Source: an uncultured Lachnospiraceae bacterium
GTDB taxonomy: Bacteria; Bacillota; Clostridia; Lachnospirales; Lachnospiraceae
Length of the DNA: 36,796 bases
Direction: 5' to 3'
Assembly: GCA_902773185.1 (NCBI GenBank)
Contig: CACYDN010000084.1
Location: 1-36,796, forward strand
Below the pieces are notes generated by a model. That model was not told the DNA's origin and did not search any database. It saw nothing but the letters and a program-made list of their open reading frames with translations. Of the stretch, positions 1-36,796 are shown one piece after another. A program made the position numbers and the translations under genes. Position 1 is the first letter of the stretch. The number at the start of each line of letters is the position of its first letter.

Positions 1-74
1 CCTGAACAGGTTGATTTCGGTCTCAACCTCATATAGTATACAAAACTCTGAAAAAGAACCGTCCCGAATTCAAT

Positions 75-2459
75 CTATTCTTCCGTGATCAGAAGCGCGG
101 GCTGCAGTTTCTTCACCTTACGTCCAAAGAACCCCGCAGACCCTGCCGCCACCACGAAGATCAGTACCAATGTTACAAGCAGCCAGATCGGAGCGATATC
201 GAAATCAATCTTCCTGAATCCGAAGAGACTGAACATGATCTTAATTGCAAATCTGCCGAATGCACCGGAGATCAGAATACCGATCAAAGATCCGAGAAGT
301 ACGGCCGGCATGTTGGAAAACATGATCTGGGAACGAAGCTGTTTGTAAGTCATGCCGACAGCCCTGCTGACACCCATGTTTTTCCATTCTTTCACCAGGC
401 GGCTGCGGATGACCAGCGATTCCACAAAGATTACGATCACTATGGTTACCAGAAGAAGGAGAAGACATACAGCCTTCATAGCGGAGATGATGCCTGCAGC
501 GGATTCATTTGCTATTGCGTTAATATCGGCATAGATCCATTCCTGATCCGGCGCAACCTGTGTTCTGAGTGTGTCAATTTTAGCCTTCAGACTTTCAAAA
601 TCCTCACCATCAGCACCGTCCACATAATAGTTGATGGCGAACCGGCCGGGGATGATTTTTTCCGCGCCGTCATAATTCAGGGTGATCAGTCTGCCCATCC
701 GTTCCATCTTCTGCTCAATACCGGTAATGATATATTCTGCGGAGCGTGTACCGTAGCTGATGGTGATCATGTCTCCGATATCCACATTCAGATCATCAGC
801 CGCACCCGGGGTGATCATGGCTTCGTTATCATGCTCCGGCACCCGTCCTTCGAGCAAACTCATGTACTGCCGGTCGCTGACATTCTCATAAGCATAGGTA
901 TAAACGGTCTGCTCCTTATTGCCGGCCTTCACTGTCGGTTCAAAACCGATGAAGCTGACAACATGTTCTACCCCTTCCATCGAACGAAGGGCATCGCCGA
1001 TTTCCTCATCTGCGGATATCGCAATATCAGACATCTCAAAAGAGAAAATCTTGAGCATTTTTTCCTTGTCGGTTCCGAAGGTTTCCCTGAGGCCGAAGCC
1101 CATAGCTGTACAAACAGTCAGAATCATAACGATCAGAATCAGGGCAATACTTCTTCCGGGATTTCCGAAGGTTTCCTTCAGGGAAAGGACACCCGGAATC
1201 GGAAGACGTGTCTTCTCAAAGGTGAAACGATTCTTGCGGAAATTATGATTTGTCATACCGCCGCGAAGTGCATCCAGGACAGTAACCTTTTTGTATCTTC
1301 TGCTGATAAAGAATGTAACCAGAAGGATGATGCCCCAGGTCATGACTGCCGTGAGGAGCATGACAGAGATATTTACCGGACGATTCCAGGAAATACCGAT
1401 CATCGAAGATATAATGCTTCCCACAAAACCGCTGCCCAGTGCTCCAAGCAGAAGACCGATCAGCGTACCGATACCGGAAACGATGCCGATTTCCGTAATC
1501 GTTGCACTGCGGATCTCACGTATCGTATAGCCGGCAGCTTCGAGAATACCGGTATTTTTCATGTTCCGCTGAATAAAATTCTTCACACTGAAGGAAATGA
1601 TCACGATGGTGATCAGAAGAATGATAACTGCAAATACCAGAAGGATTGCCATTACGAGCATCGGCGTAATCTGCGCACCGCCGCGCATGGTATTCCAGTT
1701 GAGTGCCATGTAATCGATATATTCCGGATGCTCCTCCAGATACGGACTGATTTCATTCTTATAGGCGTCCGTAACCCGGCTCTCCATATCGTTTGTTGTA
1801 AAATCATCGGTAAAAGTATCCTTGTCCCACTTTGCCATATGCATGGCATAACGCTTGACACCGGTATTTTCCGCAGCAATCTTTTCCGCGGCTTCTCCGG
1901 AGATATACACATAATAGATGTTTATGTTCAAAACAACAGAGTAGTACGGATCCTCGGCATAACCGGCCACATGAAATTCATATGCATTATTTTCAAGAGA
2001 AAGCTCGATCGTATCGCCCACGGCAAAGCTTCCCTTTAACTGGTAGGGCAGGATAATATCGTTTTCGGAAAGATTTTCCGGAAAATCGATATGCTGCAGC
2101 CGCTGCTCTTTTGTATAATCGGCCAGGATGAATTCGTTGGAGCTTCCGTCTGTTTTCTTTGTGTTCCGATAATCCGCCATGGTGAAGTAAATCTCAGCAG
2201 TTTCATAATCTGCCGGATTTTCTTTCCGGAAGGATTTTTCCGCTGCGGCGTTTTCTTCATCACTTGTACCGGTCATGAGCATAACATCCGCACCGTTGAT
2301 CTTTTCCAACGCGCTGTCCATCACCTTATTCATATCCACGAGAACGGATACGCTCGAGAAGATCAGAAAAGCGGAAAGAAGCGCCAGGATGAACAGGGTG
2401 ATCATGTCGCCCTTCTGCTTTTTCATGTTGTTTTTTGCGATAACAAACAGTTTATACAT
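75..2459 (-). CDS. ABC transporter permease, FtsX/MacB-like (two FtsX-type TM bundles)
   Basis: 794 aa; N-terminal TM, large extracellular loops, two repeats of the 'K..GIL.A.G.T..EI' type motif each followed by TM helices; 1 bp downstream of the ATPase gene. Confidence 0.92.
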   Translation of the reverse strand: MYKLFVIAKNNMKKQKGDMITLFILALLSAFLIFSSVSVLVDMNKVMDSALEKINGADVMLMTGTSDEENAAAEKSFRKENPADYETAEIYFTMADYRNTKKTDGSSNEFILADYTKEQRLQHIDFPENLSENDIILPYQLKGSFAVGDTIELSLENNAYEFHVAGYAEDPYYSVVLNINIYYVYISGEAAEKIAAENTGVKRYAMHMAKWDKDTFTDDFTTNDMESRVTDAYKNEISPYLEEHPEYIDYMALNWNTMRGGAQITPMLVMAILLVFAVIILLITIVIISFSVKNFIQRNMKNTGILEAAGYTIREIRSATITEIGIVSGIGTLIGLLLGALGSGFVGSIISSMIGISWNRPVNISVMLLTAVMTWGIILLVTFFISRRYKKVTVLDALRGGMTNHNFRKNRFTFEKTRLPIPGVLSLKETFGNPGRSIALILIVMILTVCTAMGFGLRETFGTDKEKMLKIFSFEMSDIAISADEEIGDALRSMEGVEHVVSFIGFEPTVKAGNKEQTVYTYAYENVSDRQYMSLLEGRVPEHDNEAMITPGAADDLNVDIGDMITISYGTRSAEYIITGIEQKMERMGRLITLNYDGAEKIIPGRFAINYYVDGADGEDFESLKAKIDTLRTQVAPDQEWIYADINAIANESAAGIISAMKAVCLLLLLVTIVIVIFVESLVIRSRLVKEWKNMGVSRAVGMTYKQLRSQIMFSNMPAVLLGSLIGILISGAFGRFAIKIMFSLFGFRKIDFDIAPIWLLVTLVLIFVVAAGSAGFFGRKVKKLQPALLITEE

Positions 2460-2460
2460 C

Positions 2461-3273
2461 TTACCACCCCATTTCCTGAAGGAAGTTCTTCAGCTTCACG
2501 TGTCTTTCCTTTGCTTCGGCAAGCCTCGGGTTTTTCTCATCCTTGTAGTCACCCAGATAGGGTCCGAGGTCCAGTTCATCGGTGATCACACCATCCGCCA
2601 GGTAGAGGATGCGGTTTCCCCGCTCCGCCGCTTTGATTGCGTGTGTGACCATGACAATGCTCTGACCGTTACTGTTAAGGTCCGTAAGGATATCCAGCAC
2701 GTTGATCGTATTCTGAGAGTTCAGTGCACCGGTCGGTTCATCGGCAAAAAGAATTTCCGGATCGTTGATCACACCTCTCACAACCGCAATTCTCTGCTGC
2801 TGTCCGCCGGAAAGCTGCGTGGGATATTTTTTCCAATCCTGTTCGGTGATTTCCACCCGGCCCAGAAGGTTTTTACTCTTTTCTGCCAGCTTCTTTCTGT
2901 CCTTTGTCCGAAGCAGGCCGCATACCATGATGTTGTCCAGAGCGCTCATGCTGTCGTTCAGATAATTCTGCTGGAAGACGAAGCCGGCATGGTTCCTGCG
3001 GAAGACGGCAAGCTTATCATTGCTGAATTTGGAGATTTCTGCATCTCCCTCTTCCTTTGTCTTGTAGGTGATGGTTCCCAGGGAAGGGCGGTCCATACCG
3101 GAAAGTGCATAGAGAAGCGTACTTTTTCCGGAACCGGAGTTTCCCATGATCACGGTGAAATCTCCCTGATAGATGGAAAGGTTCAGGTTCTTCAGCACGT
3201 GCTGCTGAACGGATTCGTTAGAAAAGGTTTTGGAAAGATCCTTTGCGGTTAAGAGTACGTTTTTCTCGCTCAT
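2461..3273 (-). CDS. ABC transporter ATP-binding protein (LolD/MacB-like)
   Basis: Walker A GNSGSGKS, signature LSGGQQQR, Walker B ILFADEP, H-loop VTH; AAGGAG RBS upstream. Confidence 0.96.
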   Translation of the reverse strand: MSEKNVLLTAKDLSKTFSNESVQQHVLKNLNLSIYQGDFTVIMGNSGSGKSTLLYALSGMDRPSLGTITYKTKEEGDAEISKFSNDKLAVFRRNHAGFVFQQNYLNDSMSALDNIMVCGLLRTKDRKKLAEKSKNLLGRVEITEQDWKKYPTQLSGGQQQRIAVVRGVINDPEILFADEPTGALNSQNTINVLDILTDLNSNGQSIVMVTHAIKAAERGNRILYLADGVITDELDLGPYLGDYKDEKNPRLAEAKERHVKLKNFLQEMGW

Positions 3274-3334
3274 GTTTTTCTCCTTGTATTCTATCTTACG
3301 GCCTGTCGCCGGTTTTCTCTTGCTTTCTGATGTT

Positions 3335-3398
3335 ACTATACGGTATCTGCGACGAAAAATCTTTACGCCGCTCCTATGTAATTCTTAATTATTTCTTA
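3335..3398 (-). promoter_or_regulatory. Putative activator-dependent promoter of the ABC operon with an OmpR-type direct repeat
   Basis: Minus-strand TATAGT (-10) at 3335-3340, poor -35; TTCTTA direct repeat at 3382-3387 and 3393-3398 (11-bp period). Confidence 0.45.
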
Positions 3399-3419
3399 TC
3401 TGTTCACCTTTTCCAATCA

Positions 3420-3676
3420 AAAAACGGTTCATTTATCATCTTTCATTGTATTTGAGCAGTCCATCATAAGAACTCTTCGGGACATCGCTTTCGCTCGCCC
3501 TCGGGCAGCCCCTAGCGGCCGTTCCGCAAAGAACGCTCCACTCACTAAGCTCTCACATCGCACACAAAAGGCGCGTGCTCGTGAATCGCTAAGTGCCGAG
3601 GCCCGGGATGGTCCCTCAGAGCTCTTATGCTGTTCTGCTCATTTATGTTACGAAGGACGATAAATGAACCGTTTTT
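3420..3676. repeat. 257-bp foldback element with terminal inverted repeats (MITE/REP-like or structured RNA)
   Basis: Perfect 18-bp IR AAAAACGGTTCATTTATC (3420-3437) / GATAAATGAACCGTTTTT (3659-3676), imperfect pairing continuing ~65 bp inward, nested inner hairpins, no credible ORF. Confidence 0.75.
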
Positions 3677-3706
3677 ATAAGACACTCTGTGATTCTGTGT
3701 CTGATA

Positions 3707-6277
3707 TTAAAGGATCGATGCGCAACTTTCCGCCAGAGTTCGGTAAGCCTCCATCACGGTAGCGTGGTTTTCCTGCAGATACGCCGTATCTCCGGAAGCC
3801 GCCGCCTGTTCGAGGGCATATGCCTGATCGAAGAGATCACCTGCCCCGATGGTCTTGGAGGAGCTCTTCACCGAATGGATCAGAACCTTGTAATCCTTCA
3901 GGTTCCCGTCAGCGAGAAGTGCCGACAGCTTTTCAATCTTCTCCGGCGCCTCCTTGCTGTAGTCGCCGACGATTTCCAGATAGAATTCCTCGTCTCCGGC
4001 GCAGTAGGTCAGACCGTCCTCTACGTTAAGGCCCATCCGTTTCAGTTTCTCCAGGCCTGTTCCCTGATTCATATCTCCCATATCCGTTCCTTTCTTTTGT
4101 TCTTCATCCAAAACCCGTTCCGCCGGCAGATACTTCCGGAGTATCTTTTCGAGATCGGGCAGTTCGATCGGCTTGGAAAGGTAATCATCGAAGCCGGCGG
4201 AAAGATATTGTTCCTTCGCTCCTACAACCGCATTCGCCGTAAGTGCAATGATCCGCGTTTCACCGATAAGATTCTTCTCCTGCAGACGTTTCAAGGTTTC
4301 CAGACCATCCATTTCCGGCATCATATGATCCAGGAAAAGGATATCGTAGGTATTATCCATCATCCTGACGATGGTCTCCTCACCCGACCGACAGATATCC
4401 GGCTGTATACCGAAGAGGCGGAGCAGATTTCCCGCCACCTTCCGGTTCATTTCGTTATCGTCTGTCAAAAGGACTCTTGCATTCGGTGCAGAAAGACCGA
4501 TCTCGTACAGATCCTTCCTGTTATGTTCGTTCTCACCGACGCGATATTTTCCAATGGGTGTACTGTCCACAACCGTGATCGGAAGTTCAAAAGAAAACTC
4601 CGAACCTGCCCCGTACCGGCTTTCGATTTTGAGTGAGCTCCCCATCATGGCCAGAAGCTTTGTCACAATGGATATGCCAAGTCCGGTTCCTTCAATATGC
4701 CGGTTCTTCTTTTCATCCACGCGTTCAAAGGAGATGGACAGCTTGCCGATATCCTCCTCCCGGATGCCGATGCCGGTATCCTTCACGGCAACCCGGATAG
4801 ATCCCGTCCCGGAATACACTCCCACGTTTTTCATACTGAGAAGCACAAACCCCTCTTCCGTGTACTTCACGGCATTGGTGAGCAGGTTCATGATAACCTG
4901 ACTGATCCTTACGTCATCTCCCAGGAGCTTTGACGGAATGGTTTCATCAATATCGACCTTAAAGGTAAGGTTCTTCTCCCGTGCCCGCTCACTGATCGAA
5001 TTGACAAGTCCGTCCACGAGTTCTCTTGTTTCGAATTCTGCCGGTACCAGGTTCATTCTACCGTCTTCAATCTTGGAGAAGTCCAGAATCGTATTGATGA
5101 TGGACAGGAGCGTTGTTCCTGCGCTCTTGATATTTGTTGCATACCCGATGGTTCCCTCCTCCTTCGATTCGTGGAGGATCATCTCGTTCATACCCAGGAT
5201 AGCATTGATCGGCGTCCGGATCTCATGGCTCATATCCGCCAGGAAATTACTCTTTGCTTTGTTGGCACTGTCCGCAGCGGATTTCTCCAGCTTCAGCACC
5301 TTCGCTTCGTAATCCTTCTTCCGCTCGATTTCCTTCATCTCTTCCATCCTGGCGTAGGATTTCCGTTCTCTCCGATAGCCGATCAGATAGAAGGAGGAAA
5401 TCAGTACATAGACCGTTGCCATGATCAGAATGCTGGCGATCAGCAGCTTCTGGGGTGTTGCATAGAGCTCGGAATTTTTGATAATGATCACAAGATGCCA
5501 CTGATCCATGACCTCATCCACAAATACCGTGCACTTTTTTCCATCGATCTTCGCTTCGAAGTTTCCTTTTCCGACCGCAAGTACCTTTTGGAAGAGATCA
5601 TGCTCCTCAGCAATCTCATCGTAATTCTTTCCGTTTTCGCTTCCGTCCTTATGCGCAATGACCATGCCGTCATGGTTCACAATATAACCGTAGCCATGAC
5701 CGTTGATCTGGATATCCTCAACGATCTCCTGCACCCCGTTCATGGTAAGATCCAGTGCAAGTGCGCTTTGACCGTCGGAAAGTGCCCTGCCGATGGAAAT
5801 GATCACATTTCCGGTCTGGGCATCCACATAGGGAGAAACGATCACAACATCACCGTCTCCGCCTATGGTTGTTTTATACCAGTCCCTCTCGAGCGGATTA
5901 TAATCGTCAGGCGGCACCCAGCCCACGCCATCCACATAGGTCCCCCGGATCACACCGTAGATACCGGTGTAGCTTTCATCAAACTGTGCTTCCGTTCCCT
6001 CGGACTCTCTGGTGATGTATTCGACAACCTCTTCATCCGAGGCACCGCTTCCCACCATGTGGTCCACCGTATCCGCAGCAACCCAGAGAACGCTCTTCGC
6101 TGTATCGATGTAATTTTCCAAATCCGCCGTGATTGCCGTGGCCTTATCATCCCCCAGCTCCTGCACCGATGAGAATGCGGTTCTGAAAATAGCTCTTGCC
6201 GTAAACACCACAAGAAGTGCCATCAGGATGAAGGTAAAGGTCAGCGTAAAGGCCGGCGTTTTCCAGTTACTTTTCAT
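3707..6277 (-). CDS. Hybrid sensor histidine kinase: TM-Cache-TM-HisKA-HATPase-REC-Hpt
   Basis: Cache motifs (ERDWY, SPYVDAQTG, GYGYIVNHDG..IAH); H-box SHEIRTP, N-box NLLTNAVKYT, DTGIG, GTGLG; REC TDD..LDHMMP..LTAN..SKP; Hpt HSVKSSSKTIGA. Confidence 0.95.
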   Translation of the reverse strand: MKSNWKTPAFTLTFTFILMALLVVFTARAIFRTAFSSVQELGDDKATAITADLENYIDTAKSVLWVAADTVDHMVGSGASDEEVVEYITRESEGTEAQFDESYTGIYGVIRGTYVDGVGWVPPDDYNPLERDWYKTTIGGDGDVVIVSPYVDAQTGNVIISIGRALSDGQSALALDLTMNGVQEIVEDIQINGHGYGYIVNHDGMVIAHKDGSENGKNYDEIAEEHDLFQKVLAVGKGNFEAKIDGKKCTVFVDEVMDQWHLVIIIKNSELYATPQKLLIASILIMATVYVLISSFYLIGYRRERKSYARMEEMKEIERKKDYEAKVLKLEKSAADSANKAKSNFLADMSHEIRTPINAILGMNEMILHESKEEGTIGYATNIKSAGTTLLSIINTILDFSKIEDGRMNLVPAEFETRELVDGLVNSISERAREKNLTFKVDIDETIPSKLLGDDVRISQVIMNLLTNAVKYTEEGFVLLSMKNVGVYSGTGSIRVAVKDTGIGIREEDIGKLSISFERVDEKKNRHIEGTGLGISIVTKLLAMMGSSLKIESRYGAGSEFSFELPITVVDSTPIGKYRVGENEHNRKDLYEIGLSAPNARVLLTDDNEMNRKVAGNLLRLFGIQPDICRSGEETIVRMMDNTYDILFLDHMMPEMDGLETLKRLQEKNLIGETRIIALTANAVVGAKEQYLSAGFDDYLSKPIELPDLEKILRKYLPAERVLDEEQKKGTDMGDMNQGTGLEKLKRMGLNVEDGLTYCAGDEEFYLEIVGDYSKEAPEKIEKLSALLADGNLKDYKVLIHSVKSSSKTIGAGDLFDQAYALEQAAASGDTAYLQENHATVMEAYRTLAESCASIL

Positions 6278-6340
6278 AAAAACCTCAGTTTTCTATCCCC
6301 GGTAAACAAAAAATAGCAGATTTCTTATAACTTCTTCATA

Positions 6341-6376
6341 AGTATAATTGCAAAATCCGAATATATCAAGTATTCT
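6341..6376. promoter_or_regulatory. Overlapping divergent sigma70-type promoters
   Basis: Minus: TTGATA(6369-6364)-N17-TATACT(6346-6341). Plus: TTGCAA(6348-6353)-N17-TATTCT(6371-6376). Confidence 0.6.
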
Positions 6377-6410
6377 ATTATATGCAGATTCGTATAAAGG
6401 AGTATCCAAA

Positions 6411-8870
6411 ATGGCTTATCACATTGCTGTTGTCGATGATGATCAATTTAATACAATGGTGGCGGTCAATATTCTGACCAAAAACGACATGGAGGTGACT
6501 TCCCTCTCCTCCGGTCCGAAGCTTCTCAGCTACCTTCGGGAAGAGGTACCCGACCTGATCCTGCTGGACATCATGATGCCGGAAATGGACGGTTTTGAAA
6601 CCCTGGAAAACATCCGCCGTCTGGAAGAAGAAATGGACATGAAGGAAATCCCGGTCATCTTCCTGACCTCCGAGGATGATAACGAATCCGAAACCCGCGG
6701 TTTTGAAATGGGTGTCTGCGATTATATCCGCAAACCCTTTGAGCCCGCAGTTCTGATCAAACGGATCACCAACGTCCTGAAACGGCAGGAACTCATGTAC
6801 AAATTCTACGAGGAAGCTACCGTCGATAACCTGACGGGTCTTCTGAATAAGAGTGCGGTAACCAGCAAGCTGGAGATGCTCGTGCGGCGGAAGCCCGGTT
6901 ATCTCATGATGATCGACCTGGATGCCTTTAAGCTCGTAAACGATATCTACGGTCACAGTGCCGGCGATAAGATTCTGATCAGCTTTTCCATCCTGCTCTC
7001 CGGCTTCCTTGGTCCGGATGATATTGTCGGAAGAATCGGCGGCGATGAATTTGTAGCCTTCTCCGTTTTCCTGAAGGATGAGGCGGCGATCAGCGACTTC
7101 TCCACAAATCTGAACAGTGCACTTCTCTCCGATGCGAAACGCATTCTGGGTGAGGATATGGATATCCCGCTCGGTGTATCCATCGGCGCGATCTACCTTT
7201 CCGGCCAGGGTGAGGAATATCTCGAATCCCTGAACCTTGCGGACAAAGCACTGTATCATACCAAAAACAACGGTAAGCACGGCTATTCGATCCATCAGGA
7301 CAGTGCCGAGGATGATACCCCGGTCATGGATCTCAAAACGCTTTCCATGATCCTTTCCGAGCGGAATGAATCCTCATCCGCCCTGAAGCTGGACATGTCC
7401 TCCTTCGTCGGCGTATACCGTTACGTCATGCGTTACATTCTCCGGTACCATAAGAGTGCATGTAAAATTCTGGTTACCCTGTCACCTGCAGATGAAACGG
7501 ATCTTATGCCGGTGTCTTTGGACGATGAAGAATCCGAAAGCGTTTCCGTGCCCCATTCCACTTCCGCAGACGGCGGGACGGGCATAGATCTGTCAATTGA
7601 TGATCTGTATGACGCCTTCGGCGACCACGTCGGAAGCATCCTTCGGAAAAGCGACCTTCTGATGCAGGTCAGACGAAACAGCTACTTCATTATCCTGACG
7701 GATATCATCGCCGATGGTGTGGAACAGGTTGTCGGCAACATTCTCCGAAGCTGGCGGGAAAAATACGGCAACACACTCAAGGTTGATTTTGAAACGGAAT
7801 TCCTGGATACCGAAAAACCGAAGACCAGTGTCGATGACAGACTCTGGGTTGCCGTGGTTGACGATGATGCCATGAACCGCAAAATGGCCGAACGGATCCT
7901 GACGAAAAACGATCTGGATGTTACCACTCTCTCCTCCGGCGAGGAACTTCTCGAATTTGTGAAAACCAACCGTCCGGACCTCATCCTTCTGGATGTGAAT
8001 ATGCCCGGCATGGACGGCTTCGAAACGCTGACAAAGCTCCGCGCAGAGGAAACCGAAATCGCGGATATCCCCGTTGTCTTCCTCACCGCGGAAAATGATA
8101 TCAATACCGAAAAGAAGGCTCTTGCCCAGGGCGCAAAGGACTTCATCCGGAAGCCCTTCATCCCCGAAATTCTGACCATGCGCGTAAGGCAGATTGCCGA
8201 ACTCCTGCGTCTGCAGAAGCATCTTTCCGAAGAGGTTGCACGGAAGACCAAAGAGAACGAGCAGCTCTTCCTGAACGTCGTCAGCTCTCTGGCCGGCGCC
8301 ATCGATGCGAAGGATACCTATACCAACGGTCACTCCAGCCGTGTCGCTGAGTATTCCCGGGAGATTGCCCGCCGCTACGGCTGCACCATGAAGGAGCAGC
8401 GCGACATCTACATCATCGGCCTTCTGCATGACGTTGGCAAGATCGGGGTACCGGACTCTGTGATCAATAAGCCCGGCGCCCTTACCGATGAAGAGTTCGA
8501 ATATATCAAGCGCCATCCGGTCATCGGGTCCCAGATTCTGAAAAACATCAAGGAGATGCCGAAGCTTTCCATCGGCGCAAGGTGGCACCATGAACGGTAC
8601 GACGGAACCGGATATCCCGACGGCCTGGCCGGCGAAGAGATTCCCGAGGAAGCAAGGATTGTGGCCGTGGCAGATGCCTACGATGCCATGTCCAGCAACC
8701 GGAGCTACCGCCGGAGTATGCCGCAGGAAAAGATCCGGCGCGAGATTGAAAAGGGAATCGGCAAACAGTTTGACCCGCGTTTTGCGGAGATCATGCTCAA
8801 GATGATCGACGAGGATAAAGATTATACCATGCGGGAGATTTTTACCGGTTCCGACAATAAACAGGCATAA
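6411..8870 (+). CDS. REC-GGDEF-degenerate GGDEF-REC-HD-GYP bifunctional c-di-GMP enzyme
   Basis: Start moved to ATG 6411 (AAGGAG RBS). Two receivers (VVDDD..LLDIMMP; VVDDD..LLDVNMP), DNLTGLLN..RIGGDEF, degenerate domain LRKSDLLMQ, HDVGKIG..HHERYDGTGYP..DAYDAM. Confidence 0.93.
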   Translation: MAYHIAVVDDDQFNTMVAVNILTKNDMEVTSLSSGPKLLSYLREEVPDLILLDIMMPEMDGFETLENIRRLEEEMDMKEIPVIFLTSEDDNESETRGFEMGVCDYIRKPFEPAVLIKRITNVLKRQELMYKFYEEATVDNLTGLLNKSAVTSKLEMLVRRKPGYLMMIDLDAFKLVNDIYGHSAGDKILISFSILLSGFLGPDDIVGRIGGDEFVAFSVFLKDEAAISDFSTNLNSALLSDAKRILGEDMDIPLGVSIGAIYLSGQGEEYLESLNLADKALYHTKNNGKHGYSIHQDSAEDDTPVMDLKTLSMILSERNESSSALKLDMSSFVGVYRYVMRYILRYHKSACKILVTLSPADETDLMPVSLDDEESESVSVPHSTSADGGTGIDLSIDDLYDAFGDHVGSILRKSDLLMQVRRNSYFIILTDIIADGVEQVVGNILRSWREKYGNTLKVDFETEFLDTEKPKTSVDDRLWVAVVDDDAMNRKMAERILTKNDLDVTTLSSGEELLEFVKTNRPDLILLDVNMPGMDGFETLTKLRAEETEIADIPVVFLTAENDINTEKKALAQGAKDFIRKPFIPEILTMRVRQIAELLRLQKHLSEEVARKTKENEQLFLNVVSSLAGAIDAKDTYTNGHSSRVAEYSREIARRYGCTMKEQRDIYIIGLLHDVGKIGVPDSVINKPGALTDEEFEYIKRHPVIGSQILKNIKEMPKLSIGARWHHERYDGTGYPDGLAGEEIPEEARIVAVADAYDAMSSNRSYRRSMPQEKIRREIEKGIGKQFDPRFAEIMLKMIDEDKDYTMREIFTGSDNKQA

Positions 8871-8879
8871 AAGGGGGAA

Positions 8880-9701
8880 ATGGATATGCTGCAGTTTTTC
8901 GGGCGGAATTCCGCCTTTTACCGGGAACAGAACAGCGCGTTCTTTATCGACGGAACGGACCTCGTGATGATGGACTGCGCCATGAGCGCCTTCCACAAAC
9001 TGGTTGCCATCATGAATCAGACAGATGATTCAGGCACAGTAACCGCTTCTGATATAAGCAGTTCTTCCGCCGACCGGGATGCGCTTCCGAATCCGGAAAC
9101 CATCAAACGAATCACGATTCTCGTGACACATACACACGGAGACCACATAGGCGGCATACCGATGCTGATCTTCTATGCCTACTATGTCTGGCATATACCC
9201 GTTACCGTGGCAGCCCCCTCCAAAGAGGTGGAGGATGACCTCCGGTATCTGATTGAACGGCTGGAGGGTTGCGAACCGGAAATGTTTACACTGACACTCG
9301 CCGAAAGCCTGAAATGGGTCCGGGCAGTCATTCCGACAGAGCATACGCCCACGCTTTCGGGCCGGTGCTTCGGCTACTCGCTTGCGCTTCCGGACGAAAC
9401 AGCGGTCTATACCGGCGATACCTGCACGCTGGAACCCTTCCTGCCGTATCTGGATGCGGACTTTGCAGAGCCGGTCGGGCACACGAATGCCTCCTCCGTT
9501 TCGGAAATCAGACAGGTAAGCCTGTATACCGAATCCGCAGTCTTTCGTTCGCCGGTACATCTCTGCATCGATGACATCCTGCCCACAATTACGGCCCTGA
9601 CCGAAAAGGGCGTCCGGGTATATCTGATGCATCTGGATAATGAGGAAGCCATCCTGGAAAAGATCAAAGAAACCCGGATCCGGCTGGCACCGCTTGTGTA
9701 A
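8880..9701 (+). CDS. MBL-fold metallohydrolase (Apyc1 / RNase Z / class II cNMP PDE-like)
   Basis: THTHGDHIGG, PTEH, YTGDT, PVHL, RVYLMHLD; N-terminal G.NSAF..NSA..DC pattern. Confidence 0.85.
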   Translation: MDMLQFFGRNSAFYREQNSAFFIDGTDLVMMDCAMSAFHKLVAIMNQTDDSGTVTASDISSSSADRDALPNPETIKRITILVTHTHGDHIGGIPMLIFYAYYVWHIPVTVAAPSKEVEDDLRYLIERLEGCEPEMFTLTLAESLKWVRAVIPTEHTPTLSGRCFGYSLALPDETAVYTGDTCTLEPFLPYLDADFAEPVGHTNASSVSEIRQVSLYTESAVFRSPVHLCIDDILPTITALTEKGVRVYLMHLDNEEAILEKIKETRIRLAPLV

Positions 9702-9748
9702 CGCAAAAAAGCAAATGCAATTGATTTAGATTCCAAGGGGGAAACAAC

Positions 9749-10756
9749 ATGAATGCTGAAAAAACCTTATCCGATATTTTTTCCGTATCCGATGAACTGT
9801 ACCGTACCATGAGCTGCGCCGCAGAAACAGACCACTCCTCGATTTTTATGCAACTGACCGAGCTGGGCCGGATCCTTACGGAATCCGATCGTGCCAGTTT
9901 CTGGAAATGGGACAAGCACTCCCATACGCTCTGGACCACAGCGGCTACCGGCACAGACCGGATCACCATCCCGGATACCACGGGACTTGTCGGAAAATCT
10001 CTTTCGCAGGGACGCGTGATCGTAACCAACGATCCGTATCATGACCCGGATTTCAACCAGGCCGTGGATAAGGCCACCGGCTATGTGACCCGCTCCATCC
10101 TGACCATGCCCGTTGCCAATATCAACGGCGAATATATCGGTGCCTATCAGGTGATCAACAAACTCGGCGGAGACGGAAAGTATGACGAAGCGGAGGACTG
10201 CCGCCGCCTGTCTCTTGCAGCCATGATCTGCGGTCTCGCCTTGGAATCCGATGTTTTCCTGGAGGAATCCCACACCGATAAACTGACCAAGCTCAGAAAC
10301 CGCATGGGCTTCTTCCACGATTTCGACCGGAAATACAACGCTGTGATCCGTGATCCGAAGCGGATGCTTTCCCTCTTCATCTGCGATATCGATAAATTCA
10401 AATCCGTAAACGATACCTACGGCCACAACGCCGGCGATGAGGTCCTGCAGCATGTGGCGGGTATCCTGACCGAAAACTGCCGGCCGGTGGACGGCATCTA
10501 CCGCTGGGGCGGTGAGGAGTTCATCATGATCATGACGGATATGGATATGGCCGGTGCTGCGGAAAAGGCAGAGGATATCCGGAAAAAGATCGAAGCGGCT
10601 GTCTGCGATACCTCCGAGGGCTTCTCCATCCGCCATACCATGAGTTTCGGCGTTACCGCCTTTGATCCGGAAAAAACAATTGAAGAGAATATCAGCACGG
10701 CGGATCAGAAGCTGTATACCGCCAAAGAAACAGGAAGAAACAGGGTGGTCGTCTGA
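9749..10756 (+). CDS. GAF-GGDEF diguanylate cyclase
   Basis: GAF (DPDFNQAVDKATGYVTRSILTMPV..QVINK); DKLTKLRNR, DIDKFKSVNDTYGH, RPVD I-site, RWGGEEF. Confidence 0.94.
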   Translation: MNAEKTLSDIFSVSDELYRTMSCAAETDHSSIFMQLTELGRILTESDRASFWKWDKHSHTLWTTAATGTDRITIPDTTGLVGKSLSQGRVIVTNDPYHDPDFNQAVDKATGYVTRSILTMPVANINGEYIGAYQVINKLGGDGKYDEAEDCRRLSLAAMICGLALESDVFLEESHTDKLTKLRNRMGFFHDFDRKYNAVIRDPKRMLSLFICDIDKFKSVNDTYGHNAGDEVLQHVAGILTENCRPVDGIYRWGGEEFIMIMTDMDMAGAAEKAEDIRKKIEAAVCDTSEGFSIRHTMSFGVTAFDPEKTIEENISTADQKLYTAKETGRNRVVV

Positions 10757-10780
10757 CCACCCTGTTCCATTCTGTTTCTT
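10725..10780. terminator. Putative bidirectional terminator hairpin between convergent operons
   Basis: 12-bp stem AACAGGGTGGTC-gtct-GACCACCCTGTT spanning the stop codon, extended by AAGAAACAGG/TCTGTTTCTT. Confidence 0.55.
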
Positions 10781-10797
10781 TCTTCAAAATCTCCCAC

Positions 10798-12627
10798 TCA
10801 GGAAGCTGACTTTTCAGTTTCTTCTTCTACCGTTCCCAGTACCTCGTAAACCATGACGCCGTTACTCTTTCCTTTGAGCGGAATCTGGCCGATCTCATTC
10901 ACCCGAATTCTGTCCTTTAATCTTTCATAAAGCACATCACTGATCAGAACCTGTCCCTTCTTCGCATTGGCCTCCAGTCTCGCGGAGGTATTGACCGTAT
11001 CTCCGATGGCCGTGAAGTCCATTCGGAAATCGCAGCCTACGTTTCCGACAACGGCAGGTCCGCAGTTCACACCCACACCGAAGCCAACGCTCCGGCCGTA
11101 TTTTTCAAAAAGCTTCTTCTCGAGTGCTTCTCCGCCCCGCACAATATCCAGTGCCGCAAGAACCGCCTTGTATTCGTAATCCGGAAGATCAAAGGGTGAA
11201 TTGAACACCGCCATAGTCGCATCACCGACGAACTTGTCCAGCGTACCGCTGTTATCGAAGATGGCCTTCGTGGTCAGGCTCAGGTACTCATTCAAAATCT
11301 CCACAACCGTTTCCGGCGGAAGCGCCTCGGACATCGTGGTAAACCCTCGGATATCCACGAAGAGCACAGCGATATCCCTGTTCTCACCGCCTAAGTTGAT
11401 TTCAAAATCGCCTGTTTTGGCAATTTCCTCCACAACCTGCGGCGCCACATATTTCTGGAACGCCTGGAGAATCTTTTTCTTTCTGGCCTGCTCGCCAAGA
11501 TAATGCACCGCAAGCACGTAGACAAACGATATAATAGCCACAATGGGCAAATATACCAGACTGAAGGCAGTTCCGTGTTCATTCAGGATTACACCAATGA
11601 ATCCGTTCAGACTGATAATGACCAGAAGCAGGATTACGCTCATCCAGACCTTCAGCTTACGGAACAAAAGATGCAGGAACATCGCGATGATTGCGATAAT
11701 AATCCCGTAGAGGTACGGATTTCCTTTTACGGCAAATCGGCCGTCCTGATAAGACTGCAGGATATTGGCATGAACCTCCACCCCGTACATCTGGCTGCTG
11801 CCGCCGTTCGGCACCTTGAAATTATCCTGTAAGCCCGTTGCATAGGCACCGACCAAAACAATACTGCCGGCAAAGGTCCGGGGATCGATTCTGCCTTCCA
11901 GAACATCCACCAGAGAAACGCACTCATAATCACCCGGCTTACCGGAATAGTTGATCAGTGTCCGTCCGGTCTTATCGGTCGGAATTCCCTCCGGCGTAAT
12001 TCCCTTCTTCTCGCAATACATCTCATAGATGACACGCGAAAACATGGAAACCTCTTCCCCATCCACTGTTTCCGACGGGAGGATACGGCGCACCGTACCA
12101 TCCGAATCCTGTGCCACGTTGTCGTAGCCCATCCTTACGTTTTCCGCGAGCTCCGGATACGGCATCGAGATTCCGATTGCCGACCGGGACATGACGCCGT
12201 CTGCCTTCCGGGAGGCATGTTCTTCATACAACAGATGGCTTACCACAACCACATTGCCGCTTTCCTTTGCGGTCTCCGCCAGATCCAGGTCCCCATTCTC
12301 GGATGCATCGACATTTTCATCCTCAAAGTGACCGGTGAAGAGAATATCGAAGCCGATCACGGTCGGTTTCATCTGTTCATCCTGATTGAGAAGCCGGATC
12401 AGATCGGCGTAACGGCTCCGGGACCATGTCTGAACCGGTCCGTAAGCCGCAAGCGTCTTTTCATCGATTCCGATGATCTTGATCCGGGCGCTGATGCCTC
12501 TCGGCTGCTGATACAGCTTATCCGTCGCCAGATGGTCGATCGTGAGAAACGCCCCCGACACCGACAGGATAAACACCAGAAAGCCCACCAGAAGTGTTTC
12601 CAACAAAATACGAATTTTCTTTTTCAT
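10798..12627 (-). CDS. CHASE2-domain class III adenylate cyclase (CHASE2 + 3 TM + cyclase)
   Basis: CHASE2 motifs IGIDEKT, WSRSRYA, IGFDILF, DSDGTVRR, IVLVGA, MYGVEVHAN; cyclase FVDIRGFT, LDKFVGD, DFTAIGDTVNTSARLE; AGGAG RBS. Confidence 0.95.
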   Translation of the reverse strand: MKKKIRILLETLLVGFLVFILSVSGAFLTIDHLATDKLYQQPRGISARIKIIGIDEKTLAAYGPVQTWSRSRYADLIRLLNQDEQMKPTVIGFDILFTGHFEDENVDASENGDLDLAETAKESGNVVVVSHLLYEEHASRKADGVMSRSAIGISMPYPELAENVRMGYDNVAQDSDGTVRRILPSETVDGEEVSMFSRVIYEMYCEKKGITPEGIPTDKTGRTLINYSGKPGDYECVSLVDVLEGRIDPRTFAGSIVLVGAYATGLQDNFKVPNGGSSQMYGVEVHANILQSYQDGRFAVKGNPYLYGIIIAIIAMFLHLLFRKLKVWMSVILLLVIISLNGFIGVILNEHGTAFSLVYLPIVAIISFVYVLAVHYLGEQARKKKILQAFQKYVAPQVVEEIAKTGDFEINLGGENRDIAVLFVDIRGFTTMSEALPPETVVEILNEYLSLTTKAIFDNSGTLDKFVGDATMAVFNSPFDLPDYEYKAVLAALDIVRGGEALEKKLFEKYGRSVGFGVGVNCGPAVVGNVGCDFRMDFTAIGDTVNTSARLEANAKKGQVLISDVLYERLKDRIRVNEIGQIPLKGKSNGVMVYEVLGTVEEETEKSAS

Positions 12628-12672
12628 GGTACTCCTACGTAAGAAGTTAGTATTTGAAACGAAAGCACCGGG

Positions 12673-15600
12673 TTACTTTACTGAATGGAAGGTATGCTTG
12701 CCCTTTTCATCCAGGTACACAGAGCTGCCGCCCTGATATACAGTCGGATCCGAGTCCACGGACCATTCCCCTTCACCCAGGATATACTCCGTTTCCGGTT
12801 CCAACGGAACCGACACACCATCGGGGATGACCTTGTCCTTCAGCCAGAGCGCGCTGAGGGTGATCGTAATCTCCCGCGTGTTTCCGGCTTCATCCGTTGC
12901 AACGATCACAAAATCCATTGCCCCGTTTTCGGGATCCAGAAGAATCGTCGCCACGCCATCCTTAACCTCAACAGGCGTTTTATTCACAATAACTGATGCC
13001 AGCTTATCATCGGTGATCACGAGCTCCAGATTATCCCGGAAGAACACGGTAACCGTATTCACATCCACATCGTTTGCGGCAATATCCGGTATATCCATAT
13101 CAATCTTCAGCTTGCCGGGCAGCGGAATGGCACCGGTCAGAGCGCCGTCTGTCCGACGGAGATAGATCTGTTCAATATCCTCGCTGTATGGAATGAAACT
13201 GCTGTAGATCACACCATCCCGGGAAATGGAGAATCCCTCAGGTGCTTCAATATTTACTTTGGTCGTATAATAACCGTTGTCGCCGGTGGTTCCCCTCATA
13301 ACATAGGCAACCGACGGTCTTTCCAGATAGGAAAGGGTAAAGTCATCCCGGCAGGAAACCGCTTCATAATTATCCGTCTGCGGAATGATTGCCAGGACCG
13401 TATAGTCGCCGGCCGCTATTGGCCATGCATCCGTAAAGCTATCATCCGGTGCGGATAACGATTTATAATAATACTCGATGCCCTCTATGCCATCGGACAC
13501 CGTTTCCAGAGTCGGTGCATATTCCGGAAGTCCCGATATGCCATCGGCCATCTTGATGGATGCCTCTGCACTCCTCCGGCTGATGGTGAAGCTGCTCGAA
13601 GCATAGGCCGCCTCAAATGCAAAGGTTTCGGGAACGCTGATAAATACCACATAGGTTCCGACCGTTGTGGGCGCCTCTGTCGAATAGGAAATGTCATCTG
13701 CTCCGGATGCCTTGTACAGAATGGTTACCTGCTCCGCATCCGAATTCGTTGTATACTGCGGTTTCACCTCATCCCATACAAAACAGTCCGCCACGCTGAT
13801 GCTGGCCTTTGCGGCATTCTTGCTGATGGTAAAGGAGGTTGTTGCCGTAACCGCTTCGTAAGTAAAGGTTTCGGGCACCTTCGCAACAACATTGTAGGTT
13901 CCGGCTGCCGTGGGAACTTCTGTGGTATAGTTACTGTCATCCGAACCCGCCGGCTTATAATAGATTGTAGCCGTACCATTCGAGTTCGTGGAGAAATCCG
14001 GTGCAATGGGTTCTCCTACCAACGCATCTGCCACGCGGATGCTGGCCGTAGCCTCTCTCCTGCTGATGGTAAAGGTTGTTTCTGCCTTGGCCAATTCGTA
14101 GCCGTCTGTTTCCGCTATCTTAACCAGCGCCTTGTATTTTCCTGCCGCAGTGGGCTCTTCTCCGGAATAACTGCTGTCATCCGCATCCGCCGGTTTATAC
14201 AGGTATTCCGGTGTTCCGTCGGAATCCGTCTTGAGATCCGGTTTGATCGGATCGTTTACAAAAATATCATCGATGGAAAGAGACACCGTCGGAACATCCT
14301 TCAGATAATCCAGATGGAACATCAGATCCGTGGTTCTGCCCGACAGATCATAGGCCGTGATCGTACACTTTTTGGACGTTCCCTTTTCCGCCGTGAAATC
14401 CACATCTGCTGTCCAGACACCGCCGTTTTCTTTCACACCGCCGTTTTCACGGGAATAGGATTTGCCCGGTGTGACGATACTATCCAGGTTTTCATCCTTG
14501 ATGCTGATGACCACATTCTTTGCCGTAATCTGATCCTCGTCGGCGATAGATGCCGCTTTGCCGTCCACCTTGGTCCCGCTGATCACGGGATCGGCCTCGT
14601 CAAAGACCAGATCCAAAATCGGTGCACAGAGCTCTGCTGCCGAATAAAAGTCTGTTTCCGCGTCATCGCTCCGCTTCAGGCGGAAGGTCAGATCATCGTT
14701 ATAGTTTCCGTCCAGCTCAGAGGGGAAAACGTCCTCTTTTGTCAGAATAACAGAGGACTGCCACTCCTCTTCTCCGCCACGGAGCACAAGATATCCCTCC
14801 GCAGGGGTAAGGGTAATGCTGTCCTTTGCATAGACCTCATTCTCGACACCGGACAGGGTAAAATAGCTCGATCCCCAGGCCGTGTCACATTCATCAAGCG
14901 GCAGATAGTCGATGGAGAATATCGTATCCGGTACATAACCGCTCTTATACGGATACTGTGCGGGAACATACGCATGGAACTGATAGGTTCCCGCCTCTGT
15001 CGGTGCCGCCTCCTCAAAGACAGCGTCGCCCATAAGAGGTGCATATTCCATTTGATAATCCGGCACGCCCGGATAGTCGGAGGGATACGAAATGTAATCC
15101 GTCAGATCATATTCCTGTCCCACATAGATCTGCCCCGGTTCGCTGACCGTAAATGTCGGTTCATAGCCGATCAGCTCAATGGCATAATCATCCTGGCTGG
15201 CCACAACAAGGTCAGAAAGATCTTCACCGATTTCCAGCGTAAAGCCGCCGCCATCAATGGAAACCCAGGTGTCCGGCTCTGCAATGACCGTTCCGATATT
15301 TTCGGAATTATATCCCGTAATCTCAATCCCGGTCACGGGTTTGTACACAGCAGATGACGTATTCTGAACATGCGTCGTCAGCCGGATCCGATCGGCTGAA
15401 ATGGTTCCGTTATTCGTAATGGAACCGTTTTCAAACTCGGAGCTGTCCGTGGCAAACACCTTGCCGCTCGTCTCACCATACCGAAGCACACTGTTGTTGG
15501 TTATTTTTGCATGCTCCTGCAGATCAAAGGTGTTCACGGAGCATTCACCGTCATTGATAAATTCTATATTTGCATAGATTGCAAAAGTTCCGGTTACCGT

Positions 15601-16125
15601 CAGCTTGCTGCCGCTTTCATTATAAAACTTCCCGCCATAACTGGGGTCGGTAAGATTCACCGTGTTCATTGTTCCGTAATTATAGAAAGTCCGTGCAGAG
15701 CCTCCGCCGTCAGACATCACAATGCTTTCGGCCTCTATGGTACCATGATTCACAACAAGCGCTTCCACGGAATTTACGGTTAAATATCCTCCATCATTAA
15801 TCTGAATACTACAGTTATATGCGGTTTCAATCGTTGCATTTCCAAGATTCACATTACCTGAGATAATCAGATTATGGCCCACTGAATGAGAATCCCGCGC
15901 TACTTTAATATACGTGATTTCCGAAAGCGCGCAGGTGTAGCCGGCATCATCCGTAACCGTTTCCGAACCGGTCAGTGTGAGGTCATAATCCAAAGTCAGC
16001 TGATATCTTCCTTCCGGAACTTCCCCCGCCGCTTTGACCGGCGGCAGATAGATGAGTCCCATCGCCATGACGAGGGTAAGCCCCAGACTGATCATTCTGT
16101 TTTTCAAAGAGATTTTATTCTTCAT
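12673..16125 (-). CDS. Large secreted protein: beta-helix-like N-region, MBG-like repeats, Ig-like domains
   Basis: Start at ATG 16125 (AAGGAG RBS); signal peptide ending PVKA; N.G.I repeats; five P..(A/V)G.Y motifs; D...P / A.D..G Ig-like motifs; no LPxTG, SLH or C-terminal TM. Confidence 0.85.
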   Translation of the reverse strand: MKNKISLKNRMISLGLTLVMAMGLIYLPPVKAAGEVPEGRYQLTLDYDLTLTGSETVTDDAGYTCALSEITYIKVARDSHSVGHNLIISGNVNLGNATIETAYNCSIQINDGGYLTVNSVEALVVNHGTIEAESIVMSDGGGSARTFYNYGTMNTVNLTDPSYGGKFYNESGSKLTVTGTFAIYANIEFINDGECSVNTFDLQEHAKITNNSVLRYGETSGKVFATDSSEFENGSITNNGTISADRIRLTTHVQNTSSAVYKPVTGIEITGYNSENIGTVIAEPDTWVSIDGGGFTLEIGEDLSDLVVASQDDYAIELIGYEPTFTVSEPGQIYVGQEYDLTDYISYPSDYPGVPDYQMEYAPLMGDAVFEEAAPTEAGTYQFHAYVPAQYPYKSGYVPDTIFSIDYLPLDECDTAWGSSYFTLSGVENEVYAKDSITLTPAEGYLVLRGGEEEWQSSVILTKEDVFPSELDGNYNDDLTFRLKRSDDAETDFYSAAELCAPILDLVFDEADPVISGTKVDGKAASIADEDQITAKNVVISIKDENLDSIVTPGKSYSRENGGVKENGGVWTADVDFTAEKGTSKKCTITAYDLSGRTTDLMFHLDYLKDVPTVSLSIDDIFVNDPIKPDLKTDSDGTPEYLYKPADADDSSYSGEEPTAAGKYKALVKIAETDGYELAKAETTFTISRREATASIRVADALVGEPIAPDFSTNSNGTATIYYKPAGSDDSNYTTEVPTAAGTYNVVAKVPETFTYEAVTATTSFTISKNAAKASISVADCFVWDEVKPQYTTNSDAEQVTILYKASGADDISYSTEAPTTVGTYVVFISVPETFAFEAAYASSSFTISRRSAEASIKMADGISGLPEYAPTLETVSDGIEGIEYYYKSLSAPDDSFTDAWPIAAGDYTVLAIIPQTDNYEAVSCRDDFTLSYLERPSVAYVMRGTTGDNGYYTTKVNIEAPEGFSISRDGVIYSSFIPYSEDIEQIYLRRTDGALTGAIPLPGKLKIDMDIPDIAANDVDVNTVTVFFRDNLELVITDDKLASVIVNKTPVEVKDGVATILLDPENGAMDFVIVATDEAGNTREITITLSALWLKDKVIPDGVSVPLEPETEYILGEGEWSVDSDPTVYQGGSSVYLDEKGKHTFHSVK
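13327..14301 (-). repeat. Four tandem ~80-aa (about 240-bp) MBG-like domain repeats
   Basis: PTAAGKY, PTAAGTY, PTTVGTY, PIAAGDY units each ending FT(I/L)S; CTGATGGT.AAG recurs at about 240-bp spacing. Confidence 0.8.
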
Positions 16126-16142
16126 AGCCCATCTCTCCTTTT

Positions 16143-17063
16143 TTACTTCCATTCTACCGTTATATCCTTTGTAACCGGTTCGTTAAAGTTATAGTTCCAG
16201 TCACCGGAGGCAGCGGGATTCAGTGTAGGCCTTACAGCCTTTTCTCCCTTCTTCACAGACTGCGTTGCAAATACCGTTTTGTTATACTCAAAAGTTACCG
16301 TGTAAGGTCCGTTCAGGATCACTTCAATCTCCGGATTGGAGATGGAGGTGTCCCGTCCGGTATCATTCTTCTTCTGAATGATACGAAGAATACGTTCCGG
16401 CAGCGAATTATAATCGATCGGCTTAGGCTTCTGGAAATAATATGTGGTCTCTGTATTCCGGGTGATAATGACCTCCTGGCCGGCCGGAACCGGTACTACG
16501 GTTACTTCCCTGGAACCATCCTCATAGATCAGGACAGAATCCATGACACCCTCGAAGGTTACGGCTCTCGTCTTTCCCTTCTCGTCGTTCGGATCATAGA
16601 AGACGTAAATAATGGTTCCGCGGATCGACATCGATGCATTCGGTGTATTGATCTCGTAGGTCGATTCATCCGAAAGCTTATTCTGTACATCACAGGTGAT
16701 ACCGCCGTTTTCCAGTTCAATCTTCGTCCGGCTGTCCTTCTTTGTTCCGGATGCCACAAGCTCGATCACCGTTCCCTCATCCAGATAAATATACTTATCG
16801 TCATCCGCCAGAATGGTCAGAGAACCGTTCGTGAGCGTAACCTTATCACCCGACTCCAGAACCATGTTGGAATAGGGTGTGATACTCCCCACTTCCTTAC
16901 GTTCCACAATTCCCTCTCCCGAAAACTCGTAGATTTTCAGAAGCCGGTAATCATCCTTCTTCTTGTGCATAAAAAGAAACGCGATAACAGCGCCCGAAAT
17001 GATTACCACCGCTGCCGCGATCCCGATAATGATCAGTTTTTTACTGACCTTTTTTTCTTCCAT
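16143..17063 (-). CDS. Membrane-anchored FecR-domain protein with C-terminal InlB-B/Flg_new-like repeat
   Basis: N-terminal TM after a ~9-aa tail; LESGDKV..YLDEGT..YEINTPNASMSIRGT; C-terminal YTVTF..QSVKKGEKA.RP....W..NFNEPVTKDITV. Confidence 0.85.
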   Translation of the reverse strand: MEEKKVSKKLIIIGIAAAVVIISGAVIAFLFMHKKKDDYRLLKIYEFSGEGIVERKEVGSITPYSNMVLESGDKVTLTNGSLTILADDDKYIYLDEGTVIELVASGTKKDSRTKIELENGGITCDVQNKLSDESTYEINTPNASMSIRGTIIYVFYDPNDEKGKTRAVTFEGVMDSVLIYEDGSREVTVVPVPAGQEVIITRNTETTYYFQKPKPIDYNSLPERILRIIQKKNDTGRDTSISNPEIEVILNGPYTVTFEYNKTVFATQSVKKGEKAVRPTLNPAASGDWNYNFNEPVTKDITVEWK

Positions 17064-17274
17064 ACTCTATCCCTCTATTACCTGAAACAACGGTTCATTT
17101 CCCGGTCCGTTTTTGGGGACAATAAAACCCCTGCTTCTTCAGCCCATACCTATTTAGACTATATCACAATTTTGTATAGTTTTCCATATATTTATTTCTT
17201 CGTGTACAGGTATTGCGAGCAGGGTTGTTCCCCCCTGATTGCCGCCGATTCCGTTGCGGCCGTTTCCGAAGCAA

Positions 17275-17303
17275 TTGTTTTTTGCAGTATTTCGGTATAT
17301 AAT
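17275..17303 (+). promoter_or_regulatory. Putative sigma70 promoter of acyP
   Basis: TTGTTT-N17-TATAAT. Confidence 0.45.
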
Positions 17304-17356
17304 AAATTTCTGATCATGTTTGGCTATCATCCTTCATTTTGATAAAGGAGTTTTCT

Positions 17357-17641
17357 ATGTCCGGTATCATCCGTAAACACATCACCTTCTATGGCCGCGT
17401 ACAGGGCGTCGGTTTCCGCTGGCACGCCCGCCACGCCGCAGACTCCCTCCGTCTCACAGGCTGGGTAAGAAATGAATATGACGGCTCCGTTACCATGGAA
17501 ATCCAGGGTGAGGAAGCCGCCATTGATATGCTTCTGCAAAACCTCGGCAGTGACCGCTATATCGATATCCGGCATATGGATATCCGAACCATCCCCGTGG
17601 AGGAAGGCGAACGGTCATTCCGCGTGAAGCACGATTATTGA
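17357..17641 (+). CDS. acyP: Acylphosphatase
   Basis: GRVQGVGFR and GWVRN..DGSV signatures; AAAGGAG RBS before ATG 17357; 3' end overlaps the convergent gene by 7 bp. Confidence 0.95.
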   Translation: MSGIIRKHITFYGRVQGVGFRWHARHAADSLRLTGWVRNEYDGSVTMEIQGEEAAIDMLLQNLGSDRYIDIRHMDIRTIPVEEGERSFRVKHDY

Positions 17642-19548
17642 TACATTTCAAGGAAAGACATCAGCATTTTGGAAATCTGCGCGCGCGTTGCCTTTCCGTT
17701 CATACCGAGCCTATATACCGTATTCCCTGAGCCATCCTTTTCCTCAATTCCGGATATAATGCCGGCGCCCACGGCCCATTTCATGTAGGGCAGGGACCAG
17801 TGCGGTTTTGCTTTTCCTTCCTTGAGAGAACTGTAATCCGTAAATCCGGAAAGGTCTCCCTGCTGCGACACATCCCAGCCCTTCATCTCCGCATACCGCT
17901 TCAGGATCGTTACCGCCTCGGCGCGTGTCAGTTCTTTTTTTCTTCCAAAGGTACCATCCGCATATCCATCCACCAAATGCTGCTGGTTGGCCCAAACGAC
18001 GGGATCATAGTAGAACGGCTTTGTTCCGTTCCTGTTTATTTTTACATCCGTAAAAGGTGACAAACCGGACACGTCCGGCGAACCGGCCATCCTGTAAAGA
18101 ATCGTGACAAATTCGGCGCGACTAATGGTAGCATTCGGCCGTACCGTGGTCAGACCATCGCCGTCCTTATCTTCATCCCCTGAAATAATACCGGTTTCAT
18201 AAGCAAAACGTATCGGTTCATACTGCCAGTACTCGTCTCCGTTATTCTTGTAACGGGGCAGATCCGTAAAGGGCAGATAGCCGGCATATGTCGGATGCGG
18301 GCTGTTATAGTGGATCGTCACTGCCCCCGAAAGATCCAGCGTGCCCACATTGCTTATTCTGTTCCACATTCCCTTGGAACCTGCATAATAAATATCGGTA
18401 ATGTTTCCGCCAAACCATGTTCCTTCGGCAAATTCCGTCACCGATGTGGGAATATATACAGTGGTCAGATTGTCCGAACCGTAAAATGCACGCTTTGTTA
18501 CAGAGGTAACGGTTTCCGGCAGCCGGACAGAGGTGGTCCAGTCATTGTAGAACATCAGATAGTTTCCCGCACCGAACTTTGTCAGCGTCTTCCCTCTGAC
18601 AGTTTCCGGCACGATCAGTTCCTCATCAAAGCCGCAATACTGCCAGACACCGGTTGTTTCCTCATCTATATTGGAGACATACCATCCTCCGGGCAGCTCA
18701 TAAACGGAACTTCCACGCGGCTTTGTGGTGTAGCCGTAGCCGGCCTCGCCAATATAATAGGTATCTCCGATCTTCGCGATGGCGTCCCGGTGACCGGAAC
18801 CACTGCTCTGATTCTGATAATCAATATTAATCCGTGCATCGATTCCCGCCATTTTGGAAAGCTCTACGATCAAATTGGTACTGGCCCAGCAGTCACCACC
18901 CTCAAAGAGGAGCATATCCTGCCAGCTCTGATAGCGGTAATTGTAAACGGTATTGTCTCCTACCCACTTCGTAAATGCTCTGAACTTTTCCAGATCATCC
19001 GTTTTCCCTGCCGTACATTCTTCAAAAATTGTCTGAATTCTGTTATTGACATACTGATTGCCGAGCTCGATCACGGTAACCGGGATATCATGGGTATAAT
19101 CCCCGCAGGTCACACGGACCAGTGCGGCACCCGGATAATACTGGGTTTCGATTCTGTCATAGCCATCGATCGGCGCAGTAGAGCCAAAACCTCCCTTCCA
19201 ATACCAGACCGTTTTCCGCGGCTCCACAAGCCCGGTTGCCGAGACCGTTACATTGCTTCCGGACACGATCCGGTAGGACGGCGTCCCTTCGAGCCCTTCG
19301 GTACTGATCTGGAAGCTCTGCGGCTTTTCGGCGGGAACCTCGCCGAGTACCTCTGCCGCCTCTTCCGTTACACAGTATATCTCTACTTCATCCGGATTTT
19401 TCTTTTCATCGGCCTTTCCGGTAATTCCGAAACCTAATAAAATAAACCAGACAAGAACTACGGTGCAAAGGATTTTCGCTGTGAATCTACTTATATTTTT
19501 TACTTTGCTCATTCCATGCAGTCTGTTTTCCCCTCTCATACTGCTCAT
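17635..19548 (-). CDS. SLH-anchored surface protein: Ig-like, transglutaminase-like, BspA-type LRR, three SLH domains
   Basis: Start ATG 19548 (AAGGAGG RBS); signal peptide; GGDCW..GHRDA..YYIGE; LPETVTSVTKRAFYG; SLH motifs ISRAEF, LTRAEA, ATRAQI. Confidence 0.88.
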   Translation of the reverse strand: MSSMRGENRLHGMSKVKNISRFTAKILCTVVLVWFILLGFGITGKADEKKNPDEVEIYCVTEEAAEVLGEVPAEKPQSFQISTEGLEGTPSYRIVSGSNVTVSATGLVEPRKTVWYWKGGFGSTAPIDGYDRIETQYYPGAALVRVTCGDYTHDIPVTVIELGNQYVNNRIQTIFEECTAGKTDDLEKFRAFTKWVGDNTVYNYRYQSWQDMLLFEGGDCWASTNLIVELSKMAGIDARINIDYQNQSSGSGHRDAIAKIGDTYYIGEAGYGYTTKPRGSSVYELPGGWYVSNIDEETTGVWQYCGFDEELIVPETVRGKTLTKFGAGNYLMFYNDWTTSVRLPETVTSVTKRAFYGSDNLTTVYIPTSVTEFAEGTWFGGNITDIYYAGSKGMWNRISNVGTLDLSGAVTIHYNSPHPTYAGYLPFTDLPRYKNNGDEYWQYEPIRFAYETGIISGDEDKDGDGLTTVRPNATISRAEFVTILYRMAGSPDVSGLSPFTDVKINRNGTKPFYYDPVVWANQQHLVDGYADGTFGRKKELTRAEAVTILKRYAEMKGWDVSQQGDLSGFTDYSSLKEGKAKPHWSLPYMKWAVGAGIISGIEEKDGSGNTVYRLGMNGKATRAQISKMLMSFLEMYQ

Positions 19549-19576
19549 GGCACCCCCTCCTTTCTCCTTCCTTCTG

Positions 19577-19605
19577 ATTGTAGCAAATTGCGCGGCTTGC
19601 GGCAA
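19577..19605 (-). promoter_or_regulatory. sigma70 promoter of the SLH gene
   Basis: TTGCCG-N17-TACAAT with extended -10 TG. Confidence 0.6.
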
Positions 19606-19620
19606 ATCCTATTTTTGATG

Positions 19621-19735
19621 TGACGGCTCACCTTCTCAATCGAGCAGGAGGGGGATAACTCCCCCTACTCGATGATGCGGGCTCGTCAAACAGGATATCA
19701 CATAAATGTGTATCCTGACGACTCACCTTCTCCAT
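19621..19735. repeat. Structured intergenic element: 20-bp direct repeats around two hairpins (REP-like)
   Basis: TGACG(G/A)CTCACCTTCTC(A/C)AT at 19621 and 19716; hairpins ATCGAG..AGGGGGA-taac-TCCCCCT..CTCGAT and TCGTCA..CAGGATA.CACAT-aa-ATGTGTATCCTGACGA. Confidence 0.65.
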
Positions 19736-19775
19736 TTCGCAAGCAAGCTTGAATTCAGCTTAACTCGGCTTTCAC

Positions 19776-19808
19776 AAAAAAACCGCTGCAGAATAGTCCG
19801 CAGCGGTT
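19776..19808 (-). terminator. Rho-independent terminator of the purH operon
   Basis: Stem AACCGCTGC/GCAGCGGTT followed by a U-tract on the minus strand, 26 bp past the purH stop. Confidence 0.85.
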
Positions 19809-19834
19809 CTTCGTTATTCTTTTTTATCGTTGGT

Positions 19835-21010
19835 TTAGTGATGGAACAGACGAATTCCGGTAAAGCTCATCACGATACCGTACTTATTGCAGGTTTCAAT
19901 GACATTGTCATCACGGATGGAACCACCCGGCTGGGCAATATATTCCACGCCGCTCCTGTGTGCACGCTCAACATTGTCACCGAAGGGGAAGAATGCATCC
20001 GAGCCAAGGCTGACGCCGGTATTCTTCGCAATCCAAGCCTTGCGCTCTTCTCTCGTGAAGGGCTTCGGCTGCTCGGTGAAATACTGCTGCCATACGCCGT
20101 CGCCGATTACATCCTCATAATCATCACTGTTATAAACATCGATCGTATTGTCACGGTCAGCCCGGCGGATATCCGGCTTAAAGGGAAGGGAGAGCACCTG
20201 CGGAGCCTGCCGCAGGAACCACTTGTCCGCCTTGTCGCCCGCAAGCCTTGTACAATGGATACGGGACTGCTGTCCGGCACCGATACCGATTGCAGCACCG
20301 TTCTTCACGTAGCATACGGAATTGGACTGCGTATATTTCAGTGTGATCATGGCAATGGCCAGATCGATCTTTGCCGCATCCGGCAGTGTCTTATTCTCCG
20401 TAACAATATTATCAAAGAAATGCTCATCGATATGGAGCTCATTCCGCCCCTGCTCGAAGGTAATACCAAACACATCCTTCTGCTCTACGGGAGCCGGGAT
20501 ATACTCCGGATCAATGGTCAGCACGCAGTAATTGCCGCTCTTCTTGGACCGAAGGATTTCCAGCGCCTCATCCGTGTAGCCGGGTGCGATGATACCATCG
20601 GAAACCTCGCGCTTTACCAGACGCGCCGTATCCGCATCGCAGACATCGGAAAGGGAAATGAAATCACCGAAGGAGGACATGCGGTCCGCGCCTCTTGCCC
20701 TTGCATATGCGGATGCCAGAGGAGAAAGGTCTCCCAGATCCTCTACCCAGTAGATTTTCTTTTCAATATCCGTCAGGGGAAGACCAACCGCTGCGCCTGC
20801 CGGGGATACATGCTTGAAGCTGGTTGCCGCCGGATAACCGGTAGCCTTCTTCAGCTCGCTCACCAGCTGCCAGCCGTTCAGTGCATCCAGCAGATTGATG
20901 TAGCCGGGACGTCCGGAAAGAACATCAATCGGAAGGTTGCCCTCTTTCATAAATACGCGTGAGGGTTTCTGGTTCGGGTTGCAGCCATACTTCAGTGTCA
21001 TTTCGTTCAT
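19835..21010 (-). CDS. purH: AICAR formyltransferase (PurH C-terminal domain only)
   Basis: LKYGCNPNQ, GYINLLDA, SFKHVSPAG, DRMSSFGD, TQSNSV, GAGQQSR, SDAFFPF, QPGGSIRD; no N-terminal IMP cyclohydrolase domain. Confidence 0.95.
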   Translation of the reverse strand: MNEMTLKYGCNPNQKPSRVFMKEGNLPIDVLSGRPGYINLLDALNGWQLVSELKKATGYPAATSFKHVSPAGAAVGLPLTDIEKKIYWVEDLGDLSPLASAYARARGADRMSSFGDFISLSDVCDADTARLVKREVSDGIIAPGYTDEALEILRSKKSGNYCVLTIDPEYIPAPVEQKDVFGITFEQGRNELHIDEHFFDNIVTENKTLPDAAKIDLAIAMITLKYTQSNSVCYVKNGAAIGIGAGQQSRIHCTRLAGDKADKWFLRQAPQVLSLPFKPDIRRADRDNTIDVYNSDDYEDVIGDGVWQQYFTEQPKPFTREERKAWIAKNTGVSLGSDAFFPFGDNVERAHRSGVEYIAQPGGSIRDDNVIETCNKYGIVMSFTGIRLFHH

Positions 21011-21101
21011 ACGGTTTATGCCTTTCTGTCTCTATCTCATTAAATTAGTTTTTACTGTCTCATTCACTCGTCCGAACATCCGAATCGATCATTCCGAAAG
21101 C

Positions 21102-21821
21102 TTAGTCGCCCAGGTGTTTATTCAAAATCCTGGTCTCTGTCTTACCGGTTTCCACCTCGATTGTCCTGACAAAAAGAGAAATCTTGTTGTCCGCGTTGAG
21201 ACTCTTCCAGATCACATCTGTGAGTTCGTCGATACTGTCCGAAGGAATGTCCACGATCGTGGGTTCTCCCTCGTAGGACGGCAGCGGGTTTCCGTCTCCC
21301 ATGTAGGTATGGATGAAACGACCTTCGCCGGCCTTCGGAACATCATAGGAAAAGGTGAAACGGCTGCATGCATCCGGATCGCCGCAGTTGGATTTCAGGA
21401 TGGACATTTCATAAGAAAAGCCGCCATCCATGTGAAGCACGCCTGAAATTCTCGGCGTATAGTTCGGTGCATCCGGTTCAAAGCATCTTCCGCGCAGGGA
21501 CTCCTCGAAGGTCCTTCCCTTTTCCATCTCCTCGAAGATGGTATCGGTCTGATCACCGTTGGTAACGATCGTGTCGGTTCCTCTGACCCGTACCGGTGCA
21601 TAAATAATAAGACTCGGATCCTCCAGCTTCGAAGGATCGAATGCTTCCGTGCGGATGCCTTCGCCCTCTTCCTTGAAGATTCTGTTGCGGCTGTTTTCCG
21701 ATCTGCCCATGATAAAATAAGCAGTAAAAGCCTTCTTTCCGTCCGGTGTCTTTCCGATCACAATGCCACGACCGGGATAGGTGGTAGCGCCGATTTCCGC
21801 GCCAAGCTGTTTCATTTCCAT
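21102..21821 (-). CDS. IMP cyclohydrolase, PurO-like
   Basis: YPGRGIVIG, YFIMGRSENSRNR, TNGDQTD, FEPDAPNYTPRISG; next to monofunctional purH; start placed at ATG 21821. Confidence 0.88.
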   Translation of the reverse strand: MEMKQLGAEIGATTYPGRGIVIGKTPDGKKAFTAYFIMGRSENSRNRIFKEEGEGIRTEAFDPSKLEDPSLIIYAPVRVRGTDTIVTNGDQTDTIFEEMEKGRTFEESLRGRCFEPDAPNYTPRISGVLHMDGGFSYEMSILKSNCGDPDACSRFTFSYDVPKAGEGRFIHTYMGDGNPLPSYEGEPTIVDIPSDSIDELTDVIWKSLNADNKISLFVRTIEVETGKTETRILNKHLGD

Positions 21822-21900
21822 TCTGTTTTTATCCTCTCTTTTTCCGTTTACGGATTCCTCCGACAAACGAAATTCTCATGTTGCTAACGAATTGCCTGCC

Positions 21901-22695
21901 TTACAGGGACGAAGCTGCCTCCGCACTGGCATCCATTGCCTCGATGATAGCGGAACGGAAGCCCGCATCCTCAAGCACGCGCACGCCCTCGATGGTGGTT
22001 CCGCCGGGGGAAGTCACTCTGTCCTTCAGCTCTGCCGGATGAAGCCCTGTTTCCAGAACCATCTTTGCACTTCCCATAACAGCCTGTGCTGCAAAGCGAT
22101 ATGCCTTATCTCTGGGCATTCCCAGGTGAACGGCACCGTCTGCCATCGCTTCGATCATCATAAATACATAGGCGGGTGAGCTTGCGGAAACTGCGCAAAC
22201 CGCATTCATAAGGCTCTCCGGAACAACCTCTGCCTTACCGAAAGCATTCAGGATCTGCATAGCCTGTACCAGCTCGCCGCCGGTGATATGCTTGGAGGGG
22301 CAGACACCTGTCATGCCTTCACCAACCAGTGCGGGCGTATTGGGCATAGTGCGGATCAGCTTGATCGGACGCTCAAATTTCTGCTCAAACCATTCAATCG
22401 TCTTACCTGCGATGATGGAGATCACAACCTGCTCATTCTGAACATCATCCCGGATCTCCGCAATCACCTGCTCGGCAACCTGCGGTTTAACTGCCAGAAG
22501 AACGATACCCGCACGGTGAACAACCTCCAGATTGGAAGGTGTTGTAAGAACGCCGTACTTCTCTTCAATCTTCTTCCGAACATCCTCCGTCGGAGAAGAA
22601 CAGATGATTTCTTCCTTCGGAAGGATTTCCTTCTTCAGAATGCCGCTGATGATGGCATTCGCCATGTTTCCTGCTCCAATGATACCAAATCTCAT
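21901..22695 (-). CDS. proC: Pyrroline-5-carboxylate reductase
   Basis: GIIGAGNMA, LAVKPQ, RTMPNTP, SSPAYVF, VTSPGGTT. Confidence 0.97.
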   Translation of the reverse strand: MRFGIIGAGNMANAIISGILKKEILPKEEIICSSPTEDVRKKIEEKYGVLTTPSNLEVVHRAGIVLLAVKPQVAEQVIAEIRDDVQNEQVVISIIAGKTIEWFEQKFERPIKLIRTMPNTPALVGEGMTGVCPSKHITGGELVQAMQILNAFGKAEVVPESLMNAVCAVSASSPAYVFMMIEAMADGAVHLGMPRDKAYRFAAQAVMGSAKMVLETGLHPAELKDRVTSPGGTTIEGVRVLEDAGFRSAIIEAMDASAEAASSL

Positions 22696-22762
22696 AACTC
22701 CCTCTCCCTTCTCTCTTCTATTTTCATTTGCTTTTGCAATAACTGCTTCTTTGATTTATCGA

Positions 22763-23968
22763 TTAGGACAGCTTCATATCTCCGTCCTTTACCCAACCGA
22801 GCTTCTTCACCAAAAGATGGAAAAGAAGTGCCAGAATAGCCGGCAGAACAAAGGATATTAAGATCAGTCCCGTCCAGTCCATGGCCGTGATGGCATCCTT
22901 CACGCCTGCATCCACATCTTTTACCCATCCGGTGTATACACCGATCTGACCTACAAGTCCGCAGGTACCCATACCGGAGGATACCGCGTCACCATTCATA
23001 TTCAGATGGAACAGACAGGTTGCGATCGGGCCTGTCACTGCGGATGCGAGTGTCGGTGCGATCCAGATTCGCGGATTCTTCACAATATTACCCATCTGCA
23101 GCATGGATGTTCCGATTCCCTGGGAAACCAGTCCGCCCCAGCGGTTTTCCTTAAAGGAGATGACCGCAAAGCCGATCATCTGCGCCGAACAACCGGCAAC
23201 GGCTGCACCACCGGCAAGACCGGTAAGTCCGAACGCTGCACAGATGGCCGCAGACGAAATCGGAAGCGTCAGTGCCATGCCGACCAGAACGGATACCACA
23301 ATGCCCATCAGGAAGGGCTGCAGATCTGTTGCCCACATAATGACATCGCCGACCTTCATGGCCGCCTTACCAAGTGACGGCGCAATGAGCCACGACAGGA
23401 ATATACCTGAACCAATGGTCACAAGCGGTGTGACCAGAATATCTATTTTTGTTTCTTTTGAGATGGCCTTGCCCAGCTCCGTCGCTATGATAGCGATAAA
23501 GAGAACGGCAAGGGGTCCGCCTGCACCGCCCAATGCATTCGCTGCAAAACCAACCGTGATCATAGAAAACAGAACCAGGTTGGGCGCTTTCAGCGCAAAT
23601 GCGATGGCCGCAGCCATGGCCGGTCCGCTCATGGCAGTTGCAAGTCCGCCAACGGTGTAGTCCTTACCCGCAACCGTCGCGACGGTTTTAGTCAGAAACC
23701 CGATTTCAAACTGTGTACCGATCGTATTCAGGATGGTTCCGATCAGGAGGGAACAAAAAAGACCCTGCGCCATAGCGCCAAGTGCATCGATTCCGTACCT
23801 TTTCAGAGAGATTTCAATATCCTTACGCTTTAGAAATCCTCTGAACCCTTTTGGCTTTTCCGCCTGTTTCGTGACTTCCTGCTTCTTTTGTTTCGCATCC
23901 AGCGAAACAGTTGCCTCTTCCTCGCCTTGCGGCTCCACCTTCAGAAGCTGTTCTTTTTTTGATGCCAT
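22763..23968 (-). CDS. PfoR-like / PTS_EIIC_2-type membrane protein
   Basis: Multi-TM; ALGAMAQGLF, LTLPISSAAI, GIGTSMLQ, SSGMGTCGLVGQ; start at ATG 23968. Confidence 0.8.
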   Translation of the reverse strand: MASKKEQLLKVEPQGEEEATVSLDAKQKKQEVTKQAEKPKGFRGFLKRKDIEISLKRYGIDALGAMAQGLFCSLLIGTILNTIGTQFEIGFLTKTVATVAGKDYTVGGLATAMSGPAMAAAIAFALKAPNLVLFSMITVGFAANALGGAGGPLAVLFIAIIATELGKAISKETKIDILVTPLVTIGSGIFLSWLIAPSLGKAAMKVGDVIMWATDLQPFLMGIVVSVLVGMALTLPISSAAICAAFGLTGLAGGAAVAGCSAQMIGFAVISFKENRWGGLVSQGIGTSMLQMGNIVKNPRIWIAPTLASAVTGPIATCLFHLNMNGDAVSSGMGTCGLVGQIGVYTGWVKDVDAGVKDAITAMDWTGLILISFVLPAILALLFHLLVKKLGWVKDGDMKLS

Positions 23969-24015
23969 TTTTCCTTCCTTCCGGCACACCCCGTTTGTTT
24001 CCCTCTCAAATTTTT

Positions 24016-24044
24016 AGTATACGGAATTTTAATGCAAAAATCAA
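24016..24044 (-). promoter_or_regulatory. sigma70 promoter for the pfoR-like/proC/purO/purH genes
   Basis: TTGATT-N17-TATACT; -35 overlaps the upstream terminator. Confidence 0.6.
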
Positions 24045-24076
24045 GGGCAGGAAAGAGTTACTTTCCTGCCCTTGAT
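24036..24076 (-). terminator. Rho-independent terminator after the M23 gene
   Basis: Perfect 16-bp stem ATCAAGGGCAGGAAAG-agtta-CTTTCCTGCCCTTGAT with minus-strand U-tract. Confidence 0.9.
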
Positions 24077-24125
24077 GTAACGATTCCGAAATAACCGAAC
24101 CGAATGCTTACCCAAATATTAATTT

Positions 24126-25787
24126 TTAATACTCGGAATGATCGTATCCCTCATAATAACCGAGAGGATCTGTCAGACTTCCGTTCTTAACCACACAGAA
24201 GTGCAGATGCGGTGCTGTGGCATAACCGGTTTCTCCGGCAAAACCGATAACATCGCCGGCTTTTACCTTCTGGCCTTCCACACAGTTGAAGGAGTCCATA
24301 TGATAATAGCGGGTTACGATACCGTTACCGTGATCGATCAGAACCGCATTGCCTGCAGTCTCCCAGTAAGGCGTGCCATCCGGATATACTCCGATTACCG
24401 TACCGTTTCCGGCCGCTACGATCGGTGTGCCGGTCGGGCACATGATATCTACGCCACTGTGGCCGTCTCCGAACTCCCAGCCGACTTCCTTGGAATAGGG
24501 CATGGGCCACTGGGTCAGACCATCCTTGCTCAGTACCTTAACGTTTACAATTTTATTTTTGTCCAGGTCGTTGATATTAACGGAAATAACCGAACCGTTC
24601 TGTCCGTCTGCGGAAATACAGCTGGTGGAACGATATGACGTTATGCCCTGATATGCGGCAGACGGTGCCGCGGTGCCCTTCGCCTGGATTACGATCTGAA
24701 TAGCTTCCAACCGCTTTGCCAGCCCGCTGGTACCGGCCATTTCGCCGTTCTTTGCCCAGGCCAGCCAGCCGTAGGTCTCGGTCCGCACCCGGTAATATAC
24801 ATCAAATTCATCCGCAATCGCACCGGTCAGTTCGATATAAATTGCTTCCAGACGCTTTGCCTTTCCGCTGGTACCGGCCATTTCTCCGTTGCTTACCCAA
24901 TCCATCCAACCGTAGGTCTGCGCATGCACCTTGTAGGTGATCCCGCCGTTTGTTCCGTCGGGAAGAGCGATACGGATTGCCTCCAGACGTTTTCCGTCAC
25001 CGTCGGTACCGGAAACTTCGCCCGCATTCCGCCAGTCCTGCCAGCCGTAGGTCTGTACATGGGTCTGATACGTAACGTTCGGTGCCTGCTTCTGAGGTTC
25101 CGGATTAACCGGTTCCGGGTTTACAGGTTCCGGATTTACCGGTTCCGGTTCAACGTACGGTTCTTCTTCTCCACCTTCGTAGATGCCGTTCGAACCATCC
25201 AACGCCGAATAGAATTTATCTGTCCAGGACGTGATTCCGCCCAGGTCTTCTGCCGGTGCCTGTCCCTTCGGAAGGATCACGATCTGGATACCTTCCAGAC
25301 GCTTTGCTTTTCCGCTGGTACCGGCGCAGTTTCCGTTCTTTGTCCATGCCATCCAGCCGTAGGTCTGGGCATGCACACGGTAGTATACATCATAAAGAGA
25401 TGCTTTCGGACCTGTCAAGCGGATCTGAATAGCCTCGAGCCGCTTGGCTTTTCCTTCTGTTCCGGACTTTTCATCATCACTTACCCAGTCCAGCCAGCCG
25501 TAGGTCTGGCAATGGGTTCTGTAGGTCACGCCCAGTCCTTCCACACCGGAAATACTGATCTGAATGGATTCCAGACGCTTTGCCTTTCCGCTGGTACCGG
25601 CCATTTCTCCGTTGCTCACATAATCCTGCCAGCCATAGGTCTGTACATGTGTTCTGTAAGATACCGTCGGTGTTTCCGCCGCCTGTACCTTCCCGGCGCT
25701 CACGGGAATGAGTACCAGGATCATCGCCAATGTTAATAGAAAACTGAAAACACTGCCTGCTTTTCGTTTTTCTCTTTTGAACAGCAT
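24126..25787 (-). CDS. Secreted ChW-repeat (x6) M23 family peptidase
   Basis: Signal peptide; six Y..H.QTYGW..W....E..GT.G...RLE.I type repeats; PEPVN linker; M23 motifs HSGVD, YYHM, PHLHF. Confidence 0.92.
   Translation of the reverse strand: MLFKREKRKAGSVFSFLLTLAMILVLIPVSAGKVQAAETPTVSYRTHVQTYGWQDYVSNGEMAGTSGKAKRLESIQISISGVEGLGVTYRTHCQTYGWLDWVSDDEKSGTEGKAKRLEAIQIRLTGPKASLYDVYYRVHAQTYGWMAWTKNGNCAGTSGKAKRLEGIQIVILPKGQAPAEDLGGITSWTDKFYSALDGSNGIYEGGEEEPYVEPEPVNPEPVNPEPVNPEPQKQAPNVTYQTHVQTYGWQDWRNAGEVSGTDGDGKRLEAIRIALPDGTNGGITYKVHAQTYGWMDWVSNGEMAGTSGKAKRLEAIYIELTGAIADEFDVYYRVRTETYGWLAWAKNGEMAGTSGLAKRLEAIQIVIQAKGTAAPSAAYQGITSYRSTSCISADGQNGSVISVNINDLDKNKIVNVKVLSKDGLTQWPMPYSKEVGWEFGDGHSGVDIMCPTGTPIVAAGNGTVIGVYPDGTPYWETAGNAVLIDHGNGIVTRYYHMDSFNCVEGQKVKAGDVIGFAGETGYATAPHLHFCVVKNGSLTDPLGYYEGYDHSEY
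25096..25150 (-). repeat. 15-bp tandem repeat encoding (PEPVN)n linker
   Basis: EPEPVNPEPVNPEPVNPEP between the two ChW triplets. Confidence 0.85.
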
Positions 25788-25801
25788 AATCAAATCCTTT
25801 C

Positions 25802-26728
25802 TCAGATGACATAGTCATCGGGACCAAAGAAGTCCCCATCAAAATTCAGTTCCCGGTTTTTTACATAAACCTTTGCATTTGCCGGTACGGAATGGGTCAG
25901 GAAGACATTACCGCCGATCACCGCATTTTCGCCGATCACCGTGTCGCCGCCCAGAATGGATGCGCCGGAATAGATCGTCACATTATCCGCAATGGTCGGG
26001 TGGCGCTTTTTATTGACCAGAATCCGTCCGCCTCTTGTAGAAAGTGCACCCAATGTAACACCCTGGTAAACCTTCACATGTTCACCGATCTCTGTTGTTT
26101 CACCCACGACGATGCCTGTACCATGGTCAATAAAGAAATACTTGCCGATCGTGGCACCGGGGTTGATGTCGATACCCGTCTTGGAATGAGCATGCTCCGT
26201 CAAAATCCGGGGAATGATCGGTACATGGAGCTGGTACAGCACATGGGCAAACCGCTGAACAGAAATGGCATAAAGTCCCGGATAGGAGATGATGATCGCA
26301 TCCTTACTCTCCGCAGCAGGGTCGCCCTGAAACAGCGCCTCCACGTCCGTATCCAGATATTCACGGATCGTAGGAATTTCCCGCATGAACCGGACCGTCT
26401 TATCCTCTGCCAGTTCTGCCAGCTCCGCATCACTTTTCTGCGCAAGATCGGGATCAAATCGAAGTGCCAGCTGCATCTGCCGGTTCAGATTGAAGGCCAC
26501 ATCCTCCGTCAGGGCCGAAACCATTGTGCTTACATTGTAGATCCGGTAGGTTCTGTCGATAAAATACCCCGGAAAAACAATTCTGTGCAGCTTTCGGATG
26601 AGACCGATCACAACCTCTCTGTCCGGCTGGCTGAAGACCTCCATCTTATCGATGGCTCTACCCTTTTCAAAATCCTTCAGGATACCTTCTGTGATTTCCT
26701 GCATCACATCTGCAATTTTTTCACCCAT
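25802..26728 (-). CDS. cysE: Serine O-acetyltransferase (EpsC/CysE type)
   Basis: GDPAA, SYPG, TGIDINPGATIG..FFIDHGTG.V.GET, YQGVTLG, KRHPT; start ATG 26728 with GGAGG RBS. Confidence 0.92.
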   Translation of the reverse strand: MGEKIADVMQEITEGILKDFEKGRAIDKMEVFSQPDREVVIGLIRKLHRIVFPGYFIDRTYRIYNVSTMVSALTEDVAFNLNRQMQLALRFDPDLAQKSDAELAELAEDKTVRFMREIPTIREYLDTDVEALFQGDPAAESKDAIIISYPGLYAISVQRFAHVLYQLHVPIIPRILTEHAHSKTGIDINPGATIGKYFFIDHGTGIVVGETTEIGEHVKVYQGVTLGALSTRGGRILVNKKRHPTIADNVTIYSGASILGGDTVIGENAVIGGNVFLTHSVPANAKVYVKNRELNFDGDFFGPDDYVI

Positions 26729-26863
26729 TCCTCGTCGGCCTCCCACCGAAAACCATACCACCTGCTCATCGGAATGAATTCCTTTATATATGTTGCCACA
26801 GGCAACCGATAGCCACTTCTCCCGGGCTGCGTTCGGAGATTTTTCCGCCCGCACCGTGCTACT

Positions 26864-26891
26864 ACTATAGCACTTTTTCTTTATTTTGCAA
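26864..26891 (-). promoter_or_regulatory. sigma70 promoter of cysE
   Basis: TTGCAA-N16-TATAGT with extended -10 TG; implies a ~130-nt leader. Confidence 0.55.
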
Positions 26892-26951
26892 GCTTTTCTC
26901 TTGTTTTTCCCTGTTTTACCTTCCCCGGAGGTCCGACAGATTCACACAATT

Positions 26952-29726
26952 CTAACTATTCTGATCATCCGAATCGAACCTTCTGAAAGCAAGTATCAGC
27001 AGAATTCCCAGACCCGAAACAATGATGGCAAGAACAACATTTTCGAATGGAATCCGATCTCCGGTCTTAGGAGCTGCCTCCTTTTTAACCACCTTCTCCG
27101 GCTCCTTTTCCGTCAGACTGACCGTTGTCTTTGTTTCGGGTGTTTTGGGCGTTGCCGGTGTTTTGGGTTCTTCGGGTTTTGCCGGCTCCTCCGGTTTTTT
27201 CGGTTCTTCCTTTGGTTCTTCCTTCGGTTCCTCCGGTTTCGGCGGTTCCTCCGGTTCCCCTGAACTCACCTTCGGCTCAAGCTCTTTAAAGCTCACCGTC
27301 TGCTCCTCATCGGAAAGCTCCCGGTGACCGGCCATCACCGTACCATCTCCGTCATACAGGGTTTCAAACACGACAAGTTTTTTGCCGGCCAACTCTTCTT
27401 CTGCATTTTCGGGAAAATGAAACGATACATCACAGCAGCCATCGGTTCCGCCGGCCGGATTATTCGCCTCTCCTGTAACAAATTCTGCCTCGGCAGTGAG
27501 CGGGCTTCCGTTTACCAAAAAGACTTCTCCCGTTTCCGGATCATAGGCTTCCCCATATAGTTTATAAGAATTATTCGGTCTGAGATTCGTGAAGCTTACC
27601 GTATCTACAAAACCTTTCGCGGTATTCTCCAGAAGCTTTTCCCCTTCTTTTCCCTTTGCCGAGGTCCGGATGTCCGGCGTCACAACTGTCTGACCCGCAT
27701 CATCCTGATCCTCATGGCAAAGGGGGAAGGTAAAGTCACAGCCCTCCGGATATGCTGCCGGATAATTTCCCGCTGCTACGTCTTCTTCGGTCACATCACC
27801 CAAATACAAACGTTCAAATACGACGAAGCTTTTCCCCTGATGGCCACAAAGGAGTTTCAATTCTTCAAACAGCACTTCTACTTCGCCCGCAGCTTCAAAT
27901 TCGGACTTTGCATATTCCGCCTTCGTGCTGAAAACTTTTCTTGCTCGAACCGGCTTTCCCTCTTCATTCAGGAACGGCTCCACCGTTCCGTCATCTTCCT
28001 TTATCATCAGTGTGCCGATCAGCGTAAATGTAGTATTTACCCGGAGATTTTCATAACTGACGACATCCCGGATGGTCTGCCCCCCGGATGCAGGCAGGAT
28101 TTTCGATTCACCCTCCGAAGTCACCACAGAGGCCTTTGTCCCGATCATCGGATATTCCGCATTATAAATCCTTCCGTCCCTTTCCTGTACATTAACCGTT
28201 TTTTCGGATATGATTTCCACAGTAATGGGCCGGAGCAGCTGACATCCCTTGTTTGCCGCACAGGCTTTTTCCGTGATCACATACGTTCCGACCGGAAGAG
28301 CCCCCAGCTGTTTTCCGTTCAGGTCCTTCATCGGATTCCAGCTTTTTCCATCCTGATCTTTGCTGAACCAGATTTCATTCTTTGTTCCGTCGTAGTCTGC
28401 CTTCCGATCATTCAGGTTCACGTTAGCCGTATAAGCCGCCACCTCTGTGGTAGCCTTTCCTTCCGCATCCGTATACAGAATATGACTTTCTCCGGTCGTC
28501 TTGTTCTTCACTTCAAACTTCACGCCTTCCAGCGGTTTTCCGTCGGATAACCGTATTTTTTCCAGACTTATATTCCCGCGCACGGGATATACCGGCACAT
28601 CGCCCAGGTTTTGATTGGTTTCCACGGTGAGAAGCTGCAGATCTCCGTGTTTCACTGCCGGAACCGAAGTGGAACCTGTTCGAATTGCATAGTTTTCATT
28701 CGTTTTGGATTCCCGAAGCAAAAAAGCATTGGCCGGCAGACCGGCATTGGAGGTTTTCCTGCGGATATGTGCCACGGCAACCGTTCCGCCATCCACCTGC
28801 CTTAGCTCCTGCCCGACAAATTCATAATTGGCATTGGTCCAGCCTGTATTCTTTACGATGTTTTTTGTATATCCGTACTGGTTCAGGGTAAAAGTCAAAA
28901 ATGCCTTTCCGTAGGTATCCGTCATCTGGTACTCGATATCTCCCAGGGACGGTGCATATTCTTTGTCCAGTGATTCTTTTTTCAAAGTCAGATAAACATC
29001 GGAATAATAGCTGTAATCAAACTGGTACGTGATGAGATCCTGATACCGCTCGGTCTGGCCGTTTCCGTTCACATAGGAGCCGTCGGTCTTCATCACATAC
29101 ATCGTGATCACCGGAATGACCCCGGCTTCGGTCGACTCACGAATCAGAGCGGCGCCTCTGGCGTTATAATCCTTCAGACGGTTACGGATCGTAATCTCTT
29201 CCACACCGCCTGCCACGCCGCCGCGCGCCTCCGCATTCCATGCCGCATAGTTATAGGCATCCTCCGCTTCATTTTTCCCGATCATGTTCAGGAAATATGC
29301 AAGGTCAAAATGTGCCTGCTGGTAATAGGGACCCCCGATACCGAAATTCAGACCATCCTGATTCTTCTCATAATAATAAACCACGTTCCGGATATCGACA
29401 GTCACACCATCCACATCTACCGTATAGGGAAATGCAAAACCGGCATCCGACCAGGCATTGCAGTAATAGGTGACCGTGCTGTCTGCGTGGTGTGGTCCCC
29501 ATCTTGTGGGGGAAACACAATAAAGCGGATACGGAAAATCATTCGATCGGTACTCATGGTTTCCGTTGGAAGAAGTCCCGGCGGCATAAACCTCCGTGGA
29601 CGGTGCAGCACTGTAAATATCCTCCTCTGACGGATCCGTCTCTGCATTTACACCGATGTTCGGCAATAACGAAAGAAGGATTCCCATCAGCAGCATCCAG
29701 ACAATAAGCTTCTTTCTTTTTTTCAT
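26952..29726 (-). CDS. Sortase-anchored adhesin: putative thioester domain, SpaA-like domains, two VaFE repeats, Pro/Glu/Lys stalk
   Basis: Signal peptide from ATG 29726; LYCVSP..YQDLI; GNISLEK..PLEGVKF..TDAEG..LPVGTY.ITE; VVFERLY, VVFETLY; PEEPK repeats; APKTG + TM + RR. Confidence 0.88.
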   Translation of the reverse strand: MKKRKKLIVWMLLMGILLSLLPNIGVNAETDPSEEDIYSAAPSTEVYAAGTSSNGNHEYRSNDFPYPLYCVSPTRWGPHHADSTVTYYCNAWSDAGFAFPYTVDVDGVTVDIRNVVYYYEKNQDGLNFGIGGPYYQQAHFDLAYFLNMIGKNEAEDAYNYAAWNAEARGGVAGGVEEITIRNRLKDYNARGAALIRESTEAGVIPVITMYVMKTDGSYVNGNGQTERYQDLITYQFDYSYYSDVYLTLKKESLDKEYAPSLGDIEYQMTDTYGKAFLTFTLNQYGYTKNIVKNTGWTNANYEFVGQELRQVDGGTVAVAHIRRKTSNAGLPANAFLLRESKTNENYAIRTGSTSVPAVKHGDLQLLTVETNQNLGDVPVYPVRGNISLEKIRLSDGKPLEGVKFEVKNKTTGESHILYTDAEGKATTEVAAYTANVNLNDRKADYDGTKNEIWFSKDQDGKSWNPMKDLNGKQLGALPVGTYVITEKACAANKGCQLLRPITVEIISEKTVNVQERDGRIYNAEYPMIGTKASVVTSEGESKILPASGGQTIRDVVSYENLRVNTTFTLIGTLMIKEDDGTVEPFLNEEGKPVRARKVFSTKAEYAKSEFEAAGEVEVLFEELKLLCGHQGKSFVVFERLYLGDVTEEDVAAGNYPAAYPEGCDFTFPLCHEDQDDAGQTVVTPDIRTSAKGKEGEKLLENTAKGFVDTVSFTNLRPNNSYKLYGEAYDPETGEVFLVNGSPLTAEAEFVTGEANNPAGGTDGCCDVSFHFPENAEEELAGKKLVVFETLYDGDGTVMAGHRELSDEEQTVSFKELEPKVSSGEPEEPPKPEEPKEEPKEEPKKPEEPAKPEEPKTPATPKTPETKTTVSLTEKEPEKVVKKEAAPKTGDRIPFENVVLAIIVSGLGILLILAFRRFDSDDQNS

Positions 29727-29785
29727 TCGTTTTTTTCTCCTTTTTCTCCTAAGCAATGTACCTAAGTATTTATGGCATGCTGTTT

Positions 29786-31024
29786 TTATTCAACCTGAAA
29801 CAGGATATTGGCAATGCACACCTCATCCCCGGGACGCAGCACCTCTTCTGTTCCGGCCGGAAGGCGTCTCCGGTTTAGCCACGTTCCGTTCGTTGACCCC
29901 ATGTCCATGATCCAGACACGGTTCCCTTCTTTTCGCAGTTCGGCATGTTCCCGGCTCACACCCGGCACCTGCAGAACATACCGGCAGCAGTTTTTCTGTC
30001 TTCCGAGTGTTCCTGTGCCTTCTCCGATCCGGATTTCCTCCACCCACTTCAGATCCTTTGGAATCAGCTTGGTGACCGGCCGGGAAGGGTCCCTCATTAA
30101 TACACCGGTTCCCACATCATAGGGTTCGGACAGACTGACGTCCTTCCTGTCCCCTGTCAGACGGTTTTTCTCATTTTCAGGGATAAATCTACTGTACTCC
30201 TCCTCCGATTCCGCTGCCGCAGCCCGCATGACAGCATTCAGCTGCGCCCTGCCCGGCACTCTGCTTCGCCTTTTCGCTGTCCGACGCCCTTCCTTCAGCC
30301 TGCTTTGCTCGGCCGGACGTGCTCGTCCCACGGTATTCCGTTTATACTTTCGCCGATGGCGCGTCTTTCCATCAGATTCCTCATACGGTTTTGCACGGAT
30401 TTCTTCGGTTTTTCCGCGAAAACGCCCGGGCACCCGTCCGCCGCCAGACAAACTGACGGAAGACATTTCCGCCACTTCCTCCGCAAAATGCATCGGCCCG
30501 GAGGAAAGAAAATCCATATCCCAGAAACAGGACGGTTTTTCCAGAACCGGAGAACAAAACCGATAGATTCCCCGCAGTTTTTCCCGATCGGTACTGCTGA
30601 AAAGCCGGAGTGTTTCCTGACAAAATTCGCGGAGATGTCCTTCAAAGGAGCCTTCCAGTCCCGGCACGTAGAGAAAATAGATATTTCCCGCCGCATCCGT
30701 AAACACATAGGCTGGATGCAGCAGAATATACTCCGGCGGCATCATGTATCCTTCCAGCTGCCCCACAGCTGTCTTTAAAGAACGGAGCAGATTTTCCATT
30801 TTGTTCGGATCCGGCGCCTCGTCCTTCCAAATATCCTTCAGAGGCAGCAGCCCTGTCGTCCGGTAAAAGATATGCCTTTCATTATCGATCTCCGCAATTT
30901 CCCGTTCCGGGATAAAGGGCAAACGGCAATAAGCCAGCATCGAGGGAAGATACTCCGCCGTCTCCGTGAGCCCGGATATTTCCAGTCCATGCTCACTGCC
31001 CCTATCTCTCTGTAATATCATCAT
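29786..31024 (-). CDS. DUF6382-like (EssB/YukC pseudokinase-like) N-domain + C-terminal FHA protein
   Basis: YILLHPAYVF....IYFLYVP; FHA LGR..GVSREHA..DMGSTNGT.LN; overlaps upstream TadE-like gene. Confidence 0.82.
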   Translation of the reverse strand: MMILQRDRGSEHGLEISGLTETAEYLPSMLAYCRLPFIPEREIAEIDNERHIFYRTTGLLPLKDIWKDEAPDPNKMENLLRSLKTAVGQLEGYMMPPEYILLHPAYVFTDAAGNIYFLYVPGLEGSFEGHLREFCQETLRLFSSTDREKLRGIYRFCSPVLEKPSCFWDMDFLSSGPMHFAEEVAEMSSVSLSGGGRVPGRFRGKTEEIRAKPYEESDGKTRHRRKYKRNTVGRARPAEQSRLKEGRRTAKRRSRVPGRAQLNAVMRAAAAESEEEYSRFIPENEKNRLTGDRKDVSLSEPYDVGTGVLMRDPSRPVTKLIPKDLKWVEEIRIGEGTGTLGRQKNCCRYVLQVPGVSREHAELRKEGNRVWIMDMGSTNGTWLNRRRLPAGTEEVLRPGDEVCIANILFQVE

Positions 31025-31481
31025 AAAGCTGCCATCTCCTCAGTCTGTCGGTGCAGCAACGCACCTCTTTTGTTACGGTAACCGTATCGTCCGAAATCAA
31101 ATGCACCCTTCCCAGTGAGATTACCTTTGCTGCTTCCTCTTCCACGGAAACCTCAGCCCTGCCGGGAATTTCTCCGCTTCGTGCACCATCCGCCAGAAGC
31201 TTGTTTTCCAGTTCCGCTCCCAACATTTTCTCCTCCTCAGCGGACAGGGTTAAGGTATAGATATGCCGAATAGCTGCCAGTTGCAGAGCATCCCGCCGGA
31301 AAAACTGCAAAAGAAGTGCCAGAACAAAAAAGCAGCACGACAAAAGGACCGGAACGATCACACAGGCTTCGATTGTCATAAAGCCTTTGTTTGACATTCT
31401 TGAAACCCGCTCTGCTGCGTCTCCTGTTTCCGCTTTTCCCTGAATTCTTCCGTTATTTCCGATTACCTGCATTTGGAACAT
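31002..31481 (-). CDS. TadE-like pseudopilin
   Basis: KG|FMTIEACVIVPVLL prepilin-type motif and hydrophobic helix; start uncertain (31481, 31472 or later). Confidence 0.75.
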   Translation of the reverse strand: MFQMQVIGNNGRIQGKAETGDAAERVSRMSNKGFMTIEACVIVPVLLSCCFFVLALLLQFFRRDALQLAAIRHIYTLTLSAEEEKMLGAELENKLLADGARSGEIPGRAEVSVEEEAAKVISLGRVHLISDDTVTVTKEVRCCTDRLRRWQLYDDITER

Positions 31482-32263
31482 GGCGGCAGATCCACCTCCG
31501 ATTTTCGTTTTCTGTACACGGTACGTTTCAGTCTCGAACAATAAGGCGTGGCATGATACACCTCTCCGTCAGGTGTTATGTAAACCGTACTGCCTGCATC
31601 TGCGCCGCAATACCGGCAAGGCAGATAGCCCTGCTCCTTTGCGGCTGAAATACTCCCTGCCACAGGATGCAGCGAAATATATGTGCAGTTTCTGTCCGTG
31701 TGATAGACCACGCCGTTTTCCGCCACATATACATATTCCGCATCCGCCGGCACACTTTGATTCTCAGTCGGATCACGGCCGGTATAGCCCTTCTGCCGGA
31801 TTCGCACATGCTCTGCCTTCTGATACGATCCGAAGAAGGGAAGCTCAACACGAATCAGAAGGACTGCCTCCAGCACCACATAGCCATCCTCATCCGGAAA
31901 AGAGGAACCCAAAAAGGAAACCACCGGAATATAAGCTTTGGTTCGATCCGGTTCATCCAGATAGAGATAATACCGGGCCAGACACATGGCCGGAGATGCA
32001 GCGGAAGCGGCGGAGGAGGTGTCTGCAAAATACATATATTCCGCCATATATTCCGCTGTTTCCCGTATGGCCTTTCGTGCATCCATCCTTGCGGCGCGAA
32101 TATCCATTAGGAGCACGAAAAATGTCATCATGAACAGGAATACCGGCAGGGCCAGAGCGGCTTCCACAGTAACTGAGCCGCGGTCCGGCCGGTTTTTCCG
32201 CAAAAGATGATCTTTTTTTGCCGCCCCGGAGAGGACTTGATTGGAATTTTCGTGCAAGATCAT
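31463..32263 (-). CDS. TadE-like pseudopilin with two C-terminal YH....C / C..C putative Zn-binding repeats
   Basis: RG|SVTVEAALALPVF; YHTDRNC..PCRYC and YHATPYC..PCSKC. Confidence 0.82.
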   Translation of the reverse strand: MILHENSNQVLSGAAKKDHLLRKNRPDRGSVTVEAALALPVFLFMMTFFVLLMDIRAARMDARKAIRETAEYMAEYMYFADTSSAASAASPAMCLARYYLYLDEPDRTKAYIPVVSFLGSSFPDEDGYVVLEAVLLIRVELPFFGSYQKAEHVRIRQKGYTGRDPTENQSVPADAEYVYVAENGVVYHTDRNCTYISLHPVAGSISAAKEQGYLPCRYCGADAGSTVYITPDGEVYHATPYCSRLKRTVYRKRKSEVDLPPCSKCR

Positions 32264-32265
32264 CT

Positions 32266-33831
32266 TTAATATCCTCCTTCCTCGTGGAGACAGACTCTCG
32301 TATCGGAAAGATCAATTTCGGCATCCACGCCGAAAGCCGTTATGGCATTTACCATGCGGAATGTCGGGTCCCCGCCCGATACATCCGCCTGGCAGGCATT
32401 TATCTGCATCACATCCAGCATATGCAGATATGTTGCATCCATATCAAAGGCCAAAAGGATCAACAGATACTCCCTGTACGTCAGTCCGTGGGAATCGCCC
32501 TCCTCTCCGGAAAGGGCTGAGAAATCCAAAAGGTGTGTGAGGTCTGTCTTCCAGGCTGCATGGCTTTTGGTAAGATTTACCTTCTTCCCCCGTACAAGAA
32601 GATAAACATCCGCCGCACTCTCCGCATAGGCCCAGCAGGCAGCAATCAGATACTTCGTGAGCGGATACAGGAATGGTGTCAGCGCCGTGACCGATATGGC
32701 AACACTCTTTACCTCCGCCATCCTGGCAGGATCCGCAAGAAGAGATGCAAAATTGAAGCCCAGTCTGAGCGCGATCAGCTTACTGACTGCCTTCTTATAA
32801 TTCTCCGCATCGGTCGGAGCCCCGCTGACCAGATATTCCAGTTCCAGATTCAAAGCGGACTTTTCCCCCTCATCAGCCGGGTCGGTCAGACAGCGGAACA
32901 TCTTTCCGGCATACACGAGCTGAGCAGCATGATCGGTAAGGACGCTTCCCCATCCTTTATTTCCGGAAATGGTTTTCCGAAGTCCGGAGAAGGACCGAAA
33001 CCCGTTATCCACCAGAGCACCTTCATTCTGAAAAAGCCCCCGGGACGGAACCTCATCCATGGGTATCTCCACATCACTGAACCGCACATTTTCCGGCAGA
33101 ATGAGAAGTGCCAGACCGGCAGGCGTGATCTTCCGGATTCCCTTTCGGGGATCCTTCTTTTTTCCGGAATCCGGCTGATAGCCTTCCGGCACATCTCCCG
33201 CAAAATCCCCGGATGATTCCCCGTCACTTCCTCCGATATCAGTTCCTTCGATTTCGCTTCCTTCTCCGCCTGCTTCATCGGTGTCATGTCCTTTGGTCTC
33301 CGCCTCCAGTTCATCCAGGCGGCTCTGCGAAACCGGTTCATCCTGCCCGTCTGTTTTTCCAATGAATTCGTCCGCAGCCGCTTCAAGTCCCAGATAGATC
33401 AGGGACTCCCGGATCTGTCTCCTGAATTCGGCGCATTTATCTTCGCCGAGGTACCTGACCTCCGTCAGCTGGACATCTGATACGGAAAACCCGCTGTTTT
33501 CCTCGATGGACTGCGTGATCAGTTCCTCAATTTCACCCTTCCCTTTTCCACCGAACCCGACATCCAGAAGGAGGATATGGTAACGATCAAAGATGTATCG
33601 GTTATACTCCGCCTTCACGCCGGATACTGCCGTCGCAAGTGTTCCCGCAGCTTCCGCTTCCTCTCGGCGCCGGTCCAGACTGCGGGTGAGACCTGCAAAT
33701 ACCAGAAGGAGCACAGAGATGAGAAGAAGCAAAAAAATTGTTACATACCCCGCGTCAGACCGTTCGGATCGTCCCACGGTTCTGTTCCTTCGAAGTCTCG
33801 TCATTCTGCATTTGCTGCAATCTTCTGTCAA
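32266..33831 (-). CDS. Large pilin-like Tad accessory protein (DUF5702-like)
   Basis: AG|YVTIFLLLL prepilin-like motif; ELEYLVSG, WAYAES..D, YREYL..LL motifs; TTG start at 33831 after GAGGTG. Confidence 0.75.
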   Translation of the reverse strand: MTEDCSKCRMTRLRRNRTVGRSERSDAGYVTIFLLLLISVLLLVFAGLTRSLDRRREEAEAAGTLATAVSGVKAEYNRYIFDRYHILLLDVGFGGKGKGEIEELITQSIEENSGFSVSDVQLTEVRYLGEDKCAEFRRQIRESLIYLGLEAAADEFIGKTDGQDEPVSQSRLDELEAETKGHDTDEAGGEGSEIEGTDIGGSDGESSGDFAGDVPEGYQPDSGKKKDPRKGIRKITPAGLALLILPENVRFSDVEIPMDEVPSRGLFQNEGALVDNGFRSFSGLRKTISGNKGWGSVLTDHAAQLVYAGKMFRCLTDPADEGEKSALNLELEYLVSGAPTDAENYKKAVSKLIALRLGFNFASLLADPARMAEVKSVAISVTALTPFLYPLTKYLIAACWAYAESAADVYLLVRGKKVNLTKSHAAWKTDLTHLLDFSALSGEEGDSHGLTYREYLLILLAFDMDATYLHMLDVMQINACQADVSGGDPTFRMVNAITAFGVDAEIDLSDTRVCLHEEGGY

Positions 33832-33842
33832 TATGCCACACC

Positions 33843-34154
33843 TCACCCGGTCACCTCTGCCGCACCGTTTGTTACCGCATTCCAAATCCGCTGAACAAGG
33901 GCAAGTGCCTGTTCCCGGAAGATCACCACAAGTGCAATTAAAACCACCAGCACCAGAATGATTTCAATCACGGCAACCCCTCTGTCATCCCGATAGCTTT
34001 TCTTGATTCGTGTCCGTTTCCGACTGACGCTGCATGACCGAAGCATCAGCATACTCCCGCCCGGGTTTTGATTTTCTCCGCTTAGCATATCCTCTGTCCC
34101 TGTTTCCGTGTATTCCGTTATTTCTCTCATTTCTTCACAAATTCTCTCATCCAT
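33843..34154 (-). CDS. flp: Flp-type (Flp1-like) major pilin
   Basis: DDRG|VAVIEIILVLVVLIALVVIFR; 44-aa mature pilin; AGGAG RBS before ATG 34154. Confidence 0.88.
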   Translation of the reverse strand: MDERICEEMREITEYTETGTEDMLSGENQNPGGSMLMLRSCSVSRKRTRIKKSYRDDRGVAVIEIILVLVVLIALVVIFREQALALVQRIWNAVTNGAAEVTG

Positions 34155-34287
34155 ACAACTTTTCTCCTTTCTCCGGAGCCGGCCGTTCATGTCCGGTTTA
34201 GCGATTCCGAAATATCCTGACCGAATTCCCGTCTAAATACCATTGGTACATCGATCCGTTTATTAGGCAACCGCCGCACCGGTCGCG

Positions 34288-35589
34288 TTACATGCCGACC
34301 AGCGCCGGGTACACCACAATGCCGACGACTGTCAGAAGGAGAAGTCCGGTTGGCAGAAGCAGCTTCTCGGATGCCTCCTCCCCCTTTTTTCGCGTGCGTT
34401 CCTTTTTACTGTTTACAGCTTCCTGTTCCTCGTCAGCGAGGAGCATAAGAAGCTGATCCGACCCGTGATACAGATTCTGGCTGATCAGGGCCAGAACCTT
34501 TTTATACTCCGGAAGACCGATATTCCTGCCCAGCTCCGTAAGCGCATCCGGCTCCGACCATCCACAGCGAAGACGATTCAGCGTAAAGCGGACTTCTTCC
34601 TGAAGGCTTTTTTCCGTACAGGTGTAAGTAAACCGCCGCAGGGCTTCGGGGATGGAAAGTCCCGCTCCCAGATAGAGGGATAACTGATTCACAAAGCGGA
34701 AATATCCATCCTTCATTTCCTCCTGCCTTGCCTCTCCTGCCCGGCGGATTGCCAAAATGCGGAACGTTACCGGAAGGATTACAATGGCAAAAAACAGAAG
34801 GACGAGAAGCGCGGTTCTGTCCGGCCCCTTCCTCACGCTTTTTTCCACGGTCATCCCATTCACTTCTTCCGGAAGAACGAACGAGGGATCGGTTTTTGCT
34901 TCTCTCTCCTGATTCTGCAAAGACTCTTCTGCCATTTCCCACGCATCCTTCTCCTGTGGGAAAACGATACAAAGGTAAGTTTCCTTTGCTTCTCTATGGT
35001 CCGCAGCAATGGTCGCCGTAAGAGCTACCTCTAGCGGTGCACTGAGGCTTCCTCGACTGACCTTTCCTCTGCTGCTGAGAATATCCGGATGATCCGACTG
35101 CCAGGTAATCTCCAGATTTCCTTCCGCCGTCCGAACAGGAAGCGTTAGATGATCCGTGATCCGTTCCAGACTTTCATTCTTTCCCAGAATTCGATCCGGC
35201 AATGTTTCCAGTTCTTTTTCCGCAATACACGCAAATTCTTCATCCGAAAGCTCCTCCGGTCCGATTTCCAGAAGAATTTCCTTTTCCTCGTTTCCATCCC
35301 GCAGGATGAGAGGAATCCGCCGGGATTCCCCGTCACGTGGACGGGTGATCACCCGCGAATCCTTTTTCTCACCCTTTGGAGATTCGGAAAGGAGTTGCAA
35401 AAACAAAAAGGCAATCAAAAGGCCTAAAAACATGGCAAGTAGCCTGACCATCTCTTTTTCGGTTTCATCAGCGAGCTGCGTCCGGTTCAGGGGTTTTCCA
35501 CGCCGGATCAGGTTCGCCAGCCCCTTTTTCCACTTCCGGGGCACAAAACGGACCAGTTTCCCCGCAAGTACTGTCAACGGTTTCTTCAT
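34288..35589 (-). CDS. tadC: TadC-like T2SSF platform protein with inserted Ig-like domain
   Basis: True start ATG 35589 (GGAGG RBS, ATGA overlap with tadB stop); LYLGAGLSIPEAL, GEEASEKLLLP; LTLP..ITWQS...I....G.V.R..V.LTATI insert. Confidence 0.85.
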   Translation of the reverse strand: MKKPLTVLAGKLVRFVPRKWKKGLANLIRRGKPLNRTQLADETEKEMVRLLAMFLGLLIAFLFLQLLSESPKGEKKDSRVITRPRDGESRRIPLILRDGNEEKEILLEIGPEELSDEEFACIAEKELETLPDRILGKNESLERITDHLTLPVRTAEGNLEITWQSDHPDILSSRGKVSRGSLSAPLEVALTATIAADHREAKETYLCIVFPQEKDAWEMAEESLQNQEREAKTDPSFVLPEEVNGMTVEKSVRKGPDRTALLVLLFFAIVILPVTFRILAIRRAGEARQEEMKDGYFRFVNQLSLYLGAGLSIPEALRRFTYTCTEKSLQEEVRFTLNRLRCGWSEPDALTELGRNIGLPEYKKVLALISQNLYHGSDQLLMLLADEEQEAVNSKKERTRKKGEEASEKLLLPTGLLLLTVVGIVVYPALVGM

Positions 35590-36392
35590 GCAGCTGTCCC
35601 CTCCACGATTCGTTCTCCCCAGAAATCCGCCAGGATATTCATCCCCAGTGCCGCTGTCATCACAAGCCTTCCCCCTGCGCCATGATAAAGGGCAGCTGTA
35701 AAATCCGGCGCCGTCAAAAGCAGAAAGAAGAGGATACCGGCCGGCATGAGTGTCATTACCTTCTGTTCCAGCCTTTTCGCCGCCACCATCCTTTCGACCT
35801 CTAATCTGAGTTCGATCTTGGTCGTGATCTTTTCCACGGTTCCCCGAATGATGCGAAGCATGTCGCCTCCCGTTTCCTCCGCCAGCGTCAGCATCTCCGC
35901 AAAATCCCGGATTTCCGGAAGGGCGGAACGCTTTGCATAGTCCCGGAAGGCTTCGGAAAAGGTTTCTCCCATTTCCTGCCTTTTTTGTATTTCCCGGAGC
36001 ACCTGCCGGATTTCCGCCTTTTCCCCGTATAAAAAGCCGAGATCCCGCTCCGTCTCGCAAAAAGCCCGGCTGATGCTCCCCCCTGCGGCAAGTGCACCGG
36101 AAAGTGCGGTGATGAGATTCCGAAAATCATCCAGTCTTTCCATCCGCCTCTTTCTAAGGACCCTTTTTCTTCCGGAAACAAATACATAAACCGCAACGCA
36201 CACGCCCGGAAGAAGGCCCCATACATTCCGGTAAAACATGTAAGCCGCAATCGTTCCGACAGACAGTCCCGTGATGAGCGGTCGTATCAGCAGCAGTGCC
36301 TGCTTTCCTGTTTGTTCCAACTTCAAAGGGCTTGCTTCCGTAACCGCCTTCGACGTTCCAAATACCGTAACTGTTTCAGATACGTGCTTCAT
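35586..36392 (-). CDS. tadB: TadB-like T2SSF platform protein
   Basis: ALAAGGSISRAF, EIRDFAEML...ETGGD, LEQKVMTLMP; ATGA overlap with cpaF stop. Confidence 0.88.
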   Translation of the reverse strand: MKHVSETVTVFGTSKAVTEASPLKLEQTGKQALLLIRPLITGLSVGTIAAYMFYRNVWGLLPGVCVAVYVFVSGRKRVLRKRRMERLDDFRNLITALSGALAAGGSISRAFCETERDLGFLYGEKAEIRQVLREIQKRQEMGETFSEAFRDYAKRSALPEIRDFAEMLTLAEETGGDMLRIIRGTVEKITTKIELRLEVERMVAAKRLEQKVMTLMPAGILFFLLLTAPDFTAALYHGAGGRLVMTAALGMNILADFWGERIVEGTAA

Positions 36393-36796
36393 CCGACCGC
36401 CTCCGCATAACCCGGCGGCGAACCGTCCTGCAAAGCCCCCTCCTCCCGCACGATCCGGAGGAGTCCCGCCCTTCCGAGCTTTTCCACATTATGAAGGTCC
36501 CGGAATTTCCGAAGCTCTCCCAGAATCCTTCCGTCCTCTTCTCCTGTTTCCTCAAACCGATATAATGTATCCACCCTGATCTCCTCTCCTTCCATTCCGG
36601 AGATTTCGCTGATCTCCAATACCCGTCTGGACCCGTCCCTGAGCCTGCCCAGATGCACCACAATATCCACTGCCGAAGCAATCTGCTGCCGGACAGCCCG
36701 AAGCGGCAGCCCCGATTCCGCCTGAAGCACCATGGTTTCGAGCCGGAAAAGCATATCTCTTACGGAATTGGCATGTCCGGTGGAAAGGCTTCCGTC
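36389..36796 (-). CDS. cpaF: CpaF/TadA pilus assembly ATPase, C-terminal fragment (runs off the window)
   Basis: In-frame DGSLSTGHANS..DML.RLETM, QQIASAVDIVVHL.RLRDGSRRV.EISE. Confidence 0.93.
   Translation of the reverse strand, partial: DGSLSTGHANSVRDMLFRLETMVLQAESGLPLRAVRQQIASAVDIVVHLGRLRDGSRRVLEISEISGMEGEEIRVDTLYRFEETGEEDGRILGELRKFRDLHNVEKLGRAGLLRIVREEGALQDGSPPGYAEAVG

What the first reader, a model, noticed from the sequence alone, without database searches (positions are those of the whole stretch)
8880..17063. Candidate surface-signal -> cAMP -> c-di-GMP relay with its own cNMP eraser
Seen: two convergent operons meet at 10756/10798. One encodes a FecR-domain protein, a secreted MBG/Ig protein and an intact CHASE2 class III cyclase; the other ends with an MBL hydrolase and a GAF-GGDEF cyclase. 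Known: PDE-type GAFs with an NK..F..DE motif can bind cyclic nucleotides (mammalian PDE2/5, Anabaena CyaB1); Leptospira Lcd1 is a cAMP-activated GAF-GGDEF; Apyc1-family MBLs hydrolyse 3',5'-cNMPs. Inference: writer, reader/converter and eraser of a cAMP signal are clustered, forming a second-messenger conversion circuit. I know of no described example in Clostridia.
Basis: partly seen in the sequence, partly recalled or inferred. Interest (0 to 1): 0.85.

Follow-up and report, generated by a model that had tools for sequence, protein, structure and literature searches.

The report
Clostridial cAMP-to-c-di-GMP converter cassette
Lachnospiraceae and related Clostridia keep a membrane cyclase, a nucleotide-degrading enzyme and a sensor-linked c-di-GMP synthase together in one conserved gene block, which likely turns a surface signal into cAMP and then into c-di-GMP, a link known from single proteins in other bacteria but untested in this group.

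Summary
Of 36 congeners, 25 carry the GAF-GGDEF; 24 of these have the CHASE2 cyclase, and 21 hold the two within 1 kb in two layouts. Eleven lack both. The MBL is fused to GAF-GGDEF in 8 of 25. The cyclase is the only class III cyclase found in this genome and has ATP-type motifs. The GAF keeps four of five CyaB2 cAMP contacts.

Across the family the cassette is modular. Among 52 CHASE2-cyclase loci, a candidate reader (GAF-HD-GYP, GAF-GGDEF or a true cNMP-binding protein) sits beside 41, and a candidate eraser (YhfI-like MBL or endonuclease-IV-like TIM barrel, never both) beside 38.

The MBL is Apyc1-like but fails Apyc1 membership tests. No biochemistry was possible, and the input through FecR and the surface protein is inferred only.

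The kind is known: a Campylobacterota cluster, Lcd1, GacB, Tlr0485. This scan noted related cassettes on other DNA, including the TIM barrel. Verdict: a new variant of a known kind, well supported.

The parts
16143..17063 (-). Membrane-anchored FecR-domain protein: one N-terminal TM helix, FecR domain, weak C-terminal Listeria-Bacteroides repeat. Likely input adaptor.
   Evidence: Pfam FecR E 1.4e-9; TM 10-28; Flg_new E 5.6e-4, below cut-off; a FecR protein lies within 8 kb of 41 of 52 family CHASE2 cyclases
12673..16125 (-). Large exported protein with about 80-aa MBG-type repeats and a conserved C-terminal cap of about 55 aa. Likely surface receptor or spacer. The ORF runs to 16152; the likely start is 16125.
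   Evidence: MBG_3 26.5 bits, cut-off 25; five repeat motifs; C-terminal cap shared by homologues whose lengths vary from a few hundred to over 3000 aa; RBS before 16125
10798..12627 (-). CHASE2 class III nucleotidyl cyclase: TM, CHASE2, 3 TM, cyclase. Predicted adenylate cyclase.
   Evidence: Pfam; four TM segments and motif positions D425, K465, D469, T539, N546, R550; best solved match P. aeruginosa CyaB 3R5G, E 2.4e-32, with the same motifs; only PF00211 hit in the genome
10737..10768 (.). Hairpin at the junction of the convergent units; candidate bidirectional terminator
   Evidence: 12 and 14 pair stems on the two strands; not enriched by count, function untested
9749..10756 (+). GAF-GGDEF protein with a cNMP-type GAF and an intact GGEEF site. 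Predicted cAMP reader and c-di-GMP synthase.
   Evidence: The GAF profile's 20 solved matches are PmGH, CyaB2, mammalian PDE GAFs and 5W10; pocket and catalytic residues nearly invariant in 96 homologues; model pLDDT 90.4
8880..9701 (+). Metallo-beta-lactamase-fold hydrolase, Apyc1-like. Predicted cNMP phosphodiesterase.
   Evidence: H84, H86, D88, H89, H155, D180, H227, H251 invariant in 101 homologues; model closest to 7FCT (Z 26.6), then three Apyc1 structures (Z 21.3-22.4)
6411..8870 (+). REC-GGDEF-X-REC-HD-GYP gene ending 9 nt upstream of the MBL. Probably co-transcribed here but not a conserved part of the cassette.
   Evidence: Pfam; full-length relative in 1 of 67 related loci

Best explanation
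The block encodes a CHASE2 membrane cyclase predicted to make cAMP, a GAF-GGDEF protein that likely binds this cAMP and changes (probably raises) its c-di-GMP synthesis, and an Apyc1-like hydrolase that likely destroys the cAMP, with the FecR protein and the large exported protein likely feeding a surface signal to the cyclase. Inferred, with my odds: cyclase makes cAMP (0.9); GAF binds a 3',5'-cNMP (0.85); binding activates rather than inhibits the cyclase domain (0.7); MBL hydrolyses the cNMP (0.75); FecR and the surface protein control the cyclase (0.5). No cNMP-binding (CRP-type) protein was found in this genome, so c-di-GMP is probably the main output of cAMP here.
For: Genus: 24 of 25 GAF-GGDEF carriers have the cyclase, 21 within 1 kb (7 convergent, 14 co-oriented), and 11 of 36 lack both. 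MBL-GAF-GGDEF is one ORF in 8 of 25.
Other lineage: in a class-wide draw, 7 of 7 close MBL orthologues outside the family are MBL-GAF-GGDEF fusions directly after a CHASE2 cyclase. Two such cyclases fall in a different part of the cyclase tree from the window's (quick tree, SH-aLRT only).
Family: all 12 genomes with this GAF-GGDEF type (E<1e-38) have a class III cyclase, against 56 of 300 overall. In 6 of the 12 the GAF-GGDEF sits beside a non-CHASE2 cyclase.
Reader slot: true cNMP_binding proteins take the GAF protein's place (cNMP-GGDEF L027, cNMP-SpoIIE, cNMP-DUF2225).
Eraser slot: filled by a YhfI-like MBL (17) or an endonuclease-IV-like TIM barrel (21), never both, in 38 of 52 loci.
GAF residues: R48, S50, D107 and T110 match CyaB2 R291, T293, D356 and N359 (PMC4411481).
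Precedents: Lcd1, Tlr0485 (PMC8846402) and GacB (10.1101/600031).
Against: No activity, binding or expression was shown.
The CyaB2 adenine-stacking I308 is Ala or Ser in 92 of 96 homologues; I308A lowers cAMP affinity in CyaB2.
The closest solved GAF is PmGH (Z 23.0, rmsd 1.8, 160 aligned), whose ligand is unidentified.
The Apyc1 catalytic E74 is not kept, and the Pfam Apyc1 cut-off is not reached.
The MBL follows GAF-GGDEF, not the cyclase, when the block splits (G001, G007), and it was not found in G015 and G033.
Only 1 of 15 more distant MBL relatives has a cyclase within 1.5 kb; two with E about 1e-72 lie in genomes with no cyclase found.
G011 has the fusion but no CHASE2 cyclase was found.
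8 of 52 family cyclase loci have neither reader nor eraser nearby.
The GAF of the family's GAF-HD-GYP readers is another subtype lacking the Arg (0 of 33).
The S. meliloti FecR gene smc02177 was not needed for signal perception (PMC5498481).
Slot counts use queries picked from these same neighbourhoods, and kin are not independent.
Confidence: 0.65

Rival explanations
1. The cAMP-to-c-di-GMP relay holds, but the MBL serves the c-di-GMP side (pGpG or c-di-GMP hydrolysis) or another phosphoester, not cAMP.
For: The MBL is fused to GAF-GGDEF in 8 of 25 congeners and stays with it when the block splits. It lacks Apyc1 E74. RNase Z, PhnP-family and PqqB folds score within about 2 Z units of Apyc1. 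Relatives occur without any cyclase.
Against: The eraser slot is also filled beside cNMP-SpoIIE and cNMP-DUF2225 readers whose own output is not c-di-GMP, and a TIM-barrel relative is fused to a cyclase (L176). A distant relative of this MBL follows a CHASE2 cyclase directly (L221; Apyc1 Pfam 48.9 bits, cut-off 50). The nearest characterised folds are Apyc1 enzymes.
Confidence: 0.15
2. The messenger is cGMP, or both cGMP and cAMP, or the cNMP inhibits the diguanylate cyclase.
For: The I308 position is Ala/Ser, and in CyaB2 that change lowers cAMP but not cGMP affinity. cGMP-binding PDE5 GAFs are close matches. S. meliloti CHASE2 cyclases are called AC/GCs. In kin the commonest reader is GAF-HD-GYP (30 of 52 loci), which would lower c-di-GMP.
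Against: The cyclase has Lys465 and Thr539, as in CyaB; 72 of 74 relatives have Lys and 72 of 74 Thr. R48 matches the adenine-N1 Arg of CyaB2. The two GAF-GGDEF precedents read about (Lcd1, GacB) are cAMP-activated.
Confidence: 0.12
3. The genes are clustered signalling neighbours that were inherited together; the GAF is a dimerisation or other-ligand domain and the two units work independently.
For: The closest solved GAF (PmGH) has no known ligand. The genome has at least 15 GGDEF and 6 HD-GYP genes. Congeners share ancestry.
Against: Linkage survives an inversion, recurs with a second cyclase clade and with a non-CHASE2 cyclase. Phyletic match is 12 of 12 against a 19% base rate. R48 is kept in all 19 out-of-genus GAF-GGDEF loci checked.
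Confidence: 0.06
4. It is a Pycsar-like anti-phage system with its own off-switch.
For: The cyclase hits PADLOC PycC models (best E 4.5e-27), the MBL resembles Apyc1, and a related cassette in kin includes a TIR protein.
Against: Purine-type Lys/Thr motifs and CyaB as best match; a receptor-like CHASE2 architecture; no PADLOC hit for the other four proteins; a GGDEF output; long conservation within the genus.
Confidence: 0.02

Closest known systems
Campylobacterota CHASE2 adenylate cyclase / cAMP phosphodiesterase / FecR-domain / TPR gene cluster (PMC9239204, section 9 read in full; figures and Table S6 not seen)
   Same: CHASE2 cyclase, a cAMP-degrading enzyme and a FecR-domain protein clustered, inferred there too to be one pathway
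   Different: No GAF-GGDEF reader is named in that text. There the FecR protein is an outer-membrane protein with a TPR partner; here it is a single-pass membrane protein beside an MBG-repeat protein, in a family recalled as monoderm.
Leptospira Lcd1 and Myxococcus GacB, cAMP-activated GAF-GGDEF enzymes (PMC8846402 passages; 10.1101/600031 passages)
   Same: GAF-GGDEF architecture; the GAF profile hits 5W10 at E 1.6e-10 (that 5W10 is the Lcd1 GAF is recalled)
   Different: No cyclase-and-eraser cluster is described for them in the passages read. GacB is a Hypr enzyme that makes cGAMP, whereas this GGDEF keeps the Asp (D230, 96 of 96) recalled as specifying c-di-GMP.
Thermosynechococcus Tlr0485 (cAMP-activated GAF-HD-GYP) and Bdellovibrio Bd1971 (cNMP-EAL) (PMC8846402 passages)
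   Same: A cNMP sensor wired to a c-di-GMP enzyme; GAF-HD-GYP is the usual reader in this cassette's relatives
   Different: They degrade c-di-GMP; the window's reader would make it.
Apyc1 and B. subtilis YhfI MBL phosphodiesterases (PMC9117128 and PMC11724313, passages)
   Same: MBL fold with HxHxDH; bacterial Apyc1 is proposed to regulate cNMP signalling and is 'occasionally' adjacent to a cyclase
   Different: About 20% identity, E74 not kept, Pfam cut-off not reached. The paper saw no obvious effector near those cyclases (its Fig. S8 not seen), whereas here the effector is adjacent or fused.
Sinorhizobium meliloti NsrA-CyaK/CyaD1/CyaD2-Clr cascade (PMC7529298, PMC13001267, PMC5498481, passages)
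   Same: CHASE2 cyclases activated through a surface receptor; a FecR-domain gene (smc02177) is in the pathway's regulon
   Different: Output is a CRP-family regulator and input is a beta-barrel; neither was found here.

Membership tests
Class III adenylate cyclase | Two metal-binding Asp, adenine-specifying Lys and Asp/Thr, transition-state Asn and Arg (roles recalled) | tested here: met
   D425, D469, K465, T539, N546, R550, aligned with CyaB 3R5G
Class III adenylate cyclase | Makes cAMP from ATP | not testable with these tools
   Needs an assay
cNMP-binding (PDE/CyaB-type) GAF | NKFDE motif | tested here: inconclusive
   N137 95/96, K138 96/96, F or Y145 96/96, D150 96/96; terminal Glu absent, as it also is at that position in PmGH
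cNMP-binding (PDE/CyaB-type) GAF | CyaB2 polar cAMP contacts R291, T293, D356, N359 | tested here: met
   R48 95/96, S50 95/96, D107 96/96, T110 96/96; two identical, two conservative; mapped by counting on the alignment with residues from PMC4411481
cNMP-binding (PDE/CyaB-type) GAF | Hydrophobic adenine contact I308 | tested here: not met
   A65: Ala 56, Ser 36, Thr 3, Val 1 of 96
cNMP-binding (PDE/CyaB-type) GAF | Binds cAMP or cGMP | not testable with these tools
   Needs ITC or thermal shift
Active diguanylate cyclase | GG(D/E)EF with metal and guanine-binding residues | tested here: met
   D213, K218, N221, H226, D230, G254-G255-E256-E257-F258 invariant in 96; RxxD I-site present in the window (R245, D248) but variable in kin
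Apyc1 family | MBL fold with HxHxDH and metal ligands | tested here: met
Apyc1 family | Catalytic E74 | tested here: not met
   The Apyc1 Glu-Glu pair aligns to P94-M95; column 94 is P/A/G/S in 99 of 101 and column 95 M/L/T in 101 of 101
Apyc1 family | Catalytic Y112 and the nucleotide-binding loop | tested here: inconclusive
   That region aligns with gaps; an aromatic residue is kept at 136 in 100 of 101, equivalence not shown
Apyc1 family | Pfam PF23023 curated cut-off | tested here: not met
   No PF23023.1 hit for the window protein; precomputed PF23023.2 is listed for it and its homologues without scores
Apyc1 family | Hydrolyses 3',5'-cNMPs | not testable with these tools
   Needs an assay
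Campylobacterota CHASE2-cyclase cluster | CHASE2 cyclase with a FecR-domain protein | tested here: met
Campylobacterota CHASE2-cyclase cluster | cAMP phosphodiesterase gene | tested here: inconclusive
   A candidate MBL is present; the paper's text does not name the PDE family
Campylobacterota CHASE2-cyclase cluster | TPR protein and outer-membrane location of the FecR protein | tested here: not met
   No TPR hit among the block's proteins; the FecR protein has one TM helix
Pycsar | Pyrimidine cyclase plus a cNMP-gated TIR or TM effector | tested here: not met
   Purine-type motifs; no cNMP_binding gene found in the genome; no PADLOC effector hit

The most novel reading that the evidence does not exclude
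Clostridia that lack CRP use a plug-and-play cAMP cassette in which one cyclase slot, one reader slot and one eraser slot are filled by unrelated genes. The TIM-barrel protein that replaces the MBL in kin is an undescribed class of cyclic-nucleotide phosphodiesterase, and FecR plus an MBG-repeat protein form a monoderm surface receptor for CHASE2.
Probability: 0.4. Interest if true: 0.75.

Novelty: new variant of a known kind. Interest (0 to 1): 0.55.

Why it matters
I recall cAMP signalling in Clostridia as poorly charted, and none of the ten paper searches returned a description of such a cassette in this group. The block supplies a complete small test system: writer, reader and eraser are soluble or have soluble domains, and cultured strains carry it (L066, L049, L092). 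It offers a cellular role for chromosomal Apyc1-like enzymes, which has been proposed but lacked a named effector. It gives a candidate input for CHASE2 cyclases outside diderms. By slot exchange it points to a TIM-barrel family as a candidate new cNMP phosphodiesterase. If true, 19% of sampled Lachnospiraceae genera (56 of 300) have a class III cyclase, and in many it would be wired to c-di-GMP rather than to transcription.

Tried and rejected
- Protein Atlas look-up of the large protein's C-terminus: not available.
- Expression: three RNA or presumed-RNA runs held only scattered short near-identical contigs, which cannot show transcription, strand or an operon. Not used.
- Rfam found nothing in the window. 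The promoter scan gave consensus matches only.
- Identity of the closest structure, 7FCT 'MBLBt2': no relevant paper found, so its substrate is unknown to me.
- The review PMC2801740 on GAF ligand residues was not held; PMC4411481 was used instead.
- The whole-protein fold search was dominated by the GGDEF domain; the GAF was placed by sequence profile and by one row (PmGH).
- The careful tree did not finish; only the quick tree (74 rows, a chosen subset of genus loci) was read, and no clade test was run.
- Fisher tests overstate because kin are related; they are not used as evidence.
- Rejected: the upstream REC-GGDEF-REC-HD-GYP gene as a core part; the convergent layout as meaningful (7 of 21); Apyc1 membership; Pycsar.
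- Control loci: of 6 non-CHASE2 cyclase loci from congeners, one had a cNMP-binding neighbour and none showed this GAF or MBL; too few to count.

Full report
Observation. The plus-strand unit is REC-GGDEF-X-REC-HD-GYP, MBL, GAF-GGDEF; the minus-strand unit is FecR, a large exported protein, CHASE2 cyclase. They meet at a hairpin. The closest cyclase relatives lie mostly in records titled Lachnospiraceae or Eubacterium. In the window's genome (2.4 Mb, 90.6% complete) this block holds the only class III cyclase and the only PDE-type GAF, MBL of this family and FecR protein found. No cNMP_binding domain was found (the control rang in 10 of 14 genomes).

The parts. The cyclase has four TM segments and all six canonical residues, with Lys465 and Thr539 as in P. 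aeruginosa CyaB. The GAF profile matches 20 solved sequences: PmGH, CyaB2, mammalian PDE GAFs and 5W10. Of five cAMP contacts listed for CyaB2 GAF-b (PMC4411481, passages), two are identical (R48, D107), two are conservative (S50, T110) and one is lost (I308 is Ala or Ser in 92 of 96). The NKFDE motif lacks its last Glu. The GGDEF site is intact in 96 of 96 homologues. The MBL keeps its His/Asp metal-site residues in 101 of 101. Its model (pLDDT 90.4) is closest to 7FCT (Z 26.6, rmsd 2.1, 220 aligned) and then to three Apyc1 structures (Z 21.3-22.4, rmsd 2.7), with ZipD, YhfI and RNase Z at about 20.5. It lacks Apyc1's catalytic E74 (PMC9117128, passages) and misses the Pfam cut-off, so it may work like Apyc1 but is not filed as a member.

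Linkage in the genus. Among 36 congeners, 25 have the GAF-GGDEF and 23 the MBL. 24 of the 25 have the CHASE2 cyclase (two as fragments at contig ends), and the 11 without GAF-GGDEF also lack it; several of those 11 are incomplete assemblies. The two genes lie within 1 kb in 21 genomes, 7 convergent and 14 co-oriented. Three have them on different contigs (G036 at two contig ends; G001 and G007 truly apart), and one (G011) has no CHASE2 cyclase found. MBL and GAF-GGDEF form one ORF in 8 of 25. None of 24 genomes of other families matched the GAF-GGDEF at E 1e-30. The upstream response-regulator gene has a full-length relative in 1 of 67 related loci.

Beyond the genus. In a draw of 350 family genomes, 51 have a CHASE2 cyclase. 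Within 8 kb of the 52 loci I found a FecR protein in 41, a candidate reader in 41 (GAF-HD-GYP 30, cNMP-SpoIIE 4, GAF-GGDEF 3, cNMP-DUF2225 3, other GAF 1), a candidate eraser in 38 (TIM barrel 21, second MBL type 17, never both), both in 35 and neither in 8. These queries came from the same neighbourhoods, so I sought out-of-sample tests.

(a) The TIM family (E<1e-85) occurs in 31 of 350 genomes. Six lack a CHASE2 cyclase; in 4 of those 6 it sits beside a different class III cyclase, and the other two have one elsewhere. A weaker relative is fused to a cyclase (L176). It is related to endonuclease IV and keeps His/Asp/Glu residues that I recall as its metal site.

(b) All 12 family genomes with this GAF-GGDEF type have a class III cyclase, against 56 of 300 overall. 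Six of the 12 have it beside a non-CHASE2 cyclase, with a TIR gene between. A thirteenth, weaker GAF-HD-GYP hit (G127) had no cyclase found.

(c) In 399 scored class-wide genomes, the 7 close MBL orthologues outside the family, all from one genus, are MBL-GAF-GGDEF fusions right after a CHASE2 cyclase. Five genomes reached through loci gave the same fusion, 4 of them beside a cyclase (one repeats a genome of the seven). Two of these cyclases group with the GAF-HD-GYP/second-MBL type, away from the window's (quick tree). The second MBL type is closest to B. subtilis YhfI, reported to prefer cAMP/cGMP.

Results against. Only 1 of 15 more distant MBL relatives has a cyclase within 1.5 kb, and two lie in genomes with none found. 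The MBL follows the GAF-GGDEF when the block splits, which keeps a c-di-GMP-side substrate open. The closest solved GAF, PmGH, has no identified ligand (10.1101/2021.11.05.467447, passages). The GAF-HD-GYP readers use another GAF subtype. The input is the weakest step: no binding test could be run, and S. meliloti's FecR gene smc02177 was not needed for signal perception (PMC5498481, passages). RNA data were uninformative.

Mechanism. Most likely a surface cue acting through the MBG-repeat protein and the anchored FecR protein switches the CHASE2 cyclase (inferred, 0.5). cAMP then binds the GAF and changes, probably raises, c-di-GMP synthesis, and the MBL ends the signal. I put the writer-reader-eraser core at 0.65.

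Comparison with what is known. A CHASE2 cyclase, cAMP PDE, FecR and TPR cluster is described in Campylobacterota (PMC9239204, section 9 read whole). cAMP-activated GAF-GGDEF and GAF-HD-GYP enzymes are known: Lcd1 and Tlr0485 (PMC8846402, passages) and GacB (10.1101/600031, passages). Chromosomal Apyc1 is occasionally beside a cyclase (PMC11724313, passages). CHASE2 cyclases take surface signals through NsrA in S. meliloti (PMC13001267 and PMC7529298, passages). Ten searches of the open-access library returned no description of the full cassette in Clostridia, of an MBL-GAF-GGDEF fusion, or of the TIM barrel as a cNMP phosphodiesterase, though none of them named the TIM barrel as a term. Subscription papers, figures and supplements were not seen and may bear on this. 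Earlier notes of this scan report related cassettes in other genomes, including the TIM barrel; none matched this GAF-GGDEF by sequence.

Verdict. A real, conserved cassette whose interpretation survives the genomic tests. It is a new variant of a known kind; interest 0.55.

Noticed in passing
L063:6589-7365, L112:10877-13171, L165:7980-9761, L176:7990-9843: An endonuclease-IV-like TIM-barrel family (AP_endonuc_2) replaces the MBL beside cyclases and is fused to GAF-HD-GYP, to GAF-GGDEF and to a cyclase; all 27 carriers in the 300-genome draw have a class III cyclase. Candidate cNMP phosphodiesterase; this scan noted it before (e1-5145240).
   Followed up: yes
L162-L165, L222, L224, L225: A second cassette in family members: GAF-GGDEF (often after the TIM barrel), a TIR_2 protein, then a soluble class III cyclase, with an N-terminal REC domain in two of the four scanned. 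The role of the TIR protein is unexplained.
   Followed up: partly
   Followed up: partly
L169-L171, L173: Three tandem FecR-domain paralogues precede the cyclase and the MBL-GAF-GGDEF fusion; these genomes also carry a second CHASE2 cyclase with FecR and the large protein but no reader nearby.
   Followed up: partly
window 12676-12840 (minus strand): The large protein's last 55 or so residues form a conserved cap (W..IIP..Y.LG.G.W.V.GD.TVY.G..YV) kept while the rest varies widely in length; no Pfam hit for the cap. A candidate docking site for FecR or CHASE2.
   Followed up: partly
window 26952-36392 (minus strand): A Tad/Flp pilus-type region (T2SSF x2, Flp1-like, DUF5702, TadE, DUF6382-FHA) and a TQ-domain adhesin lie 10-19 kb from the cassette; a possible c-di-GMP target, linkage not checked.
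   Followed up: no
window 3707-8870; L174:3981-10167: A dCache hybrid histidine kinase diverges from the REC-GGDEF-X-REC-HD-GYP gene; relatives of both lie within about 7 kb of the MBL-GAF-GGDEF fusion in G011. The middle domain X has no Pfam hit.
   Followed up: partly
L102:11053-12089: GAF and GGDEF lie in two overlapping frames beside the cyclase in G251, suggesting a frameshift or assembly error.
   Followed up: no
window 17339-19605 and 24126-25793: An acylphosphatase, an SLH-anchored transglutaminase-like/LRR protein and a ChW-repeat M23 peptidase; the first two had no relative at E 1e-10 in 67 related loci.
   Followed up: no
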